A stretch of 56,345 nt of DNA from an uncultured Candidatus Saccharibacteria bacterium (GTDB lineage: Bacteria > Patescibacteriota > Minisyncoccia > Phycocordibacterales > CSBR16-119). The stretch is from positions 1 to 56,345 of the forward strand of contig CAZHCS010000004.1 in the NCBI GenBank assembly GCA_964531475.1, in the 5' to 3' direction. The position numbers and the translations under genes are program-made. This document shows, piece by piece, positions 1 to 56,345 of the stretch. The notes beneath the pieces are model-generated. The model ran no database searches. It was given only the letters and a program-made list of their open reading frames with translations, and was not told where the DNA came from. The stretch's first letter is position 1. Each line of letters opens with the position of its first letter.

Positions 1-1493
1 GGGAGCTCTTTAATCCAGTTTCTGCTCCTGGTCGCGAAGCGCAGTATATAGACAGTGGTTGGGCTTCACTTATTCTCGCTCTTGCTACGTTCGTTAATAT
101 TACGCTTGGTCTCGCGTTCTTGTCGGTCTTTTTGTTGTTCGCGGCTCGGGTGATAGGGCTCTGGTTCATGATTATTTTCTCGCCGGTGGCGTTTTTGACG
201 GTTGGCGTGCCAAGTATAGGTGGGTTCTTTAAGGGCATGTCATTTTCTGGTTGGCTTAACCAGACAATGTCGTTGTCGTTCATGGCGCCAATTTTCATGT
301 TCTTCTTGTTCCTACTCGTCATGTTTTTGGAGGTAGTTTACGGCACGACGATACCGGGCGATCAGCAGAGTAGTATGCAGAAGATTATGGCGGTCGTGGT
401 GCCGTTTATCGCGGTTATTACCATCATTCGTTTCGCTAAAGACCAAGCCAAGACTATGTCCGGCAAATTCGGCGAGGCGCTGGTAGGTGCGGTTGGCAAG
501 ATCGCGGGCATAGCCGGTACGGCCGCACTAGGAACTGTAGCTTTCGCCGGTAGAAGGGTAATCGGCGGTGCGGCAAGTATGGGTTTGAGAAATGGCAATT
601 TCGAAGCGAGAATCGCACAAGCGCAAGTGGACGCTCAAAATGCTACAACAGTTACAGGAAAAGCTGCGGCTCAAGCGAAGTTGAGAACGCTTATGGCTAC
701 TCAGTCTCGTCTGCAAAAATTTAAAGATAGCAGTTTTGATATAAGAAATGCTGATAAATCAAAAATGCTCTATGGTGCGGTTGGGGGAGTTGCTGGGTAC
801 TTAGGAAAAAATTTCATAAAGCCAACCATGAAAGATGTGGGTGGAAAAGATTTGGATTTCGGAAAAGGCAGCAAGGAAAGCAGGGGTAAATTCGAAAGCG
901 AAAAGGAAAAAGAAAAGCTAAAACGAGCTGAAGAGTTGTCGGCGGTCAGGCATAACGAATATGGTGAAGTTGTCGAGGCTACTAAGCAAATGATACGAGA
1001 CAATATTGAAGGTTTAAAGGACGAGAGAATTACTATTGAAGAAGGATTTAAAAAAGAAACAAAAGCCATAACGGATAAACTAGATGAGCTCAAGAAGAAA
1101 GATTCATGGACAGATGAAGATTTGAAAGAATCTATTGAGCTTGAAAAGAGAAAAGCAGAGATACCGCTCGAAATGAAAGAAGCCTTGGCAAAAAATTATG
1201 ATGAAACCGAGGCGCAAATGAAAGAATTGGCTCAAAAAGATGATTATTGGATCAAGAAAGAGCAGACAAGGAGAAGAGAGCTTTATGCCGACGATGTTTC
1301 TAAAAGGGATTTCTGGGGTCTGTATATGGGTGTTGATAATAAAGAAATTGCGTACAACATAAGAAAAGGAAAGGCCTCGAAGAGTGACGCCGACAAGCTA
1401 AAAGAAATTGTCGGTTCGATGACTAAAAAAGACGAGCCGGAAAGTAAACCACCAAAAGATGATTCTGGGGGAGGCGATAAAGAAAAAAAGTAA
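1..1493 (+). CDS. VirB6/TrbL-like polytopic membrane protein (5' end cut by window edge) with long Lys/Glu-rich coiled-coil tail
   Basis: Frame is open from nt 3, with no stop upstream of the listed TTG at 120. Hydrophobic helices (FLLFAARVIGLWFMIIFSPVAFL, MAPIFMFFLFLLVMFLEVV, MAVVVPFIAVITII) are followed by a charged tail. First gene of the PrgI/VirB4 locus. Confidence 0.55.
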   Translation, partial: ELFNPVSAPGREAQYIDSGWASLILALATFVNITLGLAFLSVFLLFAARVIGLWFMIIFSPVAFLTVGVPSIGGFFKGMSFSGWLNQTMSLSFMAPIFMFFLFLLVMFLEVVYGTTIPGDQQSSMQKIMAVVVPFIAVITIIRFAKDQAKTMSGKFGEALVGAVGKIAGIAGTAALGTVAFAGRRVIGGAASMGLRNGNFEARIAQAQVDAQNATTVTGKAAAQAKLRTLMATQSRLQKFKDSSFDIRNADKSKMLYGAVGGVAGYLGKNFIKPTMKDVGGKDLDFGKGSKESRGKFESEKEKEKLKRAEELSAVRHNEYGEVVEATKQMIRDNIEGLKDERITIEEGFKKETKAITDKLDELKKKDSWTDEDLKESIELEKRKAEIPLEMKEALAKNYDETEAQMKELAQKDDYWIKKEQTRRRELYADDVSKRDFWGLYMGVDNKEIAYNIRKGKASKSDADKLKEIVGSMTKKDEPESKPPKDDSGGGDKEKK

Positions 1494-1496
1494 TCT

Positions 1497-2078
1497 ATGG
1501 ATGAACACCAGAGACAACTCATACGAGAGCGGATGGAAGAAATCCCGACAAAAGTCAGAGAGGCTATTGAGAATTCTAACTGGGAAAGAGTTGTCTTTGA
1601 TATAGGTCGGTCACTCAAGCTTCATATGGATGATATTGATGCGGTGGCTATCGAGACTATTCTTACCATGACAGGATTGGAGCATCCAGAAGATTTTTAT
1701 GAAAATATAAAGAGGGAGACGGGTATAAAAAGTGAAGATCTTGTAAAACTTGTCGAAGAGATCAATGAAAAACTCTTTTCTAAGATTAGGGAGGCTCTCC
1801 AAGATTACTACACAAGTAATAGTGAAGATGGCCTACAGTCCTTAGAAAAAAAAGTTTTTAAGGAAGCCGGAATATCGTTTGGTGACGAAGTTGAGACGGT
1901 GACGACCATGTCCTCGCCGCAGCCTGTTGCTCCGGCTGTGCCTGTTGCAAAGGCTGCTTTGACACCAAAGCCTGCACCAGCGCCTATGCCAAATGTCTTT
2001 GAAACAAAGACAACAAAAATTTCTGCCGAAGGAAAACCCGAAGGCTTTTTCGATCCCTATCGGGAGAATATTGAGTAG
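1497..2078 (+). CDS. hypothetical protein of the T4SS-like locus (helical acidic N-half, Pro/Ala-rich C-half)
   Basis: ATG lies 4 nt after the previous stop. 193-aa ORF with no motif I can name. Confidence 0.5.
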   Translation: MDEHQRQLIRERMEEIPTKVREAIENSNWERVVFDIGRSLKLHMDDIDAVAIETILTMTGLEHPEDFYENIKRETGIKSEDLVKLVEEINEKLFSKIREALQDYYTSNSEDGLQSLEKKVFKEAGISFGDEVETVTTMSSPQPVAPAVPVAKAALTPKPAPAPMPNVFETKTTKISAEGKPEGFFDPYRENIE

Positions 2079-2159
2079 GTAGAAAGTAGAACATTGAATT
2101 ATTTCATAAAAAGATGAGACGATCGTCTACTTACTACTTCCTACTTACTACTTCCTACG
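2076..2159. repeat. TAG/TAA-rich purine arm and pyrimidine arm forming an imperfect inverted repeat in the intergenic spacer
   Basis: TAGGTAGAAAGTAGAAC (2076-2092) faces CTACTTACTACTTCCTACTTACTACTTCCTACG (2127-2159). The same unit family recurs at other gene boundaries. Confidence 0.6.
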
Positions 2160-2160
2160 T

Positions 2161-2166
2161 TATAAT
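2161..2166 (+). promoter_or_regulatory. -10 box TATAAT placed 6 nt before the ATG at 2173 (leaderless geometry)
   Basis: Sequence reads cttcctacgtTATAATcaatccATG, with no Shine-Dalgarno possible in 6 nt. Confidence 0.5.
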
Positions 2167-2172
2167 CAATCC

Positions 2173-2586
2173 ATGCGTTTCCAAGTTCCTCAATTTATCG
2201 ACATCGAAGACAAGATATTCGGACCGTTCACTTTTAAACAGTTCTTGTATTTGGCTGGGGGAGCGGGCGCATCGTACGCTTTGTGGCGACTTTTGCCAAA
2301 GCTTATAGCTATCCCGCTTATATTGCCGATAGCTGGAGTAGCTCTTGCGCTTACGTTCTACAAAGTAAATGGCAAGCCGTTCGTCGAAGTTTTGCAGGCC
2401 TGGTTTGGCTTTGTTTTTAAGAACAAGCTTTTCATCTGGAAGCAGCGCACCCCTGAAAAGACCAAAGCCGTACCCAAAGCCCCGCCGCCTCCGCCGACTG
2501 CCGGTATACCTCGTTTGACAGAAAGTCGCTTATCGGATTTGTCGTGGAGTCTAGACGTTTTGGATATGCAGCAAAAAGATAAATAA
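2173..2586 (+). CDS. PrgI family / VirB3-like small two-TM T4SS protein
   Basis: N-terminus MRFQVPQFIDIEDKIFGPFTFKQFLYLAGG is followed by two hydrophobic helices. Sits immediately 5' of the VirB4 unit. Confidence 0.65.
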   Translation: MRFQVPQFIDIEDKIFGPFTFKQFLYLAGGAGASYALWRLLPKLIAIPLILPIAGVALALTFYKVNGKPFVEVLQAWFGFVFKNKLFIWKQRTPEKTKAVPKAPPPPPTAGIPRLTESRLSDLSWSLDVLDMQQKDK

Positions 2587-2589
2587 TAT

Positions 2590-3234
2590 ATGGCTATCAA
2601 CGCGCAATCATCACAAGCATTCGTACCGATCAAAGAGATCCAGGATGGTATCGTCGTCTTGAAAGACGGCGGTTTGCGCGCAATCCTGATGGCTTCGTCT
2701 ATAAACCTCTCGCTCAAGTCCGAAGACGAACAGACGGCCGTCATCATGCAGTTCCAAAACTTTTTGAACACGCTCGATTTCCCAATTCAGATTTCGGTTC
2801 AGTCTAGAAAATTCGACATCACGACATATATCGGCCTTATCGAGGAAAAACTGAAAGACCAAAGCGAGCCTCTTTTAAAGATCCAGACGCAGGAATATAT
2901 CAAATTCATCAAAGAATTTACCGAGTCGGTCAATATCATGACCAAGCATTTCTTTTTGGTTGTGCCTCTTAGTTTAACCAAAGTCACTGGCTCGGGCGGA
3001 CTTTTAGAAAAAGTTTTGCCGGTCGCAAAGAAAGAAGACTTAAAGGCCAAAGAAAAAGAATTCAGCGAGGAGCGTTCGCAGCTTGAGCAGCGTGTTGCGT
3101 TGGTACAACAGGGGTTGTCGCGTATCGGCGTGCGAACAGCGCAGTTGCGAACGGAAGACGAGGTCGAGCTTTTCTACCGCGTATTTAACCCTGGTGAAGC
3201 TGAGTCGGCTTTTGATATAACTTCGAAAAAATAA
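2590..3234 (+). CDS. hypothetical T4SS-associated protein
   Basis: Starts 4 nt after the prgI-like stop and ends 1 nt before the virB4 ATG. N-terminus IKEIQDGIVVLKDGGLRAILMASSINLSLKSEDEQ resembles N-terminal segments of Gram-positive VirB4-type proteins (recollection only). Confidence 0.5.
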   Translation: MAINAQSSQAFVPIKEIQDGIVVLKDGGLRAILMASSINLSLKSEDEQTAVIMQFQNFLNTLDFPIQISVQSRKFDITTYIGLIEEKLKDQSEPLLKIQTQEYIKFIKEFTESVNIMTKHFFLVVPLSLTKVTGSGGLLEKVLPVAKKEDLKAKEKEFSEERSQLEQRVALVQQGLSRIGVRTAQLRTEDEVELFYRVFNPGEAESAFDITSKK

Positions 3235-3235
3235 T

Positions 3236-5275
3236 ATGGGAATTTTCGACCTATTCAAAAGCAAAAAGACGATAAGCCCGAAACGGGATATTTTGCCTGT
3301 ATTGCCGCAGGAAATATACCAAGCGGCAACGCTCGAACTTCAGGATATCTTGGCGCCGAGCGCGCTCAAGATTTCTCCAAAAGCCTTGCACCTTGGCGAC
3401 AAAATAGCCAGGACGTATTTCGTCATATCGTATCCGCGCTACCTTTCCGATAACTGGTTCACGCCAATCATCAACCTCGACAAAATATTTGACGTTGCTA
3501 TACATATCCAGCCGCTTGATACCAATACGATCTTGCGCAAATTCCAGAAAAAAGTCGCCGAAGTCCAGAGTCAGATCAATGTCCGCGAATCGCGCGGTGT
3601 TGTGCGCGATCCGGTGCTCGATACAGCGTACCAAGACCTGGAGTCACTCCGTGACTCGCTCCAGCAGGCCCAGGACAAAATGTTCGACGTCGGGCTATAT
3701 ATCACCATCTACGCCGACGATATGCCGGAGCTGTTGAAGCTCGAGAACGAGATCAAGTCTATTCTCGAAGCAAAGCTCGTGTATTTGAAGCCGGCATTGT
3801 TCCAACAAGACACGGCGTTTTCGAGTGTCGCCCCGCTTGGTACGGATTTCTTGTCCGTCCATCAGAAAATGAATACCGAACCTCTGTCTTCGCTATTTCC
3901 ATTCGTATCCTTCGACCTCTCATCCGACAAGGGCATACTATACGGCATCAATCGCCACAATTCGTCTCTTATCATTTTCGATCGCTTTAGTCTTGAAAAC
4001 TATAACTCGGTTACGTTCGCCAAATCTGGTTCCGGTAAGTCGTACGCAACCAAGCTCGAGATTTTGCGCACGCTTATGTTCGACGCCGAAGTCATTGTTA
4101 TCGACCCGGAAAGGGAATACGAATACTTGGCCGAAGCTATTGGCGGCAGATATTTCAATATTTCGCTTTCTTCTGAACACCACATAAATCCATTTGATCT
4201 GCCTATACCGTCGGAAGACGAAACGCCCGAAGATGTCTTGCGTGCCAACACGATCCAGCTTGTTGGAATGTTTCGCATCATGCTTGGCGGCCTCACGCCC
4301 GAAGAAGACGCGATAATTGACAAGGCGGTAACAGAAACATACGCACTCAAAGATATTACTGCTGATTCTGATTTCGCTAACATCGAACCACCGCTTCTGT
4401 CTGACTTTGAAATGGTTCTCTCTGGGATCGACGGTTCGGATTCTATAATGACGCGCCTTGCAAAATATACTCGTGGTTCGTGGAAGAATTTCATCAACCA
4501 GCCGACCAACGTCGACATCGGAAAACGATTCATTGTATTTTCGGTCCGCGATATGGAAGACGACTTGAAGCCGACCGCCATGTATATCGTGACTCACTTT
4601 ATTTGGAACGCGGTTAGGAAGAATCTTAAAAAACGTCTTCTCATCGTGGACGAGGCATGGTGGATGATGAAGTCCGAAGACACGGCGTCGTTCCTGTATT
4701 CTATTGCCAAGCGCGGCCGCAAATACTATTTGGGTCTTTCGACCATTACTCAGGACGTAAACGACTTCGTCGAGAGCCAATACGGTATGGCTATTGTCAC
4801 GAACTCTTCGATGCAGCTCTTGCTCAAACAATCGACAAGTTCGGCCGAAGCTTTGCAGAAAGTTTTCAATCTGACCGATGAAGAAAAGTACTTATTGCTC
4901 GAATCCGAAGTGGGCGAGGGCATCTTCTTTGCGGGCCTGAAGCATGTGGCCATCAAGATTATCGCGTCTTATACCGAAGACCAGATCATTACGTCCGATC
5001 CTTCGCAGGTCTTGGCCATAAAAAAGGCTAAAGAGGAATACAAGCGCGACGAAGAGGAGTTCGTCGCAACCGAATCCAAGCGTATCAACGATGCCGTCGC
5101 CGAGTCGAATCGCGCCGAAGAAATAGAAGTCGCTTCGACGCCAAAGCCGGCCCCTGAAGAGCCTGTACCGGTCACTAAATCCCGTCCGCAGAGCGAATCG
5201 GACACCCTAGCCGCCGAAAGTAAAGGTCTCGACGCCGAGATCGACAACCTGGAAGAATTGTTCAAAGACTATTAG
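3236..5275 (+). CDS. virB4: VirB4/TraC-type type IV secretion ATPase
   Basis: 679 aa. Walker A is FAKSGSGKSYATK and Walker B is RLLIVDEAWWMM. Typical N-domain (YFVISYPRYLSDNWFTPIINL), with a PrgI-like gene upstream. Confidence 0.9.
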   Translation: MGIFDLFKSKKTISPKRDILPVLPQEIYQAATLELQDILAPSALKISPKALHLGDKIARTYFVISYPRYLSDNWFTPIINLDKIFDVAIHIQPLDTNTILRKFQKKVAEVQSQINVRESRGVVRDPVLDTAYQDLESLRDSLQQAQDKMFDVGLYITIYADDMPELLKLENEIKSILEAKLVYLKPALFQQDTAFSSVAPLGTDFLSVHQKMNTEPLSSLFPFVSFDLSSDKGILYGINRHNSSLIIFDRFSLENYNSVTFAKSGSGKSYATKLEILRTLMFDAEVIVIDPEREYEYLAEAIGGRYFNISLSSEHHINPFDLPIPSEDETPEDVLRANTIQLVGMFRIMLGGLTPEEDAIIDKAVTETYALKDITADSDFANIEPPLLSDFEMVLSGIDGSDSIMTRLAKYTRGSWKNFINQPTNVDIGKRFIVFSVRDMEDDLKPTAMYIVTHFIWNAVRKNLKKRLLIVDEAWWMMKSEDTASFLYSIAKRGRKYYLGLSTITQDVNDFVESQYGMAIVTNSSMQLLLKQSTSSAEALQKVFNLTDEEKYLLLESEVGEGIFFAGLKHVAIKIIASYTEDQIITSDPSQVLAIKKAKEEYKRDEEEFVATESKRINDAVAESNRAEEIEVASTPKPAPEEPVPVTKSRPQSESDTLAAESKGLDAEIDNLEELFKDY

Positions 5276-5312
5276 ATGGGTAAGTAGGGGGTAGAAAGCA
5301 GAAGTTATTACG

Positions 5313-5337
5313 AAAGGCCGAGAAATACGGCCTTTTT
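5313..5337 (+). terminator. intrinsic terminator after virB4
   Basis: AAAGGCCG-AGAAATA-CGGCCTTTTT: 8-bp stem plus T5. Confidence 0.7.
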
Positions 5338-5378
5338 GGTTTTCCTACTTTTTACTTACTACTTTCTACTTCCTACGA

Positions 5379-5384
5379 TATAAT
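5379..5384 (+). promoter_or_regulatory. -10 box TATAAT 6 nt before the ATG at 5391 (leaderless geometry)
   Basis: cttcctacgaTATAATagcgtcATG. The upstream context ctacttcctacg is the same as at 2161. Confidence 0.5.
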
Positions 5385-5390
5385 AGCGTC

Positions 5391-5966
5391 ATGCCATCAC
5401 GACCAAAAAACGATGCGTCGGTTAATGACGCCGATGCTGCGACTCTTCATAGCGCGGGTGTCGATGTCGACGGTGTAGAGGCGCCAGCCGAAGAGGTTGT
5501 AGTTGATATTGCTGGTGCTGCTGCAAGCGACGAAGATGCTAAAAATGTCGGTATTCGTTTTGTCGAACCGACGCCAACAGCCGCGCCTCCAGTCGATCAT
5601 TCTGATCTTTCGCGTCTTGCCGAAGAGAAGTCTAGGGGTAAAGATTTGGAGGCTGAATTTCGCTCGTCTTTGAGCGATGCGGCTGCGCCTGCCAAGAAAA
5701 GCAGTGCCGGCCTCGCTGAAAAAGAAGGCGTTATGACGAGTCTTTTGTCGAAGATACGTGAAAAACTAGGACTAAAGAAGGCTAAAGTACGTGAAGAGCT
5801 TGCGAGTCTCAAAAAGATGAAAGACGGCATAGCCGAAGATATTGCCGACATCAAAGAGCTAGAAGAGTCAGAAGAAAAGATTGCAGAAAAGATGAAAAAG
5901 CTTGATACGATAAAAGGTGAATTGGAAGCTATCGAAGACGAGGTCGAGAAAGAATTACAATCTTGA
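5391..5966 (+). CDS. hypothetical acidic coiled-coil protein (T4SS-like locus)
   Basis: 191-aa ORF whose C-half is heptad-like and Lys/Glu-rich. First gene of the second transcription unit. Confidence 0.5.
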   Translation: MPSRPKNDASVNDADAATLHSAGVDVDGVEAPAEEVVVDIAGAAASDEDAKNVGIRFVEPTPTAAPPVDHSDLSRLAEEKSRGKDLEAEFRSSLSDAAAPAKKSSAGLAEKEGVMTSLLSKIREKLGLKKAKVREELASLKKMKDGIAEDIADIKELEESEEKIAEKMKKLDTIKGELEAIEDEVEKELQS

Positions 5967-5971
5967 TAAAT

Positions 5972-6943
5972 ATGAGAGGTCACACTGTCATCTTATGCGC
6001 ACTTTCGATACTGATAGGCTGTATGGCTGTACCTTATGACGCCCGCGCGCTCACTGCGAATATTTCCAAGACTCCGGAATACCCAGCTCCGGGCGAGACG
6101 GTTTTTATAAGCGTCTCGGCTCTTGAGTTTAATGCCGCACTTTCGGATATTTCTTGGAAGCTTGACGGTAAACCGCTTGTTTCTGGCGTGGGTAAGACGA
6201 CAGTGTCAGTGACAGCCCCAGCGGCGGGGAAGAAGGCGCTCGTTTCGGCGACAATCAAGCCAAACATTGGCGGCGAACTCGAGCGTTCGATAGAGATCTC
6301 TCCGGCTGGCGTAGACTTACTCTGGGAAGCTACCGACAGCTACGTGCCAGCATTTTATCGTGGTAAGGCATTGCCTATCAAAGAAGGCCAGGTCAAAGTC
6401 GTAGCCGTACCAAATGTTGCAACTGCTAACGGGGCTCTCCGTTCGTCGGGTGCCTTTGCCTACACTTGGCGCAAAGACGGCAAGAACGTACCAAACCAGT
6501 CTGGTCTTGGTAAGGCGGCACTCTCATTTTCTAACCAAATCCTAGACAAGGAAAATCGTGTCGAAGTAGCGGCGACCGATGGCAGCTCGTCTGTTGGGGG
6601 TACGATTATTATTCGCCCGTTCACCCCGGAGGTTATTTTGTATAAAGAAGAAGCGGCGCGCGGGCCCGTACGGGCCCGCGCGCTCCGCGCCGTCGAAGAG
6701 GTTGACGTCTCTCGCGTGACTGTCATCGCCGAACCGTACTTTTTGTCAAAAAATTTCATGACAAATCCTGATATTACGGGGAAGTGGACACTAAACGGCC
6801 AAGAAGCCAAGTCGTCCAGAAAAAACGCACTTCTTATTAATACTGGTTCGACTACAGGCAATGTCTCGGTCGCATTCTCGTACGCCGACGCGCGAAAACT
6901 TTTCCGCAATTTTACGAAATCGTTTACGTTAAATATCAAATAA
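5972..6943 (+). CDS. secreted hypothetical protein, beta-rich (Ig-like repeats likely)
   Basis: Signal-like N-terminus MRGHTVILCALSILIGCMA. ATG at 5972 is preferred over the listed TTG at 5963. Confidence 0.55.
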   Translation: MRGHTVILCALSILIGCMAVPYDARALTANISKTPEYPAPGETVFISVSALEFNAALSDISWKLDGKPLVSGVGKTTVSVTAPAAGKKALVSATIKPNIGGELERSIEISPAGVDLLWEATDSYVPAFYRGKALPIKEGQVKVVAVPNVATANGALRSSGAFAYTWRKDGKNVPNQSGLGKAALSFSNQILDKENRVEVAATDGSSSVGGTIIIRPFTPEVILYKEEAARGPVRARALRAVEEVDVSRVTVIAEPYFLSKNFMTNPDITGKWTLNGQEAKSSRKNALLINTGSTTGNVSVAFSYADARKLFRNFTKSFTLNIK

Positions 6944-6944
6944 C

Positions 6945-8519
6945 ATGAAGCGCCTTCTCTCCATTTTCGCACTCGTTGGTTCGCTCGCTCTTGCGGGAGT
7001 GTTCACTTTTGGCCCAACTGAAGTCGAGGCGCAGAACCCGAATTGTAATGTGACCAACGTCGATTTTCGCACCAACCCGAATGTCGTAGCGAATCCGAAC
7101 GGAGACGACGATGGTGATGGACAATCGAATTTCCAACAAGAATATTTTCAGGACTACGATGGTACATACTTATATATCGACGTGCAGACAAGTGGTTGTT
7201 TAGATGCAGACACGAATGTCGACTTTGGTCTGGACATCTACATAGATAATAGTTGGTGGAGCGGCGGTGACTATCATTTTTTCAATCAAGAACCGAATGA
7301 CATGAAATGGTTCGACGTCCCCACGCAAGATAGTTTTTCCCTGGTGTTCTTTGCGGCAGAAACAGGATGTCATGAGACGATCACCGATACCGCAGAGTGT
7401 ATTTTAAAAGTAAGGACTTCAGATGGTAATTCACAGAATGATTTTTGGCCAGAGTCTCTTCAGTATGACTGTGATGGGGACTGCGATCCGTTTCCGACAC
7501 TCGCAATTGTAGGGTGGCTCTCTTATGGTGCAACTCATCCGAATGACGAACCCGGTGTAAACCCAGGCGCGCCTGGCGGCCAGGCGACCATTTCCTCCGA
7601 AGCATATCTTGCACCATTGCCAGGGCTTGCCGGCCAAGAAGCCGGACTCCAAGGCTTTCTCCAGGGCCTTTTCAATGTACTAATCGTAATTGCCGGTATT
7701 TTGGCGCTCCTTATGATCGTCATTGGAGCTATTCACTATGTTTCTGCCGACAGTTTGGGTGGTACTGAAACGGGTCGCAAGATGATAGGTGCCGCTGTTA
7801 TGGGACTTGTCATTGCTCTTGCAGGATGGGTACTTATCAACACCATCAATCCGAACCTGGCGTCGAATCTGATGATCAAGATTCCGAAAGTCGGTTTTGA
7901 GGTGGAGGGCGACTCAGATACCTATAATAGTGGAACACCAGGATCGAATTTCCAGCTACCTTCCGATGTAGGACTCTATTGCCCTGGCAGTGGTGGCTCG
8001 GCGGCGATACCTCAAATCATCGACAGCTTTATCGGAAAAGTCGCTTACCGTTGGGGTGGAAAAGGGGGCGCATTGGCTGCAGGGCAGAATTTCCCGCTTG
8101 GCCCAGGAGAGACGTCTCAAAATCCTTATATGTGTACGAATGACCAGGGTCAAAAGGTCCCGTGCAATACTTTCTGTCCGACCGGTAACGCATGTCTCGA
8201 TTGTTCAGGATTTGTAAACCATGTTCGTCAGTGTAGTGGCTCGACATCATATGCGACTGGTACTGCTGGTATGATTGCGAATAGTGCTGCAGAAGCAGTA
8301 GACATGAGTCAGTTGAATGCTACCGGAACAAAGATTGGCGAATACACGCTAGTACCTGGGGACTTGCTGATTTGGAACGGGCACGTAGTCGTCTATTATG
8401 GTGACGGGAAATATGCTGAATCAATTGGTGGTGAGGACGGCAGGCAAAAAGGTGCAAACATACGAATTCACAACGTAAAGAAGTACAAGAAGAAAATAAC
8501 GCATATAATCAAGATGTAA
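6945..8519 (+). CDS. secreted protein with VirB2/T4SS-pilin-like TM hairpin fused to a C-terminal NlpC/P60 cell-wall hydrolase domain
   Basis: Signal peptide, then YLAPLPGL...FNVLIVIAGILALLMIVIGAIHYV...GLVIALAGWVLINTINPNL (pilin-type hairpin). The C-terminus carries YRWGGKGG, CLDCSGFV (catalytic Cys) and GDLLIWNGHVVVYYG (His). Confidence 0.75.
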   Translation: MKRLLSIFALVGSLALAGVFTFGPTEVEAQNPNCNVTNVDFRTNPNVVANPNGDDDGDGQSNFQQEYFQDYDGTYLYIDVQTSGCLDADTNVDFGLDIYIDNSWWSGGDYHFFNQEPNDMKWFDVPTQDSFSLVFFAAETGCHETITDTAECILKVRTSDGNSQNDFWPESLQYDCDGDCDPFPTLAIVGWLSYGATHPNDEPGVNPGAPGGQATISSEAYLAPLPGLAGQEAGLQGFLQGLFNVLIVIAGILALLMIVIGAIHYVSADSLGGTETGRKMIGAAVMGLVIALAGWVLINTINPNLASNLMIKIPKVGFEVEGDSDTYNSGTPGSNFQLPSDVGLYCPGSGGSAAIPQIIDSFIGKVAYRWGGKGGALAAGQNFPLGPGETSQNPYMCTNDQGQKVPCNTFCPTGNACLDCSGFVNHVRQCSGSTSYATGTAGMIANSAAEAVDMSQLNATGTKIGEYTLVPGDLLIWNGHVVVYYGDGKYAESIGGEDGRQKGANIRIHNVKKYKKKITHIIKM

Positions 8520-8522
8520 TTT

Positions 8523-10154
8523 ATGCAACGCTCTACCACATTTAAAATCCTAATCGTACTAGCCGGCGTATTGGTCGTTGCGTTTTCGTGGATTCTCATA
8601 CGTGACGCACGCAACCGTCGTATCGAAAATACGCCACCTTACACCGGAATTGAAAACCCATTTGGTTTTGATGACACCGACGTCGATATCGATGGCGACC
8701 CAGCTGATCCAAGCACCGCTCCATCCGATGTCGATGGGGAAGCGCCGTCGCCGCAGCCGGGCCAGGGCGGAGGAATTGTTGTTATTCAGTCAGAAAAACC
8801 ACTCGTCAAACTTTCGGATGTGGCAGTCGCCGGGTATACGTTTGTTTCCAAAGAACGCATAATCGAAACGCCAGCCTCGACGACTCCGACCACTGGTATC
8901 GTCGAGACATATGATTTTTCTGGTTACAAGACCATACGCTTTGGTGACAAGACCGAAGAGGTTATTGCTATTAAAACAGTTTTAAATAGAGAGACGCCGT
9001 CGCCAGCACTTGTAATTTCCGACGAATACGACACTGACATGAAAAATGCGGTTGTCGATTTCCAGAATAAAAAAGGCCTCTCTGGAGATGGCGTTATTGG
9101 TCCCAAGACTTATCAGATGCTAAATGCTGCTCAGGGAATTACTGGTTTTTCTTCCGCACCAAAAAAAGACCCGGTTGAAGTTGTAGAATTTGTACGTTAC
9201 GTCGACGCGGGAAGCGGTATCATGTTTGATCAAACTATTCGTAAACAAGAAAAGGCTGTCGCCATAACCACAAGTCCAGTACCAGGCGTCGCCGAAGCCT
9301 TTTTTGACGCAACAGGAACAAAGGCCATACTGCGGTATTTGAAAGAAGGCGTTATCGAAACGTATCTTGTGTCTCTGGAATTCCCGACCATTGATCCAAA
9401 ACTATCAGCGGAAGAGCGAGCAAAGATAGATACGACCGCCAAGGTCTCTGGCGAATTTTTGCCACAAAATATACGGAGTCTCGATGTTTCGGCTGACAAA
9501 AAAAGTTTTGCTTTCTTGCAACCAGTCTCTGGCGGCGTTGCGCTTATGACGCAGAACTTTGCGACCAAACAAAAAAAACAAGTTTTTGAGTCTATGTTTA
9601 CTGACTGGCTTGTAGACTATGCGTCGGCAGGGAAGATTTCGCTCACGACCCGCGCGTCTGGACTGGTTGAAGGCTTTTCTTATTCGGTCGAGACTTCTGG
9701 CGGCGCCATGCGCAAATCGGTTGGCGGCCGTTTGGGTCTTACGGCGCTTATGTCACCGGACGGTAAAAAAGTTTTGGCTGCTGAATACAAAGACGGGGCG
9801 CTCGCGACAACAATTTTTGACCTAGCAAATGGCAAGGCGACCCCGGTTTCACCTTCGGCACTTCCGGAAAAATGTGTCTGGACGCTCGACTCATCTCATA
9901 TATATTGCGCCGCGCCAATTCGTAGTGTTTCTATGGTTTATCCAGACGATTGGTACAAGGGCTTGAACGGTTTTGACGACGCGATCTGGGATATTGAAGT
10001 TGCGGCTGGTATCGGTAATATCGTTTATGACATATTTGCAAAAACCAGCGAACGTATCGACGCAACCAACCTTTATCTAAATACTAGCGAAGACTTCCTA
10101 GGATTCATCAACAAGAATGATGGAATACTTTGGGGTTACGATTTAAATAAGTAG
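8523..10154 (+). CDS. membrane-anchored protein with PG_binding_1 domain and large beta-rich C-terminal domain
   Basis: N-terminal TM segment. Contains DTDMKNAVVDFQNKKGLSGDGVIGPKTYQMLN (peptidoglycan-binding motif). Last gene of the locus. Confidence 0.65.
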   Translation: MQRSTTFKILIVLAGVLVVAFSWILIRDARNRRIENTPPYTGIENPFGFDDTDVDIDGDPADPSTAPSDVDGEAPSPQPGQGGGIVVIQSEKPLVKLSDVAVAGYTFVSKERIIETPASTTPTTGIVETYDFSGYKTIRFGDKTEEVIAIKTVLNRETPSPALVISDEYDTDMKNAVVDFQNKKGLSGDGVIGPKTYQMLNAAQGITGFSSAPKKDPVEVVEFVRYVDAGSGIMFDQTIRKQEKAVAITTSPVPGVAEAFFDATGTKAILRYLKEGVIETYLVSLEFPTIDPKLSAEERAKIDTTAKVSGEFLPQNIRSLDVSADKKSFAFLQPVSGGVALMTQNFATKQKKQVFESMFTDWLVDYASAGKISLTTRASGLVEGFSYSVETSGGAMRKSVGGRLGLTALMSPDGKKVLAAEYKDGALATTIFDLANGKATPVSPSALPEKCVWTLDSSHIYCAAPIRSVSMVYPDDWYKGLNGFDDAIWDIEVAAGIGNIVYDIFAKTSERIDATNLYLNTSEDFLGFINKNDGILWGYDLNK

Positions 10155-10568
10155 TAGGTATTAGGTATTAAGGATTAAGGATGGGGCAGATTTCTGACTT
10201 TAGAGATTTGATTGCATGGAAAGATGGGCATAAGCTAGTACTTTTCATTTATGATGCGACTAAGAAATTCCCCAAAGAAGAAATCTACGGTTTGACGAGC
10301 CAAATGAGACGAGCAGTTGTATCAGTGACATCAAATATCGTAGAAGGTTTTGGTCGGCAGGGCTATAAAGAAAAGATACATTTTTATTACGTATCGCAAG
10401 GTTCCTTAATCGAATTGAAAAACCAAATAGAAATAGCAAAAGATGTCGGGTATCTATCGACGAAGGATTATGACCATGCCTTAGTATTAGCAAATCAGGC
10501 CCACAGATTGCTCCAGGGCCTGATTACTAGGTGTAAATCGTTTCTTAATACTTAATACCTAATACCTA
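10155..10568. repeat. perfect 18-bp inverted repeat bracketing the four-helix-bundle gene
   Basis: TAGGTATTAGGTATTAAG (10155-10172) is the exact reverse complement of CTTAATACCTAATACCTA (10551-10568). Confidence 0.85.
10181..10555 (+). CDS. four-helix-bundle protein (23S rRNA intervening-sequence protein family)
   Basis: 124 aa. Motifs FRDLIAWKDGHKLVLFIYDATKKFPKEEIYGLTSQMRRAVVSVTSNIVEG and YYVSQGSLIELKNQIEIA. Confidence 0.85.
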   Translation: MGQISDFRDLIAWKDGHKLVLFIYDATKKFPKEEIYGLTSQMRRAVVSVTSNIVEGFGRQGYKEKIHFYYVSQGSLIELKNQIEIAKDVGYLSTKDYDHALVLANQAHRLLQGLITRCKSFLNT

Positions 10569-10584
10569 ATACTTGCTACTATTT

Positions 10585-11169
10585 TTACTTTTTCGCTTTC
10601 GTCATTATCTTGTCGACGATGCCGTACTTCTTTGATTCCTCGGCATCCATCCAGTAGTCACGATCCACGTCCTTTTCGATACGCTCCACTTTTTGTCCGG
10701 TTGCGACAGAGAGCATTTTGTTCAATTTGTCTTTTACTTTCAATATATTTTGAGCGGTGATGGCGATATCGGATGCCTGGCCGGAGATGCCGCCGAGTGG
10801 CTGGTGAATCATAACTTCGGCGTTTGGAAGAGCATAACGTTTGCCCTTTTGCCCGTGAGCTAGCAAGAGCGCGCCGCCCGAGGCCGCGATACCGATGCAG
10901 ATGGTCGAAACGTCGGGCTTGATATGGTTCATGGCGTCTATCATGGCAAGAGTGCTGTGTACCGAGCCGCCTGGAGAATTGATATAAAGATAAATATCTT
11001 TTTTAGGATCTTCTGATTCAAGGAAGAGTAGCTGAGCGATGACGGTATTAGCCGTGCGGTCGTCTATTTCACCGGTCAAAAAGATTATCCGTTCGCGCAA
11101 GAGCCGCGAATAGATGTCGTAGGCACGTTCGCCAAACTGTGATTTTTCGATGACGGTTGGGATAAGCAT
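10585..11169 (-). CDS. clpP: ATP-dependent Clp protease proteolytic subunit
   Basis: [29 protein letters not shown], plus [11 protein letters not shown] (Ser) and MIHQP (His). Confidence 0.95.
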
Positions 11170-11291
11170 ATGAATGGGTGCTAGGCCGTAGGCACTAGGC
11201 GTTAGGTGGTAACGGAGACTATTAAACCATAAGGCTAAGCCTTTGACAAGCGACGTATTTATTGTTATCCTAATTTCAAAACACGCACCTC

Positions 11292-11609
11292 ATGAAGAAA
11301 ATGATTTTCTCGTTCACCCTCGTTTGCCTGGCTTTTGCCACCGTGCCCTTGGACGCAACAGCTGCACTTGTTGAAGAGCATGATGGGATATCTAGCCCCA
11401 TTGATGTGCCAGCCGACATTCCTCAAACGGACGAACGCGTGCCCGTCTACGCCGAACGGCCGGATGATGTCATCTTGCCTGTTCCAGTGCGGACTGGTGT
11501 ACTGATGCATCATGGTCGCACTATGCAGCCTGGTTCCGTGGTGGGTCGACAGACCCGCGTCCCATATCAGGTTGTGGCCCGTGTTAAGGGTAAGGGCGGC
11601 CGACGATGA
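11292..11609 (+). CDS. small secreted hypothetical protein
   Basis: Signal-like MKKMIFSFTLVCLAFATVPLDA, followed by a strong hairpin terminator. No homology recognised. Confidence 0.35.
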   Translation: MKKMIFSFTLVCLAFATVPLDATAALVEEHDGISSPIDVPADIPQTDERVPVYAERPDDVILPVPVRTGVLMHHGRTMQPGSVVGRQTRVPYQVVARVKGKGGRR

Positions 11610-11616
11610 GAACGAA

Positions 11617-11642
11617 AGAGCGCTTCCGAACGGAAGCGCTCT
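11617..11642. terminator. bidirectional intrinsic terminator (small ORF / tig)
   Basis: AGAGCGCTTCCG..CGGAAGCGCTCT perfect stem followed by a T-rich run. Confidence 0.75.
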
Positions 11643-11655
11643 TCTATTTTATTTT

Positions 11656-12729
11656 TTATTTCTGGCCTTCCAAGAATTTCATGACGGCCTCGTTCTGGAG
11701 AACGGAAGCGATGTATGCTCTTGCATGATCGGGTGCTACATCGGGGTAGAGCTCTACAACTTTCTTGAGCTCAGCCTCTATTTCTTCTGTCGACGGTTCT
11801 ATTTTTTCTTTTTTGGCTATCTCGAGAATTATGAGCTGCATAGCGGCACGTTTAGATGCGTCGCCACGAAGATCGTTTTTCATTATCTCGACAGTTTTTT
11901 GTGAAGCTTTTAGATAGTCGTCGAATGACATTCCCATTTGTTCGATATCAGCCTTCATTTTTTCTATAAGTTTTGCTGTTTCGGATTCGACAAGCACGTC
12001 CGGGATATCAATATTTGTAGCAGCGATCAACGCCTCCACGATTTCTGCTCGACGTTTGTCGGCGGCGCGACGTCGTTTATCAGCTTCCATATTGGCGCGA
12101 GCTTTGGTCTTGAAGTCTGCCAAGTCTTTGAAGTCGCCTAGCTTTGTGACAAATTCGTCAGTGAGTTCTGGAAGCGGCGCGTCGGCCGGAATATCGGCAC
12201 CCTCGCCATCCGGGCGGGCAAGCTTGGCTTCTTCTTGCGCGCGCATTTTTTGGAGGCTTTTCATGGCGGCGTCGAATTCTTCGTCGGAAATTGTAACGTC
12301 AGATGCGTTCGCAACTCCACTCGCTATCTTTTTATAGTCCGGAAGTGCGACATCTGGCACAGTCGCGACAACAATAGTAAATCCAAGCGGGCTACCTTTC
12401 CCGATTTTCGTGATATTGATACGCGGGTAACCTATGGCGTCGATCTTGTTTTCTGCAAGTATTTTTCCATACTGTGCGGACAAGGCCATCTGTGCCATTT
12501 CTTCCATCAGCGCCATATCGGAGACGTTTTTTTCGACGACGTTCATCGGGATATGGCCCGGACGGAAACCGTCGAGCTTTAGATGTTCGCCCAAGTGCTT
12601 GAGCGCCTTTTCGCGGAACGTCTCGAGGACGTCCGCCGCGATTTCGCCTTTGATTTCGACCAGCCCCTTTTCGAGTTTTTTGATTTCTGACATGTGCGTC
12701 ATATTAGCTATTTGAGATGGGATTGTCAA
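11656..12729 (-). CDS. tig: trigger factor (short form)
   Basis: The N-domain LVEIKGEIAADVLETFREKALKHLGEHLKLDGFRPGHIPMNVVEK is typical of TF. tig-clpP neighbourhood. TTG start preceded by AAGGA. An alternative ATG exists at 12693. Confidence 0.8.
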   Translation of the reverse strand: MTIPSQIANMTHMSEIKKLEKGLVEIKGEIAADVLETFREKALKHLGEHLKLDGFRPGHIPMNVVEKNVSDMALMEEMAQMALSAQYGKILAENKIDAIGYPRINITKIGKGSPLGFTIVVATVPDVALPDYKKIASGVANASDVTISDEEFDAAMKSLQKMRAQEEAKLARPDGEGADIPADAPLPELTDEFVTKLGDFKDLADFKTKARANMEADKRRRAADKRRAEIVEALIAATNIDIPDVLVESETAKLIEKMKADIEQMGMSFDDYLKASQKTVEIMKNDLRGDASKRAAMQLIILEIAKKEKIEPSTEEIEAELKKVVELYPDVAPDHARAYIASVLQNEAVMKFLEGQK

Positions 12730-12786
12730 AAGGTGTTCCTTGACGGGCGATTAAGAAAGGTGTATTTTTTCTGAAAACCTAAGCAC

Positions 12787-13131
12787 ATGAAAGCCAAGAA
12801 ACTTCCCACTGCTCCTATAACCTCTGCCGATAGCCTGTATTCGATGTTCAAAAATGATAAGGACCTTCCGGCGACAAAAGAGGAAGCACAGGTTGTTTTA
12901 GAAAGGGCACCTAAGGCTTGGAGAGGGAAAGAGCTCGTATTCCCAAGAGTGTATAGTCGCGGTGCGAATACTCCGGGTGGAAGTCAGATGGAGCCCTCCA
13001 AGATATTGATGGCTTGGTGGGATAAGTCTGATAAGCAATGGAAATTTAGTTCTCTGACAACAGAGTACCATAGAGGTGTGGCTCCCGACTTTGTTAACGT
13101 GAACTCTATCATACCTCAACGGGTACAATGA
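12787..13131 (+). CDS. hypothetical protein
   Basis: 114-aa ORF followed by a strong terminator. Confidence 0.45.
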   Translation: MKAKKLPTAPITSADSLYSMFKNDKDLPATKEEAQVVLERAPKAWRGKELVFPRVYSRGANTPGGSQMEPSKILMAWWDKSDKQWKFSSLTTEYHRGVAPDFVNVNSIIPQRVQ

Positions 13132-13142
13132 ACCTTCAAAGC

Positions 13143-13167
13143 AAAAAGCCCCTCGCGGGGCTTTTTT
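13143..13167 (+). terminator. intrinsic terminator
   Basis: AAAAAGCCCC-TCGC-GGGGCTTTTTT. Confidence 0.8.
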
Positions 13168-13253
13168 GCTGGAAGATTTTTTATGTAACATTCGCTTGGA
13201 CGGTCGTCCAGATAAATGTTACATGCGAATTCTTTTGATTCTCTAGCTTTAAA

Positions 13254-13796
13254 TTACTTCTTCCCAAATTTTTCTTCGTAGAGCTTCACCGATTTCTCGA
13301 CTGCTGCGAGCGCAACCGCTTTGTCCTTAATGCCGCCGATGGTGACAATGCCTTTTTCGCCTTTCTTCAATTCCTTGTACGTCTCAAAGAAGTGGACGAA
13401 TTCTTTTAGGTTGTGCTTGTTGATGTCAGCCAAATCCTGCACATCATCCCAACGCTTGTCGTCGACAGGCACCGCGATGACTTTGTAATCGGATTCGCCG
13501 CCGTCGATCATTTCCATGACCGCAACCGGACGGACGCGGACGAGAATGCCGACGTTCAGCGGGAATGTCGTAAGGACGATTACGTCGAGCGCGTCACCAT
13601 CATCCCAGAGCGTCTGCGGCACAAAGCCGTAGTCGAACGGATAGGGAGCCGATGAGTAGTTTGCGCGATCGAGTGCGATGAGGCCGGTCTCTTTGTCGAT
13701 CTCGTACTTGTTCGGAGAATTTTTCGGGATCTCGATGATGACGTTCACTTCCGCGGGAATGTTGTTTCCGCGGGATACTTCGTGCCACAAATTCAT
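13254..13796 (-). CDS. ppa: inorganic pyrophosphatase (family I)
   Basis: NVIIEIPKNSPNKYEIDKETGLIALDR, YPFDYGFVPQTLWDDGDALDVIVL. Confidence 0.95.
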   Translation of the reverse strand: MNLWHEVSRGNNIPAEVNVIIEIPKNSPNKYEIDKETGLIALDRANYSSAPYPFDYGFVPQTLWDDGDALDVIVLTTFPLNVGILVRVRPVAVMEMIDGGESDYKVIAVPVDDKRWDDVQDLADINKHNLKEFVHFFETYKELKKGEKGIVTIGGIKDKAVALAAVEKSVKLYEEKFGKK

Positions 13797-13838
13797 AGTT
13801 TGAGTAAGTAGAAAGTAGTAAGTAGAAAGTATGACGGA

Positions 13839-15146
13839 CTAGTCTTCTTTCTTTTCTTCAGGTTCGGTCACAACCTCTTCAGTCGAAGTTTCTTCAACAG
13901 GGGTTTCGACTGCTGCTTCGACGACCTCTTCGACAATGTCTTCTACAGGAACATCTTTAGTTTCTTCCACCGGTTCTTCGTCAGCGACAGCGCTATCGCC
14001 ATTGCCCTTTATATCAATGCGGTAGCCAGTGAGCTTGGCGGCCAAGCGGACATTTTGTCCGCCTTTGCCGATGGCGAGCGAGAGCTGATCGTCAGCGACC
14101 TCTATAGATGCAGACATTTCTTCAGGCTTTATTTCAATGCCAAGTATTTTGGCAGGTGAAAGAGATGCCGCTACAAATTCTGAAGGCTCATTGCTCCATT
14201 CGATAATATCGATCTTTTCTCCCGATAGTTCGTTCATGACTGCGCTAACTCTAGAGCCGCGCTGGCCGACACAGGCACCAATCGGATCGACATTGCTTTC
14301 GTGTGAATAGACGGCGATCTTTGAGCGGCTACCAGCTTCGCGAGCGATGGATTTGATCTCGACTACGCCGGACGCGATTTCTGGAGATTCTACGGCAAAG
14401 AGAGATTCCAAGAAACGTGGGTGAGAGCGTGAGAGTTGCAAGACGACTCCGCGCGGCGTTTCTTCGACAGCCAATAAGCGCGCTTTGACTCGCTGGCCCT
14501 GCATAAAGCGCTCGCCGAAAATCTGTTCTTCGCGGGCGAGAATACCGGTCGCTCGGTGGAAGTCGACAAAAATGACTCCGCGTTCGACTTTCTGGACGTT
14601 GCCAGTGACGATATCGCCTTCACGTCCGCCGTATTCTTCCATGACTGCACCACGCTCGGCTTCGCGAATGCGTTGAATGATAACCTGCTTTGCGGTTTGT
14701 GCGGCAATACGGCCGAAATCATCTTTAAGTTCAAGAGGGAAGATTATTTCTTCGCCAAGTTCTGCACCTTTTTTGATCATTCGAGCATCAGCGATTAGCA
14801 AATGCTTTTCTGGGTTGTAGGCTGGCAATGGTTCCGGTTCGTTTGGGTCGCGGACAATAACCGGATCAAACCGGCTTGGTCGGCGCTCTTCGTCTGGCTC
14901 CGCCTCTTCGCCTTCGGCCAAAAAGCGCACCGTCGATTCGTCGACGACGATTTTAACCTGGTAGAATTCCATTCCGCCAGAATCTAGGTCTAAATTGACC
15001 CTTATAATTTGCCCTTTTTTACCGTAGTCTTTTTTGTAGGCTGCGGCGAGCGATTGCTCGATTGCGTCTATTATTTTTTCTCGCGGAATCTTCTTCTCCT
15101 CTTCAAGCTGCACAAGTGCGGCTTTCAATGCTTTCAAATCTAACAT
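13839..15146 (-). CDS. nusA: transcription termination/antitermination factor NusA
   Basis: N-terminus LVQLEEEKKIPREKIIDAIEQSLAAAYKK, then S1 and two KH-like segments (GACVGQRGSRV, AIGKGGQNVRLA) and an acidic tail. Confidence 0.95.
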   Translation of the reverse strand: MLDLKALKAALVQLEEEKKIPREKIIDAIEQSLAAAYKKDYGKKGQIIRVNLDLDSGGMEFYQVKIVVDESTVRFLAEGEEAEPDEERRPSRFDPVIVRDPNEPEPLPAYNPEKHLLIADARMIKKGAELGEEIIFPLELKDDFGRIAAQTAKQVIIQRIREAERGAVMEEYGGREGDIVTGNVQKVERGVIFVDFHRATGILAREEQIFGERFMQGQRVKARLLAVEETPRGVVLQLSRSHPRFLESLFAVESPEIASGVVEIKSIAREAGSRSKIAVYSHESNVDPIGACVGQRGSRVSAVMNELSGEKIDIIEWSNEPSEFVAASLSPAKILGIEIKPEEMSASIEVADDQLSLAIGKGGQNVRLAAKLTGYRIDIKGNGDSAVADEEPVEETKDVPVEDIVEEVVEAAVETPVEETSTEEVVTEPEEKKED

Positions 15147-15177
15147 ATTCGGTTGTTATTAAATTTTCTACTAAAAA

Positions 15178-15195
15178 GTCCTGGGTACCCAGGAC
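15178..15195 (-). terminator. terminator-like hairpin inside the nusA 5' leader (possible attenuator)
   Basis: Perfect palindrome GTCCTGGGTACCCAGGAC, followed on the minus strand by UUUUU. Lies 31 nt upstream of the nusA ATG. Confidence 0.55.
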
Positions 15196-15207
15196 AATGA
15201 CAAGAAG

Positions 15208-15236
15208 ATAATAATCTTTTTCTTCTATTTTGTCAA
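15208..15236 (-). promoter_or_regulatory. sigma70-type promoter for nusA
   Basis: Minus strand reads TTGACA (15236-15231), 17 nt spacer, TATTAT (15213-15208). Confidence 0.6.
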
Positions 15237-15332
15237 AGTTATCCACACGGAAATGAATCGATAGTAATAAGTGCGGAATGTTCGGTGGTATTATTAATTC
15301 AACAATTATTTAGCATAATCGCGATTATTTTT

Positions 15333-15620
15333 ATGGATGCACAAGCGCACAAATCTAGCTGGTGGTGGTATGTCCTCTTGGGACTCATCGTGTTCATCGT
15401 CATCATTCTCATCATCGACAAGAAAAATCGCGGCCAAAGCGTGAGCGAACGCCAGAATATGATTATAGAAGACCTGCGCGCCCGATACGAAGGATCTATG
15501 CAAGCGACTCCAGAAGAACAGAACCGCATTTTGACAGAAGTTCGCTCCAGCAGTTCTTCAAATCCTGCGTCTTCTTATGACCAGGACATGATAATCCAAA
15601 GCATAAGAGAGAATCGCTAA
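15333..15620 (+). CDS. small single-pass membrane protein, hypothetical
   Basis: ATG at 15333 is preferred over the listed GTG at 15285. Contains WWWYVLLGLIVFIVIILII (TM). Confidence 0.4.
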   Translation: MDAQAHKSSWWWYVLLGLIVFIVIILIIDKKNRGQSVSERQNMIIEDLRARYEGSMQATPEEQNRILTEVRSSSSSNPASSYDQDMIIQSIRENR

Positions 15621-15627
15621 GAGCGTT

Positions 15628-17574
15628 ATGATAAAGGCATTTTTCGCACAACATAAGGCACTTGTAGTAAGCATAGCTTTCGCGTTGGCGCTTTTTGGCA
15701 CAGCTCATTTTATCCAAAAGGCTGATGCTCAGGGCGTTGGCATCGGTATTGGCGGTGGTGCTGGCGGTGGGGGCGGTGCCGGAGGAGGTGTTGCACCGAC
15801 CGCGCTCGTTCCTGGCGACGTTTATGGCTGGGCTTGGATGGGGCAGGATATCAAAAATGCTGGTGTTTCCGAAGGCGGCGGCGGGTGGCTTAACCTTAAC
15901 TGTAAACAGAACAATTGCGGCGCCGCTGGTACCGGTGACGATTGGGGCACCAAGATTCGTCTTGTGCATGACGAAAATTACGGACTTTTCACTGGACACG
16001 GCTGGAGCAGCTATTATGGCTGGCTCTCTTTTGAATATGATGACGTCGAAACCTGCTGGCAGGGCAATCCTTTCGTCGTTCCACAGACGCCAGCTAAAGC
16101 GACGCTTGATAACCCAGGACCATGGGTGCCGGTTGTCGGCTGGGGCAAATTCGTAGCAGGTGACACAGAACCAAACGATGGTTGGGACGGTTGCGTCTCG
16201 TTTTCTGGCGTAAATCATGGCGTCGAGGTCAACAAGACGACCGGAGTTTTGCGTGGCTGGGCATGGGGAGGCCCAGTGACGGGCTGGGTCAGCTTCGCAA
16301 ACCCTGAATGCCCTTTCTGTAATACTGGAGTCGTTCTCGAAGGCTCGACCTCGATCGCTTTTTGGGCTGACAATACTATGCCGACTAACGGCGCGACGAC
16401 GCTTCGCTGGCAGGCGACCAACACTGCGCCGAATTATGTCGCTGAGTGTCTTTCATACGGCAACACAAGCAACTACACTCACTGGCGTTCAACTGGTCTT
16501 GGCGCAACTGACAATGTCGGCGCCATTAACACTGGAAATGGCAAATTGCCAAGTGGTTCGCACGCCATCAGTGGTGTAAATCAGACGACGACGTACTCAC
16601 TCACGTGTCGTGACCGAAACGGCGTAACCTTGCCGACTCAGTACGTCACGATTTTCCGCAACGGACTCTGTACAGATCCTGCCGCGAACAACGTCGGCGG
16701 CCCACTTCCGTGTACTTATGATGCCGGTGTTTGTAACGACCCAACAGCAGACAACTTTGGTCAGCCGCTTCCTTGTACATATGACAACAACTCTGACCCA
16801 GCAACAATCTCGCTCGATATTGATCAAACAATCTTCTACGACAACGCCGCGAACTTTAACACCGCACTCGATTGGTATTCGCCGGACAACCTCGACTCTT
16901 GTGTCGGTAGCTTCATGGTGGGCGGCATCAGTACGAACTTGGCCGGATGGAGCGGCAACCGTGCAAGCCCAGATGTCTCGAACTATGTTGGCCACAACAC
17001 GGCGTTTAGTACGCTCTTGTCCAACGCAACTGCGCCACAGACTTACACATTCAGGATCACCTGTCAGGACGATAACAACAATCCTGTCACTGACACCGCA
17101 ACCGTCAACTTGCTCCCGTACGTGCCTTCGTTCGAGGCTCCAGTCGTCGAGCTTGAAATTATTACTCCGAACGTTCAGCCAGTAGGCTTGCAGAGGGAAG
17201 ATGTAGCTCCATCTCCGTCAGATATCCCAGACAGCATCACTGTTCGTTGGAATGCACTCAACGTGAATAGTTGTGTTGCAACATCGAGTATCTACGAAAT
17301 CACCGGCAATAACATCGTATCTACGAACACTTCATGGAACGGCGCAAAATCCGACGAAGGTGCGTACACCGATATGCTCGATATAACCAACGACGCCGTG
17401 CGCATGCCGACGAAGTTCTTCATCACTTGTACCGCCGATGACCCTGGCTTTACGGCCGGCAACTTCGGACCGACCCAGATTCGCCGTGAAGTCTGTATGG
17501 GACTTTTGGGCGCGTCGTTCCCAGCGTGTTCGGTCACTGGTACAGGCAACGTGCCGAGTTATCAGGAAATATAA
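15628..17574 (+). CDS. large secreted protein: Gly-rich N-region, repeated GWAW..GW(L/V)SF units, Cys-containing tandem motif
   Basis: Signal/TM N-terminus. Repeats YGWAWMG / YYGWLSF / RGWAWGGPVTGWVSF. Tandem CTDPAANNVGGPLPCTYD / CNDPTADNFGQPLPCTYD. Confidence 0.7.
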   Translation: MIKAFFAQHKALVVSIAFALALFGTAHFIQKADAQGVGIGIGGGAGGGGGAGGGVAPTALVPGDVYGWAWMGQDIKNAGVSEGGGGWLNLNCKQNNCGAAGTGDDWGTKIRLVHDENYGLFTGHGWSSYYGWLSFEYDDVETCWQGNPFVVPQTPAKATLDNPGPWVPVVGWGKFVAGDTEPNDGWDGCVSFSGVNHGVEVNKTTGVLRGWAWGGPVTGWVSFANPECPFCNTGVVLEGSTSIAFWADNTMPTNGATTLRWQATNTAPNYVAECLSYGNTSNYTHWRSTGLGATDNVGAINTGNGKLPSGSHAISGVNQTTTYSLTCRDRNGVTLPTQYVTIFRNGLCTDPAANNVGGPLPCTYDAGVCNDPTADNFGQPLPCTYDNNSDPATISLDIDQTIFYDNAANFNTALDWYSPDNLDSCVGSFMVGGISTNLAGWSGNRASPDVSNYVGHNTAFSTLLSNATAPQTYTFRITCQDDNNNPVTDTATVNLLPYVPSFEAPVVELEIITPNVQPVGLQREDVAPSPSDIPDSITVRWNALNVNSCVATSSIYEITGNNIVSTNTSWNGAKSDEGAYTDMLDITNDAVRMPTKFFITCTADDPGFTAGNFGPTQIRREVCMGLLGASFPACSVTGTGNVPSYQEI

Positions 17575-17657
17575 TGCCTCGTTTTCCACATATGTATGGA
17601 TAAAAGTGAAAACGGAATAAGTAAGTGAGATATTATTAAAGGAGTTTATTAAACATT

Positions 17658-20600
17658 ATGAGCAACATTATGAGAAACGCTTTCCACAACGCATTATCAA
17701 AAGTATTCACAGTACTCTTTATTTTTCTGTTCGCCACGAGTCCGGTACTCGCCCAGACCAACTGGACGCCGCCGACCGGTCCCGCGACAGGGAATAACGT
17801 TCCACCGCCACTTAACGTAGGCGGAGGTGACAACACGGGCGTAGCTGGCGATCAATCCTACGCTCAGCACAAAGAGGGAGACCTCTATTTGGAAAGCGAT
17901 CTCATATTGGACGGAACAACCGACCCAAACAGCGTTTTCAGCAGCTGGATTACGTCGTTCTTTGGCAAAGATGTTCTTATCGGTAGTCCTCTCGCTGGTG
18001 GAGGTAACCAGGGACCATTTCCACTGCTTTTCTTGAACGGAACGTTCCGTTATGCGCCGAAAGCGGTTGGTACAGGATCTATAGCTCCGCTTACACCCGA
18101 AGAACTTGCTGACGGCGGCTACGAAAACGTCCTAATCGGTGACGCCCAAGGCAATGTCCGCTGGACTGACGCTGCCAATGTCGGCGGCGCTGGTGGGGGA
18201 GGAATAACTGTAGAAGTTGACCCACGTCTGCCATTTGGAACAGTGGCCAACCAAGTACTTGTATGGAACGGAGCAGCTTGGGTGCCAGGAACTATGTCTG
18301 GCGGCGCTACACTTCCAGACGGAACAAACCAAAACGATATTTTGGTCTGGGACACTAACACACAGACATGGATCGTTGCGCCGTACCCAAGTGGCGGCGG
18401 AATGCTCCCGGCTGGAACGCAGGGTCAGACTATGTGGTACAACGGCACAGGATGGCAGGCGACTAATAGGATAAGTTACACCCAGGATTTGTTCCCGCCA
18501 AACTCTCACTTGCTACACATTGGAGATTTAAACACTGCGGGCGATGTCGTTGTTGAAGACGCCAATGTTTCTGTCCGCGGTAACAACGTTGGTATCAACA
18601 CCGGTACTAACTATCAGGAGGCTTTGACGACGATTGATGGTTCTGGACTCGTTGTCGATACGGACAACACGGCTATCAATTCCGCCAACACAATCATCGG
18701 CAACAGCGCTCTTAATCCGCTCTCGGGACGCTTCTTGTACTCGACGGATGACATGGGCAAGGTGTCGTGGAATAAAACACTAAAATATGAAAGGGTGCCG
18801 TTCTTTGGCAATACATATTTTGACAGTGTTCAGATAATGAATGATCCTGATGATACTAACGATCCAAATTATCTCGGGGTAGCGTTTAGTAACGAAGGTC
18901 CTACGTCGCTCCACGGAAATACTTGGATCGACGGAGAAACAAAAATCTTTAACAATCTTTACGTAACAGATGCGGGCGATCTTTATTTGGAAGGTCTAGA
19001 ATATCCAGCTGATCCTTCTATACTTGAACACTTGTGTGTAGATCCTGATACCGGCAAAGTATCTTTCTGCGAACCATCGGATCCAGCATTGTTGTCAAAG
19101 GAGAGCATGTTTACATGTACTCCAGATGGTTGTGACTTGCCAGGGGTAAGTCTGCCTTACACTTTCCAGTTTGATGATGTAGTAGACATAACTTATTGCG
19201 GCGCCGGGGGCGGAGGTGGAGGCGGCGGACGAGGTGCTGATTTGCATACAGACCAAATACCTGGATATAGCGACGCCCCTATAAATGGTGGAACAGGTTC
19301 TGGTGGAGGCGGAGGCGGAGGCGGAGGCGCCGGTCAGTGTCATACGTTTGAAAATGTCGCAGTTACGGCAGGTACTACTTTGTCTGCTGTGATTGGTAGT
19401 GGTGGTGAGGGAGGCGCAGACAGCTTCTTTAAGCGAAGATATGAAACAAATAGCAACTTGCCACCTGGTATGCCTAATAATGACTCGACATACTTCTTGG
19501 AGCCAGCTGCTACGTTCGGAGAAGAGTTTGCTGATGAAGGAGGTTTTGGTGGTGACACAGAGATAACTCTATCTTCTGGTGGTCAATACCCTCAAGCCAC
19601 AGGCGGTGCACCGGGATTTGCTGGTACTAATGGATCCGCTGGAGCAGTTAATCAGCCAGGGGAAGGTGGCGATGGAGGTAATCTGCTTTTGCCATCTACT
19701 TGGCATGCTGGTTCAAGTGGTGTTACAGGAACAAATCCTCTTGGCGGTAATGGTGGCGACGGAGAGTCTCCTGCTGCGGGTACTGCTTCATCAGTAACAG
19801 GTAGCGCTGGTGGCGCAGGTGGTAACAGTGATACCGCTTCGGGCATAGCGCGTTCTGGTGCTGACGGAAAACTTTCTTATGGAGGAGGAGGAGGTTCTGG
19901 CGGTTACGGTGACTATCAAGAGCAATATGGTTGCGGTGCTGGTGCCTGGATAAGTGTCAACGACAGTATTTATGAGGTTTTGACTCAGGGAATAGCCCAA
20001 CAACTTCTTCAGATTCTCGGTAATGGATTCTTCAATATTCAAGGTGAGCCTGACGAAGATCTTTACGACTCAGTTTGCCGAATCTTGAGAGGCGGTAACG
20101 GTGGTGCTGGCGGAGACGGTTATGTAAGGGTTGAAAAGGTTAACATGCTTCAAGAGGTCCCAACAGAACTTGTATACGCTACGCCTGGAACTTATACATT
20201 TGATTGGACATATGTACCGTCTGACGTCACAACGGTAACGATTAAGGTTTGGGGTGGTGGCGGTGGCGGCGGACGAGCACACTATAACAATAGTCCAGGC
20301 AACGCTTTTGCGGGTGGTGGAGGTGCAGGCGGTTACGTTGAGCACACACTCGCAAATCCAGGTACTGGCTCAGCTACTATCGTAGTCGGAGCGGGTGGTA
20401 ATGCCGGAGCCCAGAATGCTGCAAATGCTGGTGGTAATGGAGGACAGTCTAAATTTGGAAGCTCATTAGTTGCTAACGGTGGCTTGGGCGGCGCCGGTGA
20501 CTTGCCGGGCGGCTCGACGGGTACGGGTGGTGCTGGCGGTACTGCAAGTGGTGGCAGCGTCTCGAACGAGAACGGACCTGCTGGTTCGGCCGGATCAAAC

Positions 20601-20741
20601 GGCGCTGGCGGCGCCGGTGGTAATCAGGCGACAGCTCCTATGAATGTTGCTGACGGTGGTACGGGCGGTATGTACCAACAGCTAGGAGCCGACACTATAC
20701 CAACGGCCGGTAAGTCTGGTCGTGTCGAGATCACCTGGTAA
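17658..20741 (+). CDS. giant (1027 aa) secreted glycine-rich protein
   Basis: AAAGGAG lies 12 nt upstream of the ATG. Signal peptide present. Two modules of the type ITYCGAGGGGGGGGRG / VTIKVWGGGGGGGRAH..AGGGGAGGYVE, and a long poly-Gly/Ala/Ser-rich tail. Confidence 0.75.
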   Translation: MSNIMRNAFHNALSKVFTVLFIFLFATSPVLAQTNWTPPTGPATGNNVPPPLNVGGGDNTGVAGDQSYAQHKEGDLYLESDLILDGTTDPNSVFSSWITSFFGKDVLIGSPLAGGGNQGPFPLLFLNGTFRYAPKAVGTGSIAPLTPEELADGGYENVLIGDAQGNVRWTDAANVGGAGGGGITVEVDPRLPFGTVANQVLVWNGAAWVPGTMSGGATLPDGTNQNDILVWDTNTQTWIVAPYPSGGGMLPAGTQGQTMWYNGTGWQATNRISYTQDLFPPNSHLLHIGDLNTAGDVVVEDANVSVRGNNVGINTGTNYQEALTTIDGSGLVVDTDNTAINSANTIIGNSALNPLSGRFLYSTDDMGKVSWNKTLKYERVPFFGNTYFDSVQIMNDPDDTNDPNYLGVAFSNEGPTSLHGNTWIDGETKIFNNLYVTDAGDLYLEGLEYPADPSILEHLCVDPDTGKVSFCEPSDPALLSKESMFTCTPDGCDLPGVSLPYTFQFDDVVDITYCGAGGGGGGGGRGADLHTDQIPGYSDAPINGGTGSGGGGGGGGGAGQCHTFENVAVTAGTTLSAVIGSGGEGGADSFFKRRYETNSNLPPGMPNNDSTYFLEPAATFGEEFADEGGFGGDTEITLSSGGQYPQATGGAPGFAGTNGSAGAVNQPGEGGDGGNLLLPSTWHAGSSGVTGTNPLGGNGGDGESPAAGTASSVTGSAGGAGGNSDTASGIARSGADGKLSYGGGGGSGGYGDYQEQYGCGAGAWISVNDSIYEVLTQGIAQQLLQILGNGFFNIQGEPDEDLYDSVCRILRGGNGGAGGDGYVRVEKVNMLQEVPTELVYATPGTYTFDWTYVPSDVTTVTIKVWGGGGGGGRAHYNNSPGNAFAGGGGAGGYVEHTLANPGTGSATIVVGAGGNAGAQNAANAGGNGGQSKFGSSLVANGGLGGAGDLPGGSTGTGGAGGTASGGSVSNENGPAGSAGSNGAGGAGGNQATAPMNVADGGTGGMYQQLGADTIPTAGKSGRVEITW

Positions 20742-20764
20742 TACTCTCGAAATCTAACATCAAA

Positions 20765-20782
20765 GGCCCGCTTCGGCGGGTC
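20765..20782 (+). terminator. hairpin terminator after the giant gene
   Basis: GGCCCGC-TTCG-GCGGGTC then TTT. Confidence 0.5.
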
Positions 20783-20787
20783 TTTGG

Positions 20788-20793
20788 TATAAT
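20788..20793 (+). promoter_or_regulatory. extended -10 (TGGTATAAT) 7 nt before the tpiA ATG (leaderless geometry)
   Basis: tttgGTATAATaagctctATG. Confidence 0.55.
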
Positions 20794-20800
20794 AAGCTCT

Positions 20801-21583
20801 ATGAAACAAACACGCACATACTTACTCGTTGCTAATTGGAAAGCCAATCCTCACACTGTTCGTGAAGCTAAGCAGATTTTTACTGCAGCCGCGCGCGCGG
20901 CGTCCCGCGCGCGCGGCGTCGAACTTGTCGTTGCGCCGTCATATGCGCATCTTTCAGTTCTCCGTGCTGCATCGCGCACCGCTGTACTCGCGGCTCAAGA
21001 TATTTCTCTCGTAGCTGATGGCCCTCACACGGGAATAGTTGGCTTTGAACAGTTACTTGATTTGAAGACGCGTTACGTCATTATCGGCCATTCAGAGCGT
21101 CGCGCCGCTGGCGAGACAAATGAATTGGTTGGTGAAAAATGCGCGCTTGCTGTTTCTCTTGGCATTCGTCCTATTATTTGTATCGGTGAACACACGCGTG
21201 AAGCTGGAAGTACAGAATATTTGACCACCATCAAGAGCCAGTTGGTTGCGGCATTCCACGGGGTGTCAAAATCAAAAGTCCGCGATATCGTCGTTGCGTA
21301 TGAGCCTGTGTGGGCTATTGGCCGCGATGCGGTGCGCGATGCTCGACCCGAGGAAATAAAAGAAGTCGCTATATTTGTACGCCGTGTAATTGGTGATTTG
21401 TACGAGACTAAAAGCGTCCCTCCTATAACAATAATCTATGGCGGCTCTGTCGATGCAAAAAATGCCGCATATATTTTGGAAGAGTCCGGCGTCGACGGGT
21501 TCTTGGTTGGCCGCGCGAGTCTCGAACCAAAAACATTTTCTGCCATAATCGCTGCTTCTCATGAAATCGCTCGCCGAAGTTAA
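20801..21583 (+). CDS. tpiA: triose-phosphate isomerase
   Basis: VANWKAN, IIGHSERR, AYEPVWAIG, IIYGGSV. Confidence 0.95.
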   Translation: MKQTRTYLLVANWKANPHTVREAKQIFTAAARAASRARGVELVVAPSYAHLSVLRAASRTAVLAAQDISLVADGPHTGIVGFEQLLDLKTRYVIIGHSERRAAGETNELVGEKCALAVSLGIRPIICIGEHTREAGSTEYLTTIKSQLVAAFHGVSKSKVRDIVVAYEPVWAIGRDAVRDARPEEIKEVAIFVRRVIGDLYETKSVPPITIIYGGSVDAKNAAYILEESGVDGFLVGRASLEPKTFSAIIAASHEIARRS

Positions 21584-22715
21584 AAATCTGAAAGGTCGCA
21601 CGGCGCTAGTGCGTGTCGACTGGAATGTACCAGTTGGCAAAGACGGCAATATTGGTCCAGACGAAGCCTTTCGTATTCGTGCCAGTCTGGAAACTATCTC
21701 TTATTTGCGCGAAAACGGTGCCAAAACTATTCTCGTGAGCCATATAGGTAGGGCACAGGATTCTATGCGGAGCGTTGCGGATTACGCTGCGACACTGGTT
21801 CCTCTTACATTCGTTCCGACAATTGAAATAACAGACGTGGCCGGTATTGTTGCGGGCATGTCAGGCGGAGATGTGATTCTTTTAGAAAATTTGCGGCGCA
21901 ATCCTGGTGAAGAATCAAATGACATAAAATTTGCGAGAAGCTTGGCAAGTCTCGCCGACCTTTATGTCAATGAAGCTTTTTCAGTCTCGCACCGTCAACA
22001 TGCTTCCATAGTCGGGCTACCACTTTATTTGCAGTCATATGCCGGTATGCGTTTTGTAAAAGAATGTACTGAACTAAACAAAGTTTTGCAAAAACCCGAG
22101 CATCCGTTTGTCATGATAATAGGCGGAGCCAAATTTGAAACAAAGATGCCTTTGATAAATAAATTTGCTCCACAGGTCGACGAGCTTTTGATTGCCGGCG
22201 CGTTGGCTAATAATTTCTTTAAAGCTGTTGGGATGCCTGTTGGAAAGTCACTCCTTGATCCAAATACTGACGTGAAGCCGTTGTTTAACAAACATAACAT
22301 CAAAGTTCCTTTTGACGTTATGACAGAAAACGGCCCGCGCGATCTTTCTTCGGTTGGTGCCGACGAGTCGATCGTTGATATAGGCGAGGGGACTCTTGCT
22401 GAATGGAAACATATTGTCAGTTCCGCAAAAACAGTAGTTTGGAACGGGCCACTTGGTGTATATGAAAATGGTTTTGATGCCTCGAGCATTGAACTTTTGA
22501 AAGCTATAGCTGATTCAGGTGCATTCTCTGTCATAGGTGGCGGGGACACGACGGCGCTAGTACATAAGGCTGGGTTGATAGATAAGCTATCGTTTGTTTC
22601 AACCGGTGGGGGAGCCATGCTCGAGTTTTTGGAAAAGGGTACATTGCCAGGCATTATGGCCCTTTCCGGAGACGAAACATTTTCCACAAACGCTTCAGCG
22701 GATTCAGGGATATAA
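21561..22715 (+). CDS. pgk: phosphoglycerate kinase
   Basis: ALVRVDWNVPV, LLENLRRNPGEE, IIGGAKFETK, IGGGDT. Overlaps tpiA by 23 nt. Confidence 0.95.
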   Translation: MKSLAEVKNLKGRTALVRVDWNVPVGKDGNIGPDEAFRIRASLETISYLRENGAKTILVSHIGRAQDSMRSVADYAATLVPLTFVPTIEITDVAGIVAGMSGGDVILLENLRRNPGEESNDIKFARSLASLADLYVNEAFSVSHRQHASIVGLPLYLQSYAGMRFVKECTELNKVLQKPEHPFVMIIGGAKFETKMPLINKFAPQVDELLIAGALANNFFKAVGMPVGKSLLDPNTDVKPLFNKHNIKVPFDVMTENGPRDLSSVGADESIVDIGEGTLAEWKHIVSSAKTVVWNGPLGVYENGFDASSIELLKAIADSGAFSVIGGGDTTALVHKAGLIDKLSFVSTGGGAMLEFLEKGTLPGIMALSGDETFSTNASADSGI

Positions 22716-22742
22716 TGAGAGAGTTATTAGTATCCAATTTTT

Positions 22743-23486
22743 ATGAAAACAGATAAGAAGACAAAATATCTCATAGCGGCGCTCATCGGGCTTTTGTTTG
22801 TCGTAACGATTGTCCACTCGATGGCGATTCTCGAGATGTCAAAGAGGCCACAAGGCGATGCTCAGGTCTTGCGGGCGCTCGACTCAAAATCGGCTTCAAG
22901 ACTACCATGTCTTTCGGTAACTCCAGATATGGAAGAATATCGTGTTGTCACGACCAATCAGCAGCCGCTTCCGAATAACCCTACACGATCGTTCATCATG
23001 GGCTTTCAGGTAAAAAATAACTGCACGAGTGATATCAAGATCGCCAACTCAGACCATGTGATCGGTGCCAAGGCATCTGTCATTGAGAGGGATAATTTTG
23101 GTTCACCGGTTGTCGTTGACCCCTTGAGCAACACAATTGGTCTTGAGGTAGGCTTCAAGGGAGTCTTTTGTCCAGATTGTGATGGCGGTATGGGTACATA
23201 TTATTATGCTGCTGAAAATGGCGGATATAATAATATGGGTACTCCTTCTGTCCGCGCGTATACTATTCCGGCAGGCGAGACGAAGTTTGTCTCGATACAG
23301 ACTGATATCAAGATGCCTCCGCTTGCGAATGAATATGTCCGCGTTACTCCGTCTACATTCTCGTGGTTTTTCGCCTCTGCCTTGTCTGACAATTACGTTT
23401 CTGCAGGTGAGATGCGTACCTATGCATTTGCTCAGGCTGACTCCTCTGCGTGGGCTATGCCGTACACGAGAGCATATTTCTACTAA
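22743..23486 (+). CDS. membrane-anchored hypothetical protein
   Basis: N-terminal TM segment YLIAALIGLLFVVTIV. 247 aa with no motif recognised. Confidence 0.5.
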   Translation: MKTDKKTKYLIAALIGLLFVVTIVHSMAILEMSKRPQGDAQVLRALDSKSASRLPCLSVTPDMEEYRVVTTNQQPLPNNPTRSFIMGFQVKNNCTSDIKIANSDHVIGAKASVIERDNFGSPVVVDPLSNTIGLEVGFKGVFCPDCDGGMGTYYYAAENGGYNNMGTPSVRAYTIPAGETKFVSIQTDIKMPPLANEYVRVTPSTFSWFFASALSDNYVSAGEMRTYAFAQADSSAWAMPYTRAYFY

Positions 23487-23503
23487 GGGTTGGATGAAAA
23501 GGA

Positions 23504-23534
23504 AAAGCGCGGGTCCCGGAGGGACCCGCGCTTT
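23504..23534. terminator. bidirectional terminator between convergent genes
   Basis: AAAGCGCGGGTCCC-GGA-GGGACCCGCGCTTT: 14-bp perfect stem. Confidence 0.8.
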
Positions 23535-23550
23535 CTGTTTCTCCTTACTA

Positions 23551-24228
23551 CTACTCACGCACAATGATGCGCTTCGTGTTGTGCCCATGATCATCGCGTA
23601 CGATCAAGCAGTATGAGCCAGCTGCAAGCGCACTTGTGTCGAATGTGTGCCGCTTGTTCGCTGCTGCTACCGAAGTTACCAATGCTCCGCCAATGTCGTA
23701 AAGCGTTGCCGTCGTTACGTCGTTGCTTGTGACTGTGACGTAGTCATGGCATGGATTGGGCCAGATCTCGAGTTGTATCGACTGCATGTTGGCGACGAAA
23801 GTCGCTGGCAGTACGGTGGTACACTCGGGAACGGTCGGGTCCGGCAGGCCCGTTAGAAACATTGTTCTGATGTCGGACTTGAAGAGGGTGTCGCCATCCA
23901 CGTAACGTCGAAGCTGCAGATTGAGATAGTAGTCAGTGGGATTCTGCGGCGTGTAGACGAACGAAACCGTGTCGATACCATCGACGGTAAGTGTCCGAAG
24001 GTTTGTACAGACGGTTCCGTTGCCGCCGAGTGTTGTCGTGCAGGCGAGTAAGTCCCACGTGTAGCCATCGAGGTGCGCCTCGTATGTTACTCGGTTTGTA
24101 TATGGGCCTATCGGGATGATGGGCATTGTGACACTGTCACAGGTAGATGGGATGAGCGCGATGCTCGGGCCTTGGCCCTGGGCTGCCATTGTAAGCAGGA
24201 TAGTAAGAAGGATGTGAAAGGTCTTCAT
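23551..24228 (-). CDS. secreted protein with C-terminal T9SS type A sorting (Por_Secre_tail-like) domain
   Basis: Signal peptide MKTFHILLTILLTMAAQG. C-terminus LEIWPNPCHDYVTVTS..ATLYDIGGALV..FDTSALAAGSYCLIVRDD..KRIIVRE matches the xPNPxxDxVTI / lyDxxG / LxxGxY pattern. Confidence 0.6.
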   Translation of the reverse strand: MKTFHILLTILLTMAAQGQGPSIALIPSTCDSVTMPIIPIGPYTNRVTYEAHLDGYTWDLLACTTTLGGNGTVCTNLRTLTVDGIDTVSFVYTPQNPTDYYLNLQLRRYVDGDTLFKSDIRTMFLTGLPDPTVPECTTVLPATFVANMQSIQLEIWPNPCHDYVTVTSNDVTTATLYDIGGALVTSVAAANKRHTFDTSALAAGSYCLIVRDDHGHNTKRIIVRE

Positions 24229-24322
24229 GGTTGGTCGCTTTTTCTAAACCCTACCATGAAACTAAGATTTAGTCAAATTGGGCTACGCAAAATGTGTTTT
24301 TTGCTCCGCTGGAAGGGGGAGA

Positions 24323-24709
24323 TTAGAGATTAGCCTTTATTTTTTCAGCGTATTCTGACATTTCTTCGGGGCTAGTGTATGATTTGCGACCTTCGGCGTG
24401 ACTGCCGTGCATGCGCGGTATGAGATGTATATGAAAATGGGGAACCTCGTCACCGACGACACCTACTTGGACGAAGTCACAGGAAAGACCTGATTTTATT
24501 GCTAGCATAATTTTCTTGGCGGTCACGAAAATGTCGGCTACAAGCTCATCCGACGCTTCGTGCATCCAGACAATTGGCTCTTTGGGAATAAGGAGCGTGT
24601 GGCCGTGGTAAACCGGCGCAATGTCGAGGAAAGCTAGAAATCTCTCGTCCTCATACACTTTGGTTGCCGGTATTTCTCCATCGATTATCTTCTCGAATAT
24701 CGTTTTCAT
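24323..24709 (-). CDS. HIT family (histidine triad) hydrolase
   Basis: IFEKIIDGEIPA, HGHTLLIPK, VPHFHIHLIP. ATG at 24709 is preferred over the listed upstream start. Confidence 0.9.
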   Translation of the reverse strand: MKTIFEKIIDGEIPATKVYEDERFLAFLDIAPVYHGHTLLIPKEPIVWMHEASDELVADIFVTAKKIMLAIKSGLSCDFVQVGVVGDEVPHFHIHLIPRMHGSHAEGRKSYTSPEEMSEYAEKIKANL

Positions 24710-24715
24710 AAGCCA

Positions 24716-24735
24716 ATAATACCACATGCTATAAT
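24716..24735. promoter_or_regulatory. back-to-back divergent -10 boxes, each 6 nt from its start codon (HIT gene and recJ)
   Basis: Minus strand has TGGTATTAT (24716-24721 hexamer), 6 nt, then ATG at 24709. Plus strand has TGCTATAAT (24730-24735), 6 nt, then ATG at 24742. Confidence 0.55.
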
Positions 24736-24741
24736 CGGCCA

Positions 24742-26445
24742 ATGTCTTCCAAGGAAATTCCAGCCGCTATCGAACAGGAGCTTTTGGCGTATTCGCCGCT
24801 CACGCGAAGGCTTTTGGTTAATCGTGGAATTGAAAGCTCCGCAGCCGCCGAAGCGTTCTTGAATCCTTCGTACGACGAACATGTCTTTGACCCGTTTCTT
24901 ATGAAGAATATGGAGGCGCTCGTCGACCGGGTCTATGCGGCGGTCAAGGCGGGGGAGAAGATTTGCATCTACGCCGACTATGATTGCGATGGTATTCCTG
25001 GCGCTGTCATTTGGCACGACTTGTTTAAAAAGATTGGTTTTGAAAATTTCCAAGTATATATTCCAGATAGACACAAAGAAGGTTACGGCTTGAACACCTC
25101 GGCGCTCGATGAGATTGCAGCGGGAGGCGCAAAACTCGTCATTACTATAGATCTTGGTATTACCGCTGTCGACGATGTCGAGTACGGTAAAAGTCTAGGA
25201 CTAGAAATAATAGTGACTGACCACCATTTACCGCAGGAAAAAATTCCAGACACTTTGGTCGTCAACCCGAAACAGTTGGGCGACGAATATCCTGACAATA
25301 TGCTATGTGGCGCAGGTGTTGCGTTCAAGTGTGTACAGGGTTTTTTGAAAAAGTACGGATTGGAGTTTGCGGTTCCCGGGGGTTTTGAGAAATGGCTGCT
25401 TGATATGGCAGGGCTTGCAACATTGGCTGATCTAGTGCCGCTCGTCAACGAAAACAGGGCACTCGCGCATTATGGCATGAAAGTCTTGCGCAAGACGCGA
25501 CGGCCTGGACTTCTAGCTCTTCTTCGCAAGGCCGGGATCGACAGTCGCGTTCTCCAAGAAGATGACATAACATTTTCTATCTGTCCAAAGCTAAATGCCG
25601 CGAGCCGCATGGATACGCCGATGCGTGCGTTCGAGCTTCTCTCGGCTAGTGATGCAACCGCTGGTGCACATGCGGATCATCTCATTAGTCTCAATGACGA
25701 ACGCAAACTCTTGGTCGCAAGTATCATGAAGAGCGTCAAAAAAACGTTGTCACACGAGGAACGTGTAGGGAAGCCGGTCATTGTCATCGGCGATCCGTCG
25801 TGGCGAGCAGGAATCCTAGGTCTTGTCGCTGGCAAGGTCGTTGAGGAATTTAAAAAGCCGGCATTTGTTTGGGGCAAAGAAGGTTCGGAACATATCAAAG
25901 GTTCGTGCCGTTCTGATGGAACAGTAAATCTAGTCGAACTTATGCAGCTTTTACCAAGCGGAGCCGTGACTGAATTTGGAGGTCATGCCGGCGCGGGCGG
26001 TTTTTCGGCAGCCGGCGAAGAGATTCATTTTCTCGAAGAACGTCTCGTAGAGGCATTCGAAAAAGTCATAAAGACGGAGAGTGCGGGCGCAGAAAGAATT
26101 TACGAAACCATCTTGTCGCTCGATGATGTAAATAGTAGGACATTTAATGAAATTGACAGGCTTGCTCCGTTTGGTGCCGGCAATCCTAAACCTGTTTTTC
26201 TCTTTCAAAATATTACCGTTGCCGATGCGCGCAGGTTTGGCAAAGCTAAAGATCATTTAGAAATTCGCTTCGTCGACTCGCGCGGACGTAGCGTCAAGGC
26301 TATTCAGTTTTTTAAAACTCCGGACGACTATGCCGCGCTCGCGGCCGGTAGGCCGATAGACCTTTATGCGTTTATTGAGAAGTCAGTGTTTGGCCGCCGG
26401 GAAGAGATACGCTTGAGGATAGTTGATATTGCTCCGGTGGTATAA
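24742..26445 (+). CDS. recJ: single-stranded-DNA-specific exonuclease RecJ
   Basis: IYADYDCDGI, VTDHHLP and a DHHA1-like C-region GHAGAGGF. Confidence 0.9.
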   Translation: MSSKEIPAAIEQELLAYSPLTRRLLVNRGIESSAAAEAFLNPSYDEHVFDPFLMKNMEALVDRVYAAVKAGEKICIYADYDCDGIPGAVIWHDLFKKIGFENFQVYIPDRHKEGYGLNTSALDEIAAGGAKLVITIDLGITAVDDVEYGKSLGLEIIVTDHHLPQEKIPDTLVVNPKQLGDEYPDNMLCGAGVAFKCVQGFLKKYGLEFAVPGGFEKWLLDMAGLATLADLVPLVNENRALAHYGMKVLRKTRRPGLLALLRKAGIDSRVLQEDDITFSICPKLNAASRMDTPMRAFELLSASDATAGAHADHLISLNDERKLLVASIMKSVKKTLSHEERVGKPVIVIGDPSWRAGILGLVAGKVVEEFKKPAFVWGKEGSEHIKGSCRSDGTVNLVELMQLLPSGAVTEFGGHAGAGGFSAAGEEIHFLEERLVEAFEKVIKTESAGAERIYETILSLDDVNSRTFNEIDRLAPFGAGNPKPVFLFQNITVADARRFGKAKDHLEIRFVDSRGRSVKAIQFFKTPDDYAALAAGRPIDLYAFIEKSVFGRREEIRLRIVDIAPVV

Positions 26446-26462
26446 TTTACGAAAATCAAAAA

Positions 26463-26783
26463 ATGAGAGCGGTTCTTTTTATTGCGGTGTGTTGTTTGGC
26501 GATCACGTCGGAGGCCCAGACAATATTTGGCTATAATCCGACAGATGATACGCTTTTGGTTTCTTTTCCGACAGAGATCGAAGGCCAGGCTTTCGGAGTT
26601 TCCAAGGGAGAGCCAGTAAGGATCTGGTGCTCGCGAGCCGGTTGGGACGTCATCGTGTTTCTCCCAGAAGAACATCGTACTATGGCGTTCCATTACGATT
26701 TCAGCAATAACGCAACCCTGCTTTCCGAGGCCGAAAAGATGGCAGTCTTGGCCAAGTTCCTTTGGCACGAGAAAAGCCCCTGA
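26463..26783 (+). CDS. small secreted hypothetical protein
   Basis: Signal-like MRAVLFIAVCCLAITSEA. The stop lies in the loop of the terminator hairpin. Confidence 0.45.
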   Translation: MRAVLFIAVCCLAITSEAQTIFGYNPTDDTLLVSFPTEIEGQAFGVSKGEPVRIWCSRAGWDVIVFLPEEHRTMAFHYDFSNNATLLSEAEKMAVLAKFLWHEKSP

Positions 26784-26794
26784 CGGGGCTTTTC
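26771..26794. terminator. bidirectional terminator (small ORF / rplT)
   Basis: GAAAAGCCCC-TGAC-GGGGCTTTTC. Confidence 0.8.
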
Positions 26795-26795
26795 A

Positions 26796-27143
26796 TTATT
26801 TTGCGATGAAGTCGAAGATTTTCTTGAAGGCTTCCGGGTGGTTCTTGGCAATGTCAGCCAATATTTTGCGATCAAGCGCTACACCTTTTTTCTTGAGAGC
26901 TTCCATAAAGCGCGAGTACGTCATGCCGAGCGGTCGGACAGCTGCATTTATGCGGGCTTGCCAGAGCGCGCGGTAGTCGGCTTTCTTGTCACGGCGGTGT
27001 GCGAATGCGTGGCTACCTGCTTTGCGCAGTGCAACCTTTGCCTCACGCTCTTTGGTCGAGCGGCCAAAACGATAGCCTTTGGCAGCCTTTAAGACGCTCT
27101 TCCTTCGCTTATTTGATATTGTTCCTCGTTTTACTCGGGCCAT
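26796..27143 (-). CDS. rplT: 50S ribosomal protein L20
   Basis: MARVKRGTISNKRRKSVLKAAKGYRFGRS. Confidence 0.97.
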   Translation of the reverse strand: MARVKRGTISNKRRKSVLKAAKGYRFGRSTKEREAKVALRKAGSHAFAHRRDKKADYRALWQARINAAVRPLGMTYSRFMEALKKKGVALDRKILADIAKNHPEAFKKIFDFIAK

Positions 27144-27167
27144 AAATTAGTGATTAGCTTCTAGTGA

Positions 27168-27398
27168 TTAGCTTTTAGCTTCCGACGGAGCTTTCGCCTT
27201 TTTTACGCGGATGTTCGCGTGAGGGAACATGCGAGCGCGGTCTTTGTTAGACATGCGGAAATTGATCGGAGTCTTACCCTGAAGCTGCTTAGTGCGCTTT
27301 TGTTTTGCATTGAAATGGTTAAAACCCGGCTTGCGAGCTTTGAGCTTGCCGTTCTTGGTTATCTTGATGCGCTTGGTGAATGATTTGTTCGTTTTCAT
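27168..27398 (-). CDS. rpmI: 50S ribosomal protein L35
   Basis: MKTNKSFTKRIKITKNGKLKARKPGFNHF. Confidence 0.93.
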   Translation of the reverse strand: MKTNKSFTKRIKITKNGKLKARKPGFNHFNAKQKRTKQLQGKTPINFRMSNKDRARMFPHANIRVKKAKAPSEAKS

Positions 27399-27461
27399 CC
27401 CGTTAGAAATATCTTATTAAGCTTATTTTGTGTCTCCATGTCTCCCGATTTCTAACGGGAT
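27397..27461 (-). promoter_or_regulatory. 14-bp perfect inverted repeat (37-nt loop) covering the rpmI start codon, copy 1 of 2
   Basis: ATCCCGTTAGAAAT (27397-27410) pairs with ATTTCTAACGGGAT (27448-27461). Fills the infC-rpmI spacer. A near-identical element lies at 49684-49764. Confidence 0.6.
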
Positions 27462-27995
27462 TCATGATACTTGTTTCTTACCGGCTTCTTTTTCGAGCGT
27501 GACCGATACTCCGCGTGGGCTTGGTTTCAAGGCTTCGGCGATTTTGAAAGGTGTCGTGACGAGCGCGAGTACGCGGTCGAGGCGTTCTTTCTTGAACTCG
27601 TTATCCGAGTATTTCGATCGGCCGACCAAATATAGCTCGACCTTTACACGGTGTCCTTCGGCCAACCATTCTGAGGCTTTTCTCGCCTTGAGTGATAGGT
27701 CGTTGTCGCCGGTGGCGATCTTTATCTGGATTGACTTGGTTTCCGTCTTGTGAGCGTTGGCCTTGTTGGCGCGCTCTTTTTTATTTTGCTCGTACTGGAA
27801 TTTACCATAATCCATTATTTTTGCAATAGGCGGGACAGATTTATCAGAAATCTCGATTAGATCTAGTCCGCGTTCTGCTGCAAGCGCGAGCGCTTCTTTG
27901 ATAGATACGACACTGCTGCTTTCGCCGTCGATCAGACGCACTTCGGCCGAACGTATTTCATTGTTGATCCTGTTTCTCAACGGAATGGCTTTCAA
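27462..27995 (-). CDS. infC: translation initiation factor IF-3
   Basis: INNEIRSAEVRLIDGE, ALALAAERGLDLIEIS, PPIAKIMDYGKFQYEQNKK. TTG start. Confidence 0.95.
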   Translation of the reverse strand: MKAIPLRNRINNEIRSAEVRLIDGESSSVVSIKEALALAAERGLDLIEISDKSVPPIAKIMDYGKFQYEQNKKERANKANAHKTETKSIQIKIATGDNDLSLKARKASEWLAEGHRVKVELYLVGRSKYSDNEFKKERLDRVLALVTTPFKIAEALKPSPRGVSVTLEKEAGKKQVS

Positions 27996-28018
27996 AATAA
28001 AGATAAATGGGTGAGAGG

Positions 28019-28047
28019 ATTGTAACGTGTATATGCCGGGAAGTCAA
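28019..28047 (-). promoter_or_regulatory. sigma70-type promoter for infC-rpmI-rplT
   Basis: Minus strand reads TTGACT (28047-28042), 17 nt, TACAAT (28024-28019). The TTG start at 27995 is about 17 nt from the expected TSS. Confidence 0.65.
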
Positions 28048-28054
28048 CGATGAC

Positions 28055-28084
28055 TTGCATGGTGCGGTTCGGTTTTCGTATAAT
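28055..28084 (+). promoter_or_regulatory. promoter for the candidate ncRNA, divergent from the infC promoter
   Basis: TTGCAT (28055-28060), 18 nt, TATAAT (28079-28084). Confidence 0.5.
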
Positions 28085-28090
28085 ATTTTC

Positions 28091-28330
28091 GAACCCCTTC
28101 ACACAATTGGCAAGAGAGTGCAGTTCTAAATCAGAGAGCTGAACAAAAAGACGAGGGGCGCCCCGTGAGGTAGTCCTTGAAGAAGTCTTTCTGGCGGTTG
28201 CTCTGCGCACGATGCAGGCCTCTGCGTCACACGGTGAGGGCGGGAGCGGCTTCAGCCGCTCCCGCCCGAACTGACTCTCGCTTGTCGTTGCACCTTCCCG
28301 GACTCCCGCACAGCGGGAGTCTTTTGTTTT
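28091..28330 (+). ncRNA. candidate ~240-nt structured non-coding RNA of unknown family
   Basis: Has its own promoter and terminator (GACTCCCGC-ACA-GCGGGAGTC plus TTTTGTTTT). A long-range closing helix joins 28108-28126 with 28268-28287 and includes G-U pairs that exist only on the plus strand. Internal hairpins at 28211-28228 and 28238-28267. No credible ORF. Confidence 0.45.
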
Positions 28331-28350
28331 CTCCCGGAGAAAACAAAAGA

Positions 28351-28376
28351 AAACAGCCGCGATGGCGCGGCTGTTT
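28351..28376 (-). terminator. intrinsic terminator of the membrane-protein gene
   Basis: On the minus strand AAACAGCCGCG-CCAT-CGCGGCTGTTT is followed by TCTTTTGTTTT. Confidence 0.75.
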
Positions 28377-28388
28377 CCGGGAAGGTGC

Positions 28389-29195
28389 TTACAACTTCAA
28401 GTTCGACACGATTCGGTACTTGCATTTCATGTTCGGCTCAAGCCAGACAATATTCTTGTTGACTTCGTCCAATGAAAAATCGAGCCTGACAATCCGTTCA
28501 CCGCTTATGGACGATTTCTTATTGAGCTTTTCCGCGTCGGCCTTGATGAGCGGCAGATAGTGTTTACCGAGAACCCTCGCTATCTGAAGATCCATGTTAG
28601 GACCTTCGAATATCGCCTTGGCATTGGCATAGGTTTGCTTTGCCGCACAGTGATACTCTACGGTAACTTCGCACAGTGTCGTCTCGTCGAGAGAGAACGG
28701 TTCCGGGCTGTAAACCCCTTTCCACGAGAATACTTGCGCCGGTATCGGGTCAGTGGCTTTGACCAAGGGATTCCACTCGGGGTAGTGAAGCGATCCGTCA
28801 GAAGCGTTCCAGAAGAATTGGTCATTTTTCTTCAGGAGGAAATAGTTGGAGGTAAAGAGAAGTAGGGTTATGACGATACACGGCAATAGGCTCTTTGAAA
28901 ATGTCCTGTAGCGGGCCCCCCAGTCAGGATCCTTGATGCCGTATTCTGGCCCGGTCCCTCCCCAGTCGGCCCTGCTGTTTTTCCTGAACATAACCATCAG
29001 CAGAAGGATGATGATTCCCGCTGGAATAAGGAACAGGGCCACGGTAAAGGCGGCAGTAACAGTGCCGAGCAGGTAGTAGACAAACAGGGCGAGGGCGCCA
29101 AGGCCAAGGATATAATCCCAGGTTCTCTGGCGTCGTTCGTCGGCAGTCATCTTCATCTCAGCGAAGAGGTTCGCAGGTCTAGCGATAGTTGTCAT
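28389..29195 (-). CDS. hypothetical integral membrane protein
   Basis: 268 aa with three clear hydrophobic helices (GLGALALFVYYLLGTVTAAFTVALFLIPAGIIILLLMV, LLPCIVITLLLFTSNYFLL). Confidence 0.55.
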   Translation of the reverse strand: MTTIARPANLFAEMKMTADERRQRTWDYILGLGALALFVYYLLGTVTAAFTVALFLIPAGIIILLLMVMFRKNSRADWGGTGPEYGIKDPDWGARYRTFSKSLLPCIVITLLLFTSNYFLLKKNDQFFWNASDGSLHYPEWNPLVKATDPIPAQVFSWKGVYSPEPFSLDETTLCEVTVEYHCAAKQTYANAKAIFEGPNMDLQIARVLGKHYLPLIKADAEKLNKKSSISGERIVRLDFSLDEVNKNIVWLEPNMKCKYRIVSNLKL

Positions 29196-29254
29196 GTAAT
29201 GTGCGTTTTGTTTGCTCTATTTCTACTTCGGAGAGAGTATATTGTCAAACCGGC

Positions 29255-29283
29255 TTGACGGATGGGAGCTTCTCCTATAGTAT
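29255..29283 (+). promoter_or_regulatory. promoter upstream of tuf (TAGTAT class)
   Basis: TTGACG (29255-29260), 17 nt, TAGTAT (29278-29283). 171 nt separate the -10 box from the tuf ATG. Confidence 0.5.
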
Positions 29284-29454
29284 GTCGATATCGCTTAGCG
29301 CTGACTCTTCCAAAGCTTCCCGCCATACGGTGGGCCGGTTTTTCAGAGACTACGCCCGAGCCTTTTATTATCATAGTTAGTATGTTGACGGTCTTAATCC
29401 CTGAAGCGTGTTCTCGCGTCCGGAGGTTAGGTTCGCCAACCAATGTAATTACAT

Positions 29455-30660
29455 ATGGCAGCAGAAGCATTTGATCGAAGCAAGCCGCACGTTAACATCG
29501 GCACCATCGGCCACGTTGACCACGGCAAGACGACGCTCACCGCGTCGATCCTTCACGTATTGGATATGAACAAGGGCGCTGGCTACGGAGCCCGCGTTGA
29601 AGCTATTGATAGCATCGACAAGGCCCCAGAAGAGAAGGCGCGTGGTATTACCATCTCGCTCCACCACTCTGAATACTGGACGCCGAACAGGCACTATGCC
29701 CACATCGACGCTCCGGGTCACGCTGACTACATTAAGAACATGATCACGGGTGCCGCCCAGATGGACGCCGCGATCTTGGTTGTTGCAACGACTGACGGCG
29801 CCATGCCTCAGACGCGCGAACACGTCTTGCTCGCGAAGCAGGTTGGTGTTCCAAAGATGATCGTGTTCCTCAACAAGGTAGACATGGTTGATGACAAGGA
29901 CATGGTTGATCTAGTCGAAGAAGAAATCCGCGAACTTCTCACAAAGAACGGTTTCGATGGCGCCAATACTCCTGTCATCAAGGGATCTGGTCTCAAGGCA
30001 CTCGAAGCAAAAGACGCATCTGACGAATGGGCTCAGAAAGTTCTCGAGCTCATCAACACGGTCGACACCTACATCCCAAATCCAGTTCGTGATCTCGACA
30101 AGCCATTCCTCATGCCTATCGAAGACATCTTCTCGATCGAGGGTCGTGGTACTGTCGTCACTGGTAAGATTGAACGCGGTATCATCAAGGTTGGTGAAGA
30201 CGTTGAAATTGTCGGTATCAAGCCGACCGTCAAGACGACTGTTACTGGCGTTGAAATGTTTAACAAGCAGCTCCAAGAAGGTCAGGCAGGCGACAACGCG
30301 GGTATCCTTCTTCGCGGTGCGAAAAAGGAAGACGTTCATCGCGGTCAGGTGCTCGCGAAGCCAGGCTCTGTTACACCTCACACTGACTTCGAATGCGAAG
30401 TTTACATCTTGAAGAAAGAAGAAGGTGGTCGTCACACTCCATTCTTCAAGGGCTACAAACCACAGTTCTATGTCCGCACGACTGACGTTACAGGTGAAGT
30501 CTTCATTCCAGAAGGCACTGAAATGGTCATGCCTGGTGACACTGTTAAGCTTACGGTTTCTCTAGTGGCTCCAGTTGCCATGGAAGACCAGATGCGCTTC
30601 GCTATCCGCGAAGGCGGCAAGACGGTCGGCGCCGGTGTCGTAACGAAGATCATCAAGTAA
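29455..30660 (+). CDS. tuf: elongation factor Tu
   Basis: [31 protein letters not shown]. Confidence 0.98.
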
Positions 30661-30685
30661 TCCGACGCCTCTACAGCACATTCTT

Positions 30686-31039
30686 ATGGCGACGAAAAAA
30701 GCACAATCAAAAGCAAAGTCGGCCAAAACAGGCGAAGCAGTACTTCGTATCCGCGTCCGAGCCTACGAGAACAAAATTCTCGATAACTCGGTCAAGCAGA
30801 TTATTGATACTGCTACTCGCCATGACGCAGGTATCCTCGGACCTGTGCCATTGCCGACCGAGATAAAAAAGTACACGGTCAACAGCTCACCGTTCGTCTA
30901 CAAGGACGCGCGAGAACAATTCGAGATTCGAACGCACAAGCGTCTTATCGATATCTTGAACCCGTCCGCGAAGACGATCGAAGCGCTCACGAACCTAAGC
31001 TTGCCGTCCGGCGTCGAAATCGACGTCAAGATGGCATAA
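30686..31039 (+). CDS. rpsJ: 30S ribosomal protein S10
   Basis: [45 protein letters not shown]. Confidence 0.97.
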
Positions 31040-31105
31040 TCTCGATTACCGAATAGCTACAATGCCCGCAACGGCTCGCCCGGCGAGCTTGGGTAACTTA
31101 ACTAT

Positions 31106-31717
31106 ATGAAATTTATACTGGGTAAAAAAATACAGATGACGCAGTTCTTCGACACCGATGGTCGCGTCTTTCCTGCAACCCTTGTCGAGGCGGGACCTAT
31201 CAAGGTTGTCCAAGTAAAAACGGCAGCCAAGGATGGTTACGATGCTCTACAGTTTGGTTACGGAGAACAGAAGGCTAAGCGTCTTTCCAAGGCCGCTATA
31301 GGTCACGCGAAAGATCTCGGCAACTTCCGCCATCTCAAAGAGTATCGATTGTCGAAGGCGGGTGAAATGAACGTAGGTGACAGTATCGATGCCTCGGCTT
31401 TTGCCGCAGGTGATACGGTGGTTGTCACAGGTGTTTCCAAGGGTAAAGGTTTTCAGGGTGTGGTCAAGCGCCACGGCTTCGGCGGCGGACGACGTTCGCA
31501 CGGTCAGAAGCACTCTGAACGCGAAGCCGGAACTATTTCCGGAGGCGGTGGGCGAGCCGGTGGGCGAGTCGCCAAAGGCATGCGCATGGCCGGCCGCATG
31601 GGTGGAGACATTATAACCGTCAAGAATTTGAAGGTTCTTGCGGTTGAAGACGGCACGATCCTCATCAAGGGGGCTATCCCAGGTCGACGAGGAACGTTGG
31701 TAACTATTACCGGATAA
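31106..31717 (+). CDS. rplC: 50S ribosomal protein L3
   Basis: GKKIQMTQFFDTDGRVFPATLVEAGP..GKGFQGVVKRHGF. Confidence 0.97.
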   Translation: MKFILGKKIQMTQFFDTDGRVFPATLVEAGPIKVVQVKTAAKDGYDALQFGYGEQKAKRLSKAAIGHAKDLGNFRHLKEYRLSKAGEMNVGDSIDASAFAAGDTVVVTGVSKGKGFQGVVKRHGFGGGRRSHGQKHSEREAGTISGGGGRAGGRVAKGMRMAGRMGGDIITVKNLKVLAVEDGTILIKGAIPGRRGTLVTITG

Positions 31718-31726
31718 TAAACGCAT

Positions 31727-32395
31727 ATGATAGAAGCAAAAATCTACAACAAAGAAGGTAAGCAGTCTGGAACTATAGAACTTCCTGAGGCAGTCTTTGG
31801 TCGTGCGTGGAATCCGGACCTGGTTCACCAAGTGTTCACTTCCATGAACGCCAATCGCCGCGCTAACACGGCTTCGACGAAAGATCGTTCAGAAGTTTCT
31901 GGTACAGGTAAAAAGCCTTGGAAGCAAAAAGGAACTGGCCGCGCTCGTCACGGATCTCGTCGTTCCCCGATTTGGGTTGGCGGAGGCGTCGCGCACGGTC
32001 CAACACCTGACAGGAACTACAGCAAGAAGATAAACAAAAAGATGAGCCGCGCAGCACTCTTTACCGCATTGTCTAAAAAGTTGCGAGACGGCCAAGTTCT
32101 ATTTGTTGACAGCCTAACTCCGAAAGAGACCAAGACGAAACTTGCCGCCGCTTCGCTCAATGCGCTAGCTGGTGTTGCAGGATTTGATCGCTTGGCTGGT
32201 TCGAAGAAAAAGGTTGCGCATATTGTCACTGCCGAGCGCGACGAAGCTGTTTTGAAGAGCTTCAACAATATACCGCATGTCGAAGTTGCCGATATACGCG
32301 AACTAAACGTCTTGGACGTTATGAATCGCCGCTATATCGTCATCGTTAGTCCAAAAGAGTCTGTCGACCTCTTGAACGCCAAGCTTAACGCATAA
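31727..32395 (+). CDS. rplD: 50S ribosomal protein L4
   Basis: GTGKKPWKQKGTGRARHGSRRSPIWVGGGVAHGP. Confidence 0.97.
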   Translation: MIEAKIYNKEGKQSGTIELPEAVFGRAWNPDLVHQVFTSMNANRRANTASTKDRSEVSGTGKKPWKQKGTGRARHGSRRSPIWVGGGVAHGPTPDRNYSKKINKKMSRAALFTALSKKLRDGQVLFVDSLTPKETKTKLAAASLNALAGVAGFDRLAGSKKKVAHIVTAERDEAVLKSFNNIPHVEVADIRELNVLDVMNRRYIVIVSPKESVDLLNAKLNA

Positions 32396-32398
32396 TCT

Positions 32399-32767
32399 AT
32401 GGGAATCTTCAGCAACAAAAAGAAAGCGACCCCGGCTAAAGCCGAAGCCAAGAAAGAAAAGACGGCTAAGAGCGAGGTAAAAGTCACGACTTTTTCGGCT
32501 AACAACGTTTTGATTGCTCCGCGCATCACCGAAAAGGCAGCACGCGTATCTGATGATCGCGTCTATACTTTCGATGTGGCACCGCGTGCGACCAAGACTG
32601 ACATAATAAAGGCTATCAAGGCTGTATATAATGTCACGCCGATCAAGGTCAACGTCTCGTCGATCCCAACTAAGCGCGTTTACCGCCAGAAGCATATTGG
32701 CGTCAAGCGCGGTGGTCGCAAGGCATATGTCTTCTTGAAAAAAGGCGACAAGATAGAATTTATTTAA
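32399..32767 (+). CDS. rplW: 50S ribosomal protein L23 (Lys/Ala-rich N-terminal extension)
   Basis: LIAPRITEKA..YTFDVAPRATKTDIIKAIKAVYNV. Confidence 0.93.
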   Translation: MGIFSNKKKATPAKAEAKKEKTAKSEVKVTTFSANNVLIAPRITEKAARVSDDRVYTFDVAPRATKTDIIKAIKAVYNVTPIKVNVSSIPTKRVYRQKHIGVKRGGRKAYVFLKKGDKIEFI

Positions 32768-32820
32768 TTAATCGGGATCTGAGAACCATCACTGTCAACT
32801 CACTATAGATCCATATAACC

Positions 32821-33675
32821 ATGAAGAAATATAAACCAACATCAGCAGGTCGCCGCGGCATGACAGTTGTCTCGTATCGAGGCACTCTTACCGCCAAGCG
32901 CCCGCACAAGAAATTGACTCGTGGCGGCAAGCGTCACGTCGGACGCAACAACCAGGGTCGCATCACCGTTCCTCACAAGGGAGGCGGACACAAGCGTCTT
33001 TATCGCGACGTTGACTTCTTGTACAACAAGCGTGAAATTCCTGCGAAATTTGCGACCGTCGAATACGATCCAAACAGGAACGCCTTCATCTCGCTCGTTA
33101 TCTATGCCGATGGCGAAAAGCGTTATGTCGTGACTCCAAAAGGTGTGAAAGTCGGTGACAAATTTATCGTCTCGGCTACAGCAGACATTGCGCCAGGTAA
33201 TCGTTTGCCGCTCGTAAACATTCCTGTCGGTACGTTTGTCTACAATGTCGAGATCAAGAAAGACGGCGGTGCCAAGTTGGCACGTTCTGCAGGAAGCTTC
33301 TTGCAGGTCGTCGCTCACGATGACGGCAAGACTTCGCTCAAGATGCCTTCGACAGAAGTCCGCAAGGTTCCTTCGACTGCATGGGCATGTGTTGGTGAAG
33401 TCTCGAACAGCGAATGGAAGCTTACGAACTTTGGTAAGGCTGGACGCAGCCGCTGGAAGGGTATTCGTCCGACTGTTCGTGGTTCTGCCATGAGCCCAGT
33501 TGACCACCCACACGGAGGAGGTGAAGGTCGTCAGGGTATCGGCTTGCGCCGCGGTCCAAAGACTCGTCACGGCAAGCTCGCATACGGTGTCAAAACCCGC
33601 CGACCAAAGAAATATTCGAACACGATGGTTGTCACTCGACGCAAGACCAAGCGCAACCAACAGAAAGCCATCTAA
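32821..33675 (+). CDS. rplB: 50S ribosomal protein L2
   Basis: GRNNQGRITVPHKGGGHKRLYR, HPHGGGEGR. Confidence 0.98.
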   Translation: MKKYKPTSAGRRGMTVVSYRGTLTAKRPHKKLTRGGKRHVGRNNQGRITVPHKGGGHKRLYRDVDFLYNKREIPAKFATVEYDPNRNAFISLVIYADGEKRYVVTPKGVKVGDKFIVSATADIAPGNRLPLVNIPVGTFVYNVEIKKDGGAKLARSAGSFLQVVAHDDGKTSLKMPSTEVRKVPSTAWACVGEVSNSEWKLTNFGKAGRSRWKGIRPTVRGSAMSPVDHPHGGGEGRQGIGLRRGPKTRHGKLAYGVKTRRPKKYSNTMVVTRRKTKRNQQKAI

Positions 33676-33686
33676 TCAAAAACAAG

Positions 33687-33709
33687 AAAGCCGCCCGTTG
33701 GGCGGCTTT
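33687..33709. terminator. bidirectional terminator after rplB
   Basis: AAAGCCGCCC-GTT-GGGCGGCTTT. Confidence 0.75.
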
Positions 33710-33721
33710 CGCGTTGATCGG

Positions 33722-34237
33722 TTATCGATCGAGGTTAATGAACTCGTGCATGGCGAGACGGATCATGTCGATCTGTGCGGTATCAGCTAGCGAATTGAAC
33801 AGTACGAAGTCTCCGGGCAGAAGCATGTAAGAAAAATCCCTCACAGTAGAGTCGGGCGTCGATACATGCACTGTAATACGCCTCGGTTCCTCGTATTTTA
33901 GGCTCTGGAGGTGCGCGCCTCGTAGTACGTTCAGGCTGTGGGAGAAGCCATGTTGATCTGTGTAGCTTATCCAGCAAGTGAAAAAGTCTCGTCCATCCAT
34001 AACAGTCCCGCCACTCATGACTCTGTAAGCGATTTGTTTGTATGAATCATCAGGAAGCTTGGCATACAAAGCCGAGTCGGGAAGGGCGAGTTTTAGTGTT
34101 GCGGTGCTCTGATCTAACCCATGTTCATGAGCGGCTACTTGTTCGGGAGATTGAATCCAGCCGCTCGGTACGGCGATCACAAAAAAGATGATGATCGAGC
34201 CGAGTATGCCCAGGCCTACTAGATTAAGCTTTTTCAT
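33722..34237 (-). CDS. membrane-anchored hypothetical protein inserted antisense in the S10 operon
   Basis: 171 aa. N-terminal TM segment LVGLGILGSIIIFFVIAV. Has its own TAGTAT-class promoter. Confidence 0.55.
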   Translation of the reverse strand: MKKLNLVGLGILGSIIIFFVIAVPSGWIQSPEQVAAHEHGLDQSTATLKLALPDSALYAKLPDDSYKQIAYRVMSGGTVMDGRDFFTCWISYTDQHGFSHSLNVLRGAHLQSLKYEEPRRITVHVSTPDSTVRDFSYMLLPGDFVLFNSLADTAQIDMIRLAMHEFINLDR

Positions 34238-34255
34238 GTGCTTTCGTTTTTCGTG

Positions 34256-34284
34256 ATACTAGCATTGCTCGAACAGTGCGTCAA
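34256..34284 (-). promoter_or_regulatory. promoter of the inserted gene (TAGTAT class)
   Basis: Minus strand reads TTGACG (34284-34279), 17 nt, TAGTAT (34261-34256). Confidence 0.55.
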
Positions 34285-34374
34285 ACAGGTTGCTTTTTGG
34301 CTAAGATGCTCAAGAAGACAAAATCGTACCGATGAACTTCCGATTGAGCCTCAAGGAGGTTAACTGCTCATTCC

Positions 34375-34398
34375 AAAGCCCCGCGCACGCGGGGCTTT
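34375..34398 (+). terminator. orphan hairpin terminator in the rplB-rpsS gap
   Basis: AAAGCCCCGCG-CA-CGCGGGGCTTT followed by AGATTTT. Confidence 0.5.
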
Positions 34399-34442
34399 AG
34401 ATTTTCTAGAAGCTAGTCACTATTCACTATAAGCTCCTTGTG

Positions 34443-34471
34443 TTGACATCCAAACCCCTATCTGCTAGTAT
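34443..34471 (+). promoter_or_regulatory. restart promoter for rpsS-rplE (TAGTAT class)
   Basis: TTGACA (34443-34448), 17 nt, TAGTAT (34466-34471). Shares the 12-mer ATCTGCTAGTAT with the promoter at 38524. Confidence 0.6.
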
Positions 34472-34612
34472 CCTCTCATTCGGCCTTTTGGCCCGATTTT
34501 TTGAAAAGCGAATAGAGAGATGGCGGTGAAACTGGGGAAGCCCGGAAACACGACCTAGCCATGCACTCCGATCAGGCATCCTGCCTGGCCGGGTATCGAT
34601 TCATTAACTTAC

Positions 34613-34957
34613 ATGACACGATCACTTAAAAAAGGTCCATACGTAGATGCGAAGCTTCTCAAGAAGATCGCAGGAAAAAAGCCCCAAGAAACAGGGGTTA
34701 TTAACACATGGGCGCGTTCATCCCAGATAGCTCCAGAAATGATTGGCTTCGTTTTTGGCGTGCACAATGGCCGCGAGCATATCAAGGTCTTGGTTGCCGA
34801 AGACATGGTCGGTCATCGTTTGGGTGAGTTTTCTCCAACTAGGAAATTCCACCGTCACGGCGGTAAGCTCATGAAAGAGCTCGAGCAGAAGAAGAAAGAG
34901 GCGGAAATCGCCGCTTCCAAGGCTGCTAGCGCCAAGGAGTCAGCTGCTAAGAAATAA
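34613..34957 (+). CDS. rpsS: 30S ribosomal protein S19 (Lys/Ala-rich C-terminal tail)
   Basis: [30 protein letters not shown]. Confidence 0.96.
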
Positions 34958-34966
34958 TATACTGAT

Positions 34967-35410
34967 ATGAAAGCAAGCCTCAAAAATTATCGCCAGTCTC
35001 CTCGCAAGGTCCGTCTTGTGGCAAAGTCTGTGCGCAACAAAAGCGTTATTGAAGCCGTGACTATTCTTGGTTTTATGCCAAAGCGCGCAGCTGAGCCTAT
35101 CCAAAAGCTCATCAAATCCGCTGCGGCGAATTCAGGTCTTCCATTTGCAGACTTGATCGTTAAAAATATCGAGGTCAACAAGGGCCTAGTCATGAAGCGT
35201 TCGATGCCTCGCGCTCGCGGTTCGGCGTTTCCGATCAACAAGCGCACATCGCACGTTTTGGTGACGCTTGCTTCTAAATCTGGTGCGGCTGCCGAGAAGG
35301 CTGCTGCAGCTCCAAAAGAAGCTGCGCCGAAGGCAGAGAAGAAATCCGTTGCTAAAAAAGCTCCGGTGAAAAAGGTCGCCAAGAAAGTAGCTAAGAAGGC
35401 AACCACATAA
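34967..35410 (+). CDS. rplV: 50S ribosomal protein L22 (Ala/Lys-rich C-terminal tail)
   Basis: YRQSPRKVRLVAKSVRNKSV..MPRARGSAFPINKRTSH. Confidence 0.95.
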   Translation: MKASLKNYRQSPRKVRLVAKSVRNKSVIEAVTILGFMPKRAAEPIQKLIKSAAANSGLPFADLIVKNIEVNKGLVMKRSMPRARGSAFPINKRTSHVLVTLASKSGAAAEKAAAAPKEAAPKAEKKSVAKKAPVKKVAKKVAKKATT

Positions 35411-35414
35411 TTTT

Positions 35415-36128
35415 ATGTCAAAGAAAGTCAATCCATATTCTCATAGGCTCGTCATCCTCCGTGATTGGAAATCACGCTGGTTCTCTTCGGGCAAGAAATT
35501 CGCCGAAACCCTCAAGGCCGACGTTCTTATTCGAGAATTCTTGAAAAAGAAACTCCGCACAGCTTATATTTCTTCGGTTGAAATCGAACGCTCCAGAAAA
35601 GGTGCTCGCGTTCTCATCAAGACATCTCGTCCTGGTGCGATAATCGGCCGTTCTGGCGAAGGTGCGAAAAAGCTTCGTGAAGACGTGTTTGCCATGATGA
35701 AGCGTAAAAAGATCGCTATCCCAGAAGATCTAAAGATCGACATTCAAGAAGTCGCAAGCCCTGATGCAGACGCTCAGCTCGTTGCGTATTCTATTGTCGA
35801 AGGTTTGGAAAAGCGCTTGCCTTTCAAGCGAGTCATAAAGTCGACTCTCGAGAAAGTCATGGCTTGCCGCGAAGTCAAAGGAGCCCGTATCGTCGTCTCG
35901 GGCCGTTTGAACGGAGCTGATATCGCTCGCAGGGAAGAGGTCAAGCAGGGCTCGATCCCGCTTCAGACTCTTCGCGCCGATGTCGATTTCGCTCGCGAAC
36001 GCGCAGTGCTTTATTACGGTACACTCGGTATCAAGGTCTGGATCTACCGTGGCGAAGTATTCGAGAAGGAGCAGACTCGTTCTTTCGAGCGCACTTCGGA
36101 GCGCACACCTAATCCGCGCCGAGCATAA
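35415..36128 (+). CDS. rpsC: 30S ribosomal protein S3
   Basis: KVNPYSHRLVILRDWKSRWF, KH-domain IIGRSGEGAKKLRE. Confidence 0.97.
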   Translation: MSKKVNPYSHRLVILRDWKSRWFSSGKKFAETLKADVLIREFLKKKLRTAYISSVEIERSRKGARVLIKTSRPGAIIGRSGEGAKKLREDVFAMMKRKKIAIPEDLKIDIQEVASPDADAQLVAYSIVEGLEKRLPFKRVIKSTLEKVMACREVKGARIVVSGRLNGADIARREEVKQGSIPLQTLRADVDFARERAVLYYGTLGIKVWIYRGEVFEKEQTRSFERTSERTPNPRRA

Positions 36129-36142
36129 TTCATACCACCTAT

Positions 36143-36565
36143 ATGTTGTTTCCTAAGAAAGTAAAATATCGAAAGTGGCAGACCGGACGCAAGAATCCGG
36201 AGAAGCTTGCTCGTCCCGACACTCGCGGCATTTCTGTTGACTTTGGATCATTTGGCCTCAAGGCTGAAACAGGTGCCCGCGTCACTTCGGCTCAGATAGA
36301 ATCTGCCCGCAAGGCCATGGTTCGTCACTTGTCAAAAGAAGGCAAGGCTTGGATCCGCATTTTCCCAGATCGTCCAGTTACAGCCAAGGCGGCTGAAGTG
36401 GGAATGGGTAAGGGTAAGGGTGACCTAAAGGCTTACTGTTTTGAAGTGCACCCAGGTCGTATAATATTCGAGGTCGATGGTGCCACTCCAGAAATATGTA
36501 AAGAAGCGCTTCGCAAAGCAGGTACAAAATTGCCAGTCAAGGCTCGCGTAGTTGCAAGACTCTAA
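36143..36565 (+). CDS. rplP: 50S ribosomal protein L16
   Basis: MLFPKKVKYRKWQTGR..RIFPDRPVTAKAAEVGMGKGKG. Confidence 0.97.
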   Translation: MLFPKKVKYRKWQTGRKNPEKLARPDTRGISVDFGSFGLKAETGARVTSAQIESARKAMVRHLSKEGKAWIRIFPDRPVTAKAAEVGMGKGKGDLKAYCFEVHPGRIIFEVDGATPEICKEALRKAGTKLPVKARVVARL

Positions 36566-36577
36566 TAAACGTGTAAT

Positions 36578-36757
36578 ATGTCAAAGATCGACCTAAAAAA
36601 GAAGACGGTCCCTGAGCTCCAGGCGGAAATCGGGAAGGCTCGCGAATCGCTCCGTGCATCGCGCTTCACCATTGCCGGCACCAAGGGTATCAAAGCCAAC
36701 GCTGCGGCTACCCGCCGACAGATTGCGCGCATGTTGACCGAGATCAATAGCCGATAA
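36578..36757 (+). CDS. rpmC: 50S ribosomal protein L29 (below the ORF-track length cutoff)
   Basis: Hand translation gives MSKIDLKKKTVPELQAEIGKARESLRASRFTIAGTKGIKANAAATRRQIARMLTEINSR. Position between rplP and rpsQ is as expected. Confidence 0.9.
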   Translation: MSKIDLKKKTVPELQAEIGKARESLRASRFTIAGTKGIKANAAATRRQIARMLTEINSR

Positions 36758-36766
36758 AAGAAATTT

Positions 36767-37015
36767 ATGGATACTAAAGCCAAAAAACCGAAAATCCTCC
36801 GTGGCGTTGTCGTCAAAGACCAGAATGATAAAACTGTGGTTGTTTCTGTACCGCGTTTTATCAAGCATCCAAAATATCAGAAATACTACAAGTCTGATAA
36901 GCGCTACCAGGCGCACGACCAGAACAATGAGTTCAAGGTCGGAGACAAGGTCGAGATGGTCGAAGGTCGTCCAATTTCGCGCACCAAGCGCTTTACTGTT
37001 ACGAAGAAAGTCTAA
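36767..37015 (+). CDS. rpsQ: 30S ribosomal protein S17
   Basis: LRGVVVKDQNDKTVVVSV..KRYQAHDQNNEFKVGDKVEMVEGRPISRTKRF. Confidence 0.96.
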   Translation: MDTKAKKPKILRGVVVKDQNDKTVVVSVPRFIKHPKYQKYYKSDKRYQAHDQNNEFKVGDKVEMVEGRPISRTKRFTVTKKV

Positions 37016-37025
37016 CTAAACCTTT

Positions 37026-37397
37026 ATGTTGCAAGACGGCTCAAATGTATTCATCACAGACAACGGCGGCGGTAAGAATGCCCGCATCTTCAAGGTGCTA
37101 GGCGGATCTAAGCGTCGTTATGCGCAAATCGGCGACATCGTTGTTATTGCCGTTAAAACTGCCGAACCTCGCAAGATGATCAAAAAGAAAGACGTTCATC
37201 ATGCAGTCGTTGTTCGTCAGCAAAAGCCTTTCCGCCGCAAGGACGGTTCTTATATCTCTTTTGATGACAATGCAGTCGTTATTATCGAAAAGGGCAAGCT
37301 CGAACCAAAAGCCGGACGTATCTTTGGACCTATCCCTCGAGAGATCGGCGAGCTCGGTTATCAGAAAATCGTTTCCTTGGCTCCAGAGGTTCTCTAA
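37026..37397 (+). CDS. rplN: 50S ribosomal protein L14
   Basis: DNGGGKNARIFKVLGG..GDIVVIAVK..VVVRQQKPFRRKDGSYISFDDNAVV. Confidence 0.96.
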   Translation: MLQDGSNVFITDNGGGKNARIFKVLGGSKRRYAQIGDIVVIAVKTAEPRKMIKKKDVHHAVVVRQQKPFRRKDGSYISFDDNAVVIIEKGKLEPKAGRIFGPIPREIGELGYQKIVSLAPEVL

Positions 37398-37410
37398 TTT
37401 CAAAAAATAT

Positions 37411-37626
37411 ATGGCTATCAAGAAAAACGACAAAGTAACCGTCATAACCGGCCGCGACAAGGGCAAGTCTGGTTCTGTGCTCCAGGTACTACGATCTGAA
37501 AATCGCATCGTAGTTGAAGGTATAAACGTAATGAAGGTTCACAAAAAGAAGACTTCTGGCAAACCTGGCCAGATTGTCGAGATTCCAGCCCCGATCCATA
37601 TTTCTAACGTCACTCTCGCTAAATAA
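37411..37626 (+). CDS. rplX: 50S ribosomal protein L24
   Basis: The in-frame ATG at 37411 inside listed ORF 37201..37626 gives MAIKKNDKVTVITGRDKGKSGSVLQV..VEGINVMKVHKK. Confidence 0.93.
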   Translation: MAIKKNDKVTVITGRDKGKSGSVLQVLRSENRIVVEGINVMKVHKKKTSGKPGQIVEIPAPIHISNVTLAK

Positions 37627-37628
37627 AC

Positions 37629-38168
37629 ATGCAAACGACACAGGAAAAACTAAATAGTGCATACGAAGCTATGAAAGGAGCTTTTGGCTACAAGAACAAG
37701 CTCGCGGCGCCGCGATTGGTCAAGGTTGTTGTTTCTTCCGGCACGGGCTCAAAGTCAAAGGTTGATAAGAACAAGAATGATTTTGTCGCAGATCGTTTGG
37801 CCAAGATAACTGGACAGAAGCCGTCTGGTCGCCAGGCCAAGCAGTCAATCGCGTCTTTCAAACTTCGCGAGGGCGAAGTTATCGGCCAGACAGTAACGCT
37901 TCGTGGCGCGCGCATGAATTCTTTTGTTGACAAGCTCACGAACATTGCCTTGCCACGCACCAAAGACTTCCGCGGTCTTGATGCCAAGGCGCTTGATAAC
38001 GTCGGTAACCTAACTCTTGGTATCAAAGAACACACAATCTTTCCAGAAACAGGTGATGAAGAATTGAAAGATGTTTTCGGACTCTCGATTACCTTTGTCA
38101 CGACTGCCAAGACTAAGGCCGAGGCCAAAGCATTCTTCGACCACATCGGAATTCCTTTCAAGAAGTAG
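37629..38168 (+). CDS. rplE: 50S ribosomal protein L5
   Basis: PRLVKVVVSSGTG..VTLRGARMNSFVDKL..LPRTKDFRGL. Confidence 0.97.
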   Translation: MQTTQEKLNSAYEAMKGAFGYKNKLAAPRLVKVVVSSGTGSKSKVDKNKNDFVADRLAKITGQKPSGRQAKQSIASFKLREGEVIGQTVTLRGARMNSFVDKLTNIALPRTKDFRGLDAKALDNVGNLTLGIKEHTIFPETGDEELKDVFGLSITFVTTAKTKAEAKAFFDHIGIPFKK

Positions 38169-38172
38169 CCTC

Positions 38173-38290
38173 GCAAAATTTATCTGAAAAAGGTACGGAA
38201 TAACCCGCCCTTAATAAGGCGGGTTTTCCTCTACCTCGGCGCGCTTGTGAACACGCGCCTGCGGTAAGCCCTTTTTCAGATAAATTTTGC
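38173..38290. repeat. 118-bp MITE-like palindromic element with perfect 21-bp terminal inverted repeats
   Basis: GCAAAATTTATCTGAAAAAGG (38173-38193) faces CCTTTTTCAGATAAATTTTGC (38270-38290). It encloses two hairpins: ACCCGCC..GGCGGGT plus a T-run (the rplE terminator) and GGCGCG..CGCGCC. Confidence 0.6.
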
Positions 38291-38523
38291 TCCGCGGGAA
38301 GTGGCACTTCCATTTTCTGGGTGGTTGGTGTAAGTTAAAGAAAACCATTCCAATGACATCGTATGACGCTTATCTCTCCAAGATCAAGATAAAGATCTTG
38401 GAAAGCAGCACCATCCTTCCCAAAGGTGTCGAGTCCAAGTACCTCGCCCGGGTGATTGATGGGCGACTCGTCGTAGAAACGCGCGTCAGAAAGCCTCGCT
38501 AGTCGGGGTTTTCTTTCTAATAG

Positions 38524-38551
38524 TTGACAAAAACCTGTCATCTGCTAGTAT
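38524..38551 (+). promoter_or_regulatory. restart promoter for rpsN-secY (TAGTAT class)
   Basis: TTGACA (38524-38529), 16 nt, TAGTAT (38546-38551). 164 nt separate the -10 box from the rpsN ATG. Confidence 0.6.
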
Positions 38552-38715
38552 GTCCCTCGTACCGGTTCAATCCGCGTTTCTCCTTATGAGGTCGGTCCCG
38601 CGACTGAAATTATAAGAAAAAACGTGAGATATTACCGGTTACCGGTCTGTAACCGCCAGCCATTAGCCTTTAGCTAACGGCCAATGGCTACAAGCTGCTA
38701 GCTTAATAATCAACA

Positions 38716-38985
38716 ATGGCCAAAACATCAGTATTAGCGCGAAATGAAAAGCGCATAAAGCTCGTCGAGAAGTACGCTAAAAAGCGTGCTGCTTTAAAGG
38801 CTGCAGGGGATATGGCGGGCCTTCAGAAGCTCCCAAAAAACTCTTCGCCTTCTCGTCTCAAAAACCGTTGCGGTCTCACTGGCCGCGGCAAGGGTTATAT
38901 GCGTGATTTCGGTGTTTCTCGTATCAAGTTTCGCGAGTTGGCTTCGGTCGGTGAAGTCCCAGGCGTCAGGAAATCATCTTGGTAA
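38716..38985 (+). CDS. rpsN: 30S ribosomal protein S14 (long, non-zinc form)
   Basis: [58 protein letters not shown]. Only one Cys. Confidence 0.95.
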
Positions 38986-39024
38986 ATCTATTTTCTACTT
39001 AATACTTCCTACTCACTCAATACC

Positions 39025-39414
39025 ATGGACAAGATCGCAAACATGCTAATTATGATCAAGAATGCAGGGATGGCCGGCAAGACGACCGTCGTTGTTCCTC
39101 ATTCAAAAATGAAAGAGGCCATCGCACACTGCCTAGTAAAAGGCAAATTCATTGCTGGCGCTTCTAAAAAGACTCTTGAAGGCGGCAAGGCTGCTCTTGA
39201 GATTAATCTTATCCGCGAAGGCGGCGCACCGCGCATTACTCAGGTTGAGCGAATCTCTAAACCTTCAAAACGAGTTTATATCAAGGCTAAAGATATGAAG
39301 CCTGTTCGCCAGGGTTTTGGTGCTATGGTTATATCGACACCAAAAGGTATATTGCTAGCAAGCGAGGCTCGTAAGGAACTGGTCGGCGGGGAAGCGTTGT
39401 TTAAGATCTGGTAG
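39025..39414 (+). CDS. rpsH: 30S ribosomal protein S8
   Basis: DKIANMLIMIKNA..ISKPSKRVY..ISTPKGIL. Confidence 0.96.
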   Translation: MDKIANMLIMIKNAGMAGKTTVVVPHSKMKEAIAHCLVKGKFIAGASKKTLEGGKAALEINLIREGGAPRITQVERISKPSKRVYIKAKDMKPVRQGFGAMVISTPKGILLASEARKELVGGEALFKIW

Positions 39415-39447
39415 TTCGACCCGGCTCACCATAAATAATTCACTCAT

Positions 39448-39984
39448 ATGTCACGAATCGGAAAACAAATCATAAACGTCCCGGCAGGAACCGAAGTAAA
39501 GGTTTCTGGAGCTACGTTCTCGGTCAAAGGACCAAAGGGAGAGCTTTCTCGCATGTTCAAGACGAATATTGTTTCTATAGATCTTGCTGATGGTGTTCTT
39601 AAGTTCGTCCCGAAAAATGACGAAATTGGCACCAAGGCTCTTTGGGGCACATACGCTGCTCATGTTAAAAACATGATAAAGGGTGTCACCGAAGGCTACG
39701 AAAAGAAGCTTATTCTCGAGGGCGTCGGATTCAAGTCAGATGTTCAGGGTTCGACGATCAAGCTCGCTCTTGGTTTCTCTCATCCGGTCATCATGGATAT
39801 TCCAGAGGGCTTGAAGGTTACAGCTGAAAAGAACGTCATCACCGTTTCTGGTATGGACAAAGAGCTCGTTGGCCATTTCGCTGCCAAGCTCCGCGATCAG
39901 AAGCCTCCTGAGCCTTACAAGGGCAAGGGTATGCGCTACGATGGCGAATTCATTAGAAGGAAACAAGGCAAGAAGGCCGCGTAA
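39448..39984 (+). CDS. rplF: 50S ribosomal protein L6
   Basis: MSRIGKQIINVPAGTEVKV..GVGFKS..PEPYKGKGMRY. Confidence 0.97.
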   Translation: MSRIGKQIINVPAGTEVKVSGATFSVKGPKGELSRMFKTNIVSIDLADGVLKFVPKNDEIGTKALWGTYAAHVKNMIKGVTEGYEKKLILEGVGFKSDVQGSTIKLALGFSHPVIMDIPEGLKVTAEKNVITVSGMDKELVGHFAAKLRDQKPPEPYKGKGMRYDGEFIRRKQGKKAA

Positions 39985-39995
39985 TCATATCTATC

Positions 39996-40346
39996 ATGCA
40001 AACACGACCATCAAAAATGTCTGGACGCACTCGCATCAAGCGCAAAATTCGCGCCAAGATTTCTGGTACCGCCGAACGTCCACGATTGTCTATCTATCGT
40101 TCGAATGCGTTTATCTATGCGCAGATTATCGATGACTCAACAGGTACTACTATAGTTTCAGCATCTGATATGAAGCTCGGAAAAGGTACCAAGCGCGAAC
40201 GCGCAGCAGTAGTTGGTGCCGAGCTCGGCAAGCTCGCTGCTGGCAAGAAGATCACCAAGGTCGTATTCGACAGAAATGGATTCCAGTACACTGGCCGCAT
40301 CAAGGTTTTAGCCGATGCTGCTCGTGAAGCCGGCTTACAGTTTTAA
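39996..40346 (+). CDS. rplR: 50S ribosomal protein L18
   Basis: RPRLSIYRSNAFIYAQIIDD..VVFDRNGFQYTGRIKVLADAAREAGLQF. Confidence 0.96.
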   Translation: MQTRPSKMSGRTRIKRKIRAKISGTAERPRLSIYRSNAFIYAQIIDDSTGTTIVSASDMKLGKGTKRERAAVVGAELGKLAAGKKITKVVFDRNGFQYTGRIKVLADAAREAGLQF

Positions 40347-40349
40347 TAC

Positions 40350-40949
40350 ATGCATATGGACCAGAAACAAACAACAACCAAAGGGACAGTCGGATCCGCA
40401 CCACGTGCGGGAGGACGTTCATTCGGCGGCGGCCGAGGTGGCGATCGCGGTCCGCGAGGCCGCAAGCCTGCCGATCGTCGCGAGAAACCAGAATTCGATC
40501 AAAAGATTCTTTCGGTACGACGCGTTACTCGTGTTATGGCCGGTGGACGCCGATTCACTTTCTCGGTCGCTATTCTTATCGGCGACCGCAAAGGCTCAGT
40601 CGGCTTGGGTCTTGGTAAATCAGTAGACACTACGCTTGCTATCAACAAAGCTGTCTCTGCTGCCAAGAAGACTATGCTAAAGCTTCCTCTTACAAAAGAT
40701 ATGTCATTCGGTCACGAGATCGTTGGTAAGTTCAAAGCGTCTCGCATTGCACTCATGCCAAACCGAGGCAAGGGTCTTGTTGCCGGTGGCGCACTTCGCG
40801 ACATATTGCTTTTGGCTGGTGTAAAAAACGTCACTGGCAAGATTCATTCTCCGTCAAAAAATCACTTGAATAATGCCAAGGCCGCAATGCTCGCGCTTCG
40901 ATCTTTGAAGATGAGAAAGTCGAAAGAAGTAGCAACTAAGAGCGAATAA
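40350..40949 (+). CDS. rpsE: 30S ribosomal protein S5 (RGG-type N-terminal extension)
   Basis: VRRVTRVMAGGRRFTFSVAILIGDRKGSVGLGLGK..GKGLVAGGALR. Confidence 0.96.
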   Translation: MHMDQKQTTTKGTVGSAPRAGGRSFGGGRGGDRGPRGRKPADRREKPEFDQKILSVRRVTRVMAGGRRFTFSVAILIGDRKGSVGLGLGKSVDTTLAINKAVSAAKKTMLKLPLTKDMSFGHEIVGKFKASRIALMPNRGKGLVAGGALRDILLLAGVKNVTGKIHSPSKNHLNNAKAAMLALRSLKMRKSKEVATKSE

Positions 40950-40952
40950 TAT

Positions 40953-41402
40953 ATGCAAACTAACAACCTGGTCAGAAAGACCCCAAATCAAAAGAGGAAG
41001 TTGATCGGTCGCGGCGGCAAGCGCGGCAAGACTTCTGGACGTGGCACCAAAGGTCAGTGGGCTCACGGTTCTCATGGTGTTCGCCCAGAGCTTCGAGACA
41101 TCATCAAAAAGTTCCCGAAACTACGCGGACACGGCAAGAACCGCGGTCGTACGGTCAACTCGTCAGCCACTCGTGCTCAGGTAGTCAACCTAGAAGTTAT
41201 CGAGGCAAATTTCGCTGCAGGAGAAACAGTCAGCGTCAAGACGCTTCTTGATAAGGGTCTAGTACGAACTACGGGTGGCAAGAACCCAGAGGTCAAAATC
41301 TTGGCTCACGGTGATTTCAAGAAAAAGCTTACTTTCGTCGGACTCACTTTCTCGGTGGCTGGCAAGGAAAAAGCTGAAAAATCAGGAAGTACGGTACAAT
41401 AA
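40953..41402 (+). CDS. rplO: 50S ribosomal protein L15 (follows rpsE directly; no L30 gene)
   Basis: KRKLIGRGGKRGKTSGRGTKGQ. Only 3 nt separate it from rpsE. Confidence 0.95.
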   Translation: MQTNNLVRKTPNQKRKLIGRGGKRGKTSGRGTKGQWAHGSHGVRPELRDIIKKFPKLRGHGKNRGRTVNSSATRAQVVNLEVIEANFAAGETVSVKTLLDKGLVRTTGGKNPEVKILAHGDFKKKLTFVGLTFSVAGKEKAEKSGSTVQ

Positions 41403-41407
41403 AGCCT

Positions 41408-42670
41408 ATGAGCTTCTGGCACAAAATAAAAACAGCGTTCGGAGATCGTACGATCAGGAAAAAAATCCTCTTCGTCCTCTTCATTTTGGCTGTGTTTCGT
41501 TTGCTCGCAACAGTTCCTATTCCTGGCGTCGACATATTCCGTCTTCAAGGCTTTTTGTCCGAGAACCAATTCTTGAGCTTGTTGAACATATTTTCTGGCG
41601 GCGGTTTGACGGCTCTTTCCATAGTCATGATGGGTGTTGGTCCAATGATCACCGCTTCGATCATCATGCAGCTCATGACGCTTCTTTCACCGCGTCTTAA
41701 GTCCATGTATCACGAAGAGGGCGCTATTGGCCGATCTCGTTTTTCACAGTACTCTCGTATTGTGACCGTGCCTATCGCTCTTATTCAAGGCTACGCGCTC
41801 GTCTCTATATTGACCCAACAGGGTGTCATGCAGGCTTTGTCCGCATACGAAACTGCCGTGGCGCTCATCGTCGCGACTGCTGGCTCGATGTTCTTGGTTT
41901 GGCTCGGTGAGCTCATAACCGAACATGGTGTCGGCAACGGCGTTTCTGTTATCATCTTTGCCGGTATTGTTGCCGCGCTTCCTGCACAGATCAATCAGCT
42001 CATATTTACATATACACCGTCTCTATTGTTGACCTACGTAGCGTTCGCTGTTGCAGCTGTTATTGTAATAGCCGGAGTCATCTTGGTAACAGAATCAGAA
42101 CGTTTGGTGCCTATAACCTACGCCAAGCAGGCTCGTGGTGGTTTTGGCGCGCAATCGTCTTATTTGCCTCTCAAGGTCAACCAAGCCGGCGTCATGCCTG
42201 TTATCTTCGCTCTCTCGATTCTCTTGTTCCCACAACTTTTGGCCAACTTCTTTGTGGCCGCTGACAGTGCAACACTTCAGAATATCGGCCAGGCAATCCT
42301 AAGATTCCTCCAGTCCACTTGGGAATACTCGATCGCATACTTTGTCCTTGTGTTCTTGTTTACATATTTCTACACGGCAGTTACGTTCGATCCGGAATCT
42401 GTTGCGACGAATTTGCAGAAGAACGGCGCATTCGTGCCAGGCATTCGTCCTGGACAGTCGACTAGCGAATATATTGGCAAGATCGTTAGCCGCATTACGT
42501 TCATGGGCGCTATCTTCTTGGGTCTCATCGCTGTCTTGCCAGTTATAATGCAAAAGGCGACAGGTATTGCAACGCTCGCCCTTGGTGGTACAGCGCTCCT
42601 CATCGTTGTTTCGGTTATCTTGGATATATTGCGTAAAGTCGACGGACAGGTTTCGATGAGGCAATACTAG
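41408..42670 (+). CDS. secY: preprotein translocase subunit SecY
   Basis: 420 aa, 10-TM pattern. RKKILFVLFILAVFRLLATVPIPGVD, GPMITASIIMQLM. Confidence 0.97.
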   Translation: MSFWHKIKTAFGDRTIRKKILFVLFILAVFRLLATVPIPGVDIFRLQGFLSENQFLSLLNIFSGGGLTALSIVMMGVGPMITASIIMQLMTLLSPRLKSMYHEEGAIGRSRFSQYSRIVTVPIALIQGYALVSILTQQGVMQALSAYETAVALIVATAGSMFLVWLGELITEHGVGNGVSVIIFAGIVAALPAQINQLIFTYTPSLLLTYVAFAVAAVIVIAGVILVTESERLVPITYAKQARGGFGAQSSYLPLKVNQAGVMPVIFALSILLFPQLLANFFVAADSATLQNIGQAILRFLQSTWEYSIAYFVLVFLFTYFYTAVTFDPESVATNLQKNGAFVPGIRPGQSTSEYIGKIVSRITFMGAIFLGLIAVLPVIMQKATGIATLALGGTALLIVVSVILDILRKVDGQVSMRQY

Positions 42671-42707
42671 GTAGGTAAGTGGTGATTGGGGGTTAGAAAG
42701 TAACACG

Positions 42708-42734
42708 AAGCGGCGGGCCGGAGGCCCGCCGCTT
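42708..42734 (+). terminator. GC-rich hairpin after secY (weak T-tract)
   Basis: AAGCGGCGGGCC-GGA-GGCCCGCCGCTT: 12-bp perfect stem. Confidence 0.45.
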
Positions 42735-42779
42735 GACGTTCGTATCCGATTCCTGTATAAATTCCGAAAACATAGTACC

Positions 42780-43427
42780 ATGCAGAACCTCACGCCTCTT
42801 GTCGGCCTTACGGCCCCTTCTGGCACGGGCAAGAATCACGTTATCCGGCATCTCGTCTCCGAATACAAGAACGTTTTCGTTCACGTAGTATCTGATGCGA
42901 GCCGACCGCCGCGCGGCCCTGAAACCCAAGGCAACCCGTACAATTTCGTGCTGCCCGAAGAGTTTCTCACTAAGATCGAGCAAGGCGGATACCTCGAATA
43001 CGCCAACGTCAACGAAGAGGACCGAAATGATCCTTACGGTTGGCGCGGAACTCCGGTATCCAGGATCGAAGAAGTCTGGAGCGCCGGCAAGATCCCGCTC
43101 CTTGATCTTAATCCTGACGGAGCGATTGCGATCGAGAAGTTTTATGGCTTTCGGGCCAAGATGATCATTCTTGAACCCGACGAACGAGAGCGCATCAGGC
43201 GTTTGCATGCGCGTGACGGTGCGGGGAAGTATTCCCGTGCCGAGATCGATCGCAGGATCCGTAGTGGCCCCCGAGAACTTGAGCGAGCAAAGCAGGGTCT
43301 TATGAAGCCGTTGAACGTCGTTCAGTACGACTATTCGGACCCGGTTTTGAACGAGCTGGAGAATATGGTCATGAAGTGGGTTCGACCACACATTCCGCGG
43401 GCCTTCAAAATACCCTCTGCCCAATGA
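42780..43427 (+). CDS. guanylate kinase-like P-loop kinase
   Basis: P-loop LTAPSGTGKN. SDASRPPRGPETQGNPYNFVLPEEFLTKIEQGGYLEYANV parallels the S-TTR-PR-GE-G-Y-FV..F..G-FLEYA pattern of Gmk. Occupies the slot where adk usually follows secY. Confidence 0.55.
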   Translation: MQNLTPLVGLTAPSGTGKNHVIRHLVSEYKNVFVHVVSDASRPPRGPETQGNPYNFVLPEEFLTKIEQGGYLEYANVNEEDRNDPYGWRGTPVSRIEEVWSAGKIPLLDLNPDGAIAIEKFYGFRAKMIILEPDERERIRRLHARDGAGKYSRAEIDRRIRSGPRELERAKQGLMKPLNVVQYDYSDPVLNELENMVMKWVRPHIPRAFKIPSAQ

Positions 43428-43429
43428 AC

Positions 43430-43456
43430 AAAACCCCCGCCATGTGCGGGGGTTTT
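43430..43456 (+). terminator. intrinsic terminator
   Basis: AAAACCCCCGC-CATGT-GCGGGGGTTTT. Confidence 0.8.
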
Positions 43457-43487
43457 CATTTGACATAGACATGTTTCTCCTGTAGAT

Positions 43488-44108
43488 TTGGTCCGAATAA
43501 AACCCAACCCAACCATGCAACAAGCGGATCTTTCCCATAGTATTAGCAAAGTTTCTGTCGAAGGGACCATGTTCGGGGGCGATCGTCCGCTGATCACGCG
43601 CCTCATCGACCACAGTACCTCTGGCACGGCGTTGCTCTTGGCAAGCATGCATACCAGACTCACGACCATCCGAGGAAAAGAGGCCGACCGATATGACGTA
43701 TATTACTCGATCAACTTCTCTTCGCCGAGGACTTCGCCGGCATTTGTTGCCTCTAAGAGGGAAGTCGTCATGAGGCTATCTTCCGAATCGACAGTAAACA
43801 AATTCCTTGGCCTTCTGAAAGAACGGATCGAGAAGACAGGGATAGGCCCATGCAAAGCTGGCCCGAACATATTCTTTGTTGCTACTGTCGAGCCTCCTCT
43901 TGGCCACAACGCTTTTACTTCGATCATTCGCTTTGGTTTTGGAAGGAGCGGCGAGGTGATCAAGAAGCATTATGTCGAGGTCGTCCACTCAGCGATTCCG
44001 GGACGAGCCACGCCTTTTGAGGAGCTTGAGGGCAAGTTTTTCCAGGAGCTTGGCTCAATCGACATTGCTGCCGATTTGGTCCTGGTCAGAGAAAAGGTGG
44101 AGTCCTGA
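43488..44108 (+). CDS. hypothetical protein
   Basis: 206-aa ORF. The listed start is TTG, with an alternative ATG at 43515. No motif recognised. Confidence 0.45.
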   Translation: MVRIKPNPTMQQADLSHSISKVSVEGTMFGGDRPLITRLIDHSTSGTALLLASMHTRLTTIRGKEADRYDVYYSINFSSPRTSPAFVASKREVVMRLSSESTVNKFLGLLKERIEKTGIGPCKAGPNIFFVATVEPPLGHNAFTSIIRFGFGRSGEVIKKHYVEVVHSAIPGRATPFEELEGKFFQELGSIDIAADLVLVREKVES

Positions 44109-44126
44109 TTGCTCTTTGGAACAGAA

Positions 44127-44158
44127 AAGCCCCGTTTGCCATCTGGCAAACGGGGCTT
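44127..44158. terminator. bidirectional terminator (hypothetical / efp)
   Basis: AAGCCCCGTTTGCCA-TC-TGGCAAACGGGGCTT: 15-bp stem. Confidence 0.8.
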
Positions 44159-44219
44159 CACTTTTGGTTCTAATTTCTTTCGTGCGACTTATGACTTCTT
44201 ACTTACGACTTGCTCCATC

Positions 44220-44813
44220 TTACGCATCAAAACTGTCTTTGTACCTCTCGACATATTCTCCAGTTTCGGTATTGACGATTATCTTGTCGCCAGCTTCGAC
44301 GAAAAGTGGAACTGAAAGCGTCGCGCCGTTTTCAAGCGTCACAACTTTGTTGCCTCCGGTTGCGGTGTCACCCTTGATGGACGGCGGCGCGTCTTTGACA
44401 GCGAATGCCATTTTAATCGGGAGTTCGAGCGCGATGATCTGTTCTTCGTCATCATCGTTGGTGAAGATACTTGCAGTGGCCTCGGTATTTTCTTTGAGGA
44501 ATTTGAGCTGGTCGCCCAAGAGTTCTCCCGAAAGGAACATGCGGTCAGCTGGGTTTTTTGGATCTACGAAGCAGAGCTCGTCCTTTTTCTGGAAGAGGAA
44601 CTTGAGCGTTCGCTTGCCCATGTCGGCTTCTTCGACCTTGTCCGAGACGTGGAATGTCGTCTCGACCATGCGGCCAGAGATGAGGTTCTTGAGCTTGGTT
44701 GCGTTGACCGGCTTTCGTTGCTGCTTTCGGAACACGTGCGCGTCGACAACGAGCCACGGCTCGCCTTCGTACATAATGACTTTGTTTTTGCGTACTTCGC
44801 TATAAGTTAACAT
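44220..44813 (-). CDS. efp: elongation factor P
   Basis: The ATG at 44813 gives MLTYSEVRKNKVIMYEGEPW..IKGDTATGGNKVVTLENGATLSVPLFVEAGDKIIVNTETGEYVER. The listed ORF start at 44963 is an upstream read-through. Confidence 0.9.
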   Translation of the reverse strand: MLTYSEVRKNKVIMYEGEPWLVVDAHVFRKQQRKPVNATKLKNLISGRMVETTFHVSDKVEEADMGKRTLKFLFQKKDELCFVDPKNPADRMFLSGELLGDQLKFLKENTEATASIFTNDDDEEQIIALELPIKMAFAVKDAPPSIKGDTATGGNKVVTLENGATLSVPLFVEAGDKIIVNTETGEYVERYKDSFDA

Positions 44814-44820
44814 GGGTTGT

Positions 44821-44826
44821 ATTCTA
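44821..44826 (-). promoter_or_regulatory. -10 box TAGAAT 7 nt before the efp ATG (leaderless geometry)
   Basis: Minus strand reads acgcTAGAATacaacccATG. Confidence 0.45.
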
Positions 44827-44862
44827 GCGTATTTTAAGAAAAAGGGAAGGAAATAGGTACTA

Positions 44863-44890
44863 TTGACAATTAAAGTGAAATGTGTATAAT
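44863..44890 (+). promoter_or_regulatory. consensus-like promoter of the small membrane-protein gene
   Basis: TTGACA (44863-44868), 16 nt, TATAAT (44885-44890). Confidence 0.65.
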
Positions 44891-44909
44891 ATAACAAAAC
44901 ACTACGACA

Positions 44910-45221
44910 ATGACACAGAACCTTGCGAACAATGCTCACTGGGCCCTGGAACAACACAAGCACATGACCAAGCTCCGCCGGAAGTACTGGTTGCTCAAGG
45001 TCCTGATGTGCCTCCAGGTCCCGTTCATCATGGCCTACATGCTGTGGCTTGGCTCAGATCTGGCCAATTTCAGCTCCCTTAGCCGCAACACCCAAGAGGG
45101 ACTGGTGATCGCGATCGTCATGACGATCGTCCTCGCTGTCGCCGGCAACATCGTCGGCATGCTCAAGATCGAAGAGGCTCGCCTCGAGATCAAGAAAGAA
45201 GAAGGGGAGATGAAGCTGTAG
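44910..45221 (+). CDS. small two-TM membrane protein, hypothetical
   Basis: 103 aa. Helices WLLKVLMCLQVPFIMAYMLWL and LVIAIVMTIVLAVAGNIVGML. Flanked by a promoter and a terminator. Confidence 0.55.
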   Translation: MTQNLANNAHWALEQHKHMTKLRRKYWLLKVLMCLQVPFIMAYMLWLGSDLANFSSLSRNTQEGLVIAIVMTIVLAVAGNIVGMLKIEEARLEIKKEEGEMKL

Positions 45222-45240
45222 AGCGACGATCCTCGGAACG

Positions 45241-45268
45241 AAGACCGCTGGTAATCCGGCGGTCTTTT
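45241..45268 (+). terminator. intrinsic terminator
   Basis: AAGACCGCTGG-TAAT-CCGGCGGTCTT followed by TTCCTTTT. Confidence 0.7.
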
Positions 45269-45299
45269 CCTTTTGATGAAAAATTAGTACATTGTTCCA

Positions 45300-45977
45300 G
45301 TGGAAAAAGTTTTGAAACTCTACAAAGAACTCGGTGAAACGCCGCTCGCGTGTCTCGAGCGGTTTCGTGCTGCGCATCCGGAATACGCAAATGAAAAAAT
45401 GACCTACGCTGGACGGTTGGATCCGATGGCAGAAGGCTTGCTCATCGCGCTCGTGGGGGAAGAGTGCAAGCAGAAAGATGCGTACCTCGGACTCGACAAG
45501 GAATACATCTTCGAGGTTTTCTTTGGTATCCAGACCGACTCATACGATATTCTAGGAATTCCGAAATTCTCCGAGAAAAAAGTTTTTGATATAAAAAGTT
45601 TTGTTGGGAAAAAGATTCAAGAATATCCGCCGTATTCATCGCGGACGTTCGAGATGGCAAGAGAGGGAATTGAATTTGAAGCTCCGACAAAAGAAGTCGA
45701 AGTTTATAATTTGGAAATGTTAGAAGAGCGGGAAATCTCCGCTAGGAATTTCCTAGCGGAGATTTCCCGCCGCATTGCGTTGGTAAAAGGTGATTTCCGC
45801 CAAGAAGAAATCCTGACGGCGTGGGATAACGTACTTGAGAATTCTTTGGAAACTTTCCGGATCGCGAAATTTAAAATCAATTGCTCATCCGGCACGTATG
45901 TTCGAAGTATCGCGAACCAAATGGGTGGGATTGCATGGAGCATCAAGCGCACGCGCGTCGGCGAATACTTCATATGA
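45300..45977 (+). CDS. truB: tRNA pseudouridine(55) synthase TruB (short, no PUA domain)
   Basis: GTG start. YAGRLDPMAEGLL is the catalytic Asp motif. Confidence 0.85.
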   Translation: MEKVLKLYKELGETPLACLERFRAAHPEYANEKMTYAGRLDPMAEGLLIALVGEECKQKDAYLGLDKEYIFEVFFGIQTDSYDILGIPKFSEKKVFDIKSFVGKKIQEYPPYSSRTFEMAREGIEFEAPTKEVEVYNLEMLEEREISARNFLAEISRRIALVKGDFRQEEILTAWDNVLENSLETFRIAKFKINCSSGTYVRSIANQMGGIAWSIKRTRVGEYFI

Positions 45978-46001
45978 AAACACCGCCCCGAAGGGCGATG
46001 T

Positions 46002-46391
46002 TCAAGTAATGTTCGGGCGTAGGAATTCTATCAAGGTGTGTCCCTTGGCAGCTTCTTTGATCATCCTCTCTACGCCAGCAAAGAATGCTACCGTGCTGTC
46101 TCTAGTCTTCAAGACGGCCTCTGTCCCGAGCGTTATATCTATGCCAAACGGGTAGATCATGACATCCTTGACGACCACCTTATTGGTATTAGACAACCAG
46201 AGGTTTTTCAAAAGATCTTCTCCTAAATTTTTCTTCCAAGGTTCTATCCTGTAGTTTGATGGCGATAGTGATATAGCCCCTCCGTGTTTGAAAACAACAG
46301 GATACCTGTGCGAGATAAAAGACCCAGGCGACTCGAGGGTGAAAACCTTTCTGTTCTTCCATGTCTTCCAGAAAACAAGAATTTGTCCCAT
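46002..46391 (-). CDS. hypothetical protein
   Basis: 129-aa ORF with its own promoter at 46410-46438. Confidence 0.45.
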   Translation of the reverse strand: MGQILVFWKTWKNRKVFTLESPGSFISHRYPVVFKHGGAISLSPSNYRIEPWKKNLGEDLLKNLWLSNTNKVVVKDVMIYPFGIDITLGTEAVLKTRDSTVAFFAGVERMIKEAAKGHTLIEFLRPNIT

Positions 46392-46409
46392 GGTATTTTA
46401 TTTTCAAGC

Positions 46410-46438
46410 AGTCTACGCCCTTCGTTTAGTTCGGTCAA
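46410..46438 (-). promoter_or_regulatory. promoter of the 46002-46391 gene
   Basis: Minus strand reads TTGACC (46438-46433), 17 nt, TAGACT (46415-46410). Confidence 0.5.
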
Positions 46439-46448
46439 GCTAGTTGAC

Positions 46449-46661
46449 ATGTATAGAAAATCCTGTAAAGTGTGTATCCAAAAACAAGTAGCAATGCAAC
46501 CAGTTCCTTTGACCGACGAAGACGCCTGGCGGCGTGAACAGATCCTGAACGAGAAATGTTTCGGCAAATTCTCCGAGGAGAATCCTGACATGAGCGACGA
46601 GAAGTATCTTCCTCGCGAGCCTGCAACACTCGCGCTCAAGATCGATCGTCGTGCCGCCTGA
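46449..46661 (+). CDS. small hypothetical protein (start uncertain; alternative ATG at 46494)
   Basis: In-frame ATGs lie inside listed ORF 46284..46661. A strong terminator follows. The upstream part of the listed ORF overlaps the divergent gene. Confidence 0.3.
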   Translation: MYRKSCKVCIQKQVAMQPVPLTDEDAWRREQILNEKCFGKFSEENPDMSDEKYLPREPATLALKIDRRAA

Positions 46662-46666
46662 AGCAC

Positions 46667-46691
46667 GAAGCCCCCGTTTAGCGGGGGCTTC
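46667..46691. terminator. bidirectional terminator
   Basis: GAAGCCCCCG-TTTAG-CGGGGGCTTC followed by TTCTTTTTC. Confidence 0.8.
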
Positions 46692-46716
46692 TTCTTTTTC
46701 TTTTGGAACCCTAAGA

Positions 46717-47145
46717 CTAGATGAATGCGTTGATGATTAGCGAAAAGACGATGAAAAGGACAAGATTGTATCCTGCCGAGATTAGAAATCCTTTCCAGGC
46801 CCACGCACGTGGACGTGCGCTCCACATCCATTGTCCGGCGAGTGTTGGTATTATAAATCCGAGCCAGATCCATATCACGTTAGATATAGGCGTCATCGCT
46901 TGGACTGCTCCTATTATGTAATGCCACAATACGTACACTTGCAAAATGACAAGTGCAAATTGTGTTATATAAAGTTGCCACATCTTCTTCTGAATCTCTC
47001 GCATTTTTTCGGCGGGCATGTTTGGATCGGCACCGATCGCTTTCATGTACGTCGGCCCAAAAAGCGCCTGGCTGTGCCAAGCCATGCCAATAATCATGGC
47101 TGCTACAGCGCATATCAATACCGCGAGCCAACTGACTTCTATCAT
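46717..47145 (-). CDS. DUF1761-like small membrane protein
   Basis: 142 aa, 4 TM segments. WLAVLICAVAAMIIGMAWHSQALFGPTYMKAIG. The family call is from recollection. Confidence 0.5.
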   Translation of the reverse strand: MIEVSWLAVLICAVAAMIIGMAWHSQALFGPTYMKAIGADPNMPAEKMREIQKKMWQLYITQFALVILQVYVLWHYIIGAVQAMTPISNVIWIWLGFIIPTLAGQWMWSARPRAWAWKGFLISAGYNLVLFIVFSLIINAFI

Positions 47146-47181
47146 AGAAATTATTATTAAGTGCTAACAACTATTATTCTA

Positions 47182-48723
47182 TCACTTTGTGACCTTGTAG
47201 AAAAAGCCATCACGGGCGCCAAAGTATAGTGCGCCATTCCAGAGCGCCGGCGTCGATTCGATGCATGAACCGCTTGGGATAGATATTTCAGAAATAAATT
47301 TTGGTCTCGCAGGATCTACTAGATCGTAGAAACGCATACGGCCGTCGCAGGTTGCCACTAACAACTCGTTCTCGGAAACAATAGGAGAAGACCATGCGTG
47401 CGCGCCTATATCGTCGCGATAGGTGACAGAGCCGTCACGAATATCTATTACTAGCAATTCGCCTGGGTTCGTTGGTACATATAAAAAGTTTTCATGGAGG
47501 GCTGGTGTTGCCCAGACGCCGCCCGGGATCCCGGACACTTTTGATGGCACGTCGACGCTCCATACAAGAGGTTCGGCAAGCTTAGGATCAAGTTTCATGA
47601 TTTGTCCGACTTCGCGCGAGCGCTCATTTAGACGTTCGGCTTCGACTGAGACGTAGAGCATGCCTGATTTGTCTACCACTATACTTGCATCAATATCGTC
47701 GCCGGCCCAGAAATCGAAAACTATCGGAGTTTCTCCCGAAGAAACATTGGCCAAATCTACCCCAAGCACTCTTCCGCCAGAATTGGCAAAATATGCAGTG
47801 TTTTCGAAAAGCGCCACCGAGTTTTCAATACTCATATTTTTATCTCCAACTTTTTTTATGAAATCATCGTCATACGAAGGCAGCGTAGCTATCACAGTAG
47901 GGTAAACAGAAACGCGACCGTTCGCATCGTATGCGCGATTTAGCTTGATGACGAAGAACCATCCGTTTTCGCCACCGGTCACGAGCATGTCGTCGATAAT
48001 GACTGGGTTTGCATCCCAATCGTCGTTCCATATGCCTGGCAGATCTTTGGAATCAAGATGCCACAATTCTTTTGTTGTGTCGTCTTCGAGCGAGACGATG
48101 CGCAGCTTGTTGTCACGCGAGCCGAAGTAGATGAGAGGATATCCATTAGGGTCGAGAGTCACCGATCCTTTGATTATATCGTCCGTTGGAAAAGGTGCGC
48201 GCGATTCTTTGCCTGTTTGGGCATCCACGAAGTGTATTTTTTTGTCGTATGCGCCAAAGATTATTTCAGTAATACCATCGTGTTCGTAAACGACTGGTTG
48301 ACCGGTCCAGCCATTGCCACACCATTGTTTCAAGACACCTTTGTCTGTGCTTTCTGAACACATAGCGTTTTGTGGGTAGCGCCATGCTATGTCGCCATCT
48401 TTTGGCATCGCGCCAGAACCGTACCAACTTCTAGTAGGGTTGCCGCGAAACATCGAGAGCGTCGAACCATAGCGTTCACCGACAGTGTGCGCCGAGCGTG
48501 CTAGTGGCGGTGGATTATCAAAACGTTCTTCGACCGACTGAACAGCGGTAACGGTTTCGGTTTTTATTAGTGATACGACGCGGGATAGTGCTTCGATTGT
48601 TGTGTCGGCCCCGGCCAGCGCTACATGAGATGCCACGGCAATGATGAGCGCGGCCGACGCAGCAAAAAGCGCGCGTCGGCCGCGGCTCTTTGGACGGTAC
48701 TCTTGGTAGAATTCATACTTCAC
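47182..48723 (-). CDS. secreted PQQ-like / BamB-like beta-propeller repeat protein
   Basis: N-terminal TM/signal segment. Repeated blades such as LLVATCDGRMRFYDL, FLYVPTNPGELLVIDIRDGS and ALYFGARDGFFYKV. GTG start. Confidence 0.7.
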   Translation of the reverse strand: MKYEFYQEYRPKSRGRRALFAASAALIIAVASHVALAGADTTIEALSRVVSLIKTETVTAVQSVEERFDNPPPLARSAHTVGERYGSTLSMFRGNPTRSWYGSGAMPKDGDIAWRYPQNAMCSESTDKGVLKQWCGNGWTGQPVVYEHDGITEIIFGAYDKKIHFVDAQTGKESRAPFPTDDIIKGSVTLDPNGYPLIYFGSRDNKLRIVSLEDDTTKELWHLDSKDLPGIWNDDWDANPVIIDDMLVTGGENGWFFVIKLNRAYDANGRVSVYPTVIATLPSYDDDFIKKVGDKNMSIENSVALFENTAYFANSGGRVLGVDLANVSSGETPIVFDFWAGDDIDASIVVDKSGMLYVSVEAERLNERSREVGQIMKLDPKLAEPLVWSVDVPSKVSGIPGGVWATPALHENFLYVPTNPGELLVIDIRDGSVTYRDDIGAHAWSSPIVSENELLVATCDGRMRFYDLVDPARPKFISEISIPSGSCIESTPALWNGALYFGARDGFFYKVTK

Positions 48724-48782
48724 ATGCTTATTTTACAGAAATTTAAAGAGATGGGAAGTCTTCCGAGTGGGCGCACTGCGAA

Positions 48783-48815
48783 GCACAAACGCCCGATATG
48801 ATCGGGCGTTTGTGC
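48783..48815 (-). terminator. 15-bp perfect hairpin just 3' of tmRNA
   Basis: GCACAAACGCCCGAT-ATG-ATCGGGCGTTTGTGC. Confidence 0.55.
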
Positions 48816-48822
48816 GTAGTAG

Positions 48823-49204
48823 TGGAGGCGACGGTGTTGAAACCGCGTCCAAGGGATTTTCTTCACAAGGTCTACATGCGTAGGTTGTTTTTTGATTTAA
48901 GCCCTTGTCCTAGAGAACAAACAAAACAGACAGGGGCCGAGTCTTGGGTTTTCGTCGCGCAGGCAGACAGGCTGTGCGCTTATCCCGATTGTATTATGCC
49001 TCTTTGCCTTATCGGAAGTCAGAGCAAAGAGACACCGGCAGCGCTATTAAGCGAACGCCGGAGCGAAGCCGCTCTTTGCGAATTGCAAAGGAGACTTCAC
49101 CAATCCTTTAGATTTTGCATCTAGAGGGTTGAAGCTTTTTAGCGAGATGCTTCAGCTCGGCATGCGTTATGAAGAAGGCATCCGATGTCGAAACGAGCGC
49201 CCCC
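48823..49204 (-). ncRNA. ssrA: tmRNA (SsrA)
   Basis: The 5' end is GGGGGCGCUCGUUUCGACAUCGG and the 3' end is ..GCGGUUUCAACACCGUCGCCUCCA. Acceptor pairing GGGGGCG/CGCCUCC includes G3:U70. An internal tag frame starts at GCA (49118) and ends UAA UAG (49049-49044). Lies 37 nt downstream of smpB on the same strand. CCA is not encoded. Confidence 0.85.
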
Positions 49205-49241
49205 ATGTTGAAGGCTTCAGAGAAACCTGCAAAAGGGGAGG

Positions 49242-49685
49242 CTAGTTTTTGAGTCGGCGACCTAAGTCTTTTTCAATGTCCCGCTTCTTAATACTAAGAC
49301 GTTTGTCGAATTTTTTCTTACCTTTCGCAAGCGCGATGGCAAGTTTCAAGTTCCGGCCCTTATTATACAATGAAAGTGGTATAATTGTCAAGTTACCGCC
49401 ACGCTTCTTTTCAGCGAGCTCGCGGAGCTCTTTTTTCGAGAGTAGTAGTTTCCGCTCCCGATGCGGATTGTAGCTATCTGGCGTGTTGGCTACCTGATAT
49501 GGCGGGATATATGCGTTAACTAGAAACGCTTCTTCGTCTCGTAGCGTTACATAGCTTTCGCTTATCGAGCCCTGACCGGCCTTGAGTGACTTTACTTCAA
49601 ATCCCAAGAGAGAAATACCCGCCTCGAATGTTTCAAGCGTCGTGTAATCGCGTCCGGCTTTGGCGTTGCGGGCAAGTGTTTCCAT
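49242..49685 (-). CDS. smpB: SsrA-binding protein SmpB
   Basis: The ATG at 49685 gives METLARNAKAGRDYTTLETFEAGISLLGFEVKSLK. The listed upstream extension runs through the palindromic element. Confidence 0.92.
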   Translation of the reverse strand: METLARNAKAGRDYTTLETFEAGISLLGFEVKSLKAGQGSISESYVTLRDEEAFLVNAYIPPYQVANTPDSYNPHRERKLLLSKKELRELAEKKRGGNLTIIPLSLYNKGRNLKLAIALAKGKKKFDKRLSIKKRDIEKDLGRRLKN

Positions 49686-49764
49686 CACGTTAGAAATAGG
49701 TCGCGGTTGTACCTTAGTATGCCTTTGGGGTATCACCGTTAGCGACCGCGATTTCTAACGTGAT
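49684..49764 (-). promoter_or_regulatory. 14-bp perfect inverted repeat (53-nt loop) covering the smpB start codon, copy 2 of 2
   Basis: ATCACGTTAGAAAT (49684-49697) pairs with ATTTCTAACGTGAT (49751-49764). Inner extra pairing CGCGG/CCGCG. Flanks match copy 1 at 19/21 and 21/24 positions. Confidence 0.6.
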
Positions 49765-49770
49765 TCATGG

Positions 49771-49799
49771 TTGGCCTTTGGGCCCGTTCATTGTATAAT
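49771..49799 (+). promoter_or_regulatory. promoter of ftsH
   Basis: TTGGCC (49771-49776), 17 nt, TATAAT (49794-49799). The ATG at 49812 lies 12 nt further on. Confidence 0.55.
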
Positions 49800-49811
49800 G
49801 ACGGGACTTTT

Positions 49812-51770
49812 ATGCCAAACGAGCCTATAAAACAAAAGAAAAAGAAAAGTCGCAAAGACGGTGGCTTTTCCGGCAAGCTTTTAAGCGTCTTTTTTATATT
49901 TTTGTCAATACTGGCGCTTTATTCCATATTCTCCGATACGTCAGGCAAGCCCGAAGATATATCTTTGTCCGAACTTGCTTACGAAATCAAAACCGGCACG
50001 GTCGCCGACATTGTTGTCGAAGGTGACAAGCTAGTCATCACGCGCAATGACGAAGCAAAAACAGTTGTGTACTCAAAAAAAGAACGCGAGTCGTCTCTTT
50101 CTGAAACTCTTGGAAATTATGGCGTGACTCCCGAAGCCTTGGCGCAAACGACAATCACTATAAAAAGTGAATCAGGATTTTTATTCTGGGTAGGTAATTT
50201 GTTACCGTTTCTCATTCCGGTAATCTTTATAATTCTTTTCTTTTGGTTTATCAGCAGGCAGGTCAAAGGCCAGGGCATGCAAGCTTTTTCTTTCGGTGAG
50301 TCAAAGGCCAAAATTACTGACCCTGAAGATGCGAGCAAGGTAACATTTAAAGACGTTGCTGGTGTTAAAGAGGCCAAAGAAGAGCTAGAAGAGATTGTCG
50401 ATTTCTTGCGCAATCCGAAAAAGTTCATCGACATTGGCGCGCAGATACCAAAAGGTGTTTTACTCGAAGGTGCGCCAGGTACCGGTAAGACCTTGCTTGC
50501 TCGCGCAGTTGCCGGCGAAGCCAACGTACCATTCTTTCATTTGTCCGGATCAGATTTTGTTGAAATGTTTGTTGGTGTTGGTGCATCGCGTGTTCGCGAC
50601 CTGTTTAAGATGGCGAAAAAAGCTGCACCATCGATCGTTTTTATCGACGAGATCGATGCTGTTGGAAGAAAGCGCGGTTCGGGTTTTGGTGGCGGAAACG
50701 ATGAACGCGAACAGACTCTCAACCAGATTTTGACCGAGATGGATGGTTTCGAGCAGAATCAAAAGGTAATAGTAATGGCAGCTACCAATCGTGCGGACGT
50801 ACTTGATCCAGCACTCCTTCGCCCGGGACGCTTTGATCGACGTGTTGTTGTCGAGTTGCCTGACAGGAAAGATCGCGAAGAGATTTTACTCATCCATGCT
50901 CGCAAAAAGCCACTCGAGAAAGATGTAGATTTGAAAGTAGTTGCTGAACGTACGCCAGGGTTTTCTGGGGCAGATTTGTACTCACTTATGAACGAAGCTG
51001 CTATCCGAGCGGCTCGCCAAAATAGAAAGAAAGTCTTGCAGGAAGATGTTATTTCTTCGATCGAAAAAGTTTTGATCGGTCCGGAAAGGAAGAGTCATTT
51101 GCTGTCTCCGCGTGAGAAAAAGATCACGGCTTACCACGAAGCGGGACACGCACTCGTCGCGTCGGTACTTCCTGACGCTGATCCGGTACACAAAGTTACT
51201 ATCGTATCGCGCGGTCGCGCTGGTGGTTTTACTATGAAGCTTCCACTCGAAGAAAAAAAGCTTCAGCCTCGCAAGGATTATTTGGATGACATTGCCATGT
51301 CGCTTGGCGGATATGCTGCGGAAAAAATAGTCTTCGGTGATATTACGACTGGCCCGTCATCGGACCTACAGGTCGCGTCGCGTTTGGCTAGGGCCATGGT
51401 TACCAAGTGGGGTATGTCGGATGTAATCGGGCCAGTTGCTCTCGAAGGTCGCGACAGCGAAGTTATGTACGGTCGCGGCTTCGGCGACAAAGAACATTCT
51501 GACCAGATGGCGGCGACGATTGACGCCGAAGTAAAAAAGATAATCGATGATAGTTTGAAAGTCGCAGAGCAGGTTATCAACGACAAGCGCGAAGTATTGA
51601 ATGCTATTGCTGAAGCTTTGATCGAAAAAGAATCGCTCGAACAAAAAGAATACAACGAACTTATTGAAAAATTCGGCATCAAACCGAAAAAGCTCCCGGA
51701 ACATGCGAAAGCAGCCGGCGATCCGAAGCCAGAAATCACCGATGTGCCGAAGGAGGAATTGAAGAAGTAA
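49812..51770 (+). CDS. ftsH: ATP-dependent zinc metalloprotease FtsH
   Basis: [39 protein letters not shown]. Two N-terminal TM segments. ATG at 49812 is preferred over the listed 49767. Confidence 0.95.
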
Positions 51771-51776
51771 AAAGAT

Positions 51777-51799
51777 AAAAGCCCCCAAGTGGGGCTTTT
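51777..51799. terminator. bidirectional terminator (ftsH / tRNA locus)
   Basis: AAAAGCCCC-CAAGT-GGGGCTTTT, with T-runs on both strands. Confidence 0.8.
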
Positions 51800-51808
51800 A
51801 TCTTTTTG

Positions 51809-51850
51809 TCCGCCCTCTAGGATTCGAACCTAGGACCCCAGAGGTATATG
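51809..51850 (-). pseudogene. 3' half of a second tRNA(UAU)-like gene (anticodon-loop remnant, V loop, T arm, acceptor 3' strand)
   Basis: Minus strand reads CAUAUAC-CUCUG-GGGUC-CUAGG-UUCGAAU-CCUAG-AGGGCGG-A. No matching 5' half is adjacent. The complementary acceptor strand lies at 52049-52055. Confidence 0.6.
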
Positions 51851-51863
51851 AATTATTCCAGAG

Positions 51864-51937
51864 TCCGTCCTCCTGGATTCGAACCAGGGACCCCAGAGGT
51901 ATAAGCTCTGTGCTCTAACCAACTGAGCTAAGGACGG
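51864..51937 (-). tRNA. tRNA with anticodon UAU (reads AUA; tRNA-Ile2-like)
   Basis: 74-nt cloverleaf. Acceptor CCGUCCU/AGGACGG. D arm GCUC-AGUUGGUUA-GAGC. Anticodon stem CAGAG/CUCUG with loop CUUAUAC. V loop GGGUC. T arm CCUGG-UUCGAAU-CCAGG. Discriminator A. CCA not encoded. Confidence 0.85.
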
Positions 51938-51958
51938 ACTCTAGAATTTTCAAATTCG

Positions 51959-52020
51959 TATAACGGATTTGCTCGGATTCGATGAGAGCAAGCTCTCGCC
52001 GATCCTCACTGCCCGTTATA
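51959..52020 (-). other. 62-nt hairpin insert with 8-bp TATAACGG/CCGTTATA ends, located in the anticodon loop of the disrupted tRNA
   Basis: UAUAACGG..GGAU..GAGAG-CUUG-CUCUC..AUCC..CCGUUAUA. Both arms repeat the UUAUA of the anticodon loop. Confidence 0.55.
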
Positions 52021-52055
52021 AGCTCTGGTGCTTAACCAACTAAAGCTTTGGGCGG
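52016..52055 (-). pseudogene. 5' half of the disrupted tRNA(UAU)-like gene
   Basis: Minus strand reads CCGCCCA-AA-GCUU-UAGUUGGUU-AAGC-A-CCAGAG-CUUAUAA. Pairs 6/7 with the AGGGCGG strand at 51810-51816. Has A at position 8 and an irregular D arm, so it looks degenerate. Confidence 0.55.
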
Positions 52056-52109
52056 TTGATAGGAAACAGTCTATATCAAATAAGCTATTTTTTCAATTTA
52101 TCTATACTA

Positions 52110-52137
52110 TTGACTTTTCTTTATATTATGCTACTAT
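52110..52137 (+). promoter_or_regulatory. promoter of the 52161 gene
   Basis: TTGACT (52110-52115), 16 nt, TACTAT (52132-52137). Confidence 0.5.
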
Positions 52138-52160
52138 ATAAAAAACTCAAACTTCCCGAC

Positions 52161-52463
52161 ATGGACCGCACACAACTGCAAAATGCAATCGCCAACGTGA
52201 AGCCCGGGCAGAAGTTGAAGCTCCGGTTCAATGAAGAGGCGAAGCGTGGTGGCCTGAATTATTTCTTCCGCCTCGGTCTGGGTGACAGAATGATCGAGAT
52301 CGATCCGACTGATATCCAGACACTGAGGATTGTTCTACAATACGCGGATTGGAACAAGGAGTCCAACAAGATGGCGCAAATCACTGTGCTTGATACTTTT
52401 GATCAGCAGTGGTTCGTGTACCATATGTACCGCGAACTCGACAGCATCGAAGTGCTGAACTAG
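52161..52463 (+). CDS. hypothetical protein (100 aa)
   Basis: The ATG at 52161 lies downstream of the promoter. The listed TTG start at 52056 would overlap the tRNA locus. Confidence 0.45.
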   Translation: MDRTQLQNAIANVKPGQKLKLRFNEEAKRGGLNYFFRLGLGDRMIEIDPTDIQTLRIVLQYADWNKESNKMAQITVLDTFDQQWFVYHMYRELDSIEVLN

Positions 52464-52479
52464 GCGTTCTCGCCAACCG

Positions 52480-52503
52480 AAAGGGTCTCGCAAGAGGCCC
52501 TTT
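52480..52503. terminator. bidirectional terminator (hypothetical / recG)
   Basis: AAAGGGTCTC-GCAA-GAGGCCCTTT. Confidence 0.75.
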
Positions 52504-52509
52504 CTCTTT

Positions 52510-54666
52510 TTACTCAAAATGGATCTTTTTCTCGCGGCGGAGGAATTCGGATTGAAGAAGTGGGAATTGTGGCAAGAGATTTTTTGTAATAATCTCGCGG
52601 GCTTCATTTCGCGCAGCTTCGACGAGTTTGAGGTTTTTGATTGCCTCCATCCCAAGATCCGAAACGCCCCATTGTTTCATACCGGACAGGTCGCCCGAGC
52701 CGCGCAGCTGTAAATCCATTTCCGAAAGTTCAAAACCGTTTTTTGCTGTCTTGAGTGCGGTCAGGCGGTCCAAGCTTTTCTTTGATTCCGTATCAGGAAA
52801 GAGAAAACAATACGCTTGGTGGTTTGAACGGATGACGCGGCCGCGTAGTTGGTGGAGCTGGGCGAGACCAAAACGTTCCGCACCTTCGATAATTATCATA
52901 GTTGCGTTTGGAACGTTCACGCCGACTTCGACAACGCTGGTGGCGCAGAGGATATCAATCTTTCCGTCAGAGAATTCTTGCATGACGTCTTCTTTTTCCG
53001 TCTTTGTCATTTTGCTATGAAGAATGCCTATGTTTTTGTCTTGAAAGACGTTGGCTTTTAGCCTCTTGGCTTCGGCGATGACAGAGCGGGTCTGCAGCGC
53101 CATCTCGTTTTCTGGATCTGGCTCGTCGATACGTGGACAAATGACGTACAACTGTCGGCCACTCGCCATTTCTTTTTTAATAAAATCATAAGTCGCGTCT
53201 CGTTTGTCGGGCGTGATTATTTCGGTAATGACAAGCTTGCGGCCTTTTGGCATTTGGTCGAGCAGCGTTAGGTCAAGGTCGCCGTAGATAGTGAGCGCAA
53301 GAGTGCGGGGAATAGGTGTTGCTGTCATCGAAAGAAAATGCGGAGCAAAGTCTTCTTTTTTAGCTAATTTGCCACGCTGTTTGGTACCAAAGCGGTGCTG
53401 CTCGTCGACTATAGCGAGCGCCAAATGTTTGAACTTTACGGATTTGTAAATGAGGGCATGCGTACCGATGAGTATAGGGATCTCGCCGTTCGCGACCCAC
53501 TTGAGGAGTTGAGCTTTAGAAATGTTCGTGGATGACCCAGGGTCGATTTTCGACGGGAATTTCTTGCACGACGCGCCAGTGATGAGCCCGATCTGGATGC
53601 CGGTGTGGGTGAAGTATTGGATAAAGCTTTCGAAATGCTGGTTGGCCAAAATTTCCGTCGGGGCCATGTATGCGACCTGGAGATTGCCGAAACTTTTTCC
53701 ATCTGGCCTATTCATGATTGTCGCGTATGCGGCAGTGGCGGCGACGGCAGTTTTGCCGGAGCCGACATCGCCTTCGAGAAGTCGCGACATCGGATAATCC
53801 TTTTGAAAGTCGGCAAATACGTCGCCGATCGCGCGACTTTGTCCAGCTGTCATCTCAAAAGGAAATCGATCGGTAAAACTTTTTATGTCTTTCTGATCGA
53901 CTGCGATCTTGAACGATTTTTTATCTTTGTTTTCTTCGCGCTCGCGTTGTTTTTCCAGCTGGATAAAAAAGACCTCTTCAAAAGCGAAGCGCTTCCTGGC
54001 GGCTTCGGCATCACGCTTGGCGCGCGGCATGTGGATCCAGACGACAGCGGTCGAGAGTTTTGGCAAGCTGTATTTTTTTAAAATTTCTTCTGGTATGTAG
54101 TCATACAATTCTTCGACTAGACGGTTTGCTATTATTTTTTCGACTGCGTGGTAGATCCATTTTGACGTGATGCCTTTGGTTTCGCGATAAATAGGGAAAG
54201 AGAAATCCTTTTGCGCGTCGGTGTTGGCAAAAAGCGAATCATGGACGTCTATTGGTTGGCCTGCGCCGCGTTCGTATTCTGGGTTGTTCATGGAAAGACC
54301 ATATTTGCCGGCAGAAACTTTTCCAGTGAGTGCTACTTTTTGTCCGTCGCGCAAAACTTTTCCGACAAAAGCTTGGTTGAACCAGGTGACCTTCAATTTT
54401 CCAGTTCCGTCGTCCAAGACGCCTTCGGCCATGGGGATTTTTGTCTTGAACGATTTTTTAACTTTAAGTTTCGAAATCTCGCCGTAAACCGTCGCTGTTT
54501 CGCCGCCTTCTAGATCGCGGATTAATTTAACTAAGCTTTGATCGCTATAGCGTTCTGGGAAATAAAATAGAAGATCGGCGACGATATTTAGACCCAATCT
54601 TGCTAGGGCCTTTTTCTGGTCGGGGGTGAGTCTGAATTGGGTTTCGATGGCGTCGCGCAGTTGCAT
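52510..54666 (-). CDS. recG: ATP-dependent DNA helicase RecG
   Basis: 718 aa. GDVGSGKT, AIVDEQHRFG, MTATPIPRTLA, QLHQLRGRV. N-terminal wedge-like domain. Confidence 0.93.
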   Translation of the reverse strand: MQLRDAIETQFRLTPDQKKALARLGLNIVADLLFYFPERYSDQSLVKLIRDLEGGETATVYGEISKLKVKKSFKTKIPMAEGVLDDGTGKLKVTWFNQAFVGKVLRDGQKVALTGKVSAGKYGLSMNNPEYERGAGQPIDVHDSLFANTDAQKDFSFPIYRETKGITSKWIYHAVEKIIANRLVEELYDYIPEEILKKYSLPKLSTAVVWIHMPRAKRDAEAARKRFAFEEVFFIQLEKQREREENKDKKSFKIAVDQKDIKSFTDRFPFEMTAGQSRAIGDVFADFQKDYPMSRLLEGDVGSGKTAVAATAAYATIMNRPDGKSFGNLQVAYMAPTEILANQHFESFIQYFTHTGIQIGLITGASCKKFPSKIDPGSSTNISKAQLLKWVANGEIPILIGTHALIYKSVKFKHLALAIVDEQHRFGTKQRGKLAKKEDFAPHFLSMTATPIPRTLALTIYGDLDLTLLDQMPKGRKLVITEIITPDKRDATYDFIKKEMASGRQLYVICPRIDEPDPENEMALQTRSVIAEAKRLKANVFQDKNIGILHSKMTKTEKEDVMQEFSDGKIDILCATSVVEVGVNVPNATMIIIEGAERFGLAQLHQLRGRVIRSNHQAYCFLFPDTESKKSLDRLTALKTAKNGFELSEMDLQLRGSGDLSGMKQWGVSDLGMEAIKNLKLVEAARNEAREIITKNLLPQFPLLQSEFLRREKKIHFE

Positions 54667-54672
54667 CGCCTT

Positions 54673-54678
54673 ATTATA
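54673..54678 (-). promoter_or_regulatory. -10 box TATAAT 6 nt before the recG ATG (leaderless geometry)
   Basis: Minus strand reads tctgTATAATaaggcgATG. Confidence 0.5.
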
Positions 54679-54753
54679 CAGAATTCTCTCTTACTTTTGT
54701 CTTGAAACAAAAGTAACAAAATTTCAAGGCCCAGAAGAAAAATAGCCGGACGA

Positions 54754-54777
54754 GAAAGCCCCGCTTGCGCGGGGCTT
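54754..54777 (-). terminator. intrinsic terminator after the response-regulator gene
   Basis: GAAAGCCCCGC..GCGGGGCTTTC palindrome. Confidence 0.75.
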
Positions 54778-54782
54778 TCTCT

Positions 54783-55163
54783 TTACGCCACTTTTTTGAT
54801 TTTTTCTACCAATTCCTCGAGTGTAAAGTTCGACTTGATGAGATACTCCTCGGCGCCCATGTCCATGGCCTTTTTTATATCTTTGTCATCCGATAGGTTC
54901 GAAAAGACTATAACTGGAATTTTTTGGTGTGCGGCTTTCATGGCCTTCAAGACGTCGAAGCCCGAGATATCGGGGAGCATGAGGTCCAAGAGCACGCAGT
55001 CGAATTTTTCCGTCGCAAGGAGCGTCGTCGCCTCTTCGCCATTGCTTGCGGTTTGGGTGTCAAAATCATTCTTGGACAGCTTGTTAGCCATCAATCCTTG
55101 GAGGAAAGAATCGTCCTCTACAATCAATACTTTTTTCATGAACTCCATTTTACTATTTTTCAA
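54783..55163 (-). CDS. stand-alone response regulator receiver domain (CheY-like)
   Basis: KKVLIVEDDSFLQ, DCVLLDLMLPDISGFDVL, PVIVFSNL. The likely true start is the ATG at 55139. Confidence 0.85.
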   Translation of the reverse strand: MKNSKMEFMKKVLIVEDDSFLQGLMANKLSKNDFDTQTASNGEEATTLLATEKFDCVLLDLMLPDISGFDVLKAMKAAHQKIPVIVFSNLSDDKDIKKAMDMGAEEYLIKSNFTLEELVEKIKKVA

Positions 55164-55184
55164 AGGCTATGCAACCGAGTGTGT

Positions 55185-55190
55185 TAGAAT
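55185..55190 (+). promoter_or_regulatory. extended -10 (TGTTAGAAT) 6 nt before the ATG at 55197 (leaderless geometry)
   Basis: gtgTTAGAATagtcacATG. Confidence 0.5.
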
Positions 55191-55196
55191 AGTCAC

Positions 55197-55832
55197 ATGG
55201 ATTTTGGCGCCGTTTTTCTTTTTGGCATCATCGCCGGCGTGCTGCAGTTTGCAGGATATGCAACGTATTTTTACGACGTTGTTCGTTCGGGTGTCCGTCC
55301 AAACCCAGCCAGCTGGCTGATTTGGTCGTATGGGAATGCGTTGGTGTGTTTGTCTTATGTTTTTTTAAACGATAACTTGTCGATTGCTGCCGATATTTTA
55401 CCGATTGTCTGTGCATCTGCGTGTATCCTGATGACTATTTCATTCTTTTTCCTGGGGAAATTCAGGTCACTAGATATATTTGAAAAACTCATCGTTTATC
55501 TAGATATTACGGTGACTCTTGTATGGGTTTTATCTGATTTTTTTGGGATGAATTTAGTATCGCTTCGTTTTTTGCATACAGTACTTCTTTTGAGCGCCAC
55601 GGCCTCTTTTCTGCCGCTTTATCGAGAGGTCATCAGGGACCAGATGGCCGAGAAGCCGCGTTCTTGGATAATCTGGACTACCGCATACATTTTTCTAGTC
55701 ATGGTCATAGTATTTGAAAAAGGAGGATTCGAAGCTCTTTCATATCCGGTGATGTACGCAGTACTTCATATTATTGTTGTGTTGTTGTCATCTAGGCGAA
55801 CTAGAAAAGTCTTGAGGTTAAAGATATCCTGA
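55197..55832 (+). CDS. hypothetical polytopic membrane protein
   Basis: 211 aa with about 6-7 hydrophobic helices. No family recognised. Confidence 0.55.
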   Translation: MDFGAVFLFGIIAGVLQFAGYATYFYDVVRSGVRPNPASWLIWSYGNALVCLSYVFLNDNLSIAADILPIVCASACILMTISFFFLGKFRSLDIFEKLIVYLDITVTLVWVLSDFFGMNLVSLRFLHTVLLLSATASFLPLYREVIRDQMAEKPRSWIIWTTAYIFLVMVIVFEKGGFEALSYPVMYAVLHIIVVLLSSRRTRKVLRLKIS

Positions 55833-55833
55833 C

Positions 55834-56304
55834 ATGAAGATTTATTTCAAAAAAAGTCAGATTCACGGCCTTGGTATTTTCGCCAAGGTTCCTATTAGGC
55901 GCGGGGAAACCGTAGCTATTATCAAAGGTAAACGTTACCACAAGGTAAACAAGACACTAAAGGACGTTTTCATGCATCCTGATTGGATTGGTTTTGGAGA
56001 ACAAGAGTGGATCGACCCGCGTCCGCCATACAAATATTGGAATCATTCATGTCGACCGAATACAGGTATTCGGGGCAGATTTCTTATAACGGCATTGCGC
56101 GATATAAAAAAAGACGAAGAGATCACAACGGATTATTCCATCATAGAACCGGACCCGCGTTGGTTTTTGAAGTGTGCCTGTGGCGAATCGGTATGCCGTC
56201 GAACTGTACGTTCGATTGAATTCTTGCCTAAAACGTTGTTTAATAAATATATCCCTTTCGTTCCCTCTGCCTTTAAAAGACTTTATGCAAGAAAAAGAAC
56301 ATAA
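55834..56304 (+). CDS. SET domain protein (putative lysine methyltransferase)
   Basis: IHGLGIFAKVPIRRGE, WNHSCRPN, EEITTDYS, and a C-terminal Cys cluster CACGESVC. Confidence 0.8.
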   Translation: MKIYFKKSQIHGLGIFAKVPIRRGETVAIIKGKRYHKVNKTLKDVFMHPDWIGFGEQEWIDPRPPYKYWNHSCRPNTGIRGRFLITALRDIKKDEEITTDYSIIEPDPRWFLKCACGESVCRRTVRSIEFLPKTLFNKYIPFVPSAFKRLYARKRT

Positions 56305-56345
56305 AACTGAAAGTGGGCACTACTTTCCGTACGTGCAAATTGTCA

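Follow-up and report, generated by a model that had tools for sequence, protein, structure and literature searches.

A tRNA-Ile(UAU) gene nested between the halves of another in a Saccharibacteria genome: a probable insertion scar

RESULTS

A complete tRNA-Ile(UAU) gene lies between two tRNA halves

The locus lies on a 56,345-nt contig from an uncultured Candidatus Saccharibacteria bacterium (this whole stretch is referred to here as the window), between ftsH (49767 to 51770, plus strand) and recG (52510 to 54666, minus strand), which form the conserved left and right borders of a variable interval. On the minus strand, read 5′ to 3′ from 52055 to 51809, a tRNA 5′ half is followed by a 62-nt hairpin, a spacer, a whole tRNA-Ile(UAU), and a tRNA 3′ half. 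The original prediction had placed five such parts on this strand, and we found all of them at the positions it gave, with the 14-nt spacer as described. Upstream of the nested unit, 12 nt before the outer 5′ half, is a sigma-70-like promoter, TTGAAA-17-TAGACT (52068 to 52096, minus strand), which is the sole promoter-like site on the minus strand of the locus, none having been found inside the inserted DNA; sequence comparison shows homology to the promoter that precedes the intact tRNA gene in the related locus L001 (ATTGAAAAAAAGACCGTTTTACTATAGACT). Downstream, ftsH and the tRNA unit share a bidirectional intrinsic terminator (51769 to 51807), whose perfect 17-bp stem closes a 5-nt loop, with T runs on both strands; L086, L094, and L001 have homologous terminators. 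The remaining gene of the interval is a variable “cargo” ORF of 100 amino acids (52161 to 52463, plus strand) with a promoter-like site of its own at 52110 to 52137; Pfam and PADLOC assigned no family to the cargo ORFs.

The inner tRNA (51864 to 51937, minus strand) is the presumed working gene and the only one that ARAGORN and Rfam called at the locus. ARAGORN places a tRNA-Ile(tat) at 51863 to 51937, Rfam model RF00005 scores it at 69.3 bits (gathering score, 29), and a custom tRNA-Ile(UAU) covariance model gives 98.1 bits, which bears out its earlier description as complete. It has the cloverleaf, the conserved D- and T-loop bases, the 7-nt anticodon loop, and the above-threshold score of a canonical bacterial tRNA, together with all 30 invariant columns of a 22-sequence alignment in which it is itself one row; its discriminator is A73, CCA is not encoded, and it is identical to the L086 tRNA at 71 of 71 positions. 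AUA accounts for 37 of the 148 isoleucine codons in five neighbouring genes, and tRNA-Ile(UAU) is probably the sole AUA decoder in these reduced genomes.

The outer halves probably derive from one gene and are unequally preserved

A sibling genome with 98.1% nucleotide identity up to the ftsH stop codon and 97.2% up to the recG stop codon has one intact tRNA gene, of the outer type. Compared with it, the outer 3′ half (51850 to 51809) is unchanged, being identical at 42 of 42 positions to the sibling tRNA in L087 and at 40 of 40 to L008, and its T arm matches the covariance model at 17.8 bits (E = 1.6e-4). By position it corresponds to the tRNA of L086. The outer 5′ half matches the intact 5′ half of the sibling in 33 of 40 columns, a score reached by none of 5,000 shuffles, and differs from it by T7A, T8A, C13T, an added T, loss of G22, and an added C27. 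These changes violate T8, C13, A14, and G22, columns invariant in 22 homologues, and the 5′ half scores 11.8 bits on the covariance model (E = 0.008). Decay is asymmetric, with ~7 changes in the 5′ half against none in the 42 bases of the 3′ half, a pattern that simple simultaneous neutral decay does not predict. Two of the changes look structure preserving, in that the D stem (GCTT/AAGC) keeps four pairs.

That retained pairing bears on whether the outer halves might still make a tRNA, either by being ligated into a second tRNA-Ile(UAU) around a functional intron or by pairing as a two-piece tRNA. RNase P and RNase Z would then free the inner tRNA, while the outer halves would remain paired and be trimmed. 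The halves do pair in the minimum-free-energy (MFE) fold, and, when they were joined in silico, ARAGORN called a tRNA-Ile(tat) at default settings. Archaeal split tRNAs are held together by helices, and the leader-trailer helix at this locus resembles them by analogy. In place, however, the halves gave no ARAGORN call in intron mode (0 to 400 nt, relaxed scores), and the joined product fails as a canonical tRNA at A8, C13T, a shifted A14, the deleted G22, and an A7-A66 mismatch, with A8, A14, and the mismatch falling at positions invariant in the 22 homologues. Both of the splicing-related readings that the original prediction had left open, an intron-like nested arrangement and a split-tRNA precursor, also lack their hallmarks. 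Rfam found no group I core between 51500 and 52400, at either the gathering threshold or E ≤ 10, and omega-G is absent, the last inserted base being A or T in all five registers that TATA allows. There is no bulge-helix-bulge: the junctions show 2-nt and 5-nt unpaired stretches in both the MFE and centroid structures, with no 3-nt bulges separated by a 4-bp helix. No splicing endonuclease or ligase domain was present in the 59 ORFs of the window, and we know of no bacterial tRNA splicing endonuclease. The nested arrangement is not conserved, being absent from the 98% sibling and from all relatives. We regard a functional intron-containing or split tRNA as extremely unlikely.

Two TATA-bounded palindromic blocks fill the anticodon loop

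The whole locus can be read as a single tRNA gene with two palindromic inserts, H (54 nt) and T (110 nt), in its anticodon loop, CT-TATA-C. Three copies of TATA set the inserts apart, and this parse accounts for every base. All of the following features are on the minus strand. In the resident tRNA-Ile(UAU) gene, the outer 5′ part (52021 to 52055) comprises the acceptor 5′ strand, the D arm, the anticodon-stem 5′ strand, and C32 and U33. TATA copy 1 (52017 to 52020) supplies loop positions 34 to 37 and flanks H on its left; H itself (51963 to 52016; search pattern ACGGGCAGTGAGGATCGG) is an imperfect palindrome, ACGG...CCGT, delimited by the fold, the repeat analysis, and the parse. TATA copy 2 (51959 to 51962) separates H from T. 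The left arm of T (CGAATTTGAAAATTCTAGAGT; 51938 to 51958), the last 10 nt of which pair with the right arm, leads into the inner tRNA, and the right arm (CTCTGGAATAATTCA; 51849 to 51863), placed by repeat analysis and the parse, leads out of it to TATA copy 3 (51845 to 51848), the right flank of T. The outer 3′ part (51809 to 51844) then resumes with C38 and continues through the anticodon-stem 3′ strand, variable loop, T arm, and acceptor 3′ strand to A73.

Removal of H, T, and two copies of TATA leaves CAGAG-CTTATAC-...-GGGCGGA, which matches the sibling tRNA exactly from its anticodon stem through to its 3′ end, as expected if, as had been proposed, one tRNA-Ile(UAU) gene was split at its anticodon loop by an insert carrying a paralogue. 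The insertion point in the anticodon loop was thus correctly recognized, whereas the insert is neither ~165 nt long nor a single piece; it amounts to 172 nt (H + TATA + T + TATA) in two TATA-bounded palindromic blocks and contains no ORF. Similarly, the “CAUAUAC” that had been taken for a loop is a junction made up of the last two bases of the insert, the repeated TATA, and C38.

H and its flanking TATA copies make up the 62-nt hairpin (52020 to 51959), which the MFE fold reproduced as originally drawn, and Rfam returned no match for the hairpin at E ≤ 10. The arms of T are part of a 17-nt inverted repeat (ATTCTAGAGTCCGTCCT/AGGACGGACTCTGGAAT; arm search pattern ATTCYAGAGTCCGTCC), the right arm plus A73 being the reverse complement of the left arm save for a 5-nt gap and a single mismatch. 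The inner acceptor stem is extended by a helix of 10 bp, not 7 bp as first thought; in 21 relatives this extension measures 0 to 2 bp. The predicted 256-nt transcript folds into the nested structure with a ΔG of −107 kcal/mol (z = −6.9), which no shuffle equals in MFE. Both blocks have symmetric ends, ACGG/CCGT in H and (C/T)GAATT..ATTC(T/C)AGAGT in T, so that terminal inverted repeats are present along with a putative target-site duplication, TATA three times over; TATA is short and AT rich, and the middle copy could therefore be a chance occurrence.

No further copy of H or T was found in the 56-kb window, in 97 loci, in phage and plasmid collections, or in one viral-contig scan, with only chance matches in the phage, plasmid, and viral sequences. 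The 10-nt T arm had 8 matches in the window at ≤1 mismatch, against 5.2 expected, none of them paired, and among the loci it was absent except from L085 and one unrelated site in L072. A mobile-element origin is consequently no more than a candidate. Transposase, integrase, and homing-endonuclease domains were absent from the 59 ORFs of the window, and tblastn with the Y1 transposase of L084, the M23 peptidase of the sibling, and the GIY-YIG proteins gave no match there. We also considered whether H is related to an insert of ~100 nt in L010 and L013 and rejected this, the sole match being a 9-mer (p = 0.044).

The same parse bears on whether the locus began as three tandem tRNA genes, with deletions that removed the 3′ half of the first and the 5′ half of the third. 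Bacteria often carry tRNA genes in tandem arrays. Against this origin, homology of H or the spacer to the tRNA or its reverse complement was limited to a T-loop-like stretch of 8 to 11 nt (p = 0.05 to 0.7), so that neither carries the missing half of a tRNA; both outer halves have the same type of acceptor stem, and together the junctions give back exactly one loop. In none of the relatives do tRNA-Ile(UAU) genes stand in tandem at this site. The tandem origin can hardly be entertained on this evidence.

An independent assembly supports the left part of the structure

A further concern was that the structure might be a chimeric join of reads from co-occurring strains that differ in tRNA type or orientation. 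Close strains with the tRNA in opposite orientations do exist, many contigs break inside this tRNA, and only one assembly shows the right-hand junctions. The left part of the structure, in contrast, withstood the check for misassembly: Logan contig L085 (SRR13355622), built independently by a different assembler, is 100% identical over window positions 51909 to 53463, spanning the promoter, the 5′ half, the hairpin, the spacer, and the start of the inner tRNA, and thereby matches 147 nt of the structure exactly. The unique spacers (CGAATTTGAAAATT and CTCTGGAATAATTCA) and block H must be present in the reads, the shared repeats are ≤15 nt (15 nt being the longest at the right-hand junctions), which is below the usual assembler k-mer size, and the structure is internally regular, with three TATA copies and symmetric arms. 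We judge an artefact to be very improbable.

The nested form is strain specific and lies in a rearrangement hotspot

The comparison of orthologous loci called for by the original prediction showed a single uninterrupted tRNA gene in the sibling and in ~25 relatives, and all other relatives whose sequence covers the site have a single tRNA. This makes the nested form strain specific and not conserved, and there was no conservation with covariation of the kind that indicates a structured RNA, H and T being without a homologue in the sequence searched. These intact genes, together with the broken invariant positions of the 5′ half, favour the first of the originally proposed readings, an insertion or replacement event with a decaying host tRNA.

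The surroundings of the gene vary widely. Even close relatives differ in the strand that holds the tRNA and in their cargo genes. In L016 and L020, an orphan 5′ half that breaks off in the anticodon loop lies a short way upstream of an intact copy; L010 and L013 have displaced 3′ fragments, direct repeats of 20 and 56 nt that start in the T loop; L005 and L097 have a GIY-YIG ORF directly behind a 5′ remnant of this tRNA gene; and L084 and L090 have an IS200-like element beside the tRNA. As judged from these comparisons, the ftsH-recG interval is a hotspot in which this tRNA has been rearranged repeatedly in Patescibacteria. Two other candidate remnants were rejected: a T-loop-like match at 1719, considered as a displaced 3′ half near ftsH in L020, falls within smpB, and “TAGCTGCTTTGAT” in L004 is coding sequence.

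The relatives with single fragments raise the alternative that two unrelated events are superimposed here, one leaving an orphan 5′ half and the other, of the integrase type, occurring in the anticodon loop, regenerating the tRNA and displacing a 3′ fragment, after which nearly all of the island was deleted. The outer halves would then merely resemble partners because both derive from tRNA-Ile(UAU) genes. Orphan 5′ halves do occur without 3′ halves (L016 and L020), as do displaced 3′ fragments without 5′ halves (L010 and L013); the inner and outer 3′ halves form an attL/attR-like direct repeat of 41 nt with 88% identity, and a T4-G69 wobble would also let the inner 5′ half pair with the outer 3′ half. 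On the other hand, the outer halves share a CCGCCC-type acceptor stem with C4:G69, whereas that of the inner tRNA is of the CCGTCC type with T4:A69; the TATA-bounded parse covers every base and restores the exact loop; the leftover “island” would be just 15 nt and the mirror image of the leader, which a single palindromic block explains better; and the window holds no integrase. Two separate events thus seem distinctly unlikely to us.

We consider it probable that the locus is the scar of an insertion that disrupted the resident tRNA-Ile(UAU) gene while the copy it brought took over that gene's function, and that it is not a novel kind of spliced tRNA. The event is recent and strain specific. 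The resident gene, with its own promoter and terminator, would have been interrupted by 172 nt at the TATA of its anticodon loop, with T probably inserted first, because it brought the replacement tRNA, and H then entering the left copy of TATA. Candidate routes are transposition of a miniature element with a 4-bp target duplication and capture of DNA at a staggered break. Transcription of the whole unit would start at the resident promoter and stop at the resident terminator, and the inner tRNA would be released by RNase P and a 3′ endonuclease, receive CCA, and decode AUA. The 17-bp helix around the RNase P site may hinder this maturation. The outer halves would be by-products without a function of their own, the 5′ half having already lost conserved bases.

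DISCUSSION

tRNA genes are known landing sites for mobile DNA, and the known solutions to the damage are to rebuild the gene by fusion or to splice the insert out. Under the insertion-scar interpretation, an enzyme-free insert of 172 nt both breaks the gene and brings a spare copy, with both old halves still visible, and the locus offers a clean snapshot of tRNA gene replacement. It is also a warning for annotation, since half-tRNAs with an intact gene beside them can be mistaken for split tRNAs or for tRNAs with introns.

Islands and prophages that integrate into tRNA genes leave a regenerated gene and a displaced fragment (Williams 2002; Islander, PMC4383910; tRNA gene fragments, PMC9897764). 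The present locus resembles them in that a tRNA gene is the target, the break point is the anticodon loop, a partial tRNA copy forms a direct repeat beside an intact gene, and the site is a variable hotspot; the classical form is seen in L010 and L013. It differs in that the insert carries a whole separate tRNA, with no repair by fusion and with both old halves persisting, and that the junction repeat is only 4 to 5 nt, the outer junctions sharing TATA. Furthermore, the insert is 172 nt long with neither integrase nor ORF, and an orphan 5′ half is atypical of integrase events.

Bacterial miniature inverted-repeat elements (MITEs) such as Correia and RUP make short target duplications at TA-rich sites. 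Like them, the blocks are short (54 and 110 nt), noncoding, symmetric at their ends, bounded by TATA, and predicted to form RNA hairpins. Unlike them, each block is present in one copy in the sequence searched, no cognate transposase was identified, and a whole tRNA gene forms the core of one block, an arrangement for which we know of no description in a bacterial MITE.

Group I introns occur in the anticodon loops of bacterial tRNA genes (Williams, bioRxiv 10.1101/2020.01.27.920355), and here, too, a bacterial tRNA gene is broken in that loop. The insert, in contrast, holds a tRNA and not a ribozyme; it lacks a catalytic core and omega-G, is too short, and is not conserved. In archaea, intron-containing, split, and permuted tRNAs and the transposition of tRNA introns have been described (PMC10714607; see also PMC3218864, PMC4033280, and PMC4390854). 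As in those tRNAs, the halves are parted in the anticodon loop and a tRNA body is flanked by a helix of leader and trailer, whereas the present locus is bacterial, has no bulge-helix-bulge and no known endonuclease, has a degenerate 5′ half, and is strain specific.

A more speculative idea, which we think unlikely, is that block T, whose arms lengthen the acceptor helix of the whole tRNA-Ile(UAU) within it, is a miniature mobile or invertible cassette that targets the anticodon-loop TATA of its cognate resident gene, a self-compensating element that would break an essential single-copy tRNA gene and replace it at the same time. The same process, driven possibly by the GIY-YIG nuclease of L005 and L097, would then have left the orphan 5′ halves that stand behind native promoters in L016, L020, L005, and L097. 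If the inner block were indeed mobile, it would represent a new kind of selfish element riding on an essential tRNA.

Genes for free-standing GIY-YIG homing endonucleases can propagate through cleavage of a conserved gene next to them (“intronless homing”). The GIY-YIG ORF behind the broken 5′ remnant in L005 and L097 is similarly placed, whereas the window has no GIY-YIG gene. By analogy, that nuclease could be the source of the breaks that make this tRNA a hotspot. The L005/L097 ORF is conserved more strongly than the flanking ftsH.

Two blocks apparently part the anticodon loop of a single tRNA gene

On the minus strand, the original prediction set out five parts: the 5′ half of a tRNA, a hairpin of 62 nt, a spacer, a complete tRNA-Ile(UAU), and the 3′ half of a tRNA. 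The sequence bears this layout out. The locus can be parsed, with no base left over, as one tRNA gene with the anticodon loop C-T-TATA-C that holds two blocks parted by TATA copies. Along the minus strand, the outer 5′ part plus CT (52055-52021) is followed by the first TATA (52020-52017); H, a 54-nt imperfect palindrome, ACGG...CCGT (52016-51963); the second TATA (51962-51959); T, a block of 110 nt (51958-51849); the third TATA (51848-51845); and C38 with the outer 3′ part (51844-51809). T consists of CGAATTTGAAAATTCTAGAGT, the inner tRNA (51937-51864), and CTCTGGAATAATTCA. Deletion of H, T, and two TATA copies yields CAGAG-CTTATAC-CTCTG...GGGCGGA, which, anticodon stem through 3′ end, is identical to the tRNA of the sibling, a 98%-identical genome. 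The hairpin arms had been said to repeat the anticodon loop, and the parse accounts for this, as the arms consist of the TATA copies on either side. The CAUAUAC with which the 3′ half had been said to begin is not a second anticodon loop; the parse resolves it into the end of T, TATA, and C38.

T is itself palindromic, its leader and trailer being reverse complements of each other bar one mismatch and a 5-nt gap, so that the inner acceptor stem is embedded in a 17-nt inverted repeat. This stem is extended, as predicted, but by 10 further base pairs rather than 7, versus 0 to 2 in 21 relatives.

The nested locus is real and unlikely to be an intron

When the locus was checked with ARAGORN and Rfam, as had been suggested, the inner tRNA alone was called (Rfam, 69.3 bits), and the intron mode of ARAGORN made no call for the outer halves in place. 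With default settings, the outer halves were called as tRNA-Ile(tat) once they had been joined in silico. Under a covariance model derived from 22 tRNA-Ile(UAU) genes found in relatives, the inner tRNA scored 98.1 bits, and weak partial matches were obtained for the outer T arm, at 17.8 bits (E = 1.6e-4), and for the outer 5′ half, at 11.8 bits (E = 0.008). Aligned with its sibling counterpart, the outer 5′ half agrees in 33 of 40 columns, a score reached by 0 of 5,000 shuffles, and the outer 3′ half is identical to the tRNAs of the sibling (42/42) and of another relative, L008 (40/40). A 256-nt transcript is predicted to fold into the nested structure (ΔG, −107 kcal/mol; z = −6.9). Furthermore, Logan contig L085 (SRR13355622), which has 100% identity over 51909-53463, covers the 5′ half, the hairpin, the spacer, and the start of the inner tRNA. 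Because of the sequence, tool calls, shuffles, fold, identities, and L085, we regard the nested locus as real, far beyond chance. An assembly artefact is unlikely, being opposed by L085 and by the shortness of the repeats, although the right-hand junctions come from a single assembly.

Introns of bacterial tRNAs are group I introns (10.1101/2020.01.27.920355). A group I intron was rejected here, as Rfam found no core, no omega-G was present in any register, and the insert is too short. An archaeal-type intron or split tRNA was likewise rejected, as the predicted fold contains no bulge-helix-bulge, the arrangement is not conserved, and the host is bacterial. Both the intron-like nested arrangement and the split-tRNA precursor that had been entertained are thereby set aside. 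Nor do three tandem genes with deletions explain the locus, since neither H nor the spacers show any relation to tRNA and a single loop is restored at the junctions. A limited literature search turned up no report of a split tRNA gene in bacteria that harbours a complete tRNA.

The ftsH-recG interval is variable among relatives

The minus-strand tRNA locus lies between ftsH (49767-51770, plus strand) and a 100-amino-acid open reading frame (ORF) (52161-52463, plus strand), which is followed by recG (52510-54666, minus strand). The closest genome is covered by L083, which has 98.1% nucleotide identity to 47813-51769 and ends exactly at the ftsH stop, and by L087/L088, with 97 to 98% identity up to the recG stop; these share just 9 nt, within the tRNA, such that their tiling is inferred. 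In this sibling genome, ftsH is followed by a promoter, one intact plus-strand tRNA of the CCGCCC acceptor type, a gene for an M23 peptidase, and recG. Thus, within one species the whole interval differs and the tRNA is reversed. In L086, which has an FtsH in the same 90% cluster and 79% nucleotide identity, ftsH is followed by a homologous terminator and a minus-strand tRNA identical (71/71) to the inner tRNA of the window, at the position of its outer 3′ half.

Among genomes with 80 to 98% identical FtsH (L001, L006, L081, and L083 to L097), tRNA-Ile(UAU) occurs on either strand, minus in L001 and L094 to L096 and plus in L006, L081, L084, L090, and L092/L093. The promoter adjoins ftsH in the plus-strand form, and the minus-strand form has the shared terminator. 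The cargo beside the tRNA varies (M23 peptidase, a 63-amino-acid membrane ORF, the 100-amino-acid ORF, and ORFs of 174 to 299 amino acids, the last without Pfam or PADLOC matches). The proposed comparison of relatives' loci by BLAST and covariance model revealed no nested form and no second nearby copy. In the L001 tRNA, the acceptor is of the inner type and the T arm of the outer type, a mosaic suggestive of crossovers within the gene, and most Logan contigs of this interval end inside tRNA-Ile(UAU).

A resident gene was probably broken and functionally replaced

Our best reading, which we consider probable, is that an insert interrupted the anticodon loop of a resident gene and that the complete tRNA it brought along took over the function of that gene. 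The proposal of an insertion or replacement with a decaying host tRNA is supported by lost invariant bases and an intact inner copy. At positions invariant in the 22 homologues, the outer 5′ half has A in place of T8, T in place of C13, an A14 out of register, no G22, and an A7-A66 mismatch, so that a joined product would probably be defective; the predicted signs of decay, A8 and the irregular D arm, both fall at such positions. AUA accounts for 25% of Ile codons in neighbouring genes, and a working decoder is therefore needed; in Mycoplasma mobile, the AUA decoder is described as tRNA-Ile(UAU) (PMC3575796). Decay is uneven, with ~7 changes in the outer 5′ half versus 0 in the 3′ half. That two independent events made the outer halves is a live rival, to which we give a small share of belief.

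The only promoter-like site on this strand at the locus (TTGAAA-17-TAGACT, 52096-52068, minus strand) lies just upstream of the outer 5′ half, and none was found inside the insert. Downstream of the outer 3′ half comes a terminator hairpin (51769-51807), its 17-bp perfect stem bordered by T runs on either side. Both are homologous to those around intact tRNA-Ile(UAU) genes (L001, L086, and L094). Judged by sequence, these signals are those of the outer gene, which would mean that the inner tRNA must be expressed from that gene's promoter and terminator.

If the resident gene was replaced in this way, T would have been inserted first and H afterwards, into the left TATA copy, an order favoured because it avoids a lethal intermediate. 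The blocks may be miniature transposable elements, which symmetric ends and a 4-bp duplication would fit; alternatively, a staggered break at TATA may have been followed by DNA capture, or a palindrome extended by template switching. No second copy of H or T was found in the 56-kb window, 97 loci, phage and plasmid collections, and one viral-contig scan, and no transposase was found among the 59 ORFs of the window. The outer and inner halves share direct repeats, one of 25 nt at 80% and one of 41 nt at 88%, that should permit deletion back to a single chimeric gene, which fits the rarity of the nested state. The configuration is real, strain specific, and unusual, within a known phenomenon in which a tRNA gene is the site of mobile or recombined DNA; tRNA fragments displaced by integrations are well documented (PMC4383910, PMC9897764).

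The same tRNA gene is a recurrent target in the group

L016 (6333-6385) and L020 (4767-4826, minus strand) each contain an orphan 5′ half that breaks off within the anticodon loop (...TATAC and CATATA, respectively), 2 and 21 nt upstream of an intact copy. The two orphans share one change, GCTGTTTTGGT replacing GCTCAGYTGGT, and the acceptor stem of each matches its own neighbouring tRNA. The L020 remnant is flanked by 12-nt inverted repeats (TTTTACGATACC / GGGATCGTAAAA) and still has the original promoter, homologous to L021/L025, ahead of it, and L016 has further AAAGCT/AGCTTT-rich fragments upstream. In L010 (6589-6708) and L013 (3478-3658), a second copy of the 3′-terminal portion of the tRNA, starting in the T loop, stands 120 and 148 nt downstream of the intact gene; the resulting direct repeats span 20 nt at 100% identity and 56 nt at 93%. 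The homologous ~100-nt noncoding insert in between (common ACTCGAAAAGGTT, a variable hairpin, and CTGYACTGAARCTGTAAGC) matches no Rfam family and resembles a small integrated element of the classical T-loop type.

A tRNA 5′ remnant in L005 (6929-7123) and L097 (6008-6176) comprises positions 1 to 13, a GC-rich hairpin of 38 to 44 nt, and the D-loop AGTTGRTTAG, followed by an ORF starting MFYTYVLKSLKD..LYIGFS.DLKKRF.EHNKG, the N terminus of a GIY-YIG nuclease, within which both contigs end. The two ORFs are 85% identical, whereas the FtsH genes are far more diverged, and they may represent a homing-endonuclease-like element aimed at this tRNA gene. Finally, L084 (6955-7690) and L090 (4710-5440) carry an IS200-like element (Y1 transposase, ~205 amino acids) between the ftsH stop and the tRNA promoter, with terminal hairpins (ACTCAAGGTTCGACCTTGAGT) that resemble a tRNA T arm. 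Taken together, these cases mark tRNA-Ile(UAU) as a recurrent target in the group.

Genomic setting

The window consists of core chromosomal sequence from a Patescibacteria (CPR) bacterium, with a ribosomal protein operon, tuf, secY, nusA, tig-clpP, and a type IV secretion-like cluster; metagenome-assembled genomes encoding related FtsH are labelled Saccharibacteria, Paceibacterota, or Minisyncoccia. A tmRNA (48820-49204, minus strand; Rfam, 128 bits) received no ARAGORN call in the window, unlike in most relatives, and smpB lies between it and ftsH. Within 2173-10552, the type IV secretion-like cluster encodes PrgI, a TraG/VirB4-like P-loop ATPase, and NlpC/P60 and peptidoglycan-binding proteins, and after it comes an ORF (10181-10552) of the "23S rRNA intervening sequence protein"/bAvd-like kind. 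Some members of the bAvd-type family are accessory proteins of diversity-generating retroelements.

Of two mutually similar pairs of 14-nt inverted repeats, ATC(C/A)CGTTAGAAAT / ATTTCTAACG(G/T)GAT, one adjoins infC (27397-27461; arms 37 nt apart) and the other lies in the smpB-ftsH intergenic region (49684-49764; 53 nt apart), and they may be binding sites for one common regulator. In the ribosomal protein operon, an ~850-nt gap separates rplE from rpsH (38169-39024), where a perfect 21-nt inverted repeat (38173-38193 / 38270-38290) surrounds 76 nt with a terminator-like hairpin.
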